Positions 1-64,000 of a stretch of DNA of 64,000 nucleotides are shown in pieces. The notes beneath the pieces are model-generated. The model was not told the DNA's origin. It searched no databases and saw only the letters and a list, made by a program, of their open reading frames with translations. Numbering within the stretch: position 1 is the stretch's first letter; every line of letters begins with the position of its first letter. Source of the stretch: a bacterium (GTDB lineage Bacteria; Zixibacteria; MSB-5A5; GN15; FEB-12). Where the stretch lies: contig JBDRNJ010000031.1 of the NCBI GenBank assembly GCA_043811375.1, positions 18,031 to 82,030 on the forward strand. The letters run 5' to 3'. A program made the position numbers and the translations under genes.

Positions 1-1208
1 GGAATGGTGCGCGTGGCCGGATCGAGGGCACCCCCGGTGGTGAGAACACGCATATCAGAGTTCGGGATGGCCCATCCTCCGGGCAGACCATCGGTCTTCA
101 CAAACGCTCCGACCGGACTTCCCAATTGATAGAAGTCTCTCTCATACACATTCACCTGTAACCACACTGTGGCGGGGTCTACGATGGACATCAGCTTGTC
201 GCCAGAGCGAACTCGCTGTCCGGGACGAGCCTGCCACTCGACGATCTTTCCAGATATGGGTGCCTTAAGAGTTAGAGTGCCGTTTTTGCCACCGCTCGAA
301 AGGGCCTCAAAGCCCGCTTTCATCGCCAAGTAATCGTCTCGAACGAGCTCAAACTCCCGTTCAGAGATAGCCTCGCGATCTTTGAGACGTTGCGCCCTCT
401 CATAATCACGTTTCGCTTGCTCATACGCCAGATGCGAGGAGGCATATCCTGTGCCTTGTAATGGTGGTGTGATCGTAACCACGACGTCACCTCGTTTGAC
501 CAATGATCCCGGTAGCGCCAATTGGCTACCGTTACCCACATGCAAGATTCCATCGACAGGTGAAACTATCTCAACGTAGGAGTCGGGGCTGGGTAGCACT
601 TCACCAATCGCCCACACCGATCGCTTGATCTCGCGGGTTTCAACCTCGCTAGTGGCAAAAGGAATTTTCCACTGTTGCTCCATGAGGAAGCTTATCCCTC
701 CACCAGTCTCACCCTCTTCCTGCGCAGGTATAGCGTCAATGGATGAATACACCTCAAAACCATCTATAACGAACGAGTCGCGCGCGATTGGTCCCTCGTA
801 AGTAAGATTGAGTCTGAGACTCTCGACATCCTTAAGTTCAACGGTTGGCGTGAAAATGCCTTCTCGAAGCAGATCAGTTTCCACTATTTCGAGCACGGAT
901 CGTGTTTCATTCATGAATGTTAGGGTGACTTTGCCTTCTCTGACAGGCTGAAAACCTTCAAGAATAGTAAGGTGAATAATAAACTTGCTCGGCTGGTTTG
1001 CCACCAGGAGAGGGTATTCCATGAACAATCCCATTTGGTCCGTAAATTCTGTCACCGAAACCGAGGGAGCCTCACCGTTATTCCCCTGGACGGCGGTTTC
1101 TGAGTTGTTCTGATCCGTCCTCCCTTCAGCAGGCTCACTACTTCCACTGGCAAAAGCCTGAGTTGCAAAGGCTAAAAGGAACAGAGCGATATATGCTGTA
1201 ATCTTCAT
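1..1208 (-). CDS. Efflux RND transporter periplasmic adaptor (CzcB/CusB-like), partial, runs off window start
   Basis: ATG at 1208 just downstream of the TolC gene. Manual translation gives MKITAYIALFLLAF (signal) ... LFMEYPLLVAN ... ISFLMEQQWKIPFAT ... LTLKAPISGKIV, typical of heavy-metal RND adaptors. Confidence 0.8.
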   Translation of the reverse strand, partial: MKITAYIALFLLAFATQAFASGSSEPAEGRTDQNNSETAVQGNNGEAPSVSVTEFTDQMGLFMEYPLLVANQPSKFIIHLTILEGFQPVREGKVTLTFMNETRSVLEIVETDLLREGIFTPTVELKDVESLRLNLTYEGPIARDSFVIDGFEVYSSIDAIPAQEEGETGGGISFLMEQQWKIPFATSEVETREIKRSVWAIGEVLPSPDSYVEIVSPVDGILHVGNGSQLALPGSLVKRGDVVVTITPPLQGTGYASSHLAYEQAKRDYERAQRLKDREAISEREFELVRDDYLAMKAGFEALSSGGKNGTLTLKAPISGKIVEWQARPGQRVRSGDKLMSIVDPATVWLQVNVYERDFYQLGSPVGAFVKTDGLPGGWAIPNSDMRVLTTGGALDPATRTI

Positions 1209-1217
1209 CGTGTAATC

Positions 1218-2450
1218 CTATTCTTCAAAGTTCACGAGAGTCTCACCCGTGATTGTTTCCAATTGAAAAAGGTTCAGGTAGAATTGAGTCAACTGCCCGT
1301 AGTAGTGCTCAAGGCCGGCCACCTCTATTTGAATTGCGTTTAGGAGCTCATTAAGGGTCAACCAGCCTTCTTCATAGGAATACAAGAGATTGTTGAACTC
1401 CTCCGAATCCTCAAGGAAGTGTGGTGAAGCTAGTGCAAGAGATCCCTGCGAACCGGCAATCGATTCTGTAAGCGCCTGCACTTGACCAATGGCCTGAGTG
1501 CGGTTAAGTTGCATCTCGGTCCGAGCAATATCGCTCTCGATCCGGTACTTACGTGCCGTCGAACCGTTGCGATTGAAGAGCGGTAGGCTTAGTGAAACAC
1601 CCGCCACATATCCGTCCACGTCCGGATCAATCTTCTTAAGTCCCGCATACACGTTGAGAGCCGGTATGAACTTCCCCTTTTCAGCAGATGCGCGCTTGCG
1701 AAACGACTCTACCAAGAGCGACCTGGACATATAATCTGGCTGAGATTCTACCACCGCAGTGTAGTGCTCGACCGGCTTCAAGTCGATCAATCCGAAACCG
1801 ACCGGCGTGGCCAGTGTGACCACGTCATCGGGACCCAATCCCACATTGGCTCGCCAGAATGCTGAGAGCTCTTTTCTCTCCTGCAGAGCTGATTGGTGAC
1901 TCGCGTTGAGAGATATTATCGCCATCTGGATGAGGTGTTCTTCTGCACCTGATAGATGCCCCTCGGAGTGTCTTGAGGTTGCCACATGTGAGGCATCCGA
2001 AAGGGCTTCTTTAAACCGCTCTAATCGCGAAAGATACTCATCAAGGAGTTGTAAGGCTACGTACCCGGACTTCAACGTAGCCAAATGTGTTCGCCTGCTC
2101 TGCTCTTTCGTCAATTCAGCCGATTTGACGCGATCTTTCCAACTTGACCGCTTCTTTGAGTAGGCCCACGGTACCTCGACCTGTTTCCCAATTGTGATTT
2201 GGTATTCTTTGGCCTGGTCGACATCCTCACGATCATATGCGATTACTGGATTTGACCATTGCAGGTCTTCGTCTCGTTCGGCAAGAACCCTTTCGAACTC
2301 CTGCCCAATGATCTGGGCACGCGGGCTGTATTCCTGCGCGTGATTGTCCAGATCAGAAAATCTGATTGTCTTGGTCTCCGCCTGGGCGACTGAGATGAGA
2401 ACACTCAGTATCAGCCCAGCGCGAAGAATCCATGATGCTCTGTCAAGCAT
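1218..2450 (-). CDS. TolC-family outer membrane efflux protein (CzcC-like)
   Basis: 410 aa with signal peptide, WSNP motif, GVSLSLPLFNRN and YEEGWLTLNELL. Confidence 0.85.
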   Translation of the reverse strand: MLDRASWILRAGLILSVLISVAQAETKTIRFSDLDNHAQEYSPRAQIIGQEFERVLAERDEDLQWSNPVIAYDREDVDQAKEYQITIGKQVEVPWAYSKKRSSWKDRVKSAELTKEQSRRTHLATLKSGYVALQLLDEYLSRLERFKEALSDASHVATSRHSEGHLSGAEEHLIQMAIISLNASHQSALQERKELSAFWRANVGLGPDDVVTLATPVGFGLIDLKPVEHYTAVVESQPDYMSRSLLVESFRKRASAEKGKFIPALNVYAGLKKIDPDVDGYVAGVSLSLPLFNRNGSTARKYRIESDIARTEMQLNRTQAIGQVQALTESIAGSQGSLALASPHFLEDSEEFNNLLYSYEEGWLTLNELLNAIQIEVAGLEHYYGQLTQFYLNLFQLETITGETLVNFEE

Positions 2451-2505
2451 ACACGTTATCCTTGTTTAAGAATATTGATTGTTTTGTTTAGAAAAAGACT
2501 TAGGA

Positions 2506-2928
2506 TCAGGTCAGCTTAGGCGGACCACGACAGACGAATGTGTCTATGGAAACCGATTCTGGAAGCGAGTCTCCGTCGCACACGCTTGCTGAAGACCTTT
2601 GGCCGACATCGGAACCGTCGACTACTTCGCCACATACACCCAATACATTGACTGGTAATGAGGTGTTTCTATCATACGAACGGGTTCTATGCCAGTAGTC
2701 GATACTTTGGTCGAATGTATGGTGATGATGCCCGTCCTCGTGATGATCCTCAATAGCGTCCGGATCTACATCAACCGGGTGGAGACTTATCTCTATTGGG
2801 AATCCTTGGTCGTCGTGCGAATGGTGGAAATGGACATACGGATAGACTTGGCTGAAGTAAACCAATAAGAGCACCAAAGCCAGCTTTGGCCATCCGTAGC
2901 GCTTGTTTACGTTTGGCGAACTATCCAT
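2506..2928 (-). CDS. Small His-rich membrane/exported protein ending in RGPP (possible metal-responsive leader)
   Basis: Hydrophobic segment, HFHHSH and DHHEDGHHHH, C-terminal RGPPKLT. ATG 2928 preferred over TTG 2937 because of promoter geometry. Confidence 0.6.
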   Translation of the reverse strand: MDSSPNVNKRYGWPKLALVLLLVYFSQVYPYVHFHHSHDDQGFPIEISLHPVDVDPDAIEDHHEDGHHHHTFDQSIDYWHRTRSYDRNTSLPVNVLGVCGEVVDGSDVGQRSSASVCDGDSLPESVSIDTFVCRGPPKLT

Positions 2929-2936
2929 AGAAGGCA

Positions 2937-2964
2937 AATGTAGTCAAGTTTCTCAAATAGTCAA
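2937..2964 (-). promoter_or_regulatory. Sigma70-like promoter
   Basis: TTGACT-16 bp-TACATT, ending 8 nt before ATG 2928. Confidence 0.5.
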
Positions 2965-3000
2965 ACAGAATCCTACTCGTTATAAGGTTTGTAGCTCCCG

Positions 3001-3037
3001 TATGTGTCATATGTTCCAACATATTAGTTCGCACATA
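3001..3037. promoter_or_regulatory. Palindromic operator candidate between divergent metal genes
   Basis: ATATGTT-CC-AACATAT (3009-3024) nested in TATGTG...CACATA. Confidence 0.4.
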
Positions 3038-3084
3038 GTGAATTTGACCTTTTGAGTACCTTGACCATCTGGTATTATTGGTTC

Positions 3085-4152
3085 ATGGCTACTTCAGGTA
3101 CTAAGACACGTGGTTCAGGTGCGTATGTAGTCTCGCTCGCTCTCGTCTCGGCAGCCTTGTTTGGGGCTGCCACCCCGGCAAGCAAGGCGGTGCTTGGAAA
3201 CCTCACGGCATTCCAGTTAGCGGGATTACTTTACCTCGGTGCGGCCTTGGGGGTCCTAACTGTCATGATTCGAAAGCGGTCTTGGCGCCCGCCGTGGGCG
3301 ATGACAGCCAAGAACCAACGAAATCTAATCGGAGCCGTCTTTTTCGGCGGCCTCCTCGGACCGGTGCTTCTACTTTTTGGCTTGCAAATGGCTTCAGCGA
3401 CCTCCGTATCTATGTGGCTGAACCTCGAAATAGTTGCGACGGCGGTTCTGGGGAGGATGTTCTTTCACGATCACTTAGGGCGTTACGGCTGGTTGGGCGT
3501 AGCAGGCATTGTGGCCACCGGAGCTTTGCTCAGTGTCGGAGAAGGTTTGGCTGGTCTTTGGGCTGGCCTTTTGGTTACGGCAGCTTGTACCTGCTGGGGG
3601 TTGGACAACCATTTTACTTCCCTCATCGACGGCATCACGCCCTCTCAAAGCACCTTCTGGAAAGGGCTTGTGGCAGGCTCAGTCAACCTGATATTAGGCC
3701 TCATTCTGCACTCTTACGATGCTTCTGTGACGATCACGGTGGGTGCGCTTGTTATCGGAGTGTTCTCGTACGGTGCCAGCATTACACTGTACATCACCGC
3801 CGCTCAGGGAATGGGAGCCACTCGCGCACAGATGTTCTTCGCCAGTGCTCCATTCTTCGGAGTTGCTCTGTCGGCGATTGCTTTGGGGGAATCAATAACT
3901 GCTCTTCAATTGACCTCTGGCGTCTTGTTGGCCATATCACTGGCCGCTCTCTTTCGAGACAGGCACCATCATGGGCATGTACATGACCCGATGGAGCATG
4001 AACACGCGCACCGTCATGATGACGAGCATCACGATCACGCTCATCCGGAACTCGCGTCGGGGACGCGTAACTCTCACTGGCACGAGCATAATGTGGTCGA
4101 GCACGCCCACCCCCATTGGCCCGACCTTCACCACCGCCATCGGCACAGCTAA
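3085..4152 (+). CDS. DMT/EamA family transporter with His-rich C-terminal tail
   Basis: About 10 TM segments in two EamA repeats. Tail HHHGHVH...HAHPHWPDLHHRHRH. Confidence 0.85.
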   Translation: MATSGTKTRGSGAYVVSLALVSAALFGAATPASKAVLGNLTAFQLAGLLYLGAALGVLTVMIRKRSWRPPWAMTAKNQRNLIGAVFFGGLLGPVLLLFGLQMASATSVSMWLNLEIVATAVLGRMFFHDHLGRYGWLGVAGIVATGALLSVGEGLAGLWAGLLVTAACTCWGLDNHFTSLIDGITPSQSTFWKGLVAGSVNLILGLILHSYDASVTITVGALVIGVFSYGASITLYITAAQGMGATRAQMFFASAPFFGVALSAIALGESITALQLTSGVLLAISLAALFRDRHHHGHVHDPMEHEHAHRHDDEHHDHAHPELASGTRNSHWHEHNVVEHAHPHWPDLHHRHRHS

Positions 4153-4321
4153 ATCTTATTGGGACTTCATAACTGGTTTGGCTGGGGGGAAAGTATGGTG
4201 AGAGTGAGGTTTGGTTCTGACACTGCTGTAAGCTATTCTCTGACAATAGAATATAAAATGGCGGGGGCTACGAGACGATTTCCGCAACTGGGTAATCGAG
4301 AATGTGGCTGCCTAGAGACTG

Positions 4322-6130
4322 TTAGGCTCTCTCCAACTGCAGGAAATGCACGTAACCTGAAGCACCGCCAACGAGGATCGTGACGCCATCAGGGCAGACC
4401 GCACAGCAGTACAGACTTTCATCAATATCGAAATTCATCAGAATCTGCCCCGACTCCAGATCCCAAACCTTCAGGGTCTGATCAGAAGACCCGGAGATGA
4501 CACGGCCGCCGTCGGGCGTCACCGCCAGGGCATTGACCCAACCCGTGTGCCCCTCCAGGGTGCGGATGACTTGCCCCGACTCCAGATCCCAAACCTTCAG
4601 GGTATGGTCCCAAGACCCGGAGATGACACGGCCGCCGTCGGGCGTCACCGCCAGGGCATTGACCCCACCCGTGTGCCCCCTTAGACTCATTAACTCACTG
4701 CCCCCTGCCTGCGTGATGCTGGGGTGCAATAGGCGTAACCAAGCCTGTTTGGCCTCTGACGCCTGATCACGAAGGTTAACGATGTCCGCTTCCCTGCTTG
4801 AAAAAAGACGCGCATAGAGCTGTTCGGCCAGTTGATCCTTGTCCGTCATGAGAATGTGAGCTGCCAGCCGCAGGGCCGATTGTATAAGGCGCAAAACAGA
4901 ATCATCCGGGAAGAAGTCGTAGTCGGATATCAGGCTCTGTAAATCCGTGCTGTTCAGCTTTGCTTGCAGCCATTTGAAATTTTTCAATAAGCGCCGCAGG
5001 GTCTCTGCACGATTAGCGCCTTGGAGATGGTAGCCGACCCATTGACAGGCGTATTGGTTGGGAAGGTTGTAATGATCTTTCCAGGAATCCGCCAGTTTGC
5101 CGTGCACAGAGTGCCCATCCGCCATCTGTGAGATAAGATAGGTTCGAATAACATCGTGCGGGCGAAGAGTTTTCTTATTCAGGTCAAGATTCTGCAGCAA
5201 AGAAAGGTTGGCCAGCCGCAACGCTAAGTCTTCTGTGTCAAGCTCGTCCAATCCCCATAATTGACTCACTACATCAAGCGGTACGTTTTCATCCTCAGGA
5301 AAGATACCCAGGTGCAGGTAGCGTTCACGTCCCTTGGCAGGCAACAGCTCCAAACTGGCACCGACAGTCAGATCGATTGCATCATTACGATGTTCAGGAT
5401 TGTGGCGGTTGAAAGCATCAATCCCCCGCTTGTCGAGCGCCTTGTTGAGGTACGCCACCGCCTCGTCCGCGCTGACGCCTCGTACAATGCGTTCTTTCAG
5501 AGCACTACCAGCCAGGGAAAGTAAGAGCGGCCACTCTCCCATACGAGCTGACAACTCACGGTACGGCTGCAAATCATGGGGACGGCTTTTAAGCTGACCT
5601 ACCAACATCTCCGTGGCCTCGTCTGAAGTCATCTCATCAACCGAGACCAGTGGCATTCCGGTAACCAGATCGCTCCGCCGAGTCGTGACCATCACAGTGC
5701 AACCGCCTACCGCTCGCCTGAGACACTCCAACTCCCTGCGGTTCCAGATATCGTCCAGCACAACCAGGCAATCCTTACCAGCCACCTTACCAGCCACGGT
5801 ATTTATGGCATCCTCTTCGTCCACAAAGGGGGGACGCTCACCGGTCAGCGCCGCGTACAACTTCGCGAGTGTACCCACTACATCCGGCTTCTCACCAAGC
5901 GTGACCTAGAGAATACCATCATTGTAAGCAGTGATAACTTCTTCATTATGACAAAGTGCTGCCGCCAGGGTAGTCTTGCCGAATCCACCGGCACCATACA
6001 GAGCAGTTGTGATGACAACCGGATTCTCCCGATTTTTGTCCAATACTAAGCTAAGAAGCTGGTCGTACTCATTTGGACGCTCCACAAAACCCTCCGGTGG
6101 CTCCGGAGCCATATAGGGTACAAGTCCCAC
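4322..6130 (-). pseudogene. NB-ARC (APAF-1-like STAND) NTPase with WD40 repeats, interrupted by an in-frame TAG and lacking an N-terminal effector
   Basis: Walker A GAGGFGKT in the 5906-6130 part, Walker B LVVLDDIW, PHD (MHD-like) and WD40s in the 4322-5878 part. Both parts share one frame and the junction reads DGIL*VTLGEKP. Confidence 0.8.
4446..4679. repeat. Near-identical 126-bp tandem WD40-coding repeats
   Basis: 4446-4553 matches 4572-4679 except for a few codons (SDQ/WDH, W/G). Confidence 0.9.
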
Positions 6131-6183
6131 TCCGAAGACATATCAAGCTGTGCAGTGGTTATCAATAGGGCGCATTTACGGCC

Positions 6184-6213
6184 TTGCCAACTACCACCCC
6201 CGCACAGTATATT
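6184..6213 (+). promoter_or_regulatory. Sigma70-like promoter of the RM gene
   Basis: TTGCCA-18 bp-TATATT. Confidence 0.45.
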
Positions 6214-6356
6214 CTGGATCACAGTCAGGGATGGAGCGTACGGTCGATTATGGCACAGGTCACAATAGAGAACCCAATTCTAAACTCGCCGTTTGGTGAA
6301 CCGAGTCGTTGTGTTGTATTCGCTAAGAACGTGACGTTCTGGGGAGTCGCATAGGT

Positions 6357-9300
6357 ATGCCTAAACACCCCGTCGAGACTTACCTCAGTGAGCTTCATGA
6401 AATTCGTGCCACCGGCGGTGGCTCGGCTGAAATATCTTACTATGGTGCTTTGGAAGCACTGCTAAACGAGGTGGGAAGGAAGCTTAAGCCCAAAGTTCGT
6501 TGCGTTCATAATCTGGTAAATACCGGTGCAGGGTTCCCCGACTTTGGGTTATATACGGCAAATCAATTCCAGAAAGCCAAGAATGCCGAACCCTTACCGG
6601 GTCAGCTGCCGGAACGCGGCGTGATTGAGGTCAAACCCACCGACGATGATTCCTGGCTCACGGCAAAGGGGACACAGGTCACCAAATACTGGGGGCGTTA
6701 CGGACAGGTACTGGTCACCAACTACCGCGATTTCGTCTTTATCGGTCGAGATGAAAGAGACAAACCAGTGAAGCTGGAGACATTTCGCCTGGCCGACACG
6801 GAGAACGCCTTCTGGGCAGCTACAACTCACCCGCGAAAGACGGCACAGGATAAGGGTGACAGGCTGATTGAGTTCTTGTGTCGCATCATGCAGCACGCTG
6901 CTGCGATTACTGATCCGGAGGACTTAGCCTGGTTCCTGGCGTCGTACGCGCGTGAAGCTAAGGCACGGATTGAAGCCGTGAGCGATCTGCCTGGTCTTGC
7001 TGCTTTGCGCGGAGGGCTGGAAGAGTCACTTGGCTTGAGATTCGAGGGCGAGGAAGGTGAACACTTCTTTCGTGCAACATTGATTCAAACCCTTTTCTAC
7101 GGCGTCTTTTCATCCTGGGTCCTGTGGGCACGCGATAACGGCACCAAAGAAACTGACCGGTTCAACTGGCATGAGGCGGCATGGAATCTCCATGTTCCTA
7201 TGATTGCCGGCTTATTTCAGCAGATTGCCACACCGAATAAACTTAAGCCGCTGGGGTTGGATGAGATCCTCGATTGGACCGGCATGGCTCTTAACCGTAT
7301 AGTACGAGACAAGTTCTTTGAGAAGTTTGAGGAGGAGCAGGCAGTCCAGTATTTCTACGAGCCGTTCTTGAAAGCCTACGATCCTGATCTGAGAAAAAAA
7401 CTCGGCGTCTGGTACACGCCACAGGAGATTGTCAAGTACCAGGTTGCACGTGTGGATACTGTGCTCCGAGAGGAATTAGACATCGAAGACGGCCTGGCTG
7501 ACCCCAGCGTCTATGTGCTCGATCCCTGCTGCGGTACGGGGGCGTATTTGGTGGAGGTGCTGCGCAGCATTCACCGGACACTGAAGGAAAAAGGTGCTGA
7601 TGCTTTGACCGCCCAGCAGCTCAAAAAGGCGGCAATGGAACGTGTCTTCGGATTTGAGATTCTCCCCGCGCCTTTTGTTGTGTCACACCTTCAACTGGGT
7701 CTTATGCTCAGGACTCTCGGAGCGCCCCTTTCTGAGAATGGTAAAGAGCGCGTCGGTGTCTATCTCACAAACGCCCTGACAGGATGGGAGCCGCCCAAAA
7801 GCCCCAAGGACCAATTGGCCTTCCCGGAACTGCAGGAGGAACTCGAAGAGTCTGGAAAAGTCAAACGTGAAGTCCCGATCTTGGTAGTCCTCGGTAACCC
7901 ACCCTACAACGCCTTTGCCGGAACAAGCCCTGCAGAGGAACGGGGCTTGGTCGAGTCTTTCAAGGATGGACTCACTAAACCGGTCAAGGATGGCGGCTGG
8001 GGGATAAAGAAGTTCAACCTCGATGACCTCTATGTCCGCTTCTTCCGCATCGCCGAGCGGCGGATTGTCAAGAGTGGCATGGGAGTAGTCAGCTATATCT
8101 CGAACTTCTCTTACCTTGGCGACCCATCATTCGTGGTCATGCGCCAACGATTCCTTGATGAATTTGACAAGCTCTGGTTCGATTCCATGAACGGTGATAG
8201 TCGGGAGACTGGCAAGAAGACTCCTGACGGGAAACCCGATCCCAGCGTCTTCTCCACAGAGCAGAGCCGCGTAGGCATTCGAGTAGGCACGGCGATCTGC
8301 ACAATGGTTCGCAGGCGCAAGCGTTCAAGAATGCCCACGGTTCGCTTCCGCCACTTTTGGGGAGCGACAAAGCGAGCAGATGTCCTGAACAGCTTGAAGG
8401 TTAAGAAGTTCAATAAGGACTACGACATCTCCGGTCCTAATACAGGAAACAGGTTTTCGTTTCGACCCCAGGTTGTCGACGCTCATTATCTGTCATGGCC
8501 AAAGCTTACTGCGCTGTGTGGCGAAGCACCCAGTAACGGCTTGATGGAGAAACGAGGCGGTAGCCTCATTGATGTGGAGAGACAGGCTCTTGAAAGGCGT
8601 GTGACGGCTTACTTCGATGCGAACCTTGATTGGGAGGGGTACAGGTCACTCGGCTACGGGCTTGAGAAACCGAAGGCAGGTATTGATGATCCCGAGAAAC
8701 TGAGGAAGAAAGCAATAGCAGCAGAACCATATAAGCCACAACATTTGGTCCGGTATTCGGTACGCCCCTTCGAAATACAGTGGGCTTATTACTGCGCCGT
8801 CCCAGGCGTTTGGAATCGTGCGCGACCGAACTACAAGGAGCAATGCTGGGAGGGAAACACATTCATCATAACGCGTCCTGCCGGAGTTGCGAGTGTTGAA
8901 GGAACTCCGCTGTTTTTCACAAGCACCATCGGTGACAACGACTCCCTGCGGGGACATGCCTACTACTTCCCGGTGCAATTTCGCCCGGCCACCAGGAAAC
9001 GAAGGGCAGACAGCGCCTCTGGCAGCTTGGCTCTCGAAATCAAGCCGCAACGGGCCGTGGCCGCCAACCTCTCGAACAACGCACGCGCATACCTGAAATC
9101 CTTCGGCATCTCCAACCCGGACATGAACGCAGAGACAGCGAGCCTCATCTGGATGCACGCGCTGGCCATCGGATACTCGCCTGCCTACCTTTCCGAAAAT
9201 GCCGATGGCATCCGCCAGGACTGGCCGAGAATCCCGCTTCCTGACTCGAAGAAAGCACTCCTGGCCTCTGCCAAGCTCGGCAACCGGGTCGCAGCCTTGC

Positions 9301-9851
9301 TCGATACAGAGAGGGGCTTGTCCGGCGTCACATCTGGTAGGCTTCGCGCAGAACTAAAGACAATGGGGATCGTCTCGCGTGTTGGTGGAGGTAGCTTGAC
9401 TGCGGAGGAAGGCGGCTTCGGCTTGACCGCCGGTTGGGGACACGCTGGAAAAGCTGGCGTCACGATGCCCGGCAGGGGGAAGATCGAGGAGCGGGCCTAT
9501 ACGGGTGAGGAGCTTGAAGCGTTTAACGCTGGGGCAAAGGGACTCGGTCTTACATTGAAGCAAGTGCTTGAGCATCTTGGGAAGAACACGCTCGATGTTT
9601 ATCTGAACGACATGGCGTACTGGAAGAACATTCCAGTCAACGTGTGGGACTACCATATAGGTGGCTACCAGGTCATCAAGAAGTGGCTCAGCTACCGTGA
9701 GAAAAGTCTTCTTGGACGCTCCCTGAAAATGGAAGAAGTCGAATATGTCACCGACACGACACGTCGCATCGCAGCGATCATCTTGTTGCAGCCAACCCTT
9801 GACACCAACTATGAAGCAGTGAAATCGGATACATACGTGTGGAGCGACTGA
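6357..9851 (+). CDS. Fused restriction-modification enzyme: PD-(D/E)xK-like nuclease, N6-adenine MTase and type ISP-like specificity domain (type IIG/IIL-like)
   Basis: PDF...IEVK at the N-terminus, GVWYTP, LDPCCGTG (motif I), GNPPY (motif IV), C-terminal WDYHIGGYQVIKKWLSYR. No helicase motifs. Confidence 0.85.
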   Translation: MPKHPVETYLSELHEIRATGGGSAEISYYGALEALLNEVGRKLKPKVRCVHNLVNTGAGFPDFGLYTANQFQKAKNAEPLPGQLPERGVIEVKPTDDDSWLTAKGTQVTKYWGRYGQVLVTNYRDFVFIGRDERDKPVKLETFRLADTENAFWAATTHPRKTAQDKGDRLIEFLCRIMQHAAAITDPEDLAWFLASYAREAKARIEAVSDLPGLAALRGGLEESLGLRFEGEEGEHFFRATLIQTLFYGVFSSWVLWARDNGTKETDRFNWHEAAWNLHVPMIAGLFQQIATPNKLKPLGLDEILDWTGMALNRIVRDKFFEKFEEEQAVQYFYEPFLKAYDPDLRKKLGVWYTPQEIVKYQVARVDTVLREELDIEDGLADPSVYVLDPCCGTGAYLVEVLRSIHRTLKEKGADALTAQQLKKAAMERVFGFEILPAPFVVSHLQLGLMLRTLGAPLSENGKERVGVYLTNALTGWEPPKSPKDQLAFPELQEELEESGKVKREVPILVVLGNPPYNAFAGTSPAEERGLVESFKDGLTKPVKDGGWGIKKFNLDDLYVRFFRIAERRIVKSGMGVVSYISNFSYLGDPSFVVMRQRFLDEFDKLWFDSMNGDSRETGKKTPDGKPDPSVFSTEQSRVGIRVGTAICTMVRRRKRSRMPTVRFRHFWGATKRADVLNSLKVKKFNKDYDISGPNTGNRFSFRPQVVDAHYLSWPKLTALCGEAPSNGLMEKRGGSLIDVERQALERRVTAYFDANLDWEGYRSLGYGLEKPKAGIDDPEKLRKKAIAAEPYKPQHLVRYSVRPFEIQWAYYCAVPGVWNRARPNYKEQCWEGNTFIITRPAGVASVEGTPLFFTSTIGDNDSLRGHAYYFPVQFRPATRKRRADSASGSLALEIKPQRAVAANLSNNARAYLKSFGISNPDMNAETASLIWMHALAIGYSPAYLSENADGIRQDWPRIPLPDSKKALLASAKLGNRVAALLDTERGLSGVTSGRLRAELKTMGIVSRVGGGSLTAEEGGFGLTAGWGHAGKAGVTMPGRGKIEERAYTGEELEAFNAGAKGLGLTLKQVLEHLGKNTLDVYLNDMAYWKNIPVNVWDYHIGGYQVIKKWLSYREKSLLGRSLKMEEVEYVTDTTRRIAAIILLQPTLDTNYEAVKSDTYVWSD

Positions 9852-10077
9852 TTGAATGATGCCAAACTCGATACCTCCGTTCATGAGCGCGCGTACTAAG
9901 GTTCTTCTTGTTTGAGACGAGCTACCGCCTGAGGGTGGTTTCTGGAAACTCAGTGGGTCAAAACTACTGGTGAGTTTAGGATTATGACTGCTTCTCCGCT
10001 CAGAATCAGATTGAGTGCTCGATTTGTGATTGTCAACCAACTGACAACCTGCTATTCCAGAGGTAGGAGGTAAGCGT

Positions 10078-10857
10078 ATGGGACATATCCGACTCGACCG
10101 ACTACCGAAGACCAGGCGTTGGAAAGAGGTTATTGAGTTACTTCACCAGGGCAGGTCCATTGACGAGTTGGCGCGGGCAACATTCTACGCCGCTCAAACG
10201 GGTTTGTCTCGAATACCCATTGATGCCGGCTTCACTCAGACCCTTACCGTCATATTTGGTTTCATTGACGCTCTCCAATCCAAAACTCCAGTTACCAGTT
10301 TGCGTCAAAAAGGCTTTGCCGTGCCGACGGATGCTTCACTATTTGACTATGTCGGTAGCTTCAAGGCGCGAGCCGAGGACGCAGCAGCGGCTGTCCACGC
10401 GCGATCCGATATCGCTGAAATCGCACGGGATAGTTTCTCGCAAGTTCTGCTGAAATACGCCGGTTCATCGTTGCAGACTCTCTTCGGCGTCGATTCAACT
10501 GATGCGAAACAAGCTTTGCGATCCAACCTCAAGGGGAAGCCACTCGGCTCGACTATGCACGAGTTCTTCGCCACCTTCACTCAAAGGTATCTCAATTACT
10601 ACTTGGGTCGCGAATTGCCTAATCACGTTGGGACCGGCAAGGCGTTTTCAAATGTGGATGGGCATTCGGAGTTCAACAAGGCGTTTGACCTCCATGTCAG
10701 GCAGACAGTGCGGATAGCCGACGAGTTCACTCCGGGTTGGTTTGGCAAGGCACGATATGAGGAGAGGCTCTCGCATAAGGACGTGTCTCGCTTTGCCCAT
10801 ACAGCCTTCAAGAAGATTCGTAGCGAATTTCGGCGAGGTGGAGAGGCTAATGGATGA
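10078..10857 (+). CDS. Hypothetical helical protein starting Met-Gly, probable partner/substrate of the QueC-like enzyme (QatB-analogous)
   Basis: Strong RBS (AGGAGG), starts MGHIRL, and its stop overlaps the next ATG by 8 bp. Confidence 0.7.
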   Translation: MGHIRLDRLPKTRRWKEVIELLHQGRSIDELARATFYAAQTGLSRIPIDAGFTQTLTVIFGFIDALQSKTPVTSLRQKGFAVPTDASLFDYVGSFKARAEDAAAAVHARSDIAEIARDSFSQVLLKYAGSSLQTLFGVDSTDAKQALRSNLKGKPLGSTMHEFFATFTQRYLNYYLGRELPNHVGTGKAFSNVDGHSEFNKAFDLHVRQTVRIADEFTPGWFGKARYEERLSHKDVSRFAHTAFKKIRSEFRRGGEANG

Positions 10858-12682
10858 ACCGGTGGACATCTGGTGCGGTCCGGAGTTACTGCCGAGAAGT
10901 TTCAGTCGAAGGCGCACAGTCCTCCTCAACACAGTCCCCGATTTCCACAACGTCAACCTCCGGATTAAGAATATCACAAAGAAGCTCGCCAAGAATCTGT
11001 CTCCGGTAGTCCTCGATCTCCTCGAAATCGCCAGCTACGTTTATGCGGCGGATCAATCGGTCCGTCGCGGGGGTAGGACGCTACGGGGAGACGGCAAAGA
11101 CTGGCGCAGGGAGTTTGTGTATCACATTCCGGTTCGGCGTCTTGACCTGTGGCAAAGCGAAGAAACATCTGAAGCTCTTGTCAATCTACTGACCTTCCTT
11201 TCAGATGATTTCTATGAGTTCAAGTTTCGAGAGTTGACCAGGGAAGTTGATCCTCAGACATACATTGATTTTGACGAAGGCAGACCGTGGTTTGATGCCA
11301 ACAAGGTCATGCTGTTTTCAGGTGGACTCGACTCCCTGGCCGGTCTATGTGAGAGCGTGAAGGACGACAATCAGAGAATCGTTCTTGTGAGTCATCGCCC
11401 GGCACCGCAAACAGACCATTTGCAGAGAAAACTACTGGCTGATTTCACAGGGTTGACCGAAAGCCAGAAGCGTCTGTTGCATGTGCCGGTCTGGATAAAC
11501 AAAGCTGAGAAACTCACCAAGGACACGCACCAGCGAACCAGATCATTCCTGTATGCTTCATTGGCAGCCTCGCTGGCTCATATGCACAATCTGTCAAAGG
11601 TGTACTTCTACGAGAACGGGATTACCAGTTCGAACCTGGCTATTGCGCCATCGGCTCTTGGAGCTCGCACCAGCAGAACCACGCATCCGCAAGTTCTCAA
11701 GGGCTTTAGCAGACTGCTGTCAGTAATCTTCAATCAAGATTTCTCTGTCGACAATCCGTTCTTCTGGAAGACGAAGGCGGATATCGTCAAGATCATAAGG
11801 GATTGCGGAGCGAAGGATTTGATTCGTCACACGAGCAGTTGTAGTCATGTTAGATCAGGCAACCCATTGGGCAATCACTGCGGTGTTTGTTCCCAGTGCA
11901 TAGGCAGACGGTTGGCGATTCTGCACAACTCCGCGGAAGCCGATGATCCGGAAGAAATGTATCGGGTCAGGATGCCTCTGGACCCAATAACCAAGGACAT
12001 TGAGCGAGCCATGTTGGAGCTAATCATCAAAGCGGCGCGGGACTTCGAGAGTGCCGATGTGGTCAGTTTCTTCGGCCGTTACGGGCAGGCGATGGCGATT
12101 GTGACTGCGCTGGACATGAAATCGGACCCGGCCGCAAACAGGCTCTTGGAGCTGCACAAGCGCCACGGTCAGCAAGTGTGCCAGGTACTCCAGGACATCG
12201 TTGAAACCCACGGAGGACTGGTGGCGCGTGGAGGTGTCCCGGCGAACTCCATGCTAAGCATGATAGCTGAGCAACCAACCAAGACGCCCGCTGTGCCAAA
12301 AGGCTGTATGCCCATTTCCTTGCCGGAGGATACTGTCTGGGAAGACATCACCGTTGAAATTGTCGGCAACGATGCGGCCAAGATATTCATCGGCGATCAG
12401 TATCATGCAGTAACGGCATTTGACATGGGATTCAAGGATCACAAGAAGAACTTACCCAACCGCATTTGGGATCTTCTTTTTGACTTTGCTGAAGCTGGCG
12501 GGACCCTGGCATGGAGTTCGGAAGAAAGAACGGGGCACTGGTACCATAAGGACTTCCAAAGGCTCAGAAACACCCTCAAAGCGTTCTTCGGTCTGACTGA
12601 GGACCCTCTGGCTCCATATGACAAAAAAGTAGGCTACCAAACGCGCTTCAGTATTCTTTACGACCGCACTGCAAAAACCTGA
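10850..12682 (+). CDS. QueC-family (7-cyano-7-deazaguanine synthase-like, QatC-type) protein with extra C-terminal domain
   Basis: DLLEIASYVYAAD, PP-loop SGGLDS, QRTRSFL, ENG, RTTHP and Zn site SC...HCGVCSQC. ATG 10850 is coupled to the upstream stop. Confidence 0.85.
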   Translation: MDEPVDIWCGPELLPRSFSRRRTVLLNTVPDFHNVNLRIKNITKKLAKNLSPVVLDLLEIASYVYAADQSVRRGGRTLRGDGKDWRREFVYHIPVRRLDLWQSEETSEALVNLLTFLSDDFYEFKFRELTREVDPQTYIDFDEGRPWFDANKVMLFSGGLDSLAGLCESVKDDNQRIVLVSHRPAPQTDHLQRKLLADFTGLTESQKRLLHVPVWINKAEKLTKDTHQRTRSFLYASLAASLAHMHNLSKVYFYENGITSSNLAIAPSALGARTSRTTHPQVLKGFSRLLSVIFNQDFSVDNPFFWKTKADIVKIIRDCGAKDLIRHTSSCSHVRSGNPLGNHCGVCSQCIGRRLAILHNSAEADDPEEMYRVRMPLDPITKDIERAMLELIIKAARDFESADVVSFFGRYGQAMAIVTALDMKSDPAANRLLELHKRHGQQVCQVLQDIVETHGGLVARGGVPANSMLSMIAEQPTKTPAVPKGCMPISLPEDTVWEDITVEIVGNDAAKIFIGDQYHAVTAFDMGFKDHKKNLPNRIWDLLFDFAEAGGTLAWSSEERTGHWYHKDFQRLRNTLKAFFGLTEDPLAPYDKKVGYQTRFSILYDRTAKT

Positions 12683-12865
12683 TCGCCGAAATATCGACGG
12701 ATCACCGCAATCCACTCTGAAAAATAGTTAGCTCTCTAATCTCCCGTTGCACTGTGTAATACGGGAGACGTCTGTCCGATTCAGGTGTTTTTTCTCGCCT
12801 CAGCGAAATTTCGCCAAAGAAATACGAAGGACAAAATGATTGGCGAAAGCAAAACGGCATGACCC

Positions 12866-13135
12866 TTGTGGTCGAGGTCCGGAAGGTGCCTTCAACGCCA
12901 ATCTGCCTTCCGGACCTTTTTTGCTTTGGAGCTGGATTTGGCACTTGTTTCCAAAGATTCGTGGCAAGAAGGGGAAGACCCGCCCCGGCCGGAGAAGAAC
13001 CGTGTCGAGTTCGTGGCTTTTCAAGGTCGTCAGGTAACGCAGGTTGAATACGCGGAAATCTGCCGGAATCTGGCGGAGTACTTTGGCATCCTCCGAGCGT
13101 GGCTGGAAAAGGAACGTAGCGGTGAAGAAGAGTAG
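12866..13135 (+). CDS. Small hypothetical protein (true start uncertain, probably shorter)
   Basis: Amphipathic C-terminal EYAEICRNLAEYFGILRAWLEKE directly upstream of the recombinase genes. Confidence 0.4.
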   Translation: MWSRSGRCLQRQSAFRTFFALELDLALVSKDSWQEGEDPPRPEKNRVEFVAFQGRQVTQVEYAEICRNLAEYFGILRAWLEKERSGEEE

Positions 13136-13187
13136 GACTTACTACAGGGGGACTCCCGTCCTATCTTAAACACTGACTTCAGCGGAG

Positions 13188-14297
13188 GTGAAAACAGTGC
13201 AAGTGAATAGCAAAAATGAGAAGATCAAGAGGAAGTACTTCAGGTGGTTGAGGGAGGCAAACGGCCTGTCGGAGCTAACTGTCTGTGCTGTAGAGAAAGC
13301 GATCTGGCTGTACGAGGACTTCACCAATCACGGTGACTTCGCGGGATTCAACCAGAGCAAAGCTGTCAGGCTGAAGAAATGGCTGCTGAGCAGAACCTAC
13401 AGAGGAAAGCCAGTCTCGATCACCACAGTATATCACTACCTGCGTCATCTTAAACGGTTTTTTGTCTGGTTGTCTGGCCAACCTGGCTACAAGTCGAGGA
13501 TAAGTTTAGACAGCGTCTCGTACTTGTCGCTGGAGAAAAAGAAAGTACGAGAGGCAACCGCACCTAAGCGAGTGAAGTATCCTTCCTTGGAGTATGTCCG
13601 GAATCTTGCTGATTCTATCGATGTGAGAAACGAGATTGATCAGAGAGATCGAGCGCTGATTGCATTCCTGCTTCTGAGCGGAATGAGAGACAAGGCCGTC
13701 AGTACTCTCCCCATCGGTTGTTTTGATACCCAGACGCTGGAGATTCAGCAGGACCCGGTAGCAGGCGTTGACACCAAGTTCGGGAAATCCTTCATAAGTG
13801 TTTTGTTCCGCTTTGATGACAAGCTTGTTGAGTATGTGATCAACTGGGTCAAGTACTTGACAGAGACGAAGCTGTTCGCCTCCACTGATCCACTGTTTCC
13901 GCGGAGCAGAGTGGAACAAGTAGAGGGTGGTTTGACTTTCATCTCGCGGCAGGTTGAGGGAGTGTACTGGAAAGGGGCTGGTAGCATCAGACAGATTCTG
14001 AAGGTTCGCTCGGCAAAAGCAGGCCTGAATTATTATCACCCTCACTCGTATCGCCATACGGCTGTGAGTCTGGCTATGAGGTACTGCCGTAACGCTGAGG
14101 AAATCAAGGCAGTAAGTCAGAACTTCGGTCATGACTACATCGGTACTACGATGGTCACCTACGGGACACTGGACGACTTCAGAGTAGAGGAGATCATTAG
14201 AGGAATGGATTTTTCAGCCGGTTGCTGCAAGGTGAACCAGAATCAGGTGATCGAGGATGTGCTGAGACAGCTTGAAAAACTGAAAAAGAACTCTTGA
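13188..14297 (+). CDS. Tyrosine recombinase/integrase
   Basis: Catalytic set SGMR, K (DTKFG), HSYRH, NFGH, TYG. Confidence 0.9.
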   Translation: MKTVQVNSKNEKIKRKYFRWLREANGLSELTVCAVEKAIWLYEDFTNHGDFAGFNQSKAVRLKKWLLSRTYRGKPVSITTVYHYLRHLKRFFVWLSGQPGYKSRISLDSVSYLSLEKKKVREATAPKRVKYPSLEYVRNLADSIDVRNEIDQRDRALIAFLLLSGMRDKAVSTLPIGCFDTQTLEIQQDPVAGVDTKFGKSFISVLFRFDDKLVEYVINWVKYLTETKLFASTDPLFPRSRVEQVEGGLTFISRQVEGVYWKGAGSIRQILKVRSAKAGLNYYHPHSYRHTAVSLAMRYCRNAEEIKAVSQNFGHDYIGTTMVTYGTLDDFRVEEIIRGMDFSAGCCKVNQNQVIEDVLRQLEKLKKNS

Positions 14298-14322
14298 CAT
14301 AGGCGACATATGACGATATATT
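14294..14322 (+). promoter_or_regulatory. Sigma70 promoter for the XRE and serine recombinase genes
   Basis: TTGACA-17 bp-TATATT, with a GACATA direct repeat over the -35 box and spacer. Confidence 0.65.
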
Positions 14323-14332
14323 GGGGTGTACA

Positions 14333-14527
14333 ATGGCTAAGAAGGATTTGATAACAAAGCTCGAAGAGTTTCGGTTGGAGAACAGGATCACTCAGACCGA
14401 ACTGGCGGATATGATGGGAGTGGCATTCGTAACCGTCAATCGGTGGCTGAACGGTCATCAGTACCCGAACCGGATTCAGGAGTACCACATCGAGAAGCTC
14501 CTATCTTCTAAGGGACGCAAGCGATGA
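14333..14527 (+). CDS. XRE-family HTH regulator
   Basis: ITQTELADMMGVAFVTVNRWLNG. ATGA overlap with the next gene. Confidence 0.85.
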   Translation: MAKKDLITKLEEFRLENRITQTELADMMGVAFVTVNRWLNGHQYPNRIQEYHIEKLLSSKGRKR

Positions 14528-16074
14528 AGTGCGTGATCTATGCCAGGGTCTCGTCGAAAGAGCAGGAGCGCGAGGGCTTTTCAATTCCGTCACAACTGAA
14601 ACTCGTGCGAAAATACGCCCGTGAGAACAACCTGGAAGTGGTGCAGGAGTACATCGACGTGGAAACAGCCAAGGCCACGGGGCGAACTGGATTCGGCGAA
14701 ATGTTGGCATACATCAAGGCACCTATGCACGAGTGTCGCGTAATTCTGGTGGAGAAGACAGACCGCCTCTACCGCAATATCAGGGACTGGGTCACTTTGG
14801 ACGAGTATAATGTTGAGGTTCACTTCGTCAAAGAGAACTTCATTCTTTCAAAGGATTCAAAGTCGTCAGAGAAATTTCTTCACGGCATCAAGGTCCTGAT
14901 GGCCAAGAACTACATCGACAACCTCTCGGAGGAAGTGAAGAAGGGAATGCGTGAGAAAGCCGAGCAGGGTGAATGGCCCAACAAAGCACCCTTGGGCTAT
15001 CTGAACAACAAGGAAACCCACCTGCTTGAGGTTGATCCGGACCGTGCTCCAATAATCGCACAGCTTTTTGAATTGTACTCTACTGGACAGCATTCCATCA
15101 CAACTTTACACCAAAGAGCAAAAGAGCTGGGCCTTAAGTACAGAAACTCGAACCGGTATTGCAGCCGAAGCAACATCGAGAGAGTTCTGAAGAACCCGAT
15201 ATATGCCGGTCGATTCGTATGGAAAGGCACCACCTTCCGGGGAATCCACGCACCGATAATATCTGAGACGCTGTTCGAAGAGGTCCGGGCGCGGTTCCGT
15301 AGGAGCGGCAAATCCAAGGCCAACACTCGGAAGTTTGCTTTCAAGGGACTGCTCACTTGTGGCTACTGTGGCTGTGCTATCACTGCCGAACTCAAGAAAG
15401 GGAAGTACGTCTACTATCGGTGCACTAACGGCAAGGGTAAGTGCAAGCAGCCGTACGTTCGCGAAGAGAAGCTTGCTGATACTCTTGCGGAAGTCGTTAT
15501 TCGAGTGCGTATTAGCTCGTCCCAAGCAGGAGAGATAAGAGAGGCTCTGAGGGCCAGCTTCGAAACAGAAAAGGGATATCGGACGAAAGAAGTCGCCAGG
15601 CTGAAGCGTGAACAGGCGCGACTCCAAGGCCACCTTGATCAGACATACCTGGATAAGATTGAGGGACGAATTGACACCGAGTTTTGGAGGAAGACGCACG
15701 ATAGATGGATCAGTGAGCAGAACTTGGTATCAAGCAGGATGGAGGAATTGACGCGCGCCAACAAGAACTACTACGAACAGGGCGTCGATTTCTTAGAACT
15801 CGCCCAAGCAGCCCCCTCGTTATACCTTAGCCAGACAATCGACGAAAAAGCCAAGCTGTTGCGTACGCTACTTTCGAACTGCACGATGAAGGGGGCAACC
15901 CTTTGTCCCACATACAACAAACCCTTCAACTTGGTCGCTGAAGGGGGCGCAGGTGACAAAAAGCTGGGAGACTGGGATTCGAACCCAGATTCTGCGGTCC
16001 AGAGCCGCATGCCCTGCCATTGGACTATCTCCCAGTACCTTAAGACAAATCGGCGACTGCCGCCAAATTCTTAG
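14524..16074 (+). CDS. Large serine recombinase
   Basis: YARVSS catalytic motif, EKTDRLYRN, recombinase domain, Zn ribbon (CGYCG...YYRC...C) and coiled coil. The C-terminus is read antisense through the tRNA. Confidence 0.92.
   Translation: MKCVIYARVSSKEQEREGFSIPSQLKLVRKYARENNLEVVQEYIDVETAKATGRTGFGEMLAYIKAPMHECRVILVEKTDRLYRNIRDWVTLDEYNVEVHFVKENFILSKDSKSSEKFLHGIKVLMAKNYIDNLSEEVKKGMREKAEQGEWPNKAPLGYLNNKETHLLEVDPDRAPIIAQLFELYSTGQHSITTLHQRAKELGLKYRNSNRYCSRSNIERVLKNPIYAGRFVWKGTTFRGIHAPIISETLFEEVRARFRRSGKSKANTRKFAFKGLLTCGYCGCAITAELKKGKYVYYRCTNGKGKCKQPYVREEKLADTLAEVVIRVRISSSQAGEIREALRASFETEKGYRTKEVARLKREQARLQGHLDQTYLDKIEGRIDTEFWRKTHDRWISEQNLVSSRMEELTRANKNYYEQGVDFLELAQAAPSLYLSQTIDEKAKLLRTLLSNCTMKGATLCPTYNKPFNLVAEGGAGDKKLGDWDSNPDSAVQSRMPCHWTISQYLKTNRRLPPNS
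15964..16034 (-). tRNA. tRNA-Gln(CTG), CCA not encoded
   Basis: TGGGAGA TA GTCC AATGGCA GGGC A TGCGG CTCTGGA CCGCA GAAT CTGGG TTCGAAT CCCAG TCTCCCA G folds as a cloverleaf. Confidence 0.95.
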
Positions 16075-16129
16075 CCCGGTCCAACCGACATTGTTTAGAG
16101 CCGGGGGCAGCGGCCGATTCGACAGGTCG

Positions 16130-16157
16130 AATATATAATATCCCGAGTCAATGTCAA
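16130..16157 (-). promoter_or_regulatory. Promoter of tRNA-Gln
   Basis: TTGACA-16 bp-TATATT. Confidence 0.5.
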
Positions 16158-16172
16158 GCTGCGTGCCATAAT

Positions 16173-16826
16173 CTAAACCGCCAGCAGTACCGACCAGTAG
16201 TAAGTTCCATAGTCCAGACGCTTGATGGAAAAGCATGGCGCCAGGATTGACTGCAACTGATCGCGGGTGAAATAGTTCTTCAGGATCACGAACTCGGTGC
16301 CATCCTGCAGTCGGCGGATCTTGAAACTGTTGCCGTGATTGTCGGTTCTGATGATATTCGTCTGCGGGCCTTCTGCCGGGGGGTTGTTGTCAATCATCCA
16401 GATCAGTCCGTTTTTCCTGAGTGGCCGTCGCATCTGTTGAAACAGCCGGTGGTAATCCTGACGAGGATGATGGGAAAACCAGAAACCAAGCGTTACGATG
16501 TCGAAGCCGGCTTCGGCAATCGGCAGGCACTGCAAATCGGCTGTCAGAAAGTCTACCGGCCGGGCGTACTCTTTTTGGCGAGCCTCTGTCAGCATTTCCA
16601 TAGAGATGTCCATAGCTGCGACATAAGCCGCAGTCCGGGAAATCACATGAGTCCAGTAGCCGGTGCCGCAGGCGATATCAACGACTTCCCGGCCATCGAC
16701 CAGATCCATCAACCGGGCCGCATCCCGGTCAATTTCCCGCCTGCGATCCGGAACATCCCGATAGTATATCTGTTCGTATTCCGGTGCTCGCGCCCGGTAG
16801 TAATCTTCAGTGTTGGCATCATTCAT
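16173..16826 (-). CDS. Class I SAM-dependent methyltransferase
   Basis: VVDIACGTG motif I. Confidence 0.85.
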   Translation of the reverse strand: MNDANTEDYYRARAPEYEQIYYRDVPDRRREIDRDAARLMDLVDGREVVDIACGTGYWTHVISRTAAYVAAMDISMEMLTEARQKEYARPVDFLTADLQCLPIAEAGFDIVTLGFWFSHHPRQDYHRLFQQMRRPLRKNGLIWMIDNNPPAEGPQTNIIRTDNHGNSFKIRRLQDGTEFVILKNYFTRDQLQSILAPCFSIKRLDYGTYYWSVLLAV

Positions 16827-17439
16827 GTTTCTTGACTATTGCCTCCGCCAGCAGCCGCCCTATTTCGTCGGCTCGCTTCAAAGTGTCGGGGCAGTCGGCA
16901 GCGCTGCCCGATCTGGTGAACCGGGGTGAACTATAGGTGAGTACACCCTGGTTGTCTACCTCCACCCACTTGAAAAAACCGGCTACGACTCGTCTCGCTC
17001 CCTCGAACCATCCCCGTCGGCCGCCCACCAGCACCATGGCTCCGGGACGACTACGGTCAAGTATGCGGATGAAATCATGTTGGGGGTCGACGTTGTTGAA
17101 ATCGGGCGGACGGAAACAGTTACAACGATCGATAAACATCTTGGCCTGTGCTGACACCGTGTCAAAATACACGGGTGAGCCGAACAGAACGCAGTCGCAG
17201 GCGACTAACCTGGCATAGATATCGGTCAGGTCGTCCTCCAGAAAGCAGAACTTCGGAGTCGGCGCCTCGCCGCACGACTGACAGGGTGCGAAACGCAGTT
17301 CGTTCAGCTTCACAAAATCCGTGCTGATCCGATGTTTGCCGGCCAGGTTGTCCGTGACGGCAGTAGCCAGACGATTGAGAAGAAGGTCGGTAGACGACCC
17401 TTCGACGGGAGATGCCGATATGGCCAGCAGCCTAATCAA
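16819..17439 (-). CDS. Flavodoxin-like / iron-sulfur flavoprotein (NADPH-dependent FMN reductase family)
   Basis: ISASP..GSST, PCQSC...C...DD, GSPVYF, KMFIDR. TTG 17439 is the likely start. Confidence 0.8.
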   Translation of the reverse strand: MIRLLAISASPVEGSSTDLLLNRLATAVTDNLAGKHRISTDFVKLNELRFAPCQSCGEAPTPKFCFLEDDLTDIYARLVACDCVLFGSPVYFDTVSAQAKMFIDRCNCFRPPDFNNVDPQHDFIRILDRSRPGAMVLVGGRRGWFEGARRVVAGFFKWVEVDNQGVLTYSSPRFTRSGSAADCPDTLKRADEIGRLLAEAIVKKHE

Positions 17440-19315
17440 GGTTAGTCTTCTCCAGTTGTTCCAGCTTGGCGTAGAGATCAAGTATCATATCTTCCAGCTT
17501 CCGTTTGCGTGATGACGCCCGGTGAAGCTGCTCCCAGTCGTTGCGGGGGATGTCGGAGCGGATACCCTCATCCAGTTGCCCCAGTTCCTTCTCCAGGTCG
17601 GCGATCTTCGACCTTGTCGACTGAACCCTTCGCTTGTGGCGTGACTGTCGTCGCGACTTCTCCTTGAAAGCCATATAAGCCGCCTTTTGAGATTTGTCGG
17701 TGGTCTTGGCCGGTGGAGTTGTCACGCTTGTTTTTCCCTTGAAGTAGGCATAGTTGCCGTCGAATATCTGCAACGAGGTGTTTTTCAGGTAGAAAATGCG
17801 GCTGATAACACGGTCCAGAAAATAGCGGTCGTGGCTGACGATCAGGCAACTGCCGTCGAATTCCACCAATGCCTTCTCCAGTACTTCGCGGGAGTCCAGG
17901 TCCAGGTGATTGGTCGGTTCATCAAAGATCAGGAAGTTGGCCGGACGGTATAACAGCCGGGCCAGGGCCAGTTTGGTTCTTTCACCACCTGACAGCGCCG
18001 CTACCGGTTTGAGACTGTCATCGCCGCTGAAACCGAAACGACCCAGAAACGAGCGCATACGACCCATTTCGGCGGTGGGGTCAGCGGTCCAGACCGTATC
18101 CAGTACCGTCAACTCCGGGTCCAGGTCAGCCAGTTCCTGGTCGAAGTAGGCGACATCGACGTTGGTCCCCAGCCTGATATCACCGGAGATTGGCGCCAGC
18201 TCACCGCAAAGTGCCTTGAGAATCGTAGTCTTGCCCGATCCGTTGGGGCCGATCAGGCCGACCTTGTCGCCGCGATAGATGTCAAAGGAAGCCCCGGTGA
18301 CAACCGCTGTGGAACCGTAACCGAGAGTAACATTCTCGACCGCCAGCACGTGAGCGAACGAACGACCGGACAGATGCATAGGCAGGTTGGTAGCCTTGCC
18401 TTCTGACCGGGGCGGGGGCAGGCGCTTGATGCGATTGAGGTATTTCAGCTTGGACTGCGCCTGCTTGGTCTTTTGCCCGGCCATATTGCGCCGCACGAAT
18501 TCCTCGATCTTTTTGATCTCCTGTTGCTGGTGTTTGTAGCGGTGTTCATGCAGTCGGCGGCGCTCATCTCTTTGTTTGAGGTAACCGGCAAAGCCGCCCG
18601 CATAGAAATCGACCTGTCCGTGGCTAATCTCCCATACCTGCTGTACCGTAGCCGTCAGGAAAGCGCGATCGTGCGATACAATCAGGTAACTCCTGTCGGT
18701 CTTGCTCAAGTATTCCTCCAGCCACATCGTGGACTCGATGTCCAGGTGGTTGGTGGGTTCATCCAGCAGCAGCAGGGTGCCGTTGCCGGCCAGGGCGCAC
18801 GCCAGACCGGCTCGGTTCTTTTCACCACCTGAAAAATGGCGCAGTAGCTCGATGTGCCGATCAGGTTCAAAACCAAGCCCGGCCAGGATGATATGAACCT
18901 CACTCTCAAAGCCGAAGCCACCCTCCGCTTCAAAGCGGCTCTGCAATTGCCCCAGCCGAGTCAGCGTGGCCCCGTCGGTGGGGGTGACCGCCAGTTGCTG
19001 CTGCAGTGTCTGCATTTGCTGCCGGAGGGTCAGCAGGTCCTGTCTTGCTGAGGCTACGAACTCAAAAAGACTCAGATCGAGATAACGGTTCAGGTCCTGC
19101 TCTACATAGTCGATACGACAGGCTTTGGCTCGAACTACGGTACCGCTATCGGGTCTGATGCGTCCGGTTATGATCTCAAACAACGTGGTTTTGCCGCTGC
19201 CGTTTTTACCGACCAAGCCGACACGATCTTCGTCTCCGACTGTAATACAAATGTTCTCGAAGATTATCTGATCGTCAAACTTCTTGGAGATTTTATCTGC
19301 GGTAAGAAGAGTCAC
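17432..19315 (-). CDS. ABC-F family ATP-binding protein
   Basis: Two ABC domains (GKNGSGKT, GPNGSGKT; FSGGE/LSGGE; DEPTNHLD) and no TM segments. Confidence 0.9.
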   Translation of the reverse strand: MTLLTADKISKKFDDQIIFENICITVGDEDRVGLVGKNGSGKTTLFEIITGRIRPDSGTVVRAKACRIDYVEQDLNRYLDLSLFEFVASARQDLLTLRQQMQTLQQQLAVTPTDGATLTRLGQLQSRFEAEGGFGFESEVHIILAGLGFEPDRHIELLRHFSGGEKNRAGLACALAGNGTLLLLDEPTNHLDIESTMWLEEYLSKTDRSYLIVSHDRAFLTATVQQVWEISHGQVDFYAGGFAGYLKQRDERRRLHEHRYKHQQQEIKKIEEFVRRNMAGQKTKQAQSKLKYLNRIKRLPPPRSEGKATNLPMHLSGRSFAHVLAVENVTLGYGSTAVVTGASFDIYRGDKVGLIGPNGSGKTTILKALCGELAPISGDIRLGTNVDVAYFDQELADLDPELTVLDTVWTADPTAEMGRMRSFLGRFGFSGDDSLKPVAALSGGERTKLALARLLYRPANFLIFDEPTNHLDLDSREVLEKALVEFDGSCLIVSHDRYFLDRVISRIFYLKNTSLQIFDGNYAYFKGKTSVTTPPAKTTDKSQKAAYMAFKEKSRRQSRHKRRVQSTRSKIADLEKELGQLDEGIRSDIPRNDWEQLHRASSRKRKLEDMILDLYAKLEQLEKTNLD

Positions 19316-19317
19316 GG

Positions 19318-21387
19318 CTACTCCCTGGCGCCGGCAGCCCTCGAAAGCAGCATCTCGGCGGCCAGAAGCATGATTGCCGTCCACAAAAAGAGGGGCCAGA
19401 GTTCTTTACCGAAGCGGAGTTGGGCGATGGCAGCGGTCACATTCTCGCCGGTATCCAGCAGGCGATAGTCTCGGACGCCCAGGGCCGTGGCAAACTGGTC
19501 CACGTCGGCAGCCGTCAGGTCACCCTCGTCAGGATCGAGATTGACTGCAAACCGGTCAACCTCGTAACTCAGCGAGCTTATACGGTAGATACCGGGCAGG
19601 TCGGTCGGTTCGGGCGACAGCACCAGTACGCCCTGTTGTTCTTCGGGAGGGATGCTATAAACCCGGCCATCGGGAGCGGTTAATTCATAAGCCGCCCCTA
19701 CCGCACCCTTCACGATGAGATTGCGTCTGATGTGATCGTCGGTGAATAGATGCACGTCGTAACTGGACAGATCGGAACTTAGGTACTCAACGGTTCTGGC
19801 CACCAATGGTACAAAAAAAGCCCGCGCCGCCAGATCAGTATACTCAGGTGCTAACGGAGCAATAAATGTCACCACCCGCCCCTGGCTGAAATCGGCCTGG
19901 ACCATCGCCGGTCGACCGCCGGTGAAGACGGCCACTGTCCGGGCCTGGCCGATGGTATGGGCTTTGGGCAGGGTGAAAAACTTAATCTCCGGTGGCGGCT
20001 CTTTCTCAAAGCCGAAGACCGTGAAGATGGGATGGTTCAGATCGAAAGTGTGAAAAGTGTAGTACCCGGCCCGGGTGAAGTCTTGCCGGATCGGTTCGTC
20101 AAACACAACTCCGGAGACCTCAGACCACTCCTGGTTGAAATAATCAATGTCGGTCCGGTCGCCGTATGTCAGCAGCAGGGACTTGCCGTTTTTGACAAAA
20201 GACTTGATACGATTGGCATACGACGCCGGCAGTTCGGGCGAGCCGGCCAGAATGATGACGTCGTAGTCGGAAAAACTCACCTGGGACAGTTCCTGCAGTC
20301 CGGCTCGTTTGACCGACCAGTAATGGTTGGCCGAGGCTGAAGGCACCAGGGCCAGGCCCAGCAACTGCCCGGTTCCGTCGCCGTCGATTATCAGCACGTT
20401 GAACGTCGGCGGGATGCGGAAGCTGAAATAGTAACGGTTGTCACCGGCGAAGCGATCGTCGGAGAGTTCGACATAACCGGAATGGAACCCTCCGCGGGAC
20501 AGATTCCGGGTGAATCGAGCAGTGGTTTCCTGTCCGGCGGCGACGGCGAGATCAACCTGAGCAACCCGCTGATCGTTTATAAACAGCGATGCAATGATGT
20601 CGGAACGGTCGTCAGCGCCGTAGTTTCTGACGGTAGCGGTAAGATCAAAGTCCTGTCCCGGCACCAACAACTGGCCGCCAAACGCCATGCCGGTTATGCC
20701 GCAGTTGGCATGTCCCTCCAGAGGCAGGTCCACAATATAGACGTGAGCGTCAATTGACGCCGACACCTGGCTGTCCGGGAGCGAGCCTCTCTGACGGTCG
20801 CAGACAATGTATATTTCCTTGTTAAGATTGCCGGCATCGGCCAGCACACCGGCAGCGGCGGCCAGACCGCCTTCGAGGTCAGAGCGACCATGTCCGGCCG
20901 GTAAATCACGCAACTGTTGTGCGGCTATGGCCGGCGAACCCAGCCGGAGAATCGGCGCCGACAGCTTGCTGCGACATAAAGGCACCAGGGCCACTTCATC
21001 GGATTCGCCGAATGTTGCCAGCAGTCGTTCGGTTTGACGACGGGCGATTTCAAACAGATCACCATCAGCCGTCTGACGATTCATGGAAGCTGAGTTATCC
21101 ATCAATACCACCGCCGACACCGTGGCATGAGCGCCGACACTGCCGCCGGTGCTGGTGGGACGGGCAAACGCCAGCACCACCATCAAAATGATAAGCATCC
21201 GCAAAAGCAACAGCAGCCATTGCCTGATCTTCAGGCGTCGCACCTGGCGTCGCTGCATCGCCTTGAGATGTTTCAGCGATGAAAACTCAACCACCTTGAC
21301 CCGGCGACGAAAGAACAGGTGTATCAGCAGAGGGACCAGGGAAGCTACCGCCGCCAGCAGAATTGTCGAATTCAGAAAACCAAACAT
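19318..21387 (-). CDS. BatA-domain / vWA membrane-anchored protein
   Basis: N-terminal PLLIHL...FSS...LLRML..LAFARP, DNSASM MIDAS, C-terminal ELWP TM. Confidence 0.8.
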   Translation of the reverse strand: MFGFLNSTILLAAVASLVPLLIHLFFRRRVKVVEFSSLKHLKAMQRRQVRRLKIRQWLLLLLRMLIILMVVLAFARPTSTGGSVGAHATVSAVVLMDNSASMNRQTADGDLFEIARRQTERLLATFGESDEVALVPLCRSKLSAPILRLGSPAIAAQQLRDLPAGHGRSDLEGGLAAAAGVLADAGNLNKEIYIVCDRQRGSLPDSQVSASIDAHVYIVDLPLEGHANCGITGMAFGGQLLVPGQDFDLTATVRNYGADDRSDIIASLFINDQRVAQVDLAVAAGQETTARFTRNLSRGGFHSGYVELSDDRFAGDNRYYFSFRIPPTFNVLIIDGDGTGQLLGLALVPSASANHYWSVKRAGLQELSQVSFSDYDVIILAGSPELPASYANRIKSFVKNGKSLLLTYGDRTDIDYFNQEWSEVSGVVFDEPIRQDFTRAGYYTFHTFDLNHPIFTVFGFEKEPPPEIKFFTLPKAHTIGQARTVAVFTGGRPAMVQADFSQGRVVTFIAPLAPEYTDLAARAFFVPLVARTVEYLSSDLSSYDVHLFTDDHIRRNLIVKGAVGAAYELTAPDGRVYSIPPEEQQGVLVLSPEPTDLPGIYRISSLSYEVDRFAVNLDPDEGDLTAADVDQFATALGVRDYRLLDTGENVTAAIAQLRFGKELWPLFLWTAIMLLAAEMLLSRAAGARE

Positions 21388-21396
21388 TTTGTGCGC

Positions 21397-23298
21397 CTAT
21401 TGCCGGTACGGTGTGTCCAGGTATCGGCGAGCTTCTACCTGGTGGTAGTCGGCTGAAGCCAGAGACAAAACGTGCCCGTAGAAATCACGTGCCGCCGAGC
21501 GATCACCCTGCAGATCGGCGGTCTTCCCCAGCCAGAGGTTGATCATTCCCTGATAGAAGGGTCGCGTCTCAAGGAATAAAGCCGTTCGCAAGTAATCACC
21601 GGCCATGCCGGTATCATCCAGCCCCAGAAATGCGATGCCGAGCCAGAGGTAAGCTGTGGGTGAAGCCTTGTGGGTTTGCAACTGCTGGTCATAGAAAGCC
21701 AGTGTTTCATTAAAATAGGTGATGGCCAGGGCGCGATCAGCCTTGTCGGCAGAGGCTCTGAGAATACCGGCCAACAAGACTCTGCTCTCGCCACTGCTGT
21801 ACCGGGTGGGATTGTTAACCAGGTCCTGCAGTATCCGCCTGCCTTCTGTTTCTCTGCCTGTAAAGAGGTTGTTTAAGGCCAGGTTGAACCGGGTAAAATT
21901 ATCGGTGGAGTCTGTCTCCAGCGCCTTGAGAAGGTCCGCGCGGGCTTCTTCATAATAACCGTTCATCATTTTGTACGCCCCCAGACCGGTCCAGTTTCTG
22001 GCTGTTTCTGCAGCCAGATTGGTCATTGCCGCCTGAGCCGTGGTGGCGGCATAGTAATCACCGGCGAAGAAGCAGGCTCTCTTGAGATGGTACAGCGCGC
22101 CCAGAGAGTCGCCGACCGTCGTCGCCTGCCGCACAAACGAGCGGGCATACTGCAACATCCGGGAGTAGTCACGCATCTGTTCCGACCGCTCGATGTGGAA
22201 AGTGAACTCCTCGGCGGAGATCGTCACGGTATCAATGTAAGTGTGCCACTCCTGTTCCAGTTGCGACAGGCTGCGATCATATATCTGCTCAATAGCGGCG
22301 CCCAGATTGAGGTCATCAGCCGCTTTCCATAGTGACCTCACTCGTGCCAGCGAATACTGATCGACAAGGTACTTAACAAATGAAGCCGAGGAACGATCAG
22401 CAATGAACGGATCGGCGTGGTAATACTGATCGCTGTTTAGCAGGAACGTCAGCGGTAGTGACCGTTCCTCCTGCAGCAACTCCTTCATGTCGAGTACCGC
22501 CGGTGTCAGGTAGGACGCCAGCCCTTCCGACAGAAACGGCGGTGCATATCCGAGGTTACGCAGCAAGGCTGTCTGCACAATAAGGAATGGGTCAGCGGAG
22601 TTGATGGACTGACTGTAGATAGCAAAGGCCGTACCGGAGGTGGGGTCGATCGCCATCCCGAACCGGTCATCCCAAAGCACCGAAGAGAGCGGGCAGGGAC
22701 ACAGGAAAACGTGGTACTTGCCCGGCAGATTGAGATCAAGCAGGTTCTTAAACAGTCGGTAATCGTGTTCGAAGAGTTCCTTGACGGATCCAAAGTAGTA
22801 GTCACCGAGAGAGTTGGGCACGAAGTACAGATCCATGTGAGCCGTGGGATCAAACCGGAAGACACCGTCATCGCGATGGCTGAGGGCGCACATGGAAGTG
22901 TCGACTGTGATCGCCGAGAGGGGCGTTATCACCAGTTCATAGATTGCCGCCCCCTTACCGGTAATAGGTTTGATCGCAGCCGGTAAACCGTATTCGACTC
23001 TGAAACTCCGCGAGATTACCTCGGCCGGTGGCCCCAGAGTTACCAGGTGCAGATCGAAAGCTGTCTGAGCACTATCGACCAGATCGATTTTAACTTCCAC
23101 CGAAAAGGCGGCCAGGAAGCCGTTGGCCGAAATCCCCCTGACCAGTCGGGCGGTGTCGGTGACAATCCGTACGTTTTCCTGGCGAGTGGAATCATACTGG
23201 TAGACGTCGAAGGCAAACATAACGCCTTTATCGGCCCATGCTGCGGCACCGATAAGGACAGCAGCCAATATCAGAAAAGAAACACGCTTCATCATCAT
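21397..23298 (-). CDS. Exported TPR protein with degenerate peptidase MA-like domain
   Basis: Signal peptide, PPFLSEGLASY, SFVKYLVDQY and C-terminal TPRs. Confidence 0.6.
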   Translation of the reverse strand: MMMKRVSFLILAAVLIGAAAWADKGVMFAFDVYQYDSTRQENVRIVTDTARLVRGISANGFLAAFSVEVKIDLVDSAQTAFDLHLVTLGPPAEVISRSFRVEYGLPAAIKPITGKGAAIYELVITPLSAITVDTSMCALSHRDDGVFRFDPTAHMDLYFVPNSLGDYYFGSVKELFEHDYRLFKNLLDLNLPGKYHVFLCPCPLSSVLWDDRFGMAIDPTSGTAFAIYSQSINSADPFLIVQTALLRNLGYAPPFLSEGLASYLTPAVLDMKELLQEERSLPLTFLLNSDQYYHADPFIADRSSASFVKYLVDQYSLARVRSLWKAADDLNLGAAIEQIYDRSLSQLEQEWHTYIDTVTISAEEFTFHIERSEQMRDYSRMLQYARSFVRQATTVGDSLGALYHLKRACFFAGDYYAATTAQAAMTNLAAETARNWTGLGAYKMMNGYYEEARADLLKALETDSTDNFTRFNLALNNLFTGRETEGRRILQDLVNNPTRYSSGESRVLLAGILRASADKADRALAITYFNETLAFYDQQLQTHKASPTAYLWLGIAFLGLDDTGMAGDYLRTALFLETRPFYQGMINLWLGKTADLQGDRSAARDFYGHVLSLASADYHQVEARRYLDTPYRQ

Positions 23299-23340
23299 AC
23301 CTTATACTGAGAGTCAGGGAAAACGTTGACGACAGGACAC

Positions 23341-24081
23341 TCAGTCGTCATCCGATTCCTTCGTTGTCACCAGTTGCCCCTCCTTGAGAATGGGCAGAAC
23401 CGGCATAGCATCGATGCTTGCCGCGATCTCACAATCCAAGTCGAATCCCAATTCAATCAGATGCCGGCCATGTTCTCCCTGCTGGATCGTTTGCTTGATG
23501 GCTGTTCGGCTGGTCCGGTAAAGCAGCAGGGCCAGCGAGCCGGCATCGTTCAGAGTCGCCGGAAGGTGTCTCTGGTTGATCAGCCGATCGATCAGTATGC
23601 CGCCGCAGAGCGTGTCCTCAATAGAGAAGCCGCCGTCATGCCCGGAGCATACGATTATCAGGTCACGATCTCGCTCTGCTACCGCGTCCGCCACCCGTGA
23701 TATATTAACCAGGGCGCAACAGATGACCAGGCCGGCATTGTTACATCGGTTGAATACGCCGGTCCCGTTGGATGTGGTCATAACCACAAACTTGTCGCCG
23801 ACGCTGTCGCTGGTAAACTCGGTCGGCGAATTACCCAGCTTGAAGTTTTCGATTTTGACACAGTCCCGTTCACCGGCCAGGACCGCCATATCGGACCCCA
23901 GTTTGCCCCACATTTCGCCCGCCTCGCCGGGACCGATAGTCGGGATAACGCCCCTCGCGCCGGCCATCAGGGCGGCACAGGCGGAGGTGCAAAAACGCAG
24001 CACGTCGATAACCACTACCGTCTTGCCCTCAAGGCTGACCCGGGTCGAGGGCATCGGCGTCAGGTAAAGGCTGATTTTCAT
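23341..24081 (-). CDS. comB: 2-phosphosulfolactate phosphatase
   Basis: VVIDVLR, GER, GNSP, TTSNGT, EDTLCGG. Confidence 0.88.
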   Translation of the reverse strand: MKISLYLTPMPSTRVSLEGKTVVVIDVLRFCTSACAALMAGARGVIPTIGPGEAGEMWGKLGSDMAVLAGERDCVKIENFKLGNSPTEFTSDSVGDKFVVMTTSNGTGVFNRCNNAGLVICCALVNISRVADAVAERDRDLIIVCSGHDGGFSIEDTLCGGILIDRLINQRHLPATLNDAGSLALLLYRTSRTAIKQTIQQGEHGRHLIELGFDLDCEIAASIDAMPVLPILKEGQLVTTKESDDD

Positions 24082-24091
24082 GGGGAACGCC

Positions 24092-25189
24092 TCATCGGTG
24101 CGAAGCTTTCTTGTAAAAGGGTGGTTTGACCACTACGGCCGGGTGTCGCTTCCCCCTGATTTCAACAGTCACGGTGGAGCCGGCTTTGGCTCGACTACGC
24201 GGTACATACCCCAGTGCTATCGGTTTTTTCAGCGACGGCGAAAATGTACCGGAGGTCACGTGGCCGACCACTTCACCATCATCATAGATGTCATAGCCGT
24301 GCCGAGGAAACACCCGGCCCTCAAGTTCCAGGCAGACCAGACGCCGACTCGGCTTCCGGGCTTTCTGCCCGGCGATTACGTCGCGACCGATAAAATCCTT
24401 GTCGAGATGGACAATCCAGCTCAGACCGGCCTCAATCGGTGTCGTGGTTTCGTCGATGTCGTTGCCGTAAAGAGTCATCTTCATTTCCAGTCGCAGCGTG
24501 TCGCGGGCACCCAGTCCGATCAGTTGCAGATCGTGCTCCCGGCCGGCTTCGGTAATGGCCTGCCAAAGGGCGGCACAATGTTGTTGCGGAATATAGATCT
24601 CAAAACCGTCCTCGCCGGTGTAGCCGGTGCGGGAGAACAACAGCTTGATCCCGGCAATCTCGGCCACCACCGATGTATAGTAGGCCATGCTGTTCAGATC
24701 ATGGTCGGTTACTTTCTGCAACACCCGTTGAGCGTTGGGTCCCTGAATCGACAGCAGACCGGTTTCAGATGAGACGTTAGTCAATTGAACGTCACCTGAC
24801 AAATGTTTCTGCAGCCAGGCAAAATCCTTGTCGATATTGGCGGCGTTGACTACCAGCAGGTAGCCGTCGTCCAGCCGGTACACCAGCAAATCATCGACAA
24901 TACCGCCCTCGGCGGTAGTCATGCACGCGTACTGTATCTGGCCGACATCCAGAGCCGCCACATTGTTGGTAGTCGTTTTCTGAAGGAACGCCAGAGCCTC
25001 GTCGCCACTGACCTCAAACTCACCCATATGGGACAGATCAAACAGCCCGACGTTGTGGCGCACCGCCAGGTGCTCGGCCGTAATCCCATGGTACTGAACC
25101 GGCATCTGGAAACCGGCGAAAGCAACCATTTTGGCGCCGGCGGCTACGTGAAAATCGTAAAACGGGGTTTTGACAGGTTCCTCGGTCAT
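24092..25189 (-). CDS. gcvT: Glycine cleavage system aminomethyltransferase T
   Basis: FDLSHMG, RTGYTGEDGFE, GLGARDTLRLE. Confidence 0.95.
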   Translation of the reverse strand: MTEEPVKTPFYDFHVAAGAKMVAFAGFQMPVQYHGITAEHLAVRHNVGLFDLSHMGEFEVSGDEALAFLQKTTTNNVAALDVGQIQYACMTTAEGGIVDDLLVYRLDDGYLLVVNAANIDKDFAWLQKHLSGDVQLTNVSSETGLLSIQGPNAQRVLQKVTDHDLNSMAYYTSVVAEIAGIKLLFSRTGYTGEDGFEIYIPQQHCAALWQAITEAGREHDLQLIGLGARDTLRLEMKMTLYGNDIDETTTPIEAGLSWIVHLDKDFIGRDVIAGQKARKPSRRLVCLELEGRVFPRHGYDIYDDGEVVGHVTSGTFSPSLKKPIALGYVPRSRAKAGSTVTVEIRGKRHPAVVVKPPFYKKASHR

Positions 25190-25393
25190 ATTTACTGGTC
25201 CCGATCATCGAGTTATTGCGCTGAAGTAAAGCCCAATGCCTGTCAATGTCAACATCAGATCGGGTGGGTGATTACTGATAGGGGGATATTGGTTGTAGGG
25301 CAGATTACCCCGAGACCTGCCGGAAAGAGAATCGGCAGGAGTCGGAGACTCCTACCCTGTATGAACTATAAGTCAAAACCCTTTATGACGGCC

Positions 25394-26135
25394 GGGTGGC
25401 ACTCCCAAACTCGTTTGGGAGTGGTACTTATGAAAATGGGATGTGACTTCTATCAATAGGAATGGGGCCACACCTCAGATTGTGCCAATCGCCAAAACTT
25501 GACCACTTCCATTCTTCTGGTGACCTAACCAACCCTTTCCTTACCGGGTTGGCATGGATGTAATCAATGACTTTGAGGAGCGTATGCCTGTTAGTGATAT
25601 TTCTGTTATAGCCGCCACCGTCCTGCCAGAAACGATACTTCTTGGACGTCAATCCGGTCATGAACTGTTTGAGCCTGTCCGGATGATTCTTCCGTGTATC
25701 CAGCAAGACCCTTCGTGCAACGGACTGTTTGATGGTCAGTAGAATGCCAGCTACGGAATATTCCTCACTCTCCGGATAAAGTAGTAAGTGCACATGATCC
25801 GGCATAAAGACATAAGCCCATATACTGAGACAATGTTTTTTCCGTGCCATGTTCACGGCATCAACAAGAAACAGACACGTTTGCTCATCACAAAGAGATT
25901 GCCGGTTCCGGTAGCATGAGAAGGTAAGTTCGTGCGCATGTCCCGGTGTATTGAAATGGATTTTCTTGCTGCTCATCTTGGTTGCTTCAACCCCAAACAA
26001 GTTTGGGGTTGCCACCCCAGCCGGAGACTCCTGCCCTGTATGAACTGGATTCCCGTTTTCACGGGAATGACATGCGAGAAAAACACGCAGCATGCTGTAG
26101 GGCAACCTGGCGCAAACAAGTTTGGGGTTGCCACC
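25394..26135. repeat. REP-like palindromes flanking the RAYT gene
   Basis: GGGTGG-CAnnCCCAAAC-nn-GTTTGGGnnTG-type hairpins at 25394-25423 and, inverted, at 25988-26017. A degenerate copy lies at about 26100-26135 and another REP type at 26047-26072. Confidence 0.75.
25428..25976 (-). mobile_element. REP-associated tyrosine (HUH/Y1) transposase, RAYT
   Basis: AYVFMPDHVHLL, FWQDGGGY, YIHANPVRKGLV, WKWSS. Confidence 0.88.
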
Positions 26136-26141
26136 TGGTGC

Positions 26142-27431
26142 TCATGACCCGACTACTTGACGAATGATCGGAGGGACACTGATTTCCCTGAAGTATTGGC
26201 TACACCATTGCGCAGCGTTGGGATTCTCCGCAAGAACATCGCGCACTGCCAAGATCAGGGAATGGTCAGTCAACTCGGAAACGAGTTTGGCGTATACTTT
26301 GCCGACATAGTATCGATTATGTGAGCACCCGAGCACCGGCAGACGTCGTAAGATGATCGTTTTTACGTCAAAATCTTCAGTGCACCGGAATACCTTTCCG
26401 TAGAAGGTAGCAACAACGTCACAATATGAGAACGCAAGCGGCTCATCCACCTGTCGGTCGTAAGCCCTGAAAACCTGTCCAAATTGTACTGGATGGTTCT
26501 GTATAAGTGGAATCAGGATTGGGTCCGGAATGTTTGGAAAGACTTGAGTCAACATCTGATAATCATCTGCAGTCTCGCTAAGAAATCTCGCCAAAGATTC
26601 GATGGATTGAGTGTCAAAACGCTGATCTCTGATGAGGTTTTGTACCATTTGCAGGGCTAATTCGCCGGGCTTCTCGAAATCTTGTCCGCGTTTCGTCACC
26701 AAGACCACATCTTTGACCATATCGGCCACAGTCTGATAGCGATTATCCGGTTCTTCGGCAGTCGCCTTCTGGATGATGTAATGGAATTTCTGTGGGGTGG
26801 CTTCCAAATTGAGAGATGGATGTGGATTACGCCCGGTCAGAATTTCGTATAGAGTCTTGCCCAGCGAATATACGTCGGCCCGTACGTCCGCATGCTTTGC
26901 ATCTCCCCATTGTTCTGGAGCGGCGTAACCTATAGTACCCATTACAACATCGGAACCTGTAACAGCGGGCGAATCTCTGTCGACAAGCCGACCCAAACCA
27001 AAATCCGAGACTGCGGCGAACATATCTCCATCGGAATCATTGTATATGAGGATGTTCTCAGGCTTTATGTCACGATGGATGATACCATTATTGTGCGCAT
27101 ACTCGATACCTGTCGCTGTTTCGTGGAAAATCCAGAGATCCTCCACTCCGTGGCTCTGCTGTAAGTACACTCGCAGATTTACGAGTGCTCTCGGCATAAC
27201 GAACCACGGCGGGCTGACTGTGAGGTTCATTCCAGATATTGGCACTATGTTGGGATGGTCGAGCTGGGATTGAAGTCGCACTTCCCTTTGGAATCTTAGC
27301 AAGTCCTCAGGTGTAGCGTCAGACTTAAGTTTTTTAACAACGCATTTCCAGTCGTCGTCCGTGCGGATAGCCTCGTGGACATCGCCGAAGCCTCCACCGC
27401 CCAGTACTTCACCGAATCGATATCTCGCCAT
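26142..27431 (-). CDS. Hanks-type Ser/Thr protein kinase with helical C-terminal domain
   Basis: GGGGFG, K, HRDIKPEN, DFG, APE. No TM segment. Confidence 0.9.
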   Translation of the reverse strand: MARYRFGEVLGGGGFGDVHEAIRTDDDWKCVVKKLKSDATPEDLLRFQREVRLQSQLDHPNIVPISGMNLTVSPPWFVMPRALVNLRVYLQQSHGVEDLWIFHETATGIEYAHNNGIIHRDIKPENILIYNDSDGDMFAAVSDFGLGRLVDRDSPAVTGSDVVMGTIGYAAPEQWGDAKHADVRADVYSLGKTLYEILTGRNPHPSLNLEATPQKFHYIIQKATAEEPDNRYQTVADMVKDVVLVTKRGQDFEKPGELALQMVQNLIRDQRFDTQSIESLARFLSETADDYQMLTQVFPNIPDPILIPLIQNHPVQFGQVFRAYDRQVDEPLAFSYCDVVATFYGKVFRCTEDFDVKTIILRRLPVLGCSHNRYYVGKVYAKLVSELTDHSLILAVRDVLAENPNAAQWCSQYFREISVPPIIRQVVGS

Positions 27432-27504
27432 TTCTCTTTCCCAACAGCATGTGGTTCACCCAGTACAGTGCCAACTCATCACAGAACCAATAATCAGCAA
27501 CCCC

Positions 27505-30186
27505 CTACCCCAGCATCTGGCGCAACACCATCTGTAAAATGCCTCCATGTCGATAATAGTCGACGTCGATAGGAGTGTCAAGGCGGACGAGCATCTCAAA
27601 CGTCTTCTCAGCGCCATCGGCGCCTTTGGCTCGTACCGTGACTTTCTGCTGGGGTTGCAAGTCGTTGGAGAGGCCTTCGATAGTGAACGTCTCCTGCCCG
27701 GTCAGGCCGAGTGATTCCCGCGATTCACCCTCCAGAAACTGCAACGGCAGCACGCCCATCCCCACCAGGTTGGAGCGGTGGATACGTTCGTAAGACTGTG
27801 CCATGACCGCCTGGATACCCAGCAGGTTGGTGCCTTTGGCGGCCCAGTCACGCGATGAACCCATGCCGTACAGATTCCCCGCCAGCGCCACCAGCGGGAC
27901 TGAGGCATCGTCTCTTTTATATTTTATTGCGGCATCATAGATGGACATCTGCTCTCCCGATGACAGATGAGTGGTGATACCGCCCTCGGTGCCGGGCGCC
28001 AGCAGGTTGCGCAGACGGATATTGGCAAAGGTGCCGCGCGTCATAACGCGGTCGTTGCCGCGCCGCGAACCATAGGAGTTGAAGTCCTCGAACTTGACAC
28101 CGTGTTCGACCAGGTACTTGCCGGCCGGGGAGTCGGCTTTGATAACACCCGCCGGTGAGATATGGTCGGTGGTGATCGAATCACCCAACATCACCAGGAC
28201 GCGAGCGTCATTTATGGGCATAATATCGGCGGGATCTTTGGGCATGTCGACAAAGAACGGCGGCTCCTGGATGTAGGTCGAGGATTCGTCCCATTCGAAC
28301 AGATCACCGCCGGGGCTTTTGATCTTGTTCCACCGGTCGTTGGCGTCAAAGACCGAGGCGTACCGTTTACGAAACGCTTCCGGTGTTACGGTAGCGGAGA
28401 CAGTGTCGGTGATTTCCTGCTGCGACGGCCAGATGTCTTTAAGGAACACCGGCGCGCCCGATTTGTCCTTTCCCAGCGGTTCTTTGGTCAGGTCGATATT
28501 AACCGTTCCGGCCAGGGCGTAAGCAACGACCAGCGGGGGAGAGGCAAGATAGTTAGCCTTGGTGTGCGGGCTGACCCGGCCCTCGAAATTGCGATTACCC
28601 GAAAGCACCGCCGAGACGACGAGGTCGCCTTTATTGATGGCATCGACAACAGCATCTGAGAGAGGACCGGAGTTGCCGATACAGGTCGTGCAGCCGAATC
28701 CGACCGTATGGAAACCAAGCTGCTTCAGCGGCTCTATCAAACCTGCTTTCAGAAGATAATCGACCACCACTTGTGAGCCGGGTGCCAGCGATGTCTTGAC
28801 GTATGGCTTGACTTTCAGTCCGCGCTCGGCAGCTTTTTTCGCTACCAGTCCTGCGGCGATCAGCACATACGGATCAGAGGTGTTGGTGCAGGAGGTGATA
28901 GCTGCTATCACGATTGCGCCATGACTGATCTCAGATTTGGAGCCGTCCTCGATAGTGACGCTCCGTCCGTGTTGTTTGACCGGCAACTCGAAACCACGCT
29001 CTTTGACTGGCTTGGACAGAGCGGACTGGAACTCGTTTTTCATGTGTGATAGAGCAATTCGATCGTGGGGACGTTTCGGTCCGGCCAGTGACGGTTCCAC
29101 TGTCGAGATGTCGAGCTCTAGACTGTCGGAGTAGCTGGGAGGGGCTGAGCCCCTTTCGCGGAAGAGCATCTGTTCTTTGGCGTAACGTTCAACCAGGTCG
29201 ACTTCGTCGTCGCTGCGGCCGGTCATGCGCAGGTAAGCCAGGGTCGAGTCATCGAACGGGAAATAACCCATAGTAGCGCCGTATTCGGGAGCCATGTTGG
29301 CCACCATCGCCTTGGTCGGCAGTGAGAGATCATCGAGTGCCGGTCCGTAGTATTCGACGAATTTGCCCACCACGCCTTTTTGTCGCAACATCTGGGTGAC
29401 CGTCAGCACCAGGTCGGTGCCGGTGGCGCCTTCGGCCAGCTTGCCGGTCAGTTTGAAACCGACCACTCCGGGTGTGAGCATGTAGATCGGCTGACCCAAC
29501 ATGGCCGCCTCGGCCTCGATACCGCCGACTCCCCAGCCGACCACGCCGAGACCGTTGGCCATAACGGTATGGCTGTCGGTTCCCACCAGCGTGTCGGGAA
29601 AGGCTGCACCGTCGCGGATAAGGACACCCTTGGCCAGAAACTCAAGGTTGACCTGGTGACAGATGCCGGTGCCGGGAGGCACCACGCGGAAGTTGTCAAA
29701 AGCCTTCTGGCCCCAATGAAGAAACTCATACCGTTCCCGGTTGCGCTCGAATTCTTTGGCGGTGTTGATTCGTTCGGCATCATCGGAGGCGTAGGCATCG
29801 ACCTGCACCGAGTGGTCGATCACCAGGTCGACCGGTACCAACGGGTTGATCTTTCGCGGATCGCCGCCCATCCGTTTCATCGCCGACCGCAGCGCCGCCA
29901 GGTCGACCACGGCCGGGACGCCGGTGAAATCCTGCAGCAGCACCCGCGCCGGCTTAAACGGCAATTCCCGGTGGCCGATATTCTCCGCGCTGTAGGCGGC
30001 CAGGCTGGTGACATCCTCCTCGCGCACGGCCCGGCCGTCGACGTTGCGCAGAACGTTCTCCAGCAGGATTCTAATCGAGTAGGGCAAACGGTCAATCTGA
30101 CCGTACTGCGACAGCTTATCCAGACGGAAGATATTGTAGCTGTTGTTTTTCGTTTTCAAAATGCCGACAGCACCAAACGGATCCAT
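27505..30186 (-). CDS. acnA: Aconitate hydratase A
   Basis: [46 protein letters not shown]. Confidence 0.97.
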
Positions 30187-30318
30187 GGTGGTCCTCCTTA
30201 TGACCTGTGAATATAATCTGTCAATTGGTCAATTATACGCAAGAATCCGGGCCGGTGCAAGGTGGCAGGCTGCCGGGCACAATAGTGCTCGGTCAATTTG
30301 AATCAGCTGGTGTTCCTA

Positions 30319-31006
30319 TCAGTATATCTTAGGAATGAATTTCTTTGTATGTTCGGCGTATTCCGTAAACTGGTCACCATACTTCTGAGCCAGGTGCTTA
30401 TCCAGTGTCGGAATGATGAAAAATACGAAATTCAACGTCATTACCAGGGGGATGACAAGGATAGTGAAGCTATGAGCAATCAAAGAGAGTCCGATGAAAA
30501 GGACTATATCTCCGAAGTAATTGATGTGCATAGAGTGTCTGAACAACCCCTCAGTGTAGAGTCGCCCTTGATTCGTTTTTTTTTTGTTTGAACATATGAC
30601 GAGTGTACTCTGACCGGGTATTGAACCAGGAGCCGAACACGTACATTACAATGCCGATGATCTCTATAGCGCCTATTGCCAGTTCATTACCACCGCCGAC
30701 ACGCGCGTACATGTAGATAGCCAGAGATATTAGAAATGATGTAATAGTCGTTTCCGGCCAGGTCAACCGGCGCTTGAGAAAAACAAATGTGGTTATCAGC
30801 AGACGCAAAAGATAGATGATAAGGCAGGACAGAAGAACCACGCGGCGAAGGAAATCCCCCCGGAGCTCATAGGTTCCGAACCAACTGCTGAGTTTACTTA
30901 CATCGGCAAACATCAGCACGCCGGAGACAAGAACTGTCAGCGATACCACCACCATAAAGAAAAACTTCGGTCCCAGAGATGCAATATGTTCATTCTTGAA
31001 TATCAT
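30319..31006 (-). pseudogene. DUF1295 / steroid-5-alpha-reductase-like membrane protein, frameshifted in an A10 run
   Basis: Removing one A from 30576-30585 joins the two ORFs as QKKTNQGRLYTEGLFRHSMHINYFGD. Confidence 0.8.
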
Positions 31007-31041
31007 AATTGTTTCCCATATTGACTGTGGACAAGATCGAC

Positions 31042-31071
31042 GGGTGGCAACCCCAAACTTGTTCGGGGTTG
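31042..31071. repeat. Additional copy of the RAYT-associated REP
   Basis: GGGTGGCAACCCCAAACTTGTTCGGGGTTG. Confidence 0.75.
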
Positions 31072-31081
31072 GGTTCGCCGG

Positions 31082-32758
31082 TTACAGGTTCGTGTAATTC
31101 GGGCCTTCGCCCCCCTGGGGCGTGACCCAGCGGATCACCTGGTAAGGATCGGCGATGTCGCACGTCTTGCAATGGACGCAATTGGACGGCGTCAATTGCA
31201 GTTTCTGCTTTCCCTCGCGATCCGGGTCGTCGACCATCTCATATACCTGGGCCGGACAAAAATGTTGACAGGGGTTGCCGTACTCTTCGGTGCAGCGGTT
31301 GTTGCAGGTATCGTAATCGACTATGACCAGATGCGGGGGCTGATCCTCCTCGTGGGTGGAGCCGGATTTGTAGACATCGGTCAGCTTATCGAAAGTGTAT
31401 TTGTTGTCGAGCTTGAGCACGGCCTTTTCCGGTGGGTGACCGAACCGATGCACGTAGTCCTCCACTTTGAGCATATACTTGTGGTCAGCCTTGTTTTCAC
31501 GGCGATTGTACAAACCGCGTCCGCCGGTCACCATTTGAATAGCGCCGTGGAAGAGTCCGGCTTTCAGGCCGCCCTTGAAACCGGTGTGGAAATTGCGCGA
31601 ACTATACAACTCTTTTTTCGCCCAGCTTTTCTCGAAACGTTGCGGGTAACCCTCCAGCACGCTAATAGAGTAATCCGAGTTCTTAATACACTCGAAGAGT
31701 GTCTCGGCCGCCATGATACCCGACTTGATGGCCAGATGGATTCCTTTGAGCCTGCGAGGGTTAAGGAACCCGGCCGAGTCGCCGCAGAGTATCAGGCCGT
31801 GGTGACACAGACGGGGCATCGAGTAGTAACCGGCATCCGGAATCGTCTTGGCTCCGTAGTGGAGCATGGCGCCGCCGTTCAGTATTCTCTTGACCAGGGG
31901 ATGCGTTTTGTAGCGCTGGAACTTCAGATGGGGATCGTTGGTAGGGTCCGGCGAGTTCAATCCGACGGCATAGCCGACCGAAACCATGGTGTCGGTCATG
32001 GCATAAATCCAGCCGCCGCCGTATTCATGCGATGGTTGCGGCCAGCCGATGCTGTGAATGACCTGGCCGGCTTTGATGCGACCTTCAGGTACTTCCCAGA
32101 TTTCCTTGATACCGGTCAGGTACGATTGCGGCAGGCAGTCTTCGATCAACTGCGGTATTTTCTCGAAAGCCTGCCGGGTCAGCGAACCGTGAACACCCTC
32201 GCACAGAACCGTCACTTTGGCCTTCACAATCGAGCCCGGTTCGAAATTTGATTTTTTGTTGCCCTCTTTATCCAGTCCCATGTCGACCGTCTGGACGCCG
32301 ATCACGGCGCCGTCCTCGACCAGCAGGTCATATCCGGCCAGTCCGGCAAAGACATCGATCCCCTTGCTTTCCACCTGCTCGGCCATCCAGCCGGTAAACT
32401 TGTTGAGCGATACGATGTAGCTGCCGTGATTGTTAAGCGATGGCGGCATGAAGGGAAATTTGAATGAACCTCGGGGAGCCAGGTAGTGCAGTTCGTCGGC
32501 AATAACTTCAGTTTCCAGCGGTGCTCCCTTGGCGACGAAATCGGGAATCAGTTCGGCAATGCCCCGAGGATCCATAACCGCCCCGGACAGAGAATGAGCA
32601 CCGGCATAGCTGCCCTTTTCCATCAGCAGAATCTCCGGCATCTCCACCGAGTCATCAGTTTCCACCAGGCAGGCCAGCTTGTAGGCCAGCGCCAGTCCCG
32701 CCGGACCGGCTCCCACGATCAGTATGTCAGTGTCAAGAACTTCACGCGCAATATCCAT
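31082..32758 (-). CDS. Electron transfer flavoprotein-quinone oxidoreductase
   Basis: GAGPAG, HSLSGA, KGIHLAIKSG, CPAQVYE, NCVHCKTCDI, WVTPQGGEGPNY. Confidence 0.93.
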   Translation of the reverse strand: MDIAREVLDTDILIVGAGPAGLALAYKLACLVETDDSVEMPEILLMEKGSYAGAHSLSGAVMDPRGIAELIPDFVAKGAPLETEVIADELHYLAPRGSFKFPFMPPSLNNHGSYIVSLNKFTGWMAEQVESKGIDVFAGLAGYDLLVEDGAVIGVQTVDMGLDKEGNKKSNFEPGSIVKAKVTVLCEGVHGSLTRQAFEKIPQLIEDCLPQSYLTGIKEIWEVPEGRIKAGQVIHSIGWPQPSHEYGGGWIYAMTDTMVSVGYAVGLNSPDPTNDPHLKFQRYKTHPLVKRILNGGAMLHYGAKTIPDAGYYSMPRLCHHGLILCGDSAGFLNPRRLKGIHLAIKSGIMAAETLFECIKNSDYSISVLEGYPQRFEKSWAKKELYSSRNFHTGFKGGLKAGLFHGAIQMVTGGRGLYNRRENKADHKYMLKVEDYVHRFGHPPEKAVLKLDNKYTFDKLTDVYKSGSTHEEDQPPHLVIVDYDTCNNRCTEEYGNPCQHFCPAQVYEMVDDPDREGKQKLQLTPSNCVHCKTCDIADPYQVIRWVTPQGGEGPNYTNL

Positions 32759-32917
32759 AAACCTGTCCTCTTTCGATTTTGACTGCTGGAATATATAACT
32801 ATTGAAAATGGAAGAAAAGAGTTAATGGTCGCGTGGCCTTATTGAAGCCAAAGCAGATTCCGTCTTTCAAGTCAATGCCGTATTTTGTGTACTGAACGGT
32901 TTTTTTGCAATCAGCCC

Positions 32918-33180
32918 GTAGGTCACGCCGACTCGCGGCGTGACAAAATGAATGTCAAGCCCCAAGTGGGTTTGACTACCGAGCTGCCCTACTAATGCAT
33001 ACCTCCACCCGGAGGGATTGTCCCGATAATCGGGGCGACACAAGGCCGCCCCCTACGCGAAGATTGTGGGCGGCAGATGTCCACATCTGCCGCGTCTGAG
33101 CCGGAACGTGGTTGTTGGGTTTCTCGTTTCGTTTTGCCTTGCTTCACTCCACTCGGCCCCCCCTGCGGTTCCGACGTCTT
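32918..33180. repeat. Cluster of different GTAG/GTGG-type palindromes
   Basis: gtaggtcacgccg..cggcgtgac; gtcaagccc..gggtttgactac; ggggcg..cgccccctac; gcggcagatgt..acatctgccgc. Confidence 0.6.
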
Positions 33181-33238
33181 TCTTGAAAATAACTCGTCGC
33201 CAATCGGGATGGCTGTCGAATCGGTTACTCGAACCCTG

Positions 33239-33742
33239 TCAGTTCGTTACTATCGCCTCGAAACCTGTTTTCAGTGTTTCGTAAGGCCTGGCGCCGACGA
33301 AGCGCATAACTTCGTGTCCATCCTTATCCAGGAAGATCGTGGTGGGCACACCTCTGGTGACACCGAACTTCAGAATGATATCCCGGCCGGCCATGAGCAT
33401 AATCCATTTCATGCCGAAATTCCGGGTGAACGCATCTACCTTATCAGGGGTGTCTTTGACAGCCAGGCCAATCATCTCAACACCTCGGGGCGAGTATTCT
33501 TCATAGAGGCGCACTAGGTCGGGAACCTCTTTGCGGCAGGGTCCGCACCAGGTGCCCCAGAAATTCAGTACCACCGGCTGCTTGCCGATCCACTTGGCGG
33601 AGTTGTGAGATTGGCCCATTATGTCATAGGCTTCGAAATTAAACGCCGGGTTGGCCATCGTCTGTTTATTGTCACTGCTGCAACCGATGATTGTTACTGA
33701 CAGCAATAGAGCCAGAAGGGGCATGTATCTTGGGGGCATTAT
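33239..33742 (-). CDS. TlpA/ResA-like thiol-disulfide oxidoreductase lipoprotein
   Basis: Lipobox IIGC, NFWGTWCGPC, GVPTT. Confidence 0.88.
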   Translation of the reverse strand: MMPPRYMPLLALLLSVTIIGCSSDNKQTMANPAFNFEAYDIMGQSHNSAKWIGKQPVVLNFWGTWCGPCRKEVPDLVRLYEEYSPRGVEMIGLAVKDTPDKVDAFTRNFGMKWIMLMAGRDIILKFGVTRGVPTTIFLDKDGHEVMRFVGARPYETLKTGFEAIVTN

Positions 33743-33983
33743 CAATCCTCTGGTGTCAAGTCATTTTGGCAGCATTATAGCAAATCAGCACCGGGATGCA
33801 AGCAGATTGTCTGGAGGACTTTCCTGAAAAATCTATGAATTGAACAGCCCGGTAGTCACGCCCACCTGGAGGCTGAGACAAAAGATTTTTCAACTGGACC
33901 CATGTTATAGATCAAGAAATTACTTTGGATAAATCCGCTGTTTTTTGCGTTATATTATATAGCAGCCATTATTTGGAGGATTG

Positions 33984-34592
33984 ATGCACACTTTGTTACT
34001 GGCTACCTGGCTCTCTCTGCCCGCCTTCCCTCTTAATCCGGTCGTGCAGGATACTATGGCAGCTGCCAATATGCACTTCACGGTCGGGTTAAGCAGTCCC
34101 AATGGCCTGGCCGAGACCGGTCCGGAGTTCTCGTTCAAGTACGAGATCCGTATCGTCCATCCAATTCTTGTCCGGGCTGCCTTTGACTACCGAACCGGTA
34201 AGGTAAATTCGGTCGTCTACCCCCGGGGTACTCTGCACGGAGCTACTGTCTCGACTGATGTCCTGTACTATCGTGGTACGCACAAACTGACCGGATACGT
34301 CGGTGTGGGTGCAGTTTACACCTTTCATCGTTTTGAGCTTGCTCCGGTGGCGGCCGATTCGTTGCGGAGCAAACACCAGATTGCCGATGTTGGCTTTGAT
34401 CCCTCCCTGGGTTTCAGGATCACTATGGGCCTGCGTTTCCATCGGGCAGTATCGCTTGAAATTGCTGTTACGGAAGCGCGACCCAATCTGACCTATGTGC
34501 GGCGCTATACTGACGAGAGCTACTCCCTGAGAAGGGAACGGATAAGACTCAGTGACGCCCGAATCACCCTGGGCTACATCTGGTCGATGTGA
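33984..34592 (+). CDS. Outer membrane beta-barrel protein
   Basis: Alternating beta-strands, YVGVGA, terminal ITLGYIW. GGAGG RBS. Confidence 0.6.
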   Translation: MHTLLLATWLSLPAFPLNPVVQDTMAAANMHFTVGLSSPNGLAETGPEFSFKYEIRIVHPILVRAAFDYRTGKVNSVVYPRGTLHGATVSTDVLYYRGTHKLTGYVGVGAVYTFHRFELAPVAADSLRSKHQIADVGFDPSLGFRITMGLRFHRAVSLEIAVTEARPNLTYVRRYTDESYSLRRERIRLSDARITLGYIWSM

Positions 34593-34654
34593 GTGTTGTC
34601 ACAGCCTCACCGGTGATCTTGTCATCTTTGTTCCGGAGATGATACGTCAAGTAG

Positions 34655-36280
34655 TTATCTGCCGTACCCGGTCGGGTCAGTAACGGCTGCGTTTAGTGCC
34701 GACGCCGCAGCGGTGGCTGCGGAGCAAAGGAAGACTTCCCGGCCTTCATCATCTGTGGGGCGATGACAATCCCAGTCCGCGGTGGTCAGACAGCGTTCAC
34801 CGGGAGCCAGCATTCCCCGGGCATCATCGCTGGAGATATTGTAACCGGGATTGGCCACCACGACACCGGCTTCCAGGAAGACCCGGATAAGTCCTTTCTT
34901 GAGAGCATCCAGATAAACTGATCGGGACGCCGGTACAATCATCACCCGGCAATCGGGATGAACTTTCTTTCCCCTGAGAATCTCCGCCGTTGCCCGCAGG
35001 TCGGAGAATCGACCGCCGTTACCGGATCCGATAATCACTTGCTGCACCGGGAGACCGTCCAGTTCGGCTGCGGCTCGGATATCGCCCGACCCCTCGGGAC
35101 CGGCGATCTGCGGTAATAAACGACCGATGTTTATCTGGAACATCTCATCGTAGCGGGCGTCTTTGTCGGCGATCACCGCCGAATACTGCGGCACGGCTTG
35201 CCCGGACAGATACCGTCGCGTCACCGCTTCATAGGGGCAGATGGCCGCCTTGGCTCCCAGGTCCACCGACAGCCCGGACAACGTGGCCCGATCAGCGATA
35301 TTCATCTGGGATACTGCCGGGCCATAATACTCAATAGCCTTGTACTCAGCCCCGCCGGTGCCAAGGCGTTTGATAATGGCCAGTGCAATATCGCAAGCAT
35401 GTACTCTTGGCGGCCTGCGGCCGGCGATGTCAATGCGCAGCGTGTAGGGTACTTTCAGCCAGGTCTGGCCGGTTGCCCACAGTGCTGCCATTTCCGGCAC
35501 TTCGATACCCGTTCCGAATGCCCCCAGAGCGCCATGCAGCGTGCTCTGCCGATCGGTGCCGAGGCCGAGTTGTCCGGGAAGGATGCCACCGTTCTCAAGC
35601 ACCAACTGATGAGAGTTCCCCTGGCCGATGTCGAAAAAACTCTTGATCCCCTGGCGTCGCACGAATTCGCGAATGACCTGGTGAGATCGGGCCAGTTTAT
35701 TGGTGCCGTCGTTTCCGCGGCACGATAATGAAATCACAATTCGATTGGGATTGAAAACGTATTCGACACCAACCTGACGAAACATCTCGATTATGTCATA
35801 GGTATCGTCATGTGACATGACCAGGTCCGGCTGCACCATTACCAACTCACCGGCGGTAACCTTGTCGAGACCGGCCGTACGCGCGATGATCTTCTCGACT
35901 ACGGTTCGCTGGCCATACAGCGAAGTCGAACGACCGGCAGTCTTAAGGCCGGGGAAATTGAGTTCCAACTGCTCCAGTTTGAGAAAAGCCGGTTTTTCCC
36001 GCAATCCATAACGTCGCCGCCAGTTGTAGAACGCCGCTTTTGATATCCCCAACTCCAAACCGCAGCGGTCGTCGTCACCATACCGTTCCCACAGGTTGCG
36101 AACTTCACTCTCGGAGAACTTAGGCAGTGAATGCAGCGGCACACCTTTCTTGCGTCGCCAGTAAGCCACCAGGTAAGCCGGCACGCCGCCCAGCCGTTCG
36201 CCGATCTTTTCATCGGTGCGGTACAGCTTCTGAAGCTGGATCAGTTCGGCCTTGGTGGGCATTTTCCGGCGCGGTCTCAT
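34655..36280 (-). CDS. Tandem-HTH fused LeuC/homoaconitase large-subunit homolog lacking Fe-S cysteines
   Basis: LeuC fold motifs (VEKII, HQLVLE, GALGAFGTG, TGQTWLKVP, PASRSVY) but GSGNGGR and PGYNIS in place of the Cys motifs. Confidence 0.75.
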   Translation of the reverse strand: MRPRRKMPTKAELIQLQKLYRTDEKIGERLGGVPAYLVAYWRRKKGVPLHSLPKFSESEVRNLWERYGDDDRCGLELGISKAAFYNWRRRYGLREKPAFLKLEQLELNFPGLKTAGRSTSLYGQRTVVEKIIARTAGLDKVTAGELVMVQPDLVMSHDDTYDIIEMFRQVGVEYVFNPNRIVISLSCRGNDGTNKLARSHQVIREFVRRQGIKSFFDIGQGNSHQLVLENGGILPGQLGLGTDRQSTLHGALGAFGTGIEVPEMAALWATGQTWLKVPYTLRIDIAGRRPPRVHACDIALAIIKRLGTGGAEYKAIEYYGPAVSQMNIADRATLSGLSVDLGAKAAICPYEAVTRRYLSGQAVPQYSAVIADKDARYDEMFQINIGRLLPQIAGPEGSGDIRAAAELDGLPVQQVIIGSGNGGRFSDLRATAEILRGKKVHPDCRVMIVPASRSVYLDALKKGLIRVFLEAGVVVANPGYNISSDDARGMLAPGERCLTTADWDCHRPTDDEGREVFLCSAATAAASALNAAVTDPTGYGR

Positions 36281-36765
36281 AAGTTCTCGAAACCTTTCTT
36301 AAGAGCTTCCCAGAGCGGTTCCAGCGGTACCGAGACGACATTGGTTTTGCCGATCACCGGCATGAAGTTGGTGTCACCCTGCCAGCGCGGCACTACGTGC
36401 ATATGCAGGTGCTCCGGAATACCGGCGCCCGATGTCTCGCCAAGATTCATGCCGATATTAAAAGAATGCGGATTAAACGCCTGCTTGGTGACCGTCACCG
36501 TACGCCGCGTCAATTCGAAAAATTCATTGGCTTCTTCGGTAGTCAGTTCCTCCAGGTGGGCTATATGCCGCATGGGGACGATCATCGAATGGCCGGAGTT
36601 GTAGGGGTATTTATTTAGAATAACGATATTCTTGCGGCCGCGGTGGACGATCAGGTTTTCGACGGTGTCTTCCATCTTGATGCGGTTGCAGAAGATACAC
36701 CCCTGCTCTTTTTCACCGAGTATAAACCCCACCCGCCATGGTGCCCAGATAGTCTTGTCATCCAT
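36277..36765 (-). CDS. HIT-family hydrolase (Ap4A phosphorylase-like)
   Basis: WAPWR, CIFC, LNKYPYNSGH, HLHMHVVPRWQGD. Confidence 0.9.
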   Translation of the reverse strand: MDDKTIWAPWRVGFILGEKEQGCIFCNRIKMEDTVENLIVHRGRKNIVILNKYPYNSGHSMIVPMRHIAHLEELTTEEANEFFELTRRTVTVTKQAFNPHSFNIGMNLGETSGAGIPEHLHMHVVPRWQGDTNFMPVIGKTNVVSVPLEPLWEALKKGFENL

Positions 36766-36997
36766 AACGAGTTAAGATAAGCAACCGGAAGCGATTAGCC
36801 AACAGCCCCGGTGATATTTTTTGTATAGTAATTGTAGCAAGTTGTGGGGCAGGGGGTTGTGCGGATGGAGAAAAACACATTCATCAGTTGGTTTACAGTT
36901 GCTCCCCGCCCCAGGCAGCAGGTCGGGTTCCGGTGGTTTCGCCACTCTTATGAGAAACCCGACACCTGCGCTGTGTTTAGTAGTGATCTATCTCCAC

Positions 36998-38611
36998 TTA
37001 CCCCATAAACGGATACCGGTAGTCGGTTGGGGGCACGAAGTTCTCCTTGACCGAGCGGGGCGATGTCCAGCGCAGCATATTCTGGATGCCGCCCGCCTTG
37101 TCGTTGGTGCCCGATGCCCGACCGCCGCCGAACGGCTGCTGTCCGACCACAGCACCGGTTGGTTTGTCGTTGATATAGAAGTTGCCGGCGGCGTTGCGCA
37201 ATGTCCTCTCGGCCAGGGCGACGGCGTTGCGGTCGGTGGCGAACACGGCCCCCGTCAGTGCGTATGGCGAGGTCTTGTCCAGCACGTGCAGCGTATTGGC
37301 GTATTCGTCATCGTCGTAAACATAGATAGTAACCACCGGGCCGAATATCTCCTCTTCCATCAATTTGAAATGCGGGTCGGTGGTGACCACCACCGTCGGC
37401 TCGATAAACCAGCCTTTGGACTTGTCGTAGTTGCCGCCGCAGATAATCTCGCAGTCGCTTGATTGTTTGGCGTAATCGACGTACTCGACAATCGTGCGGT
37501 AGGCGGGTTCATCGATAACGGCATTGACGAAGGTGCTGAAATCTTCCGGATCGCCCATTTTCAGTTCGCCGACCATCGTTACCAGCTTGCCCTTGATCTC
37601 CGGCCACAGTGACTGCGGCAGGTAGCAGCGTGACGATGCTGAGCATTTCTGACCCTGGAACTCAAATGAACCACGTACTATGGCTACCACCAGGGCATCA
37701 ACGTTGCACGAATTATGAGCGACGATAAAGTCCTTGCCGCCGGTCTCACCGACAATGCGAGGATAAGAGCGGTAACCGGCAATGTTTGCCCCCACCGTGT
37801 TCCACATCGACTGAAAGACAGCCGTTGAGCCGGTGAAATGAATCCCGGCCAGATGTTCGTTTTTCAGCACGGTATCACCGATTGCGGCGCCGCGGGCGAA
37901 AATGAGATTGACCACACCTTTGGGTAGTCCCGCCTCGATGAGAATCTTCATCAGGAAATGCGAGGTGTACACGGCGGTCGAGGCCGGTTTCCAGACAGAT
38001 ACGTTACCCATGATTGCGGGCGCTGTCGGCAGGTTGCCGTTGATGGAGACAAAGTTAAACGGCGTCACCGCAAACACGAATCCTTCCAGCGGTCGATGGT
38101 CAATGCGGTCCCAGATAGTGGGGGCGCTGAGCGGCTGGATGTCCATGATCTGCTGTGCGAAGTAGCAGTTGAAGCGCCAGAAATCGGCCAACTCACAAAC
38201 AGCGTCAATTTCGGCCTGGTAGATCGTTTTGGAATGAGCCAGCATGGTAGCGGCGTTTATCAAGTGCCGGTAGGGTCCGGTCAGCAAATCGGCCGCTTTC
38301 AGAAAGATCGCCGACCGCTGTTCCCAGGGCATATGCGCCCAGGTCTTCTGCGCCTCGATAGCCGACTCCACCGCCAGGGCAACTTCCTCGGTGCTGCCCT
38401 GGTGGTAATATCCCAGGACCCGGGAATGGTCATGCGGAGAACGGATTTCAACTCTTGTGTCGGGCCGGATTTCCTCGCCGTTGATAATCATCGGGATCTG
38501 AATTGTTTGGCTCTTGAGTTCAGCCAGGGCCTGGTCCAGCTTGGCCCGTTCGGGTGATCCGGGGGCGTAATTGAGAATCGGTTCATTCTTGGGAACTGGC
38601 ACGCGGTACAT
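36998..38611 (-). CDS. pruA: Delta-1-pyrroline-5-carboxylate (glutamate-semialdehyde) dehydrogenase
   Basis: PFNF, FTGST, GETGGKDF, GQKCSA, EEIFGP, GGGRASGTNDKAG. Confidence 0.93.
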   Translation of the reverse strand: MYRVPVPKNEPILNYAPGSPERAKLDQALAELKSQTIQIPMIINGEEIRPDTRVEIRSPHDHSRVLGYYHQGSTEEVALAVESAIEAQKTWAHMPWEQRSAIFLKAADLLTGPYRHLINAATMLAHSKTIYQAEIDAVCELADFWRFNCYFAQQIMDIQPLSAPTIWDRIDHRPLEGFVFAVTPFNFVSINGNLPTAPAIMGNVSVWKPASTAVYTSHFLMKILIEAGLPKGVVNLIFARGAAIGDTVLKNEHLAGIHFTGSTAVFQSMWNTVGANIAGYRSYPRIVGETGGKDFIVAHNSCNVDALVVAIVRGSFEFQGQKCSASSRCYLPQSLWPEIKGKLVTMVGELKMGDPEDFSTFVNAVIDEPAYRTIVEYVDYAKQSSDCEIICGGNYDKSKGWFIEPTVVVTTDPHFKLMEEEIFGPVVTIYVYDDDEYANTLHVLDKTSPYALTGAVFATDRNAVALAERTLRNAAGNFYINDKPTGAVVGQQPFGGGRASGTNDKAGGIQNMLRWTSPRSVKENFVPPTDYRYPFMG

Positions 38612-38883
38612 GTTTACCTCCTGTGTATCTCACAGCACAATGTCATATCTGTCTTGTTCTGTCCGCAGACAGGTGGGTGGATGATAACTACAAACCGGCC
38701 ATCCGGCAAGAGTCGCGAGGGAGCATTTTTCATGGGTTGCCAACACCGGCAGCCACTCTGACGTTGTCCTGCAAGCAAGTTTCTTAAGGCAGCAAAAATC
38801 GTCACCCTGTCCCGGGGACGTGAACATTGAGCTCTCGTACTCAGAAGAAAACCCACTCGCTGGGTGGAATACGGTGTTCTCTA

Positions 38884-39498
38884 CTATCCGCTTGTTAGCT
38901 TGTAGGGTTTCTTTAACTCACAATACGTCTTACGATTGTCAGTCCTGGCCGGGTGTCTAAACGGAATAACCCAGACATCACCGGTTTTGTCTTTCACAGG
39001 TTCCTGCATTGGTCGATCCGGTTTTACGTTCAGTTCCAGCAGCCAGACCAGGATGTCAAATGTCCCGCAAGCGACAATCAACTCTGGTTTGATTTCACCG
39101 ATTTGTTTTAGCAGCAGCTCTCTATCGCGGAAGGCATAGGCGTTGATAACAGACATATCAGAGGATGCTCCCCCCGTCGCTTTCTTGAGATTGATCGCAG
39201 CCACCCGGTGCAGAGACTCCGTTAGTTCTTCTCTTAACATGTTTTCATCAAAAGAGGGGAAGTCGTGTAGAATGCCGTGTGCCCATCTTGCCACAGCGTG
39301 CCACATCTGGAATCTGGGGCCGTTTTTTAACAGATTCTGCAGACCGCCCTTGTAGTCATTCGTTTCCTTTAGCACGAACAGTATTTTCTTTCCGGCAGCT
39401 TTGTACTTCTCGGCGTTTAGTTTGCCATCCCGGCATATCTTGCTGGCATCCAGACCGAGTTGTTTGTAATGTTTTTCCCATTCTGAATTCAGGTACAT
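38884..39498 (-). CDS. Uracil-DNA-glycosylase-superfamily-like hypothetical protein
   Basis: ILFVLKETN, INLKK..G, QIGEIKPELIVACG and HPA spacing match the UDG-like fold. Confidence 0.55.
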   Translation of the reverse strand: MYLNSEWEKHYKQLGLDASKICRDGKLNAEKYKAAGKKILFVLKETNDYKGGLQNLLKNGPRFQMWHAVARWAHGILHDFPSFDENMLREELTESLHRVAAINLKKATGGASSDMSVINAYAFRDRELLLKQIGEIKPELIVACGTFDILVWLLELNVKPDRPMQEPVKDKTGDVWVIPFRHPARTDNRKTYCELKKPYKLTSG

Positions 39499-39575
39499 GG
39501 GGTAACCTCCTTTCTAATGAACATCCTATCTCCGATTGCCATCCTCAAACCGGAGACTGACAGCCAGCGTCGCGG

Positions 39576-41114
39576 CTAAGAGCCTCCGGCGGCTGCATGC
39601 TCCCTACGGAATATCTGAAACCGCCTGTCGCCGTATACCTCTTCCCAATGTTCGGTCAGGACTTTGTGGAGAGGAAGAGACAGGTCGCCTTTAACGCGTC
39701 TGAACACGGCGACACGTATGCCGTACTTGTCGGCTATCCGCATCACCTGACCATAATCATCACTGTTTACGACAGTGTTGTAATCGGCTTCCAGCTCCTG
39801 TGATATCTGAGTATTGAGCTGGAAGTACTCCATTGTTTTGTAGCACCCCAGCGCATGGGCAGTGGTTCTTGGCATCAGTGAATGCCAGTATGTTTTCTTT
39901 GTGCAGAAAATGTAATCGCCGGGTGAGATGTATCCATCCAGGTAACCGGAGAAGTAGCTCTCCTGCGACAGGAGATAGTGTGCGCTATGGTGCTGAGTCT
40001 GGACCCTGCTATATGAACTGTAGTAGTGATAGACAGAGAGTGCACAAATAACTGCCATTATGCCCCAGATCAACGGTCTCGGGACCCTGAGCCTGGAGAC
40101 ATAATTCATGGCGACAGCGCCGGCAAATATCATCAGTATGAATTGGATACGTACGGCATACTGGAGGCTGAAGTGATAGAAAGTGAAGAGAAAAGCAATC
40201 GCGGCGACTGCGGCGAACCACGGGACTTTTCGGGTTCTGAATATACCCGTCAGTGCGGTGATTACAATAGCTACCGTAATCAGAGCGCCCACGCTCAACA
40301 GGTTACGCTCGTTTCCACCAAACAGTGTCACCACTAAGTCTGTCAACCAGGTCCCATCGGGAAAGCCTCGCCAGATCGCGAAGGCAGACGTACCCTGGAG
40401 GTTTTGAGAGTAGATAACATAGGCCTGGATATAAAACGGTATGATGCTCACCAGAAACGTCGCGGCTGATATGAAAAATCGCCTGTATTGTCTCACTATG
40501 GCCAATTGATATAGAAACCCAAAACCCAGAAGGAAAACGTAACCGGGGGATAAGAGGAAGGCAAAACCCCAGGCAAGGCCGGACAGCATGGCGAGCTTGT
40601 GTGTCTGAGCCGGGTGCATGAACAACCACAATCCGATCAGGTAGAAGGCAATAGAGAAGCTAAAGGAATCAGCCAGCAGCAGAACCCCATCGCCGATGTA
40701 GGCCATGATAAACGGCATCATCATACACGTCAGTACGGCAACATAGCTATCAAACGCTCGCGCAACGACCTTGTACACCATGAGAAAGGTCATAGTCATG
40801 TTGAAGACGAAAACCCAGAACAAGATCGTGCTGAAACTGAGCCCCAGTGCTTTGAATGGGGCTAATACGATATGATACATGGGCGGGTGAAAAGTGGGAT
40901 ACCCGGTGACTGGATCGTTGAACAGCTTTCCATTCAGGGTGTAGAGGATTTTGGCTTTGACATACTGCATGTCAGGCGAATAGAAGAAAGGCGCCTGGAG
41001 ATAATACAGCGTTGGACCGAGCATAATGGCGACCACGACACCGATTATGATGGGGATCAAAAAACGTCCGTGATCTGCTTTTTGTGGGGACTTCTTTTTC
41101 CGTGACTTGGCCAT
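39576..41114 (-). CDS. Polytopic membrane protein, GT-C (ArnT/PMT-like) glycosyltransferase, paralog 1
   Basis: About 12 TM segments, first-loop D...HPPMY, soluble C-terminal domain. Confidence 0.6.
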   Translation of the reverse strand: MAKSRKKKSPQKADHGRFLIPIIIGVVVAIMLGPTLYYLQAPFFYSPDMQYVKAKILYTLNGKLFNDPVTGYPTFHPPMYHIVLAPFKALGLSFSTILFWVFVFNMTMTFLMVYKVVARAFDSYVAVLTCMMMPFIMAYIGDGVLLLADSFSFSIAFYLIGLWLFMHPAQTHKLAMLSGLAWGFAFLLSPGYVFLLGFGFLYQLAIVRQYRRFFISAATFLVSIIPFYIQAYVIYSQNLQGTSAFAIWRGFPDGTWLTDLVVTLFGGNERNLLSVGALITVAIVITALTGIFRTRKVPWFAAVAAIAFLFTFYHFSLQYAVRIQFILMIFAGAVAMNYVSRLRVPRPLIWGIMAVICALSVYHYYSSYSRVQTQHHSAHYLLSQESYFSGYLDGYISPGDYIFCTKKTYWHSLMPRTTAHALGCYKTMEYFQLNTQISQELEADYNTVVNSDDYGQVMRIADKYGIRVAVFRRVKGDLSLPLHKVLTEHWEEVYGDRRFQIFRREHAAAGGS

Positions 41115-41248
41115 AGGTTACTCTAATCGAAGGTTGCCGCTTCCGGACCTGTGACCGGCAGATGTCTATATCTGCCGTAGGTCGCTGCGCATGTGGACAT
41201 TCGCTGCGCACCATAACAACGTCGAGTTCCTCGATTGGTGAACAAGGT

Positions 41249-42799
41249 TTAGCCTCCTCCCTCGGAACCAGATCTGCTTGCAAGGTCTCGACTGAATATC
41301 TGAAACCGCCCGTCATCGTGGACCTTTTCCCAATGTTCGGTCAGGACTTTGTGGAGAGGAAGAGACAGGTCGCGTCTAATGTGTCTGAATACGGCGACAC
41401 GTATACCGTATTTGTCGGCTATCTGCATCACCTGACTATAATCATTACTGTTTACGATAGTGTTGTAATCGGCTTCCAGTTCCTGTGATATCTCGGTCTT
41501 GAGCTGGAAGTACTCCATTGTCTTGTAGCACCCCAGAGCATGGGCAGTGGTTCTTGGCATCAGGAAATAAAGGTATGTGTATTTCGAGCAGAAAATGAAA
41601 TCGCCTGGTGAGATATATCCATCCAGGCAACCGGGAAAGTAGTTCTCCTGCGACATGAGCCTGTGGGCAACATGTTGACTAGACTGCCACGTGCTATATG
41701 AACTGTAGTAGCGATGGAAAGATAGAGCACAAATAACTGCTATTATTCCCCAGGTCAACAGTCTCGGGACTCTGAGTTTGGAAACATAATTCATAGCGAG
41801 AGCACCGGCAAATATCATCAGTATGAACTGGACGCGTACGGCATACTGGTGGCTGAAATGATAGAAAGTGAAGAGAAAAGCAACCCCGGCGACTACGGCG
41901 AACCACGGGACTTTTCGGGTTTTGAACATACCCGTCAGTGCGGTGATTACAGTAGCTACCGTAATCAGAGCGCCCACGCTCAACAGGTTACGCTCGTTTC
42001 CGCCAAACAGTGTCACCACCAAATCTGTCAACCATGTCCCACCGGGAAAGCCTCGCCAGAACGCGAAAGCAGACGTACCCTGGAGGTTTTGAGAGTAGAT
42101 AACATAGGTCTGGATGTAAAATGGTATGATGCTCACCAGAAACGTTACGGCGGATGCAAGAAACCGTTTGTATTGTCTCGCTATGGCTAATTGATACAAG
42201 AATCCAAAACCCAGCAGGAAAACGTGGCCGGGGGATAAGAGAAATGCAAACCCCCAGACAAGGCCGGACAGCACGGCGAACTTGTGTGTCTGAGCCGGGT
42301 GCATGAACAACCACAATCCGATCAGGTAGAAGGCAATGGAGAAACTGTAGGAGTCGGCCAACAACAGCGCCCCCTCGCCGATGTAGCTCATGATGAACGG
42401 CATCATGAAGCACGTCAGCATGGCAACGTAGCTATCAAACGCTCGCACAACGACCTTGTACACCATGAGAAAGGTCATAGTCATATTGAAGACGAAAACC
42501 CAGAACAAGATGGTGCTGAAACTGAGACCTATTGCTTTGAATGGGGCTAATACGATATGATACATGGGTGGGTGAAAAGTAGGATACCCGGTGACTGGGT
42601 CATTAAACAGCTTTCCACTCAGGACATAGAGGACTTTGGCTTTGACATACTGCATATCTGTAGAATAGAAGAAAGGTGCCTGGAGGTGATACAGAGATGG
42701 ACCGAGCATAATGGCGGCCACGACACCGATTATAATGGGAATCACATACCGTCTGCGATCTGTTTTTCGTGGGGGCTTCTTTTTCCGTGACTTTGGCAT
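41249..42799 (-). CDS. Polytopic membrane protein, GT-C-like glycosyltransferase, paralog 2
   Basis: Highly similar to 39576-41114 over its full length. Confidence 0.6.
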   Translation of the reverse strand: MPKSRKKKPPRKTDRRRYVIPIIIGVVAAIMLGPSLYHLQAPFFYSTDMQYVKAKVLYVLSGKLFNDPVTGYPTFHPPMYHIVLAPFKAIGLSFSTILFWVFVFNMTMTFLMVYKVVVRAFDSYVAMLTCFMMPFIMSYIGEGALLLADSYSFSIAFYLIGLWLFMHPAQTHKFAVLSGLVWGFAFLLSPGHVFLLGFGFLYQLAIARQYKRFLASAVTFLVSIIPFYIQTYVIYSQNLQGTSAFAFWRGFPGGTWLTDLVVTLFGGNERNLLSVGALITVATVITALTGMFKTRKVPWFAVVAGVAFLFTFYHFSHQYAVRVQFILMIFAGALAMNYVSKLRVPRLLTWGIIAVICALSFHRYYSSYSTWQSSQHVAHRLMSQENYFPGCLDGYISPGDFIFCSKYTYLYFLMPRTTAHALGCYKTMEYFQLKTEISQELEADYNTIVNSNDYSQVMQIADKYGIRVAVFRHIRRDLSLPLHKVLTEHWEKVHDDGRFQIFSRDLASRSGSEGGG

Positions 42800-42860
42800 A
42801 GGTCACTCAAATCGAAGGTTGCCGTTTCCGGCGAGTTGTATGGTCGTTCCGGCGAAGTGG

Positions 42861-44903
42861 CTACCAGCCCATCTCTTCTTTCAACTGCGGGTACAACTCT
42901 GCAGTTTCTCGTACGTAGCTGCTATCCAGGCCCTTTTCCATAGCACGCCGATAGCCGTCAGCTGCAGCGGAGAAATCCCCCTTTGAAACCATATAGTCGC
43001 CGAGTTCTTTCAGCCACATCGGAGGTACATCAAGTCTGTTTGTGGCTCTCATCAAATACTGCCTATACAGAGCCTCCTGCTTAGTGATCCTATACAGCCT
43101 TATCAAGCCCACATAAGGACCTATACTGCTGGTGTCTATTTCCAGTGCTCTCCTAAATCCATCTTCCGCCTGGCCATATTTCCCCAGCCGCGTGTACGCA
43201 CCCGCCCGGTTGGACAACATTCCGGCACTGTGAGGATTGTATCCCTCTGCGATGTCCAGAGCTGACAGCGCCTTATCAAACAGTCCCAATTCATAGTAGC
43301 AGCCTCCCAGAGATACCCATGCATTCCAGAATGAAGGATCGATCTTGCAGGCTCTATCAAAGGCGCTAACGGCGGCGCTGAAGTTGCCTTCATTCATGGC
43401 ATCAATTCCTACAAGCAACAGCCGGTCCTGCTCGTAAGTGCCTTTCCAGTGAGTTTGGCGAATCTGCTCAATCCAGTGGTCACCGGTCAATGCATAGTAT
43501 TCCTTCAATAGCCACTGTGCGTTTCTGCATTTGGCACTATCCAACTTCTTGTAGTTCAATACGTGTTGAACGGCGGTTTCTGGAACATTTTGAGCATAGA
43601 CCCTTGGAAAAAGAGACAGTGCACCCAACGTGATGGACAATATCACCGCGTCCCTGCGCAACCTGGTCTTGTCACTCCGTGATAACAGGAGGTAGTAAGA
43701 GGCCACACCGATAGGCACTCCCGAGAATGCAAACAAATCCCAATCTCTCGGCATGCCAAGCCTCGGATCGAATACAAAGACAGCACCCAACACCGACAAA
43801 ACGAGGATGGCAGAGAACTTGAACCAAAACTCTCTGACCAGGCTCTTGTGCCATAGTAACCAGGCTGCAGAGGCCATTATCGGAAGACCCGGTAGCAAGA
43901 GCAGATTCAGATTAAGGTAGTCAAGCAAGTGCTTTGACGAGAACAGCGTGTAACCCTCAATGGTGAATTTGTCTGATACGACCGGAACGAGTGCAAAGCG
44001 GAAGAAATACGACGTAGTATAGTAGTGGTAGAATATCACAGCAAGTAAAACGCACGCAAGGCCGACGATGAGCGCTTTCGTTCTTCGGAAGGAGCGACGC
44101 CATTTGCCCCCCACCCTGGTGGATGACAAAATAAGGTATGCCGCGCTCGGTAGCAGGACAACGCCGAATATATGGAAGAAGATAGCAGCTGCAACTGGTA
44201 TAAGAATCAGCCAGGTCGCCACCCGGCTCTCTGCCGCCAGAATCCCAACCATGGTATAGACACCAACCGCTGTTAGGAACAGAGAATAATTCTCCACATA
44301 ACCGAAGTAGAGCAGCATGTATCCTCCGGAACAGACTCCGAGAACGAATAGTACCCTCGGCGTACTTATCGGGAACAGTCTTGTTGAGATAATGACAGTT
44401 GCTGCTACGAATACGAATCCGGATAGAATAGAGATAATCTGATAGCTGAGCAACGCTGAACCAATGTCACTTCCGGGGAGTATATCCTTTAGCCAAATGT
44501 GTGCGAGTGATTCGCCGATTTCTCGCACCTTCAGAGCAGTAGCATGGTCTGCTGCGAGCGATGTGAGCAAAGTGTAGCCATCCCCAAGGAAATGAGTCTT
44601 AACACGGAGGATATAGAAAAGCGCTCCAAATAGTAACGGCGCAGATATGGCGAAGATACCAAATGCGTGTCCCCTGCTGGCTGCCTTGCGCTCGTCAGCC
44701 TCGTACTGACGAGACCAGCGCGTCACCAGAGCGAATGCTGGAGCGACGGCGCCGATTCCAAACAGCCCCCACTGAATCCCGTCCGGATAGTATGCCCACC
44801 AGTTGAATCCCCAAATACGAATTTCTGGAAAGAATGCCCCGCAAAGGTACGTCAGCAGCACTACATAGTACAGACCGAATGGAAAAAGTCTTCTTTTACC
44901 CAT
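42861..44903 (-). CDS. Polytopic membrane (GT-C-like) protein with C-terminal TPRs
   Basis: HFLGDG, FGYVENY, RDWDLF, many TMs and TPR repeats. Confidence 0.6.
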   Translation of the reverse strand: MGKRRLFPFGLYYVVLLTYLCGAFFPEIRIWGFNWWAYYPDGIQWGLFGIGAVAPAFALVTRWSRQYEADERKAASRGHAFGIFAISAPLLFGALFYILRVKTHFLGDGYTLLTSLAADHATALKVREIGESLAHIWLKDILPGSDIGSALLSYQIISILSGFVFVAATVIISTRLFPISTPRVLFVLGVCSGGYMLLYFGYVENYSLFLTAVGVYTMVGILAAESRVATWLILIPVAAAIFFHIFGVVLLPSAAYLILSSTRVGGKWRRSFRRTKALIVGLACVLLAVIFYHYYTTSYFFRFALVPVVSDKFTIEGYTLFSSKHLLDYLNLNLLLLPGLPIMASAAWLLWHKSLVREFWFKFSAILVLSVLGAVFVFDPRLGMPRDWDLFAFSGVPIGVASYYLLLSRSDKTRLRRDAVILSITLGALSLFPRVYAQNVPETAVQHVLNYKKLDSAKCRNAQWLLKEYYALTGDHWIEQIRQTHWKGTYEQDRLLLVGIDAMNEGNFSAAVSAFDRACKIDPSFWNAWVSLGGCYYELGLFDKALSALDIAEGYNPHSAGMLSNRAGAYTRLGKYGQAEDGFRRALEIDTSSIGPYVGLIRLYRITKQEALYRQYLMRATNRLDVPPMWLKELGDYMVSKGDFSAAADGYRRAMEKGLDSSYVRETAELYPQLKEEMGW

Positions 44904-45053
44904 ACTCCAAGAATAAAGGTATATGTGCCCTGTTCAGCAAGTAGTCTCTTCGGCGGCACGGTAGGTGAGAGTACCGGATGTTCAACTGCATCGTAGGTCC
45001 AGACCGCGGTAGTCACGACAATCGAACGCGCTCGGGAGTGCCGCCAAGTTTAT

Positions 45054-45133
45054 TCTGCGATCTGTTTTTCGTGGGGGCTTCTTTTTCCGTGACTTTGGCA
45101 TAGGTCACTCTAATCGAAGGTTGCCGTCTCCGG
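45054..45133 (-). repeat. 80-bp direct repeat of the GT gene 5' region (other copies 42752-42831 and about 41074-41146)
   Basis: Two mismatches versus 42752-42831. Encodes MPKSRKKKPPRKTDRR, then diverges. Confidence 0.9.
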
Positions 45134-45213
45134 TTTCGACAAGACTACTGCTCTCATCGGCAAAACCACAAGGGGTTTTGCCCTACCAATACTGCGGGTC
45201 AGTTTACCGCCCC

Positions 45214-46035
45214 TCAATACCCACTTATATCCACCCGGGTGATTTGCTCGATCACTTCACCCAGGAACCTGCCGGCTACCTGTGAGAATTTTTCGGGAAC
45301 GTCACTGACAAAGAACTTGTGCTGGCCAGTAGCTTCAACGTCCGTACCGGCCGGACTGAGCAGGTCGCATGCGGCAAGTTGCTGTTGGGCTACTTTGGCT
45401 GTTTCTGCGCCACTGTCAATAAGAGTGACGTTGTCACCCATGACGTCAGCGATGACGTGCCTGAGCAGCGGGTAATGGGTACAGCCTAACACCAGGGTGT
45501 CGATTTTGACGTCGTGCATCGTCTGCAGGTAATCGCGGGCGATCAGGTTGGCGGCTTCTTTGTCGACATAACCCTCTTCGGCCAGCGGCACGAACAGGGG
45601 ACAGGCCAGCGAGAATACTTTTGTCTGCGGATCAAGATCGTGGATGATGCGTGCGTAGGCGTTAGAGCCGATTGTGGCGTTAGTGCCGATAACGCCGATC
45701 CGTCCATTCTTTGTCTGCTCCACCGCCGCCCGGGCGCCCGGTTCGATAACGCCGATGATCTCCACGTCGTAGTTATTCTTGATCTGATCGAGCGCCACCG
45801 AAGATGCCGAGTTGCAGGCACAGATGATGAACTTGACGTGGTGTTCCAGCAGAAAGGTAATGTCCTGGATAGTGAAGCGGGTGATAATCTCCCGGGAGCG
45901 CCCGCCGTACGGGTAACGGCCGACATCGCCGAAGTAAACAACCGCTTCCTGCGGCAGCATTTGAAATACTTGCCGGGCAACTGTCAGCCCGCCCACGCCG
46001 GAATCAAAGATACCGATTGGAGTGTTGCCGGTCAT
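45214..46035 (-). CDS. murI: Glutamate racemase
   Basis: FDSGVGG, ACNSAS, LGCTHYP. Confidence 0.95.
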   Translation of the reverse strand: MTGNTPIGIFDSGVGGLTVARQVFQMLPQEAVVYFGDVGRYPYGGRSREIITRFTIQDITFLLEHHVKFIICACNSASSVALDQIKNNYDVEIIGVIEPGARAAVEQTKNGRIGVIGTNATIGSNAYARIIHDLDPQTKVFSLACPLFVPLAEEGYVDKEAANLIARDYLQTMHDVKIDTLVLGCTHYPLLRHVIADVMGDNVTLIDSGAETAKVAQQQLAACDLLSPAGTDVEATGQHKFFVSDVPEKFSQVAGRFLGEVIEQITRVDISGY

Positions 46036-46080
46036 GTAATCTCCCGTAGTTTTCGGGTCGGCATTAAATCGAGAATATGC

Positions 46081-47577
46081 CTACTCATACTTATCCTTGA
46101 ATCTCTTGATAGCGTTATAAATTGCCTCCGCCACTTCCTTTTGATACTTGTCGCTTTTGAGTAGTTTTTCTTCGTTCTTGTTGGAGATGAACCCCGATTC
46201 AACCAGCACCGAGGGTGTGAAAACCTGGTTGAGCACAAAGAAACCCGCCTGGTCCACTCCCCGCGAAGGGATATCCAGCCGCCGCCTGAACTCGCGGTCG
46301 ACCATCATGGCAAAATCATGCGATTCGGTCTGGAATTCGGTCATGATCATCTCGTTGAGGATAGTCAGTACCGGGTCGTAATGATCGTCCTGGGGTCGGT
46401 CACTGCGATGGGCCTCAAGGGCGGATTGTTCCCGCAGAAAGAAGCTGTTCTCAAACTGGGCTACGGCACGAGCCGAATCGTTTTTGGCCGGGGCCAGAAA
46501 GAACACATTCCATCCCCTGACCTGCCGTTTGGTGGAAGAGTTGGCATGGATTGAGATAAACAGGTCGACGCCGGCGCTGTTGGCGATCTCGGCTCGCTTT
46601 TGAAGAGACACTGTCTTGTCCCGGTCACGGGTCATTATAACCTGAAATTGTTTGTCCTTGCGGATCAGTTTGGCCAGCTCTTTGGAGATATCCAGCACCA
46701 CGTCTTTTTCCCTGGTGCCGCTCTGACCGATAGCCCCGTAGTCACTGCCGCCGTGACCGGGATCGATGACAATAATGTCAATCTTGTCGTCGGGACCGAC
46801 AACTCGGGGTGAGTCCAGACTGTCCAGTTCGAAATCGACATCAGCCACTGAAATCTGAATCCGCGGCGGGTCGTAGACCAGTTTGTGATGCCAGTTGTCG
46901 ATGTTTTTTTTTAACCTCAAGGAAACCTGTCCCGATCCGGCCGCCTGGTGAGTCTTGAGGTTATACATGTAGCGTCGGTCGCGACGAGACAGGATGCGAT
47001 TGCTGTTAAGATGGCCATCGCGTATCGACACGTTCAGCCAGTTGCCCTCGGTGACAAAAATGTCGTAGGCCAGGGCGCCGGTGAGAAATATCTCGATCAA
47101 TAGTCCGTTGGCCTTGGCTGAAACCGCCAGGTCGGTGACGTTGAAGTACTCCGAGTCAATGCGCAACGTCTGATTTTCCCTGCTCCAAGTTACCTGCTGG
47201 GGCAGACTCTGATTGAGGAAGGGGACAAAGGTCGCCGTCGGCAGGAAGAGTTGGCCGTCCCGGAAAACCGCCGGGAAGGTCATGTTAAGGGCGGCATCAC
47301 CATGTCTGAAAAACGGAGAACCGATGACAAAACTAAAATGCTGGGTATCTGCCGTATAACTGACGGAATGACCGATCACTTCCCAGCCCAGTTCGCCTCC
47401 CAGAATCTCGACCAGTTTAGAAAACGATATGTAGGTGGTCGCCTCTTGTTCGAAAGATGCTATGTTTTCGACCCCCCCGGAACAGGTCACCTTAACGGAT
47501 TTGCCGCCAGCAGCGGCTGTCGGTATCATTACCGCCAGAACAACGGTCAGTAGCAGTATATTTTTTCGGCGTATCAA
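46081..47577 (-). CDS. N-acetylmuramoyl-L-alanine amidase (Amidase_3)
   Basis: IDPGHGG, EKD, SIHANS, LVESGFISN. TTG 47577 is the likely start, ahead of a signal peptide. Confidence 0.9.
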   Translation of the reverse strand: MIRRKNILLLTVVLAVMIPTAAAGGKSVKVTCSGGVENIASFEQEATTYISFSKLVEILGGELGWEVIGHSVSYTADTQHFSFVIGSPFFRHGDAALNMTFPAVFRDGQLFLPTATFVPFLNQSLPQQVTWSRENQTLRIDSEYFNVTDLAVSAKANGLLIEIFLTGALAYDIFVTEGNWLNVSIRDGHLNSNRILSRRDRRYMYNLKTHQAAGSGQVSLRLKKNIDNWHHKLVYDPPRIQISVADVDFELDSLDSPRVVGPDDKIDIIVIDPGHGGSDYGAIGQSGTREKDVVLDISKELAKLIRKDKQFQVIMTRDRDKTVSLQKRAEIANSAGVDLFISIHANSSTKRQVRGWNVFFLAPAKNDSARAVAQFENSFFLREQSALEAHRSDRPQDDHYDPVLTILNEMIMTEFQTESHDFAMMVDREFRRRLDIPSRGVDQAGFFVLNQVFTPSVLVESGFISNKNEEKLLKSDKYQKEVAEAIYNAIKRFKDKYE

Positions 47578-47584
47578 AGTGTTC

Positions 47585-48046
47585 TCAATAATCTCGATGA
47601 ATTGCTCTTTTGATTTTCCGATCCGCATCCGCTTTGGCTATAACCTCGCGCTTGTCGTATTTCTTACGGCCGGAGGCCACCGCCAGTTCGACCTTGGCGA
47701 CTTTCCCCTTGAAATAGATCGCCATTGGAATCAAAGTGAGACCCTTCTGTTCCGTCTGTGAAAACAACTTGCGAATTTCACGTTTGTGCACCAGCAGCCG
47801 CCGGGGTCGCAGCGGATCATGGTCTTCCTGGGCCATCCGGTAGGGTGAGATATGCAGGTTTTTCAGGATGACCTCTCGGTTTTCAATTACCGCGTACGAG
47901 TCAGACAGGTTTATCTTACCTTCCCTTAACGACTTAACCTCGCCACCTCGCAGCTCAATGCCGGCTTCAAGGCGGCTTATGATCTTATAGTCGTGCCATG
48001 CCCGGCGATTTCGAGCAACATAGTGTATTTCCGCAGCATCTTTCAT
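47585..48046 (-). CDS. smpB: SsrA-binding protein
   Basis: NRRAWHDY, EAGIELRGGEVKSLR, GRKKYDKR. Confidence 0.95.
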   Translation of the reverse strand: MKDAAEIHYVARNRRAWHDYKIISRLEAGIELRGGEVKSLREGKINLSDSYAVIENREVILKNLHISPYRMAQEDHDPLRPRRLLVHKREIRKLFSQTEQKGLTLIPMAIYFKGKVAKVELAVASGRKKYDKREVIAKADADRKIKRAIHRDY

Positions 48047-48262
48047 ATTTAGTACAATAGGCCGGGGCACCGGCCGCCGCAATTAAAATCGGCCCAGTAC
48101 CGGTTGGCTGAGGGCTTCACAGCCCGAATAGCCCTGTAGCCCTGTGAGGCAACTGTCCGCTCGGCTAAGTTTTTGCGGCCGAACGACGATAACTCTATAA
48201 GGAGCGAAGTTTACCGGGAAGGCAGTGGGGCAGGTTAAACTGACCAACGGAAGGGATTATGT

Positions 48263-48661
48263 ATGAGCCCTGAAGCATCGTCTGGGGCAGGTACAATTCT
48301 TGTTATCGATGATGAGACGGCCGTCACGGGCTCTATCCAGGCAGTTCTGTCCAATCAGGGCTACCAGGTTCACCTGGCACATGATGGGAAAGAGGGGGTG
48401 GACCTTGCAAGCCGAGTCAGTCCCGATCTGATCATTATGGACATAACCATGCCCGAGATGGATGGTTACCAAGCGGCGGAGCAACTCAAGCAGGATCCCA
48501 ATCTCAAGGATGTGCCGATAATATTCCTGACCGGTAAATCGGCCAGTGAAGATGACGGCATGGCGTTTGCCAAGGGCGGAGCCTCTTTTGTGCGCAAGCC
48601 GTTTTCACCTAAGCAACTGCGTGACCTGGTAGCGTTGGCCATGCAATCTCTCAGGGAGTGA
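48263..48661 (+). CDS. Single-domain response regulator
   Basis: IDDE, MDITMPEMDG, FLT, KPF. Confidence 0.9.
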   Translation: MSPEASSGAGTILVIDDETAVTGSIQAVLSNQGYQVHLAHDGKEGVDLASRVSPDLIIMDITMPEMDGYQAAEQLKQDPNLKDVPIIFLTGKSASEDDGMAFAKGGASFVRKPFSPKQLRDLVALAMQSLRE

Positions 48662-48716
48662 CAGCCGAAGCAGTAAGAAATATCTCGTTTCGATCACCGG
48701 AGGTACGGATAGAAAC

Positions 48717-49118
48717 ATGTCATACAAAATCAAGATAGAAGGCTCCAGGGTTCTGGTGATCGATGACGAGCCGGAAATCACTGAGATAATCCAGACTTTT
48801 CTTAGTGAAACCGGTTACCAGGTGCTGGTTGAGAACAACCCGGAAACTGCCCTGCAGAAAGTGCGTAACTTCAAACCTGACGTTATCCTGCTGGATATCA
48901 TGATGCCGGGCATCGATGGCTACGACATCTGCCAGCAGATCAAAGCTGATCCTGATTTTACCGCCACACCGATCATCTTTCTGACCGGCAAGGATCGCGG
49001 TGATGACATGGGCCGATCGTTCAAGGCGGGCGGCGACATGTTCATCAAGAAACCGTTCTCCTGCGAACGGCTGCTGGAGATTGTCAATATCGTTCTCATG
49101 TCGATCAGCCACCGCTGA
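48717..49118 (+). CDS. Single-domain response regulator
   Basis: IDDE, LDIMMPGIDG, FLT, KPF. Confidence 0.9.
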   Translation: MSYKIKIEGSRVLVIDDEPEITEIIQTFLSETGYQVLVENNPETALQKVRNFKPDVILLDIMMPGIDGYDICQQIKADPDFTATPIIFLTGKDRGDDMGRSFKAGGDMFIKKPFSCERLLEIVNIVLMSISHR

Positions 49119-49228
49119 CTTCGGTCGCCTGGTCTGTTTGCCGTTCTCTCCGGCAGAGCCCGCAGCCGTAAGTTATCAACCTCTCTTTTCTCTCCTTAAC
49201 TCAACGAGAACACCCTCTGCTTAGTGCA

Positions 49229-49366
49229 TGTTGAAAAGCATAACAAACGTCATAGCGAGGAGCGAAGCGACGTGGCTATCTCGAACTCGGTTTCCAGCAG
49301 TGAATTGAGATCACCACGGCACGCAAGGCGTGCCTCGCGATGACGTGAAACGCAAGTTTATCAACA
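49229..49366. repeat. MITE/REP-like palindromic element
   Basis: Outer TGTTGAAAA / TTTATCAACA, inner GTCATAGCGAGG / CCTCGCGATGAC. Confidence 0.6.
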
Positions 49367-49443
49367 GACTCATTAGAGTCGGCATTCTGAAACCGATACA
49401 ATAAAGTCTTGACATGCCGATCGGATCGTCGCAAAATTGCGAC

Positions 49444-50592
49444 ATGGCGGCACCACTGAATTACAATCTCAGGGACATTCTGACCACCCCTGCGGCGGCC
49501 CTATCGGCCAAGCGTATTACTGTCATGACCTTTTTCATCTGTCTGGCGCTGCTTGTGTTTGACCTGTTTGTCTACCTGGCGGTGCTGATCGACGGTGAAC
49601 CACTGGGAGCATTTTTCTCGGTTTATGGCCTGATCCCTCTGTCCGGTCTCATATTTTCCAACTGGGTCGCCCAGGCGATGTATGCTCTGGGGATTGCGGC
49701 GGCGGTACTGGTGCTCATGTTGGGCTTCTTTGGGGTGTCGGCAATCGAAATCGAACAGATACGCGGCAATCGCTTCTTTTCTGCCGGGAGCGCTATCAGG
49801 TTCAGCCTGCGACGTCTGGGGCAGTTGCTGTTGTCGGAACTGGCGATGGTCTGTTTTGTCGGCTTTATTGTACTGCTGATCTTTGTCTTCGGCCTGGTGA
49901 CCCGCATCCCGCTTTTGGGAGAGTGGCTTTACGCTCTGTTTTTCCTGGTGCCCAATTTCATTATCGCGCTGCTGACGGTACTGGTGGTCCTGGTGATGGT
50001 TTTGTCGATCGTTGTCCTGCCGACGGTGGCGGCGGCGGAACGTCGTGGTGAAAGCTTCACCGCCATCCTGGAAACGTTCTCGACAATCATCCGCCAGCCG
50101 GTCAGGTGGCTGGTCTACACCGCCTACGCGCTGGTGGCCGCCAAAGTGTGCAGCTTTGTCTATGCTTACTTCTGCTACCGGGCGGTGCAGTTTCTGACAT
50201 TCTCGGCATCGCTCGGCGCCGGCGACAAAGTCTGGCGGCTGCTGAAATCAGGCGCTTCTCATCTGCCGACCGGTTCCCCACTGGTAAAAGAGACACTCAG
50301 TGTCTTTCCCGGGATTGACTGGTCGTTCTCATTAGCCGCCTGGGGTCGCGGCGGCGGTAACGAGGCGGCCGGATACCTGATGGCGGTCATGCTGTTTGTA
50401 GTATTTGCTTCCGTGATCGGCTATGCGTTGGCGGTGGTGGCGACAGCCCAGGCGCGGGGGTATGTCATTATACGCTACCACAAGGACGGCTATCGGATTG
50501 AAGATGAAGACCCGCTTTTCTTCGAAGAGGAACATGTCAACCCGCCGGTGGAAGAGGGGGACGACGCAACGCCGCTTGAGCCGCAAGATTAA
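49444..50592 (+). CDS. Hypothetical polytopic membrane protein
   Basis: About 6-7 TM segments and an acidic tail. ATG 49444 follows TTGACA-17-CAAAAT. Confidence 0.7.
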   Translation: MAAPLNYNLRDILTTPAAALSAKRITVMTFFICLALLVFDLFVYLAVLIDGEPLGAFFSVYGLIPLSGLIFSNWVAQAMYALGIAAAVLVLMLGFFGVSAIEIEQIRGNRFFSAGSAIRFSLRRLGQLLLSELAMVCFVGFIVLLIFVFGLVTRIPLLGEWLYALFFLVPNFIIALLTVLVVLVMVLSIVVLPTVAAAERRGESFTAILETFSTIIRQPVRWLVYTAYALVAAKVCSFVYAYFCYRAVQFLTFSASLGAGDKVWRLLKSGASHLPTGSPLVKETLSVFPGIDWSFSLAAWGRGGGNEAAGYLMAVMLFVVFASVIGYALAVVATAQARGYVIIRYHKDGYRIEDEDPLFFEEEHVNPPVEEGDDATPLEPQD

Positions 50593-50618
50593 CCGGGCTC
50601 TGTTAGCAGAGGTGGGAG

Positions 50619-51236
50619 ATGTCCAACACCGAGATTCATAGTCCGAGCCAGGACCATAATATCACTGCTACTGATCACTGGCAGCGATGTAGAAAGCTAC
50701 TGGACGAACCCAGGGATTCCAGTGATTTCTTCTATGCTGCACTGGAACTCAGATGCTGTATCGAACGAGTATGCTTCGAGTGTCTGGTGCTACTAACCCA
50801 TCGCACAAGGGATCTCTCAAAAAGCGAACTCAAACTTTACAAGCCGAAAGAGCTTTTTCAGGCTGTATTCAGAGAAGCACCGCACTACGCAAAGTTGGTT
50901 GACTTTATAAATACAGTTTTCGAAGTGGGTGGATATCACTATCCTGTCGTGATTCCGGATTTCGTCTGGTTACAGGAGACCCACGGGAAATTGGGGCGTT
51001 ATCTCCACGCACAGAAGGAAGAACTTTCTGTCAAAGATAAGATTGAAGCTAAACACTTTCTAAATCATTCTCTGGAACAGATATTCAAGTACTTGCGGCG
51101 TGCCAACATAAGCGAGTGGTGGGAACACAGCAAATCAATTTTCGACAAGTATGTCGAGGGGTCTATTGACCGGGGCCAGATGAGGAGAATGCTGGAACTG
51201 GCCAACATACCGCATCACATGATCAATAAGCCCTGA
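50619..51236 (+). CDS. Hypothetical helical protein (HEPN-like pattern)
   Basis: RBS, LELRCCIER...LGRYLH, TGATG overlap with panC. Confidence 0.55.
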   Translation: MSNTEIHSPSQDHNITATDHWQRCRKLLDEPRDSSDFFYAALELRCCIERVCFECLVLLTHRTRDLSKSELKLYKPKELFQAVFREAPHYAKLVDFINTVFEVGGYHYPVVIPDFVWLQETHGKLGRYLHAQKEELSVKDKIEAKHFLNHSLEQIFKYLRRANISEWWEHSKSIFDKYVEGSIDRGQMRRMLELANIPHHMINKP

Positions 51237-52081
51237 TGACCACTATCCGCTCCATCAAACGTATGCAAACCGTCGCCCGAAAGCTGGCGGCGCAGGGTAA
51301 AACAATCGGGCTGGTGCCGACGATGGGCTGTCTGCACGAGGGACACCTGTCGCTGATACGTCGGGCGAATAAAGCGGCCGACGTTGTCATTACCAGTATC
51401 TTTGTCAACCCCGCCCAGTTTGCGCCCGACGAAGACCTCAACCGCTACCCCCGCGATGAACGAGGCGATATTCGCAAGATCAAAGCGGATGGCGGCGACA
51501 TTGTCTTTATCCCCAGGACAAACGATATCTACCCCGACGACTTCCAGACCTTTGTAACGGTCGAGAAACTGACCCACACTCTCGAAGGAACCAGTCGCCC
51601 GACGCACTTTCGCGGCGTGACTACCATTGTCGCCAAGCTGTTTAATATCTGCCGTCCCGACGTGGCCGTTTTCGGCATGAAAGACTACCAGCAGGCGATA
51701 GTGCTCAAGCGAATGACCGCCGACCTGAGTTACCCGGTCAAGATGATTATAGCTCCAACGGTGCGCGAACGCGACGGCCTGGCGCTGTCATCGCGCAATA
51801 AGCACCTCAGCGACCGGCAGCGACAGGAGGCGCTCTGCCTTTACTACGCCCTGCACACGTCGAAGGCGATGGTGTCAAGTGGCATTGTCGATGTCAGGAA
51901 AATCAGCCGGGAGATGCAGGCAGTTATCAGAAGTATCTGCCCGACGGCGAAGATCGACTATATCGCCTTTACGGACTTCACCTCACTGGCTCCGGTCAAA
52001 CGGGTGGTCAAGGGCACTGTCTGCTCGCTGGCGGTGAAACTCCACCGCGTGCGGTTGATTGATAATATGAAAATGAAGTAA
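51236..52081 (+). CDS. panC: Pantoate--beta-alanine ligase
   Basis: VPTMGCLHEGH, FVNPAQF, RPTHFRGV, KDYQQ, SSRN, RLIDN. Confidence 0.95.
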   Translation: MTTIRSIKRMQTVARKLAAQGKTIGLVPTMGCLHEGHLSLIRRANKAADVVITSIFVNPAQFAPDEDLNRYPRDERGDIRKIKADGGDIVFIPRTNDIYPDDFQTFVTVEKLTHTLEGTSRPTHFRGVTTIVAKLFNICRPDVAVFGMKDYQQAIVLKRMTADLSYPVKMIIAPTVRERDGLALSSRNKHLSDRQRQEALCLYYALHTSKAMVSSGIVDVRKISREMQAVIRSICPTAKIDYIAFTDFTSLAPVKRVVKGTVCSLAVKLHRVRLIDNMKMK

Positions 52082-52165
52082 GTTGACCTGGCAAGTCTCT
52101 TCTATACCTGCCCTTGTTTGTTAATCGAGTGATGGCAGCCGACTCTGGCTGACACCTGCATCTGG

Positions 52166-53413
52166 TTATCGGCTGTGTATCTTATCCAGCAGCCCCGCAA
52201 ACCTGCGGGCCATCTGCTCCGATGAAAACATGCGGGCGTAGTCGGGCATAGGGGAGATGGCAAGGCCATCATTTTCAGACAATGATATCTGTTCGCATAG
52301 ATAATTGGCGGCGTTGGTGATATTGTTCTTGGTGAAGCAGAAGCTGTTGCCGGTTGGTGCCAGAAGTTTCTCGACCTCGCTGCCGTGCGGTACGGCCGCC
52401 ATAATCGGTCGTCCGGAGGCCAGCAGCGTGTATATGCGGCCGGGTATGACGCCGGATTCTTTTTCGGATGCCACGCTGACGTAAAACAACGAAGCGTCGG
52501 AGAGGATGCGTATCGTGCCGGCGCGACTCTGAAAGCCGTGACAGTCACAAGTATCGGTTAGATCATACCGCTCGAGTTGTAATGACAGCCAGCGGCTGTC
52601 GACCCGACCTACTTGTAACAATCTGATCTTGTTAAACAGCCTCGGTTGTTTTTCGCGCACCACTGCAATCATTTTCAGTAGTGGCTCTACCGGGCAGATT
52701 TCGTCAAATGTTCCCAGCAGGCCGATAACCAGGTGCTCGTGGTCATTGGGTGTGCGCCAGAGCGCGGCGAACTCGGGATCGTAGCTGTTGTATATCACTT
52801 CATCGGCTCGAACGTAGTCGGCGATTGATGGATTGACCGCTGTCACTAACGTTGCCTGCTTTCTTATCGTCTGCAGCAGAACCTGAGCTTTGGTGACCTG
52901 CCTCTCGTTTTGGTATGTGTCCTCGGCTTTGTAAAGAGACCAGAAATCTCTGAAATCAGCGATCCAGGGAGTATCTGTCTCAAGGGACAACTGTCTGGCG
53001 ACCAGATGATTGGAAATCGGGGGAGAGGTTGAGATTAAAACATCGTAACGGTAATTGGACAGGAGTGTGCGTCCCATTCGAATAGCCGGTCTGACCCAGC
53101 CAACTTTGTGATCGGGGAAGAACCGGCGGGAGGCCCTCTTGCCGCTTTGCACAACTGCGTTGCGGACTCTGCGGATACCCAGCAAGTACATCAGGCGCTG
53201 GGGATCATGCGAGCCTGACCGGTGAATACGGCCTGATTCGACGCCATCCAGCAACTCCGGTTCCTTAACACGGCAGGCGGTTGGTTTGACGGTGAGAACA
53301 TCACATTTGTAGCTGCAGAGGGGAAGATACTTGTACAGCCCCACCGGACGCCCGATGGCGGGCCCGCCCACCGGCGGGAAATCGTAGCAGATCAGCAGGA
53401 CACAACCCTTCAC
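52166..53413 (-). CDS. GT4-like glycosyltransferase
   Basis: YDFPP, STSPP, ADFRD, PGRIYTLLASGRP. Confidence 0.8.
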   Translation of the reverse strand: MKGCVLLICYDFPPVGGPAIGRPVGLYKYLPLCSYKCDVLTVKPTACRVKEPELLDGVESGRIHRSGSHDPQRLMYLLGIRRVRNAVVQSGKRASRRFFPDHKVGWVRPAIRMGRTLLSNYRYDVLISTSPPISNHLVARQLSLETDTPWIADFRDFWSLYKAEDTYQNERQVTKAQVLLQTIRKQATLVTAVNPSIADYVRADEVIYNSYDPEFAALWRTPNDHEHLVIGLLGTFDEICPVEPLLKMIAVVREKQPRLFNKIRLLQVGRVDSRWLSLQLERYDLTDTCDCHGFQSRAGTIRILSDASLFYVSVASEKESGVIPGRIYTLLASGRPIMAAVPHGSEVEKLLAPTGNSFCFTKNNITNAANYLCEQISLSENDGLAISPMPDYARMFSSEQMARRFAGLLDKIHSR

Positions 53414-54549
53414 AGTGATTCCCCCCGCGCCAGCCGCTGCATGATACCAAATTCGCAGGCGATGTTGTTCTCGAACACCGCCTCCCGTTTGACTCGGGCC
53501 AGGTTCTCACGACGTATCTGCTCGTGGGGATTCCGTGTCTGCAGCAAGGTTGTGATCAGCGTCCTGAGTGCCTCGGTATCATTCTCACGATAGGCGTAGC
53601 CGCTGCCGGGGGTGAGCCATTCTCTGACGCCGGGGATATCGGCCACCACCGGCAGTAACCCCAGTCCCATGGCTTCAATCAGGGAGGCTGGTGACGAATC
53701 AGTGGTGGCCGCGGACAGGTAGACATCGTGTTCTGCCATGAACGGCAGAAATTCAGAGCGTGGCAACTTCTCATAGTAACGGATACCATCTCCGGCCAGC
53801 CGAGTTGCCTCGCTGCGGAAATCGTCGATCAACTGACCATAACCGGGGAAGGTTATTTCCACTCTGCGCTCCAGTACCAACGGTGCCAGCGCCCGGATGA
53901 GGAAAGTGTTATTGTATAATCGCTCATGACGACGAGGCACAATGATTCTGAGTGGATTCTGGAAGCGGTAGCTCTGTCTGTGAAGCGAAAGGTATCTCCC
54001 TTCGATTCCCCAGGGGATAACCGCTGAAGACGCCAGTTGGCTTAGTTCACGGGCCGCCTCGACCAGATAATGCGAATCACCTATGACACAGTCAGCCGCC
54101 TTGAGAGCCAGTACGGGTTTCATCTTGTGAAGAAACGATTTTTTCGGAGCCAGCAGTATATCTCCACCCCACAGATTGAGCACGATTGGAGTTTGTTTCC
54201 CGATGGTCGCTATGGCTGCTGCGAAGCCATAACCGGCGGCATAATGCGGGTTTATGACGTCCGGTCGGAAACGATCGATGAGTCGGCGAATTTGAATTGC
54301 CGACAAGGGGTAATGGAAGATCCGATGCGGTCCGCGTCCTTTGAGATGGAAGTGCAGTATATCTCCCGGCTCGATTGAAGCCACCAGAACGTGGCAACCC
54401 TGTCGGCGCAACTCGGCCGCGAAGCGCTCCGTGTGAAACGATGAACTCTTGGCCAGAAGCAGAACCTTAAATCGCGCGCGTTTCACAGCAGTTTTCCCAG
54501 ACCCGATTTGCGGTAATAGCAGTTGTAAACGTGCGGCCGACCACCCCAC
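53410..54549 (-). CDS. GT4 glycosyltransferase (start uncertain, probably near 54486)
   Basis: PDVINPHY, GGDI, SLIEAMGLGLLPVVADIPG. Confidence 0.82.
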   Translation of the reverse strand: MGWSAARLQLLLPQIGSGKTAVKRARFKVLLLAKSSSFHTERFAAELRRQGCHVLVASIEPGDILHFHLKGRGPHRIFHYPLSAIQIRRLIDRFRPDVINPHYAAGYGFAAAIATIGKQTPIVLNLWGGDILLAPKKSFLHKMKPVLALKAADCVIGDSHYLVEAARELSQLASSAVIPWGIEGRYLSLHRQSYRFQNPLRIIVPRRHERLYNNTFLIRALAPLVLERRVEITFPGYGQLIDDFRSEATRLAGDGIRYYEKLPRSEFLPFMAEHDVYLSAATTDSSPASLIEAMGLGLLPVVADIPGVREWLTPGSGYAYRENDTEALRTLITTLLQTRNPHEQIRRENLARVKREAVFENNIACEFGIMQRLARGESL

Positions 54550-55406
54550 TTTCTCTTGAAACTGTCCACGCCGGGCGCATCCTCCGGTGAAGAACCGAGA
54601 TTAAGGATCGTGATGTCTTCGCGGGCAGCCGAACGCGCCGTTGCAAACGGGATGTACTTGGCGGCCTGCAAATACGAGTGAGCCTCATCGATGAACGCCT
54701 GCCAGTGAAAGAGATGGCTACCCTCGACAATGAAGATATTCGACGACACCGGTTCACCCCGGTGTTCACACCAGACCCAGTGAAGGCGGCTGTCATGCTC
54801 GGCCAGCTTGGCCAGGGTTTCAAAGAAACGGGAACCGAAAGTAACCCGGCTGCCGGTGCGTCGGCCGGTCTGCTCAACCAGGCGGAGAAATCCGGAGAGA
54901 TGGCGTTGCCGGTCAAAAGACTCCCGACAAATCCCCTCCTTTTCAGCCTTGCGAATCTGCTGGCGCAGTTTCTTGTCGGGCGGTTCCCAGTCGGGAGAGG
55001 AAATGTCGACCAGTAATGTTTCTCTCTGGGAAGTTTGAAGCATTCCCGCCGGCTGGAAGGTCGCGTAGAAATCATTCACAAACAGCTTGATGTAACCGGC
55101 CCGCGTGAGTGCCTTCATTATGGCAGCGGCTAATTCGGTTTTGTCGTCGATATCCGGTCGGCAGAACAAACGAGCGTAACACCCGGCCGGCATGGCATGG
55201 AAACGGCGAATGAATTTGAACCCGAATTCGACACCGGGAAGAACCGCCTGTATTTCCCCGCCCTCTTCCGCTACCCAGTATACCGGTTTTCCTCCAAGAG
55301 TGCACCATAGATTGGCAAAGTCCCGCGAACCGAAAAACGAGTTACCGATCAGGCCAGCCACCGAATCCCAGGGCAGGCGGTCCTGCCGGTAGCGGGACAC
55401 TTTCAT
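54483..55406 (-). CDS. GNAT/FemAB-like acyltransferase
   Basis: RQQIRKAEKEG, LNLGSS, GVDSFKRKWG. Confidence 0.75.
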   Translation of the reverse strand: MKVSRYRQDRLPWDSVAGLIGNSFFGSRDFANLWCTLGGKPVYWVAEEGGEIQAVLPGVEFGFKFIRRFHAMPAGCYARLFCRPDIDDKTELAAAIMKALTRAGYIKLFVNDFYATFQPAGMLQTSQRETLLVDISSPDWEPPDKKLRQQIRKAEKEGICRESFDRQRHLSGFLRLVEQTGRRTGSRVTFGSRFFETLAKLAEHDSRLHWVWCEHRGEPVSSNIFIVEGSHLFHWQAFIDEAHSYLQAAKYIPFATARSAAREDITILNLGSSPEDAPGVDSFKRKWGGRPHVYNCYYRKSGLGKLL

Positions 55407-57625
55407 TGCTGACGGACCAGCAGTATCTTGCCGCGGCCGAGGTTGCCGTCCTGGTCGGAGATAACGAAAAAATAGACTCCGGAAGCGACCGGTTCACCTC
55501 GCTGATTTTGTCCCGTCCAGGCCCGGCTGGTGGGGTGTTCGGCAATCAGTTCACCGGCCAGGGTAAACCAACTGACTTTGCCGCTACCGGAGAAATTAAA
55601 GCTGACCGTGTCATGATCGAAACGAATCACAAACGGGTTGGGATAAGCTACGACCTGATCGATTCGGGAAGTAAGGCTCGTTACACCCGAGCGCAGCACC
55701 GATAATCCGGACGGCGTGGCGATGTACAGATCCCCGGTGCGGGAATCCAGGGTCAGATTGGTGATTTCGTCAGCTACCAGGCCACTGGTGCGACTCTTGA
55801 AGACGGTATCGACGCCCGATTCTTGTTCGACTCGCCCCAGGCCGTTGGCGGCGCCTATCCAGACAATGCCGCGAGGGTCGAATTCCAGCGCCGTAATGTC
55901 AGGTCCGATCCCGGCCGGGAGATTGACATTCACAAAGCGATCCAGGTCCCAGCGGACCAGCCCGAAGCTGGTACCCACCCAGAGGTCACCGGTCGGTGAG
56001 AATCGCACGCACCTGACGGCGTCGGAGGGGAGGCCCGATTCGGTGGTATACTGTTGACAGGAGCGCCGGCTGTGATCAAAGGGATCGTCACCCATTTGGC
56101 ACAAAAACAGACCGGCCGAGATAGAACCCACCGCCAGCTTGCGGCCAAACACATCCAGAGATCCGACCCGTTCACTGGTCATGCCGTCAGCCGTACCCAG
56201 CGAATCCCAGCCATCGGGTCTGTCCAGATTGTCCAGATCGCCGATACCGATCGGATAGCCATTCAGGGCGCGGTAGCAGCCGGCATAGACATATCTGCCG
56301 TCAGTCGCCAGTCCCCTGATGACTACGTAGCGGTAGGGAGCCGGTTCGGGGCCGATACCTCTCAGTGTCGAATTCGATTGGTCGTACCTGGCCACACTAT
56401 CTGCCGCAACCCGCCAGAGACCGCTGCCCCAGGTGCCGATCCAGGCATTGCCCGACGAATCGCTGATTACGTCGGTGGTCTCGTCGCGAAAGGAGTGTGG
56501 CAGGGTCGTCCAGCGACGGTCATAGTACCGGGCTGCTCCTTGTACAGTAAATCCGACCGTGACCAGTCCGGCCGAGTTTACAGCGACATCCGATATGTCA
56601 TTGCCGGGAGGACCGGTCCAGATGTACTCACTGAAGTAGCCTGTCGAATCCGGGTCCGTATAAATACCGTTACCTCCCGTGCCCAGCCAGCGATAATCTC
56701 CCGTGTTGACACCTGAGATCGGTGGAGAAGGGGGGCCGGTGACGGAAAGAGAGGTCATGGTGGAATCCACCAGGACACCCAGGCCGCCCTCGTAATAGAA
56801 AAACAGAGAATCGTTCTCGATCTTCAGTTCTGTAAAGGGTTCACCGACGCCGACCGGCAGAGCGGTGAAAACTGTATCGGTCGGCGAGCGATCGAGACGG
56901 AACAATCCTTTGGCAGTGGCGACATACAAGGCGCTGTCGTACCAGACAACCCGGCGAAAATCCACGGTACCCAGCTCGGGGTGGTTGTCGACATTGAAAG
57001 CTGTCCAGGTTGCCGGAGATTTCAACAGCAGCGGCAGTGTCTTGTCGGCGGCGGCCAGACCGGACGAGGTGGCGATCCAGATGGTTTCACCGATCAGTTG
57101 AATGTCATTGACTGTCGGGGCGGCGTTAAGATGACCGAACAACTGGTAGCTGTCCTGAATTTCGCCGCCATCCCTGGTCTTGGAAAAAAGCACCAGGCCG
57201 ATATTGGTGCCGCCCCAGAGATTATCGCCGTCATCGGACAGACATTGCAGCATTATCGGATTATCGTCTGTCTCAAAAAGGAACTGCTCTGACTGATCGA
57301 CAGCGAACTTAATCAGCCTTCCCCGGCCGGTTACCCATTTTTGCCCGCTGCCGTCTTTGATGATGTCGGTAATATCGACCGTGCCCAGACCGTTGAGGTT
57401 GGTGAACTTCAAGCCCGGACCGGTGATGTCGGTAATGGCCAATAGCCCCCCGGCGGTGGCGGCCCAGACGGTGTCATCGATCAGGCGCAGTCGTCCGGCA
57501 TCGCGGAACGATGTTATAGTCTCCCAACCGATTTCCGCCGCGCCGGCCGATCTCGACAGCGTTATCAGCGACGCTGCCAGGCAGATGAGATAACGTCTGA
57601 TAAGTGAGTAACTCGTCCAATCCAT
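55403..57625 (-). CDS. PorZ-like beta-propeller protein with T9SS/FlgD-type C-terminal domain
   Basis: Reg_prop-like repeats (WxxTxxGL, GLPSD) and YPNPF...WTGQNQRGEPVASGVYF. Confidence 0.7.
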   Translation of the reverse strand: MDWTSYSLIRRYLICLAASLITLSRSAGAAEIGWETITSFRDAGRLRLIDDTVWAATAGGLLAITDITGPGLKFTNLNGLGTVDITDIIKDGSGQKWVTGRGRLIKFAVDQSEQFLFETDDNPIMLQCLSDDGDNLWGGTNIGLVLFSKTRDGGEIQDSYQLFGHLNAAPTVNDIQLIGETIWIATSSGLAAADKTLPLLLKSPATWTAFNVDNHPELGTVDFRRVVWYDSALYVATAKGLFRLDRSPTDTVFTALPVGVGEPFTELKIENDSLFFYYEGGLGVLVDSTMTSLSVTGPPSPPISGVNTGDYRWLGTGGNGIYTDPDSTGYFSEYIWTGPPGNDISDVAVNSAGLVTVGFTVQGAARYYDRRWTTLPHSFRDETTDVISDSSGNAWIGTWGSGLWRVAADSVARYDQSNSTLRGIGPEPAPYRYVVIRGLATDGRYVYAGCYRALNGYPIGIGDLDNLDRPDGWDSLGTADGMTSERVGSLDVFGRKLAVGSISAGLFLCQMGDDPFDHSRRSCQQYTTESGLPSDAVRCVRFSPTGDLWVGTSFGLVRWDLDRFVNVNLPAGIGPDITALEFDPRGIVWIGAANGLGRVEQESGVDTVFKSRTSGLVADEITNLTLDSRTGDLYIATPSGLSVLRSGVTSLTSRIDQVVAYPNPFVIRFDHDTVSFNFSGSGKVSWFTLAGELIAEHPTSRAWTGQNQRGEPVASGVYFFVISDQDGNLGRGKILLVRQQ

Positions 57626-59124
57626 GATAACAGCAATATACCGACAATACCCAGTGTGATCAAGAACGACCCGTTGCCGACAACATCGCCGATCCGGGTG
57701 TAAACAGAATATTTTTCAAGCCGGTCAACTTTGCCCCGCAGCGCCGCCACGTCGTAGACGGGCAGTTCCTGGCGTATTCGACCGTAGCCGTCGACGATAT
57801 ATGTCAGGCCGCTGTTGGCGACCCGAACCGACCAGCAACGGTTTTCCACTGCACGGGTGATGAATATCCGCGAGTGCATGTGGATACCCACCGAACGCCC
57901 GAACCAGGTATCATTGGTGATGCCGACCAGAAAGTCGGCGCCGTCGCGGATCATCTGCCGGACGTACTCGGGAAAGGTCGTCTCAAAACAGATCAGTACG
58001 CCATAGCTGGCCTGGGGCAGGTGAAAGAGAAAGGCTGAGTCGCCGGGGTAAAAATCCGACCACCACTGTACACTGTAGTTGTCGATAAAGGTCAGGTATT
58101 TTCTCAGGAACTTCTTCTGCAGGAACGGCAGGTTGTCCTGGTAAGGTACATGTTCGGAAAACGGCACTAACTTGACCTTGTCGTAACGACGGCCGATGCG
58201 ACCGGATGTATCCACCTGGTAACAGGAATTGTGGTAGTGCGACTGGCCGTCGACATACTGGGCACCCAGGGCGCCGACCAGGTGATAACCACCGGAACCC
58301 CGAACGATATTGCTGACCCGCGAGCGCCAGGTCTGACTGTGGCTGAGGTAACAGGGTGCTGAGGTTTCCGGCCACACATACAAGGCGATGGAAGTGTCGG
58401 CGACAGTCCGGATAAGTGAATCGTAAATGTGGAAGCTGTGTTCCTCGTTGTTTTGAGCCCATTTTTCCTCCAGCGGCACCGAGCCCTGCAGCATGGCCAC
58501 GTCAAGACTGCCCCCGATGGGGAACCGTGGCGTCTCGATCCAGCCGTAAGCGACCAGGGCGATTACAATGGCTGCCGAGAGCAGTCCGGCCGTCAATCGT
58601 CTCGGTGGCGACACGGTGCGCCGGAACACCTGCCAGAGGAGAACGTTGACGATTACGATCAGGAATGAAAGGCCGTGTACCGATATTACCGAGACGATCT
58701 GCAGAATGTACAGGTAATACGACTGCGAGTAGCCGAGGTCCGACCAGGGAAAAGCGAACTCTGACAGGGTGCGGAAATACTCCATCCCCACCCACAGAAA
58801 CGGCAGGGCCACCAGGCCCAGCAGGGGCCGGATGCGGTAAAGACGGTTGCAGGCCATCAGTACCGCCGTATAGTAGAAAGCTACAATGGTAACCGCCGTC
58901 ACCATGCCCGGTGGCGTTACCATGGCTATCCAATACAGTGAGAACAGGTTAAAGAAAAAACTGAAAAAGTAGGCGGCGTTGAAAGCCGGTCGGCCGGAAA
59001 GAGAGGTGATGATCATCAACGGCCTGACCAACGCCAACCAGGCCAGGAAACCGAAATAATCGGGATAAAACGACAGCGACAGCAGAAACGCCCAGACCGT
59101 TAGCTCCAGCCGCCGCTTGCGCAC
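57565..59124 (-). CDS. lnt: Apolipoprotein N-acyltransferase
   Basis: FPW, WPETS, KVKLVPFSE, ICFE, TNDTWFG, RAVEN, ANSG. Confidence 0.93.
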   Translation of the reverse strand: MRKRRLELTVWAFLLSLSFYPDYFGFLAWLALVRPLMIITSLSGRPAFNAAYFFSFFFNLFSLYWIAMVTPPGMVTAVTIVAFYYTAVLMACNRLYRIRPLLGLVALPFLWVGMEYFRTLSEFAFPWSDLGYSQSYYLYILQIVSVISVHGLSFLIVIVNVLLWQVFRRTVSPPRRLTAGLLSAAIVIALVAYGWIETPRFPIGGSLDVAMLQGSVPLEEKWAQNNEEHSFHIYDSLIRTVADTSIALYVWPETSAPCYLSHSQTWRSRVSNIVRGSGGYHLVGALGAQYVDGQSHYHNSCYQVDTSGRIGRRYDKVKLVPFSEHVPYQDNLPFLQKKFLRKYLTFIDNYSVQWWSDFYPGDSAFLFHLPQASYGVLICFETTFPEYVRQMIRDGADFLVGITNDTWFGRSVGIHMHSRIFITRAVENRCWSVRVANSGLTYIVDGYGRIRQELPVYDVAALRGKVDRLEKYSVYTRIGDVVGNGSFLITLGIVGILLLSWIGRVTHLSDVISSAWQRR

Positions 59125-59182
59125 ATTGGCATCAGGCGGGAGAATCAGTCGTGCGATTCTGGTCAGCAGGTTCTTCAGAGGA

Positions 59183-60733
59183 TCAACCTCTCACGATAAG
59201 TGATCGACCGGTCATTTCGCCAGGGATGTCAAGCCCCATGATCTCAAGAATGGTCGGGGCGATATCGGCTAAAATACCACCCTCCCGCAGTTGAATCTTT
59301 CCCGAGCCTCCGGCGACCTTGCCGGACGGATCGTACAGGATACAGGGCACCAGGTTGGTGGTGTGGGCGGTGAAGGGACCGCCGTTAGTCGGATCGACCA
59401 TCATCTCGGCGTTGCCGTGGTCGGCGGTAATGATCGCCACGCCCTGCTGATCTTTAACCGCTTCCATCAACCGACCCAGGCCGGTATCAACCGCTTCCAC
59501 CGCTGCACGGGCGGCATCGAATACCCCCGTATGCCCGACCATGTCGCAGTTGGCGTAATTGAGCACCACCAGGTCATATTTGCCGGAAGCGATTTTAGCC
59601 ACCGCGTTGTCGGTCACGGCCACCGATGACATCTCCGGCTGCAGGTCGTAGGTAGCCACTTTCGGTGAGGGAATCAGGTCACGATCCTCACCGGCAAACG
59701 GTTTTTCGGTGCCGCCGTTAAAGAAGAAAGTGACGTGGGCGTACTTCTCCGTTTCGGCCGTGCGCAACTGCTTCCTGCCCTCCCGCGCCGGAACCTCACC
59801 CAGGATATTGTTCAGTTTCATAGGGGAAAAGGCCACTTTGGCTTCAGACATAGTTACATCATAGCTGGTCAACGTGATCAATTCCACCTGGGGATTATCA
59901 GGGTGGTTGACTCCTTCGATCTCATATCCCAGCAGCATCCGCGAAAGCTGCCGTACCCGGTCGGCGCGAAAATTGAAAAACAGGGCCAGGTCGTGCTGTT
60001 TCAAACGCCCCGTTTCCGGCGAACCGAGGTCGATTACCATCGGCATAATGAACTCATCGGTGACATCGTTGGCGTATGATTCCTTGATAGCGGCCACCGG
60101 ATCGGTGGCGCGGATGCCTTCCCCGTGAACAATCGCCCGGTATGCCTTTTCGTTGCGGTCCCAGCGCTGATCACGATCCATGCCGTAATATCGGCCGCCG
60201 ACGGTAGCCACTTGGCCGAGGCCGATTTCGTTGAATTTGTCGACCACCTGCGCCATGTAGTCGGCGCCCGACGTGGGCGGTGTATCGCGGCCGTCCATGA
60301 ACGCATGGAGATACACTTCGTGTACATTGTTGCGCCGGGCCATTTCCACCAGGGCATACAGGTGGTTCAGTGATGAGTGCACACAGCCGTCGGAGATGAG
60401 TCCGAACAGATGGACCGCTCGGTTTTCAGAGGCCACTCGCTCCATCCCGGCATTGAGCACGTTGTTGTCAAAAAAGTCACCCTCGGCGATAGACTTGTCA
60501 ATTCGCGTAATTTCCTGGTAGACTACCCGACCGGCGCCAAGATTGAGATGCCCCACCTCGCTGTTGCCCATCTGTCCTTCCGGCAGTCCCGCCGCCAGAC
60601 CGGAACCGTCGATAGCCGTGTGCGGGCAGTTGGCCGTCAACCAGTCGTAGTTTGGTTTGGTCGCCGCTGCTATGGCATTGTCGGGGGTAGCTTCTCGGAG
60701 ACCGAAGCCATCCATAATGCATAACAGGATCAT
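59183..60733 (-). CDS. gpmI: 2,3-bisphosphoglycerate-independent phosphoglycerate mutase
   Basis: GQMGNSEVGH, DGRD, ETEKYAHVT, DMVGHTG, ADHGNAE. Confidence 0.96.
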   Translation of the reverse strand: MILLCIMDGFGLREATPDNAIAAATKPNYDWLTANCPHTAIDGSGLAAGLPEGQMGNSEVGHLNLGAGRVVYQEITRIDKSIAEGDFFDNNVLNAGMERVASENRAVHLFGLISDGCVHSSLNHLYALVEMARRNNVHEVYLHAFMDGRDTPPTSGADYMAQVVDKFNEIGLGQVATVGGRYYGMDRDQRWDRNEKAYRAIVHGEGIRATDPVAAIKESYANDVTDEFIMPMVIDLGSPETGRLKQHDLALFFNFRADRVRQLSRMLLGYEIEGVNHPDNPQVELITLTSYDVTMSEAKVAFSPMKLNNILGEVPAREGRKQLRTAETEKYAHVTFFFNGGTEKPFAGEDRDLIPSPKVATYDLQPEMSSVAVTDNAVAKIASGKYDLVVLNYANCDMVGHTGVFDAARAAVEAVDTGLGRLMEAVKDQQGVAIITADHGNAEMMVDPTNGGPFTAHTTNLVPCILYDPSGKVAGGSGKIQLREGGILADIAPTILEIMGLDIPGEMTGRSLIVRG

Positions 60734-60735
60734 AC

Positions 60736-61788
60736 TTAACCCAGAAGCTTCACTGTTTTGTTGCCGGGCTTGATCTCACCTATCCGGTAAGCGGTCTCAC
60801 CCGCTTGTTTCAGATCATTAATGATGCGCTCAGCATCCGGTTCCCCGACCACCAGAATCCAGCCGATCCCCATATTGAAACTGCGGTAAATGTCCTGCGG
60901 GTCGATATTGCCCGCCTCTCTCAAGTATTCAAAAATAGGCAGCACCGGCCAACTGCCTTTGTTGATCTCGGCGTCGGTTCCCTCCGGCAGCACCCGCTTG
61001 AGGTTGCCCGGAATACCGCCTCCGGTAATGTGAGCCATACCGTGAATATCGTATTTCTCAAGCAGCGGCAGCACCAGCGGCAGGTAGCAGCGGTGCACTC
61101 TCATGAGAGCTTTATCGATAGTCGTTCCGAGTTGTTCGACAGTGTCACCCGGTTTCAGTCCGGCAATCTCAAAGGCGACCATACGCGCCAGGGTGTAGCC
61201 GTTGGTATGCAGGCCGTTTGACGGCAGGCCGATACAGACGTCGCCCGGTTTAATCGTGGAGCCATCGATTACTTTCTCACGGTCGACCATGCCAACCACA
61301 AACCCGACCAGGTCGTACTCACCGGGATGATAGAAATCGGGTAGTTCGGCCATTTCGCCGCCGATCAACGCCACGCCGGTTTTCTGACACGCCCGCGACA
61401 GACCCTTGACAACCTCGGTAACCACTGTCGGATTGAGTTTGTCGACAGCAATGTAATCCAGAAAGAACAACGGCCTGGCGCCGTGAACCAGAATGTCATT
61501 GATGCAGTGATTGACCAGGTCCTCACCGACGGTATCATGTTTGTCGGTCATAAAAGCTAATTTGAGTTTGGTGCCGACGCTGTCGGTTGATGAAATAAAA
61601 ACCGGCTCTTTGATACCGCCCAGGTCGGGCTGAAAGAACGCCCCGAATGATCCGAGCCCTGTCGGCACCCGGTCATTAAATGTCCGCCGGGCCAGTTCTT
61701 TGATGCGCTCGACGGCGTCCTCGCCGGCATCGATATCAACTCCGGTTTCGGCGTAAGTGATCGTTTCTTTGGGTACTTTTTTCGGCAT
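60736..61788 (-). CDS. purM: Phosphoribosylformylglycinamidine cyclo-ligase
   Basis: GVDIDAG, DSVGTK, GLHTNGY, HITGGG, FNMGIG. Confidence 0.96.
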   Translation of the reverse strand: MPKKVPKETITYAETGVDIDAGEDAVERIKELARRTFNDRVPTGLGSFGAFFQPDLGGIKEPVFISSTDSVGTKLKLAFMTDKHDTVGEDLVNHCINDILVHGARPLFFLDYIAVDKLNPTVVTEVVKGLSRACQKTGVALIGGEMAELPDFYHPGEYDLVGFVVGMVDREKVIDGSTIKPGDVCIGLPSNGLHTNGYTLARMVAFEIAGLKPGDTVEQLGTTIDKALMRVHRCYLPLVLPLLEKYDIHGMAHITGGGIPGNLKRVLPEGTDAEINKGSWPVLPIFEYLREAGNIDPQDIYRSFNMGIGWILVVGEPDAERIINDLKQAGETAYRIGEIKPGNKTVKLLG

Positions 61789-61922
61789 GGGCTTATATAG
61801 GCCGGTGGGGGGTAAATGTCAATAAAAGGTCACGGGCTTGACGAGGACACTGTTTTCGCCTTCCTTTAAGCCTTCAGACTGAGTATAGCTGCCGGAAGCA
61901 GCAGACTGGAGCGGATAGCGCA

Positions 61923-62717
61923 GTGAACCTTGCCTTCATACAATTCGCCCCCGTGCTGGGCGATCTTCAAGCCAACATCAATAAACTCCAACGGCTGATA
62001 CCAGCCGCCGCAGAGGCTGATCTGCTGGTGCTGCCGGAACTGTGCAATTCCGGCTATAACTTCACATCGCAGAAGCAGGCGCTGGAAACATCCGAAACTG
62101 TCAGCGACAGCACCTACATCCAATTCCTGGTGTCACAGTGTAAAAGACACGAAGTGTCCGTTGTGTCGGGGTTCAATGAACGTGACGGCGACAAGCTCTA
62201 CAACAGTGCCGTGCTGATCGGGCAGGACGGCTGCCTCGGTAAGTACCGCAAACTGCACCTGTTCTTAAACGAAAAGGACATCTTCCAGCCGGGCGACGTC
62301 GGTTTACCTGTCTTTGACATAGGCGTCTGTAGACTGGGCATACTTATCTGTTTTGACTGGATATTCCCCGAAGCCTGGCGAGTGCTGGCATTGAAAGGCG
62401 CTGATATTATCTGCCATCCCTCGGCGTTAGTGCTGCCGGGATTGGCGCAACGGGCGGTGCCGATTCACGGTCTGACCAACCGCGTCTACACGATCATCGC
62501 CAACCGGATCGGTACCGATGGCGAACTCACTTTTACCGGCCTGTCGACTATCGCCGACACCAAAGGTGAAGTACTGGCTCAGGCGTCCCCGACCGGTGAA
62601 GAAGTGAAAGTGGTCGAGATCGATGTCTCGTTGGCCCGCGACAAGATGGTCACTCCCCGCAACGACATCTTTACCGACCGGCGACCTCAGGAGTACAAGC
62701 GTCTGCTTGAATCCTGA
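61923..62717 (+). CDS. Carbon-nitrogen hydrolase (nitrilase superfamily)
   Basis: LPEL, YRKLHL, ICFDW catalytic triad. Confidence 0.9.
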   Translation: MNLAFIQFAPVLGDLQANINKLQRLIPAAAEADLLVLPELCNSGYNFTSQKQALETSETVSDSTYIQFLVSQCKRHEVSVVSGFNERDGDKLYNSAVLIGQDGCLGKYRKLHLFLNEKDIFQPGDVGLPVFDIGVCRLGILICFDWIFPEAWRVLALKGADIICHPSALVLPGLAQRAVPIHGLTNRVYTIIANRIGTDGELTFTGLSTIADTKGEVLAQASPTGEEVKVVEIDVSLARDKMVTPRNDIFTDRRPQEYKRLLES

Positions 62718-62777
62718 TAGTGCTGTCATAGGAGACACATACCAGAAAAGCTGTACGCACCTTGAGCATCAGTCCCC

Positions 62778-63293
62778 TCATGTATTTTCCGCCAGGCAGC
62801 GCACGATCTCACCGACATACATCCGGTGGTAATCTTTATCGGGGTATTCTTCGTCGATTTTCGGATCGAGGAAACGCGCCGGGTCCAGGTCATGCGTGTA
62901 TATCTTCCGGCAGGCCATCACCAGCCGGGCCTGGGAGAAATAGACGGTGCCCTCTTCATCGGATACCGGTGTCAGGCCGGTGGCGGTCATCTTGTCCACG
63001 TCGCGTCCCGATTTGGTGCCGCAGAGCTTGAGGGCATCACGGTGTTTTTCCTCGAAGAACGAGAGGGTGAAGATGTCGGCGCTTTCCATAAATGTATAAG
63101 TGTGCCGGACCGGCCGCACGAAGCAGGTGCAGATTTTCTTATGCCACAGTTCGCCGAACGTGCCCCACGACGCCGTCATGGTGTTGAACGACTTCAGGTC
63201 ACCGGCCGTGACCAGCATCCAGTCATCGGCAATCAGCTTAAAAGGATTATCGGTAATTTTACGGGGGTCGATTGATTTCAGTTTCATAGCCAT
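62778..63293 (-). CDS. Flavin reductase family protein
   Basis: WMLVTAG, NTMTASWG, CGTKSGRDVDK, YHRMYVGEI. Confidence 0.85.
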   Translation of the reverse strand: MAMKLKSIDPRKITDNPFKLIADDWMLVTAGDLKSFNTMTASWGTFGELWHKKICTCFVRPVRHTYTFMESADIFTLSFFEEKHRDALKLCGTKSGRDVDKMTATGLTPVSDEEGTVYFSQARLVMACRKIYTHDLDPARFLDPKIDEEYPDKDYHRMYVGEIVRCLAENT

Positions 63294-63362
63294 GATTCTT
63301 TTCCTCTTTACAGGCGGGTTTCCCGACAATCGGTTACATCTGTTAGTTTCTCGTCATTTTGG

Positions 63363-63767
63363 TCAGCCGATAGTCCGGTAGACCTCCTGAACCTGCCAGT
63401 CAGTTTCTTCCAGCCACAGCCCGACTACGGTGACATTCAGTTTCCAGCCGGCGATAGTGTCCACCGCCCGTCGTAACATAATCAGGTGTTCGTCTTTTGA
63501 CACCGGGTTACCGGCGCAATCACCATGGGCCACTATCGCTACGACCTCGGAGTGGTGCTTTTGCACCGAGATCAAAACCCGGTCTTTGATAGACGTTACC
63601 AGCGAGTGGTTGCGATCACTGAGGATGCCGTCCGGTCCGGGTTCCGTGATGGTGTCGACGTAATCGGCGTCGAACGATGCTTTCATCCAGTCGTTGACCG
63701 GCACCTGGGTTCGTCCGTCCATGCAGTTGATCGCTGTTACGAAAGTTCCGGTAGCCATCGCCAGCAT
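63363..63767 (-). CDS. Putative beta-type carbonic anhydrase-like protein
   Basis: CMDGR and HGDCAGN Zn-ligand motifs. Confidence 0.75.
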   Translation of the reverse strand: MLAMATGTFVTAINCMDGRTQVPVNDWMKASFDADYVDTITEPGPDGILSDRNHSLVTSIKDRVLISVQKHHSEVVAIVAHGDCAGNPVSKDEHLIMLRRAVDTIAGWKLNVTVVGLWLEETDWQVQEVYRTIG

Positions 63768-63847
63768 ACTCCTGTTCTAAAGTGAGTGTTCATTACTAGC
63801 AGGGTGTTGAAAAAGTGTTCTATCATATTCGATTGTCAACACACTCG

Positions 63848-64000
63848 TCATCCCCGCGAAGGCGGGGAGGTGGATTCAAATTTGAAGTGCAACATGTTAT
63901 TCCAAAATATCTCTGCTGGTGTTAGAAAGTCCAGACATTTTCGTGGTGTGTTATTGTATGCCTGGATGAGTTCGAGGAAGCGATTGTCGGTGAGGGTGGC
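63848..64000 (-). mobile_element. IS30-family transposase 3' end (partial) and terminal repeat
   Basis: Manual translation ATLTDNRFLELIQAYNNTPRKCLDFLTPAEIFWNNMLHFKFESTSPPSRG*; N-x-x-P-R-K-x-L-x-x-x-T-P is the IS30 C-terminal motif. Confidence 0.8.

Follow-up and report, generated by a model that had tools for sequence, protein, structure and literature searches.

Where does a mobile element end when its integrase gene runs on into the tRNA gene that it has invaded, and which protein would that gene encode once the element has left? Both questions arise at a locus in the 64,000-nucleotide stretch of DNA analysed here (the window; a window position is the position on contig C31 of this genome, G000, minus 18030). 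As read from the sequence, a mobile island with a large serine recombinase (LSR) occupies the 3′ end of a tRNA-Gln(CTG) gene. Taken as a whole, the locus is probably best explained as a composite of about 23 kb that holds an internal Asp-type scar and a tail-swapping LSR with a possible degron.

A recombinase gene that runs into its target

The LSR gene (14524..16074, +) encodes 516 residues in its integrated form. A profile search places the domains PF00239, PF07508 and PF13408 all above cut-off, the catalytic serine S10 is invariant across 112 sequences, and the protein matches the integrases of A118, TP901-1 and SPbeta. It falls outside the NCBIfam SCCmec Ccr and XisF equivalogs, against which it scores 45–106 bits with cut-offs of 375–900. 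Its target, the tRNA-Gln(CTG) gene (15963..16034, −), ends G-CTT with no encoded CCA; 12 of the 51 tRNA genes of this genome do encode CCA. The LSR gene has the att site within its 3′ end; from there its frame runs on into the antisense strand of the tRNA gene, and the codons beyond about 480 come from that strand and what follows it. The original prediction had read these letters correctly, including the GC at 4261-2 and 15963-4, and had placed the att site inside the element's own LSR gene. That design recurs: of 32 homologous loci, 30 have an integrated enzyme with tRNA-antisense residues at its end, and the conserved tail is kept in store at a junction of attL type. Judged from these sequences, attP sits about 11 codons ahead of the LSR stop codon. 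The integrated-form tails vary freely in length, and 105 of 120 database LSR entries have an integrated, tRNA-derived end by a loose pattern.

Within the 3′ end of the LSR gene lies a terminator-like hairpin for the tRNA (15922..15945, −), supplied by the element. We set aside a programmed deletion site that would lie about 70 bp inside the end of the LSR gene, because keeping the tRNA terminator is the simpler explanation. Ahead of the LSR are a sigma70-like promoter (11/12 matches) with an XRE-type HTH gene (14294..14527, +) and a tyrosine recombinase (PF00589; 13188..14297, +) that is a conserved neighbour of the LSR. The slot at 12700..13187 (+) is decayed or replaced. In relatives it holds an excisionase-like gene encoding an HTH and a zinc finger, present in 12 of the 12 examined relatives that have the tyrosine recombinase. 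Since this gene appears decayed here, the window copy may be immobile.

Further left come a 259-aa ORF and a QueC/QatC-like gene (10078..12682, +; the latter scores under the QatC cut-off), a module that recurs upstream of recombinase genes in relatives; a type IIG restriction-methyltransferase (6357..9851, +) with 70% identity to the copy in the Gln-type element of genome G106; and an NB-ARC plus WD40 (STAND-like) gene (4322..6130, −), a probable pseudogene with an in-frame TAG near 5906. The element body is a mosaic, the 259-aa ORF and QueC-like gene being closest to those of Asp elements (69% and 56%) and the type IIG gene being common to a Gln element. A clean chimera of an Asp body and a Gln module was dropped because of this last match. 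The in-window part of an outer cargo segment (1..4260) holds metal efflux genes and, as its final gene, an EamA/DMT transporter with a His-rich end (3052..4152, +); the segment extends leftward beyond the window. The DMT gene had been taken for host flank, but it is patchy array cargo found in 14 of 160 genomes.

The left end of the element

A crossover at GC between 4261 and 15963 had been predicted to release an 11.7-kb element, leaving a tRNA that ends G-CCA and a 497-aa protein that ends RGLRDDFRNWVIENVAA. The arithmetic is right, and the pairing is probably wrong. Taken alone, the arithmetic says little because 36 of the 100 TGGC sites in window 1–14500 also yield an in-frame tail of 8–25 residues; only the one at 4261 ends in AA. 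The junction at 4261 is nevertheless a real one of attL type, because its tail motif is conserved across the order. A search of 160 genomes of the order finds the motif in 66, with five copies in this genome and none for a reversed-pattern control. By its sequence, 4261 is a tRNA-Asp-type junction: integrases directed at tRNA-Asp have RGLRDDFRNW as their tail. The P′ arm (4261..4315, +) encodes RGLRDDFRNWVIENVAA*, and the B-type arm (4189..4260, +) is homologous in register to junction arms in genomes G132 and G042, at distances of 9.3 kb and 15.3 kb from tRNA-Asp.

The window LSR belongs to another clade. In our tree it falls within a Gln+Ser clade (support 100/99), in which the Gln subclade is weakly supported (82/60), and the Asp LSRs form a separate clade (100/100). 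The tail of the Gln/Ser clade is (L/R)AIVDYFRTAA*. A copy lies at C31:10911, some 7.1 kb to the left of the window, where a Gln-type P′ arm encoding LAIVDYFRTAA* (C31:10909-10947) is the probable cognate attL; a degenerate Asp-type tail follows 44 bp later (C31:10955). The attR (15959..15967, +) shares a 9-bp identity block with C31:10911 and only 2 bp with 4261. With its probable cognate tail outside the window, the unit that the window LSR would excise is probably not 11.7 kb but about 23 kb, running from C31:10911 to window 15964; it would be a composite built by tandem accretion, with 4261 as the scar of a passenger. A circle closed from these ends would encode a 491-aa LSR ending ...LAIVDYFRTAA. 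The tRNA would still read G-CTT, contrary to the predicted restoration of CCA, and AAG replaces the window's TGG in two homologues of the 4261 junction.

LSR clade, target tRNA and stored tail are associated across the sequences of related genomes, whose counts are not independent. Of 136 Asp-type tails, 35 (in 19 genomes) have a co-oriented tRNA-Asp gene no more than 60 kb away, and three (2 genomes) have a tRNA-Gln(CTG) gene so placed. Gln-type tails are found at tRNA-Gln in 9 of 38 cases (7 genomes) and at tRNA-Asp in one. Among 104 tails, the natural junctions of an LSR end with a tail comprise three Gln-type ends with LA(I/V)VxYFRT, two Asp-type ends with R(G/P)LRD and none that is mixed. 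In one genome (G168) the only Gln-type tail shares its contig with a Gln LSR, and the LSR-free tRNA-Asp flank of G082 is identical at 58 of 60 bases to an Asp-type tail arm of its congener G084. Each array boundary is an attL-type LSR arm mimicking the end of the tRNA.

The position of the core also shifts. Because the G of the proposed GC core tracks the host flank in several of the relatives, the core more likely lies one base further into the tRNA; from these alignments we place it, probably, at 15964-15966. Three genomes, G017, G053 and G116, break the rule that the base ahead of the core matches the host. The central dinucleotide of attR would equal that of C31:10911 at any CTGG register, and that of 4261 only if the core is GC, a placement that the host-matched base speaks against. 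LSR att sites are in general short and have little sequence in common, with a binding motif that lies 5 bp further out in attP than in attB. Here a putative binding motif, GAAC, stands at +18–21 in the tRNA arm and at +23–26 in the C31:10911 arm, a 5-bp shift; the 4261 arm matches two of its four bases. Inverted symmetry about GC was absent from all four reconstructed sites (5–9 of 35). We also abandoned a crossover within the AAA to the left of TGG, since the codon that precedes the tail follows the host flank.

Could 4261 still be the working attL of an 11.7-kb element, with RGLRDDFRNWVIENVAA as the excised tail and CCA restored on excision? It is the tail nearest the tRNA, intact, in frame and ending in AA. 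Its P′ arm shares 15 of 27 bases in register with the Gln-type arm, which might allow cross-use, and in genome G018 tRNA-Gln is followed by Asp-like tails, none of Gln type being present in 26 kb. We nonetheless consider this reading improbable. The 35-to-3 co-occurrence of Asp-type tails with tRNA-Asp, the separate clade of the Asp LSRs and the lack of a mixed junction among five all stand against it. So does the homology of the entire 4261 junction to Asp-array junctions, which are without TGG. At the shifted core 4261 reads CG and 15963 reads CT, a probable mismatch, and serine recombinases are reported to be unable to religate a mismatched core (bioRxiv 10.1101/2025.01.03.631226, in the part consulted).

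No circle, read joint, or exact or conspecific empty site was seen in read runs that covered window 2000–18000 only, through contigs of relatives. Nine runs contained just 5–14% of sampled words. The four runs compared over that stretch, which does not include C31:10911, represent relatives' contigs and show no joint of 4261 with 15963, a result that speaks neither for nor against either pairing; one read-run contig starts matching at 15959, as any A-rich flank would allow. The left arm of C31:10911 matches dispersed sequence in relatives in its outer part only. The flank of locus L170 matches this arm at nine bases that are A-rich and also present in L012, and the left 10 kb of L170 has no match to this genome. 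The contig of the closest Gln element (G106) stops before the element's left end. A genome-collection scan with the C-terminal part of the LSR gave three loci, the sole tail-mapped one lacking the far end, and the LSRs at 34 viral loci were all distant (33–63%), many of them having tails of other, non-tRNA types.

Stored tails and their terminal Ala-Ala

What would the excised protein gain from its stored tail? At the sequence level the stored tails show coding-type conservation. Beyond the att arm there is an excess of synonymous-site change in frame only, and all three stop codons are used at one fixed place; inside the arm, the Asp tails have no synonymous excess (pS 0.07, pN 0.08). Ala-Ala terminates 64 of 95 tails compared with 7 of 1701 long background ORFs, and none of 120 database LSRs. 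It closes the tails of two families that differ in length (11 and 16–17 codons), whereas some attP-type tails of other clades (P0043, P0064, P0020) do not end in AA. The excess suggests a ClpXP-type degron. The host genome has clpX, and its tmRNA tag ends in AA. We put the chances as even that the terminal Ala-Ala is such a degron, carried only by the excised form.

The same architecture could serve a different end, with the tail as a structural directionality element whose DxF/YR(T/N) residues pack on the zinc ribbon or a putative RDF pocket, the AA being incidental or secondary. An aromatic-R-(T/N) core does recur across all tail types. In the sources as far as consulted, the extreme C-terminus of the SPbeta integrase shields the RDF pocket and its F532 is needed for excision, and a tail swap in Mx8 alters site preference (PMC6070905). 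Yet the aromatic core coincides with GAAC, which stands 5 bp further out in the Gln P′ arm than in the tRNA arm, and DNA binding could explain it; the synonymous excess is missing just there, inside the arm of the Asp tails; and of the protein-level signals, the terminal AA is the clearest. We regard a directionality role as unlikely, and a degron would fit the sequence signal better. Very improbable, in our view, is a tail that merely supplies a stop codon, its conservation stemming from the att site and shared ancestry. The free length of integrated-form tails does hint that the enzyme may tolerate any end, and the sampled genomes are kin, but neither the in-frame excess and fixed stop position nor the sharing of AA by two tail families fits such a tail.

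With the degron as the preferred reading, we tentatively propose the following, as a possibility that may well need revision. A widespread family of tRNA-targeting LSRs would add and remove a ClpXP degron by its own recombination. LSR made from the circle would carry the AA tag and hence be short-lived, as would LSR from a copy that a later insertion has displaced outward. The LSR against the tRNA would lose the tag and be controlled by the convergent tRNA transcript, the HTH repressor and the excisionase-like gene. As the sole stable copy, it would run an array of integrase-less cassettes bounded by target-specific, tail-coding att arms.

Related systems and implications

The integrase of Mx8 belongs to the tyrosine family. 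Its attP lies within int, and integration gives IntP a new 3′ end that changes activity without killing it (PMC6070905, PMC4383910); this phage integrase has been tested experimentally, whereas the window LSR is known here from sequence. To go by the consulted parts of the papers cited in this section, an att site within the integrase gene is thus a published design, for Mx8 and, as a hypothesis, for DsiB (2011). In the Dehalococcoides ssrA islands the 3′ end of this LSR gene always overlaps att and enters the target RNA gene, as at our locus, and McMurdie et al. (2011, PMC3146451) propose that a complete DsiB exists only in the circular form or where a neighbouring island adjoins it. Those islands form tandem arrays that include islands without an integration module. 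They differ in target and partners: a tmRNA (T-loop) with a direct repeat of about 20 bp there, a tRNA acceptor end with 2–9 bp of identity here; DsiA, RecF, ParB and Mom there, a tyrosine recombinase, HTH, HTH-Zn and QueC-like gene here. The window element has neither an ssrA target, nor a ~20-bp repeat, nor a dsiA/recF/parB/mom module. It has a defined AA-ending tail, and the consulted part of PMC3146451 makes no mention of a degron for DsiB.

In mycobacteriophage BPs, integration strips a C-terminal proteolysis tag and integrase stability sets integration and excision (PMC3694055). In that phage attP is in the repressor gene, and Int retains its own tag; here att is in the serine integrase gene, with the HTH gene 1.4 kb away. 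The archaeal suicidal integrases of SSV1, pTN3 and pT26-2 (PMC8371274) also have att within the integrase gene, but they are of the tyrosine family and the gene is split in two large parts, whereas only about 11–17 terminal codons change here. CIME-IME accretion (PMC5704250) resembles the array in its tandem tRNA-end units that have lost the integrase, kept att and can move with a neighbour; it is described mainly for tyrosine-integrase ICEs and IMEs of Firmicutes, in contrast to the serine integrase here. The consulted part of PMC12884075 holds nothing on integrase tails.

Database entries hold the integrated, tRNA-derived end, so mining them for genome-editing tools would take the wrong C-terminus, and would also risk the wrong attP, as 4261 and C31:10911 illustrate. 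Array boundaries that escape repeat searches can be mapped by the clade-specific tails. Should the tail prove to be a degron or a directionality element, a serine integrase would govern its own abundance or direction by rewriting the gene that encodes it, a simple switch that is testable with two protein variants.

An integrase gene that runs into its target tRNA

The large serine recombinase (LSR) gene occupies 14524-16074 and extends into the antisense strand of a tRNA-Gln(CTG) gene (15963-16034, minus strand), bearing out the original prediction, and re-reading of the window confirmed the sequence letters it had quoted. We could also reproduce its crossover arithmetic: exchange at GC between 4261 and 15963 leaves a tRNA whose end reads G-CCA and a protein of 497 aa with the C-terminus RGLRDDFRNWVIENVAA. 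That arithmetic alone is weak evidence, because 36 of 100 TGGC sites in window positions 1-14500 produce a short in-frame tail.

Position 4261 is a real junction, because its motif is conserved across the order: a degenerate pattern search found it in 66 of 160 genomes, with five copies in this genome and frequently in co-oriented series, and a reversed-pattern control gave 0 matches in the 160 genomes. The junction and ~70 bases to its left are homologous to junctions in two compared genomes (G132 and G042), 9.3 and 15.3 kb from tRNA-Asp. An NB-ARC/WD40 gene at 4322-6130 is interrupted by an in-frame TAG and lacks a clear N-terminal domain; homologues occur in 2 of 159 other genomes.

The partner end, the core and the tRNA 3' end

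Stored tails (the C-terminal LSR codons held at attL-type junctions) vary by target tRNA: RGLRDDFRNW-type tails are Asp-type and xLAIVDYFRTAA* tails Gln-type. In a tRNA-Asp search covering the order only, 35 of 136 RGLRDDFRNW-type tails have a co-oriented tRNA-Asp no more than 60 kb away; at least 3 of the 136 stand in that relation to tRNA-Gln(CTG), two of them on this contig and one in G018. Among 38 Gln-type tails (57 matches minus 19 Ser-type, which were excluded), tRNA-Gln is nearby in at least 9 and tRNA-Asp in 1. These tRNA-Gln counts rest on the tRNA-Gln matches listed, which are all but 112, and cover the tails of all but ~13 genomes; the remaining tails of both types have neither tRNA in range among the matches listed. 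A tree of 32 proteins places the window LSR in a group with Gln and Ser(TGA) enzymes (100/99) and outside the Asp clade (100/100); support for the Gln subclade by itself is weak (82/60). One contig of G168 carries a Gln LSR and a single Gln-type tail, 24.9 kb apart. Five of 104 distinct tails have an LSR end immediately upstream, a natural attP-form joint: three join Gln-type ends to LA(I/V)VxYFRT, two join Asp-type ends to R(G/P)LRD, and none is mixed. A sixth candidate joint was a false match. An LSR-free tRNA-Asp flank in G082 is identical at 58 of 60 bases to a tail arm in its congener G084, which identifies Asp-type tails as true attL sites.

The Gln-type tail of this genome lies at C31:10911 on the window's own contig, 7.1 kb before the window's left end. 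It has 9 bases in common with attR (~15959-15967), where 4261 has 2, and its recombination with attR is predicted to release a circle of 23,082 bp that encodes an LSR of 491 aa. With that tail present and the LSR outside the Asp clade, 4261 was probably mis-paired with 15963. In favour of the 4261 pairing, this tail stands nearest of all to tRNA-Gln, its arm has 15 of 27 bases in common with that of C31:10911, and in G018 Asp-like tails alone follow tRNA-Gln as far as the contig reaches. At L170, a locus whose right flank is 92.9% identical to this genome over 8.4 kb, the sequence flanking the tRNA matches the C31:10911 arm for 9 bases and the 4261 arm for 0; the 9-base match is A-rich and is found again in L012, and the left side of L170 is unlike this genome. 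We saw no exact empty site or circle.

The first base of the proposed GC core is G in 34 of 34 real LSR-tRNA junctions (36 rows minus two false matches). Among the tails, that G is missing from 9 of 61 of Asp type and 6 of 26 of Gln type. Four genomes (G020, G083, G173 and G174) have A there in tRNA flank and tail alike; in three (G017, G053 and G116) flank and tail disagree. Judged from these alignments, the base is apparently contributed by the host side; this would place the core at +1/+2 or +2/+3 and argues against GC; we infer CT or TG for Gln, and CG or GG for Asp. On that placement the 4261 and 15963 sites would differ at the core, and serine recombinases fail to religate cores that do not match, according to bioRxiv 10.1101/2025.01.03.631226.

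Excision had also been expected to restore the tRNA CCA, and the C31:10911 end leaves G-CTT. By script, CCA is encoded in 12 of 51 tRNA genes here (13 with one mis-registered Leu gene included), and the genome has a CCA-adding-family gene. LSR-free flanks carry CCA in 1 of 21 cases for tRNA-Gln(CTG) and 10 of 26 for tRNA-Asp; in a more distant family it follows tRNA-Gln(CTG) in 7 of 8 flanks, counted irrespective of LSR presence. Gain of CCA is incidental. The element gives the tRNA a terminator-like hairpin located within the LSR 3' end, a feature recognized by eye in 27 of 34 LSR-tRNA junctions. At five loci (L149, L176, L223, L125 and L184) the LSR is gone but for its final ~20-25 codons, which contain this hairpin.

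Gene module and tail arrays

A close LSR is present in 48 of 160 genomes, and 4 of 6 taxon-labelled database homologues are labelled Zixibacteria. At 32 LSR loci examined, the gene continues into a complete tRNA in 27 cases and into part of one in 3, and in 2 it enters no tRNA at all; the tRNAs targeted are those for Gln, Asp, Asn, Ser and Arg, always at the discriminator end. The usual module order is (259-aa ORF, QueC-like), HTH-zinc finger, tyrosine recombinase, HTH, LSR. The tyrosine recombinase (13188-14297) is often found next to the serine integrase. Directly upstream of the recombinase genes, at 10078-12682, lie the 259-aa ORF, which has no family match, and a QueC/QatC-like gene; the same pair occurs at G011:C24, G111:C78, G023:C1, G084:C9, G107:C20, G021:C8, G064:C2 and G168:C84. 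The many elements with this pair differ in target, and the two genes may form a module for defence or DNA modification. All 12 relatives examined carry the excisionase-like HTH-zinc gene. A genome-wide search at 1e-5 found no match here, and the best hit (E 0.005, inside another gene) is not convincing, so this copy of the element may be stuck.

Most outer segments have no LSR and close with a tRNA-flank-like arm; in G012 one hairpin arm type stands ahead of the tRNA and of both tails. Such segments would fit the accretion of integrase-less units, by analogy with the tandem accretion described in PMC5704250. In six genomes a degenerate Asp tail lies 44-81 bp beyond a Gln or Ser tail (G000:C31:10911/10955 in this genome, G124:C51, G035:C44, G008:C30, G098:C10 and G101:C81), a possible trace of a target switch. 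Elsewhere in this genome, three further Asp-type tails in series (G000:C64:88446, 127517 and 134850) divide metal-efflux, cytochrome-like and regulator cargo; their target tRNA was not found on that contig. Two tRNA-Asp 3' fragments (G000:C32:1503 and 17853) are alike downstream, one behind an Asp-clade LSR, which suggests that a second kind of element displaces the tRNA end there. Three tRNA-Pro(TGG) calls within 8.5 kb (G000:C19:38951-47404), with identical 3' and altered 5' ends, look like another tandem island array. A ~125-bp repeat (L174:13021-13160) has many copies in this genome and relatives.

Tail function and known switches

Past the att arm, the LSR frame has an excess of synonymous over non-synonymous change (Asp 0.41/0.24, Gln 0.48/0.33, Ser 0.54/0.07; the genomes are related and kinship is uncorrected), and the other two frames have none. 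Tails terminate at a fixed codon, for which TAA, TAG and TGA are all used. Of 101 tails, 6 reach no stop codon within range, and 64 of the other 95 finish in Ala-Ala; the corresponding counts are 7 among 1701 long ORFs in this genome and 0 among 120 database LSRs. Terminal Ala-Ala is a ClpX signal; the host carries clpX, and its tmRNA tag terminates in AA. We give about even chances that the AA-ending tail acts as a degron; a structural directionality element is a more doubtful reading of the tail.

McMurdie et al. 2011 (PMC3146451) describe a serine integrase gene overlapping its own att site in every case and tandem islands lacking integration modules, and propose that the integrase is complete on the circle only. 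Mx8 (PMC6070905, PMC4383910), BPs (PMC3694055) and archaeal suicidal integrases (PMC8371274) are related switches, as portrayed in these papers. An AA-ending, attP-encoded tail in a tRNA-targeting serine integrase was not found in a literature search of titles and abstract starts, with few subscription papers and no supplements. Regulated gene integrity is said to be the subject of the TIGER paper. The partner end at 4261 probably does not stand, but the underlying design does: an att site inside the integrase gene, through which integration would swap the enzyme's tail, is real and already known in outline.

Follow-up and report, generated by a model that had tools for sequence, protein, structure and literature searches.

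A two-gene variant of the QatBC core with swappable tails and matching DNA boxes beside mobile-element recombination genes

Although the genes examined here lie outside qatABCD by gene content, judged by their folds and active site they work like the core of that system, and they constitute a real, widespread, distantly related and apparently undescribed variant of it. The enzyme of the pair carries a C-terminal tail that differs between lineages, and DNA boxes near the enzyme gene differ in step with it. This pairing of tail type with box is the chief new evidence; it makes the trigger of QatC testable with a reporter. Since each kind of DNA-binding tail has its matching box, the pair is likely to be a switch for a mobile element and not a phage killer only.

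Results

A coupled pair with a QatC-type enzyme

All positions refer to the window, the stretch of 64,000 nucleotides that was analysed. The first gene (ORF1, 10078..10857, plus strand) encodes a 259-aa partner protein that starts Met-Gly-His, bears a short flexible N-terminal tail (MGHxRLxxLP) and, in comparisons of predicted structures, is all-helical with a QatB fold. The enzyme gene begins with an ATG at 10850, inside the 3′ end of ORF1, so that the two genes share 8 nt at the ORF1 stop (ATGGATGA); it runs to 12682 and gives a product of 610 aa. Residues 1-477 (10850..12280, plus strand) form a PP-loop enzyme core of the QatC type, with an N-terminal extension, SGGLDS, RxR, ENG, SRTTHP and PxxxxTK motifs and a Zn site, and approximately residues 490-610 (12281..12682, plus strand) form a tail with a predicted winged-helix fold of the OmpR/PhoB type. 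The reading frames confirm the first-pass annotation of this DNA, which had described a 259-aa Met-Gly-His ORF coupled by an 8-nt overlap to a QueC-family gene. The intact PP-loop and other motifs that it had listed (SGGLDS, QRTRSFL, ENG and RTTHP) are all present, as is the Zn site, whose cysteines C331, C344, C347 and C350 are invariant in 60/60 aligned relatives.

The enzyme matches the Pfam QueC family (E 5.8e-9) and the PADLOC QatC model (E 1.6e-49), its NCBIfam QatC score of 187.6 bits is short of the curated cut-off of 280, and its residues 52-366 align with the solved QatC chains in the PDB (E 1.1e-23). QatC-type motifs, as listed in the relevant passages of PMC13082051, are kept across 60 aligned proteins. 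For the partner, no family was found in Pfam, PADLOC or NCBIfam (the QatB model matched 2/150 members, with a best E of 0.081), no match was found among PDB sequences, and comparison of its profile with six QatB proteins from complete qatABCD operons gave a probability of only 9.9%. A wide structural search with the partner, against a database holding one chain per cluster, had no QatB among the 50 matches listed; the match to the QatB fold came from other structure comparisons. The earlier statement that the partner does not obviously resemble QatB is right for sequence, where no match is detectable, but not for fold.

Positions 275 and 277 of the enzyme, which correspond to QatC T278 and T280 by alignment to QatC and by the text of PMC13279940 that describes them, are T or S in 60/60 and 59/60 aligned proteins, respectively. 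The Tyr/Asp pair that recognises CDG, given as a feature of Cap9 and QueC in the same part of PMC13279940, is replaced by [T/S]R[T/S] in 59/60 and is Tyr/Asp in none. Judged from these aligned residues, the enzyme chemistry is QatC-type. In the sections of PMC13376578 that we cite, QatC lacks activity on CDG or other deazaguanines in vitro, and the corresponding sections of PMC13279940 and PMC13376578 leave the QatC reaction unexplained and not reconstituted in vitro. Searches of the host genome (95% complete) found no match to QueD/PTPS or to canonical QueC; TGT is present. By homology with QatBC, it is reasonable to infer that the enzyme modifies the partner, for which Gly2 would be the likely acceptor. 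Deazaguanine is unlikely as the adduct because the Tyr/Asp pair is absent, QatC is inactive with CDG, and the host genome gave no match to QueD or canonical QueC.

Distribution and gene neighbourhood

The partner has 82 close matches, and its profile retrieved 1,605 cluster representatives at E <= 0.001. It is present in 79 genome loci from many phyla and in 23 viral loci. The enzyme gene adjoins it in 75/80 genome loci (the window counted), with the contig stopping within 450 bp of the partner in two of the five loci that lack an enzyme match, and in 72 loci the enzyme start falls between 32 nt before and 10 nt after the partner stop. Gly2, which the first-pass annotation had proposed as the modified residue, is invariant in the 74/74 loci in which the profile match extended to position 1, although selecting loci in this way favours intact ends. 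It is also found in 212/228 database proteins as called, the remaining 16 of which look truncated or extended, and in 22/23 viral loci, the last being cut off. The partner is carried by 6/40 sampled relatives of the host, a patchy distribution as expected of a mobile unit. Split or truncated partner or enzyme genes, which may reflect either decay or sequencing error, were seen in L021, L029, L033, L039, L050, L051, L059 and L074.

As previously annotated, a scan of 10 proteins of the window, from ORFs lying between 1218 and 16074, gave no match to KAP NTPase, TatD or CD-NTase. None was found either among 99 selected neighbours and neighbour-family representatives, a subset of the locus genes. 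The one KAP NTPase of the host (867 aa, G000:C90:54-2657) lies on another contig amid housekeeping genes, with no qatB or qatC match there. A recombination or replication gene occurs within 5 kb downstream in 41/50 loci with non-nuclease tails, a count that excludes three families without Pfam support, and in 0/8 loci with nuclease tails, 7/8 of which come from one clade.

Tails are exchanged between lineages

The roughly 130 extra C-terminal residues noted in the first-pass annotation are real, and the tail, folded alone by structure prediction, gives a model that resembles the OmpR/PhoB winged helix. Other lineages have swapped it for other DNA-binding types or for a DpnII/MboI-like nuclease, and the alphaproteobacterial tail group matches TcpP and BaeR by sequence. 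No additional match to the window's tail domain turned up in the family loci (1.03 Mb) or in the host genome (3.56 Mb). QatC-like enzymes with the nuclease tail, whose catalytic residues are intact, were observed in L014, L031, L043, L049, L053, L060, L061 and L076. These versions adjoin HEPN-RES, type I and III RM and AbiEii-type ATPase genes. Of all family members, they are the strongest candidates for a defence system that consists of the two genes alone.

DNA boxes match the tail type

Two boxes follow the enzyme gene in the window. Box 1 (12687..12696), a near-palindrome (CGAAATATCG) located 5 nt past the stop codon, is a predicted site for the tail. Box 2 (12804..12813), which lies 117 bp after box 1, is a palindrome (CGAAATTTCG) followed by a conserved CCA; the tail is predicted to bind it next to the promoter of the operon that follows. 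In the host genome the two-box pattern is found a single time, and a promoter/terminator scan gave no sigma-70 call at either box.

Boxes were counted by tail type within 230 nt around the enzyme stop in genome and viral loci that include kin and so are not independent, using patterns picked by eye. The loose pattern of the window-type box is present in 7/7 genome loci and 1/1 viral loci with this tail (background 2.3%) and also in 6/79 loci with other tail types, and the strict pattern is present in 5/7 and 0/1, respectively (background 0.02%). The 'long' tail type has GCYAC-N7-GTRG twice in 6/7 genome and 3/3 viral loci (background 0.2%), with the N7 spacer set after a zero count, and the alphaproteobacterial type has GTCACR twice in 13/22 genome and 8/8 viral loci (background 0.5%). 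For the Trans_reg_C type, TTTCAGCR occurs twice in 1/2 genome and 3/8 viral loci, this fourth box having been selected once the viral loci were seen. The last three boxes are absent from every other tail type, and loci of the nuclease type have a box in 0/8. A motif-free repeat test gave a weak result and failed to pick out the window.

Where the excision genes point towards the pair, as they do in 13 loci, no box follows the enzyme stop; at least two box copies instead lie in the 580 nt before the excisionase-like genes in 9/12 readable cases. A search with the DNA box alone returned 18 genome and 90 viral stretches, and a tail-domain gene lies within 4 kb of the box in 18/40 stretches with full palindromes versus 0/68 without them, a criterion fixed post hoc and applied to viral loci that contain duplicates. 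No QueC gene is present in 16/18 of the stretches with a nearby tail-domain gene. The short box pattern yields many chance or duplicate matches in viral contigs, with 65/90 lacking full palindromes. Four genomes have a box and no tail gene within 4 kb; in two of them a tail gene, interrupted in each case by an internal stop, lies at a distance of about 12-13 kb, and the other two gave no tail-gene match. In most scanned loci without QueC, the genes that follow the box are of the sigma-like, PD-(D/E)xK, AAA_24, primase or serine recombinase kind, and LexA-like genes lie near the box in two of them. Exceptions to this mobile-gene context are L106, with sugar nucleotidyltransferase genes, and L080, with non-mobile genes. 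Because of the facing loci and the DNA-only search, we regard the boxes as control sites and not as gene ends, and the matching of box to tail makes it quite probable that the tail binds them.

We also observed proteins of 200-400 aa in which the window's tail domain is preceded by an N-terminal part rich in Cys. They are encoded close to the same boxes and leader in prophage-like early regions, as seen in the 4 kb around the box (L108, L109, L117, L118, L120, L121, L123, L165, L174, L182 and L183), and are probably an undescribed family of element regulators. In L080 (4908-5928), two tandem stand-alone copies of the tail domain have two boxes between them and are surrounded by secreted-repeat and peptidase-like genes, not mobile-element genes. 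In L106 (3191-3988), the tail domain is fused to a cytidylyltransferase-like domain in a surface-polysaccharide cluster, and boxes after the fusion gene are followed by a second cytidylyltransferase gene.

A two-state leader and the surrounding element

A leader RNA with two possible states follows the boxes (12826..12922, plus strand). State 1 is a terminator-like hairpin (12876-12916) with a U run (-35.1 kcal/mol), and in state 2 positions 12826-12845 pair with the loop and 3′ arm (12896-12910; -30.8 kcal/mol). The alternative helix is kept in 65/66 cells over six relatives, with three changes on both sides; 6/500 shuffles score as high, and slid controls are at most 61% paired. Since six related sequences are few, we call attenuation by this leader likely only. 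The leader matched no Rfam family, and the promoter/terminator scan did not call the hairpin because its loop exceeds the limit of the scan.

The pair sits right before a tyrosine recombinase gene (13188..14297, plus strand), a likely target of box and leader. Between them is a small ORF of uncertain true start (12866..13135, plus strand) that is related to an ORF in the same place in relatives. Next comes a large serine recombinase gene (14524..16074, plus strand), probably the integrase of the element, whose frame enters a tRNA-Gln(CTG) gene (15963..16034, minus strand) that is likely to be the integration site; the tRNA at the element end in relatives is tRNA-Gln, -Asn or -Asp. The usual order in the window's clade is partner, enzyme, boxes, leader, an excisionase-like HTH/Zn-ribbon gene, tyrosine recombinase, serine recombinase and often a tRNA. 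One additional relative keeps this order as far as the serine recombinase, and in another the enzyme gene is truncated. A search of the whole host genome found no excisionase-like gene of this kind, and for this reason the window's copy of the element may be decaying. A search for a second copy of the tRNA end, which would mark the left border of the element, found none. Another contig of the host genome has a 26-nt stretch (G000:C32:1440-1465) that nearly repeats the end of the serine recombinase gene, which suggests a second related element.

The first-pass annotation had placed the pair in a defence island. This description suits the upstream side, with one RM gene and a broken NB-ARC/WD40 gene, but the pair itself directly fronts element recombinases. 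The RM gene (6357-9851, plus strand) encodes a single-chain type IIG/ISP-like protein with an N6 methylase and an ISP specificity domain and with no helicase domain match; no relative of it was found in the 79 other loci. The NB-ARC/APAF1-helical/WD40 (STAND-type) gene (4322-6130, minus strand) is split into two frames near 5880-5906 and its N-terminal part is apparently missing, so it is probably a pseudogene or an assembly error. Heavy-metal-type RND efflux genes occupy 1-4152, left of the island, and similar-looking genes occur in L219 directly after the serine recombinase; these may be cargo or mark a second insertion site.

Discussion

In the most likely reading, to which we give an even chance, the pair acts as a sensor of the QatBC type onto which an output is plugged; in the window this output would be sequence-specific control of the element's recombinase operon. 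The gene pair, its active-site residues and boxes, and the correspondence between box type and tail type were observed directly, as were the folds in the form of models. Extrapolating from QatB-QatC structures (PDB 9y01/9y02, 9zee and 9vlk; described in passages of PMC13279940, PMC13376578 and PMC13639016), partner and enzyme would form a 1:1 complex, Met1 of the partner would be removed, Gly2 would be placed in the active site, and the enzyme would adenylate a first substrate. It would then join a molecule, probably not deazaguanine, to Gly2, and this modification would set whether the tail acts on the two boxes, which likely control the recombinase operon. In nuclease-tailed lineages, the same sensor would have DNA cutting as its output. 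For the separate steps, we lean modestly toward activation of the operon over repression and very slightly toward a coupling of box binding to modification, and phage infection is a possible trigger about which we are somewhat doubtful. More tentatively, QatBC may in general not be the weapon: it would sense infection and tag its own partner, with a nuclease or a transcription factor plugged on as output.

The main rival view, which we think less likely, is that the pair is a stand-alone anti-phage system whose QatBC-like core restricts phage while the fused tail binds the boxes independently of the enzyme, for example as a regulator that ties defence expression to the state of the element. 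Tail-less QatB and QatC protect against lambda, according to the cited portion of PMC13279940, nuclease-tailed versions adjoin defence-type genes, an RM gene lies upstream of the pair, and the patchy occurrence among host relatives is compatible with defence. However, the core is joined to several DNA-binding domains, each with its own box at recombination genes, and independent halves are hard to explain because fusion to regulators recurs. The first-pass annotation's distinct minimal anti-phage system survives as a distinct two-gene QatBC variant, but the match of box to tail favours a switch for the element over a role in phage defence only.

The box and tail evidence would equally serve a switch driven by host metabolism or stress, in which the first substrate reports cell state and the pair sets when the element is excised or replicated. 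LexA-like repressors adjoin non-QueC tail proteins in two scanned loci, and a passage of PMC13376578 allows that the QatC substrate could be a host metabolite. Nevertheless, we consider this improbable, given that those relatives of the core that have been tested all function in phage defence and that some members carry a nuclease with intact catalytic residues. Least credible, and in our view very improbable, is the first-pass proposal that 7-deazaguanine is attached to Gly2 as by Cap9 in cooperation with the neighbouring RM enzyme. The QueC-family fold, the invariant Gly2 and the Cap9 precedent (as described in part of PMC13279940) are in keeping with it, but we rejected the chemistry on the grounds given above (the replaced CDG pair, the inactivity of QatC with CDG, and the lack of a QueD or canonical QueC match in the host genome) and rejected the cooperation because the RM gene has no relative in the other loci.

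If the sensor reading is true, the same input would drive a nuclease in some lineages and a box-matched transcription factor in most others, and the input domain of a one-component regulator of horizontal gene transfer would then be a PP-loop enzyme that makes protein conjugates. Phage arrival would launch excision and replication of the element, as in a satellite or an escaping element, and a family of defence enzymes would be tied to the control of mobile-element excision across many phyla. The structural papers, in the parts cited (PMC13279940 and PMC13376578), leave open what QatC joins to QatB and how phage is stopped. If the same chemistry is coupled to a box-binding tail here, QatC-type activity would become visible in living cells through a simple reporter gene, which would open the trigger and substrate of QatC to screening; nuclease-tailed members offer a second direct read-out.

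Comparison with known systems

Our literature search, which reached few subscription papers, listed no stand-alone QatBC, no winged-helix or nuclease fusion and no link to excision, although the supplements of PMC13082051 could include the family. The pair shares with the qatABCD core a coupled gene order, B then C, and a helical QatB-fold partner with an N-terminal Gly2, and its enzyme shares with QatC the N-terminal extension, PP-loop, RxR, ExG, T-R-T/HP pocket, PxxxxTK and four-Cys Zn site. Unlike in qatABCD, no qatA (KAP NTPase) or qatD (TatD) was found beside the pair, which instead adjoins element recombination genes and a matching DNA box. The partner, which has no detectable sequence match to QatB, starts MGHxRL with about 10 flexible residues, whereas QatB starts MGTS with 30-90. 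The Zn spacer of the enzyme is 12 residues versus 19 in QatC, and the enzyme is about 150 aa longer, with its swappable DNA-binding or nuclease tail. Canonical QatC does not bind DNA according to the part of PMC13376578 that addresses this, in contrast to the predicted DNA-binding tail here.

As in the Cap9-CdnD pair of type IV CBASS, a QueC-family enzyme would act on the N-terminal glycine of a partner. However, no CD-NTase, Cap10 or effector gene was found among the neighbours scanned, the partner is all-helical with a QatB fold, unlike a CD-NTase, and the enzyme is of the QatC type and not the minimal Cap9 type, with the CDG-recognition Tyr/Asp pair absent. The predicted tail fold is like that of OmpR/PhoB regulators such as BaeR, CadC and TcpP, but a QatC-type enzyme takes the place of the receiver or membrane sensor as input. 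Boxes of the OmpR family are typically direct repeats, whereas the box in the window is a palindrome. Finally, the arrangement resembles FseA of ICEMlSymR7A, as presented in sections of PMC10359603, in that an element-encoded protein would bind DNA at an inverted repeat before an excisionase gene; FseA has DUF2285/DUF6499 domains and is under quorum-sensing control, whereas the putative regulator here has an OmpR-like domain on a PP-loop ligase.
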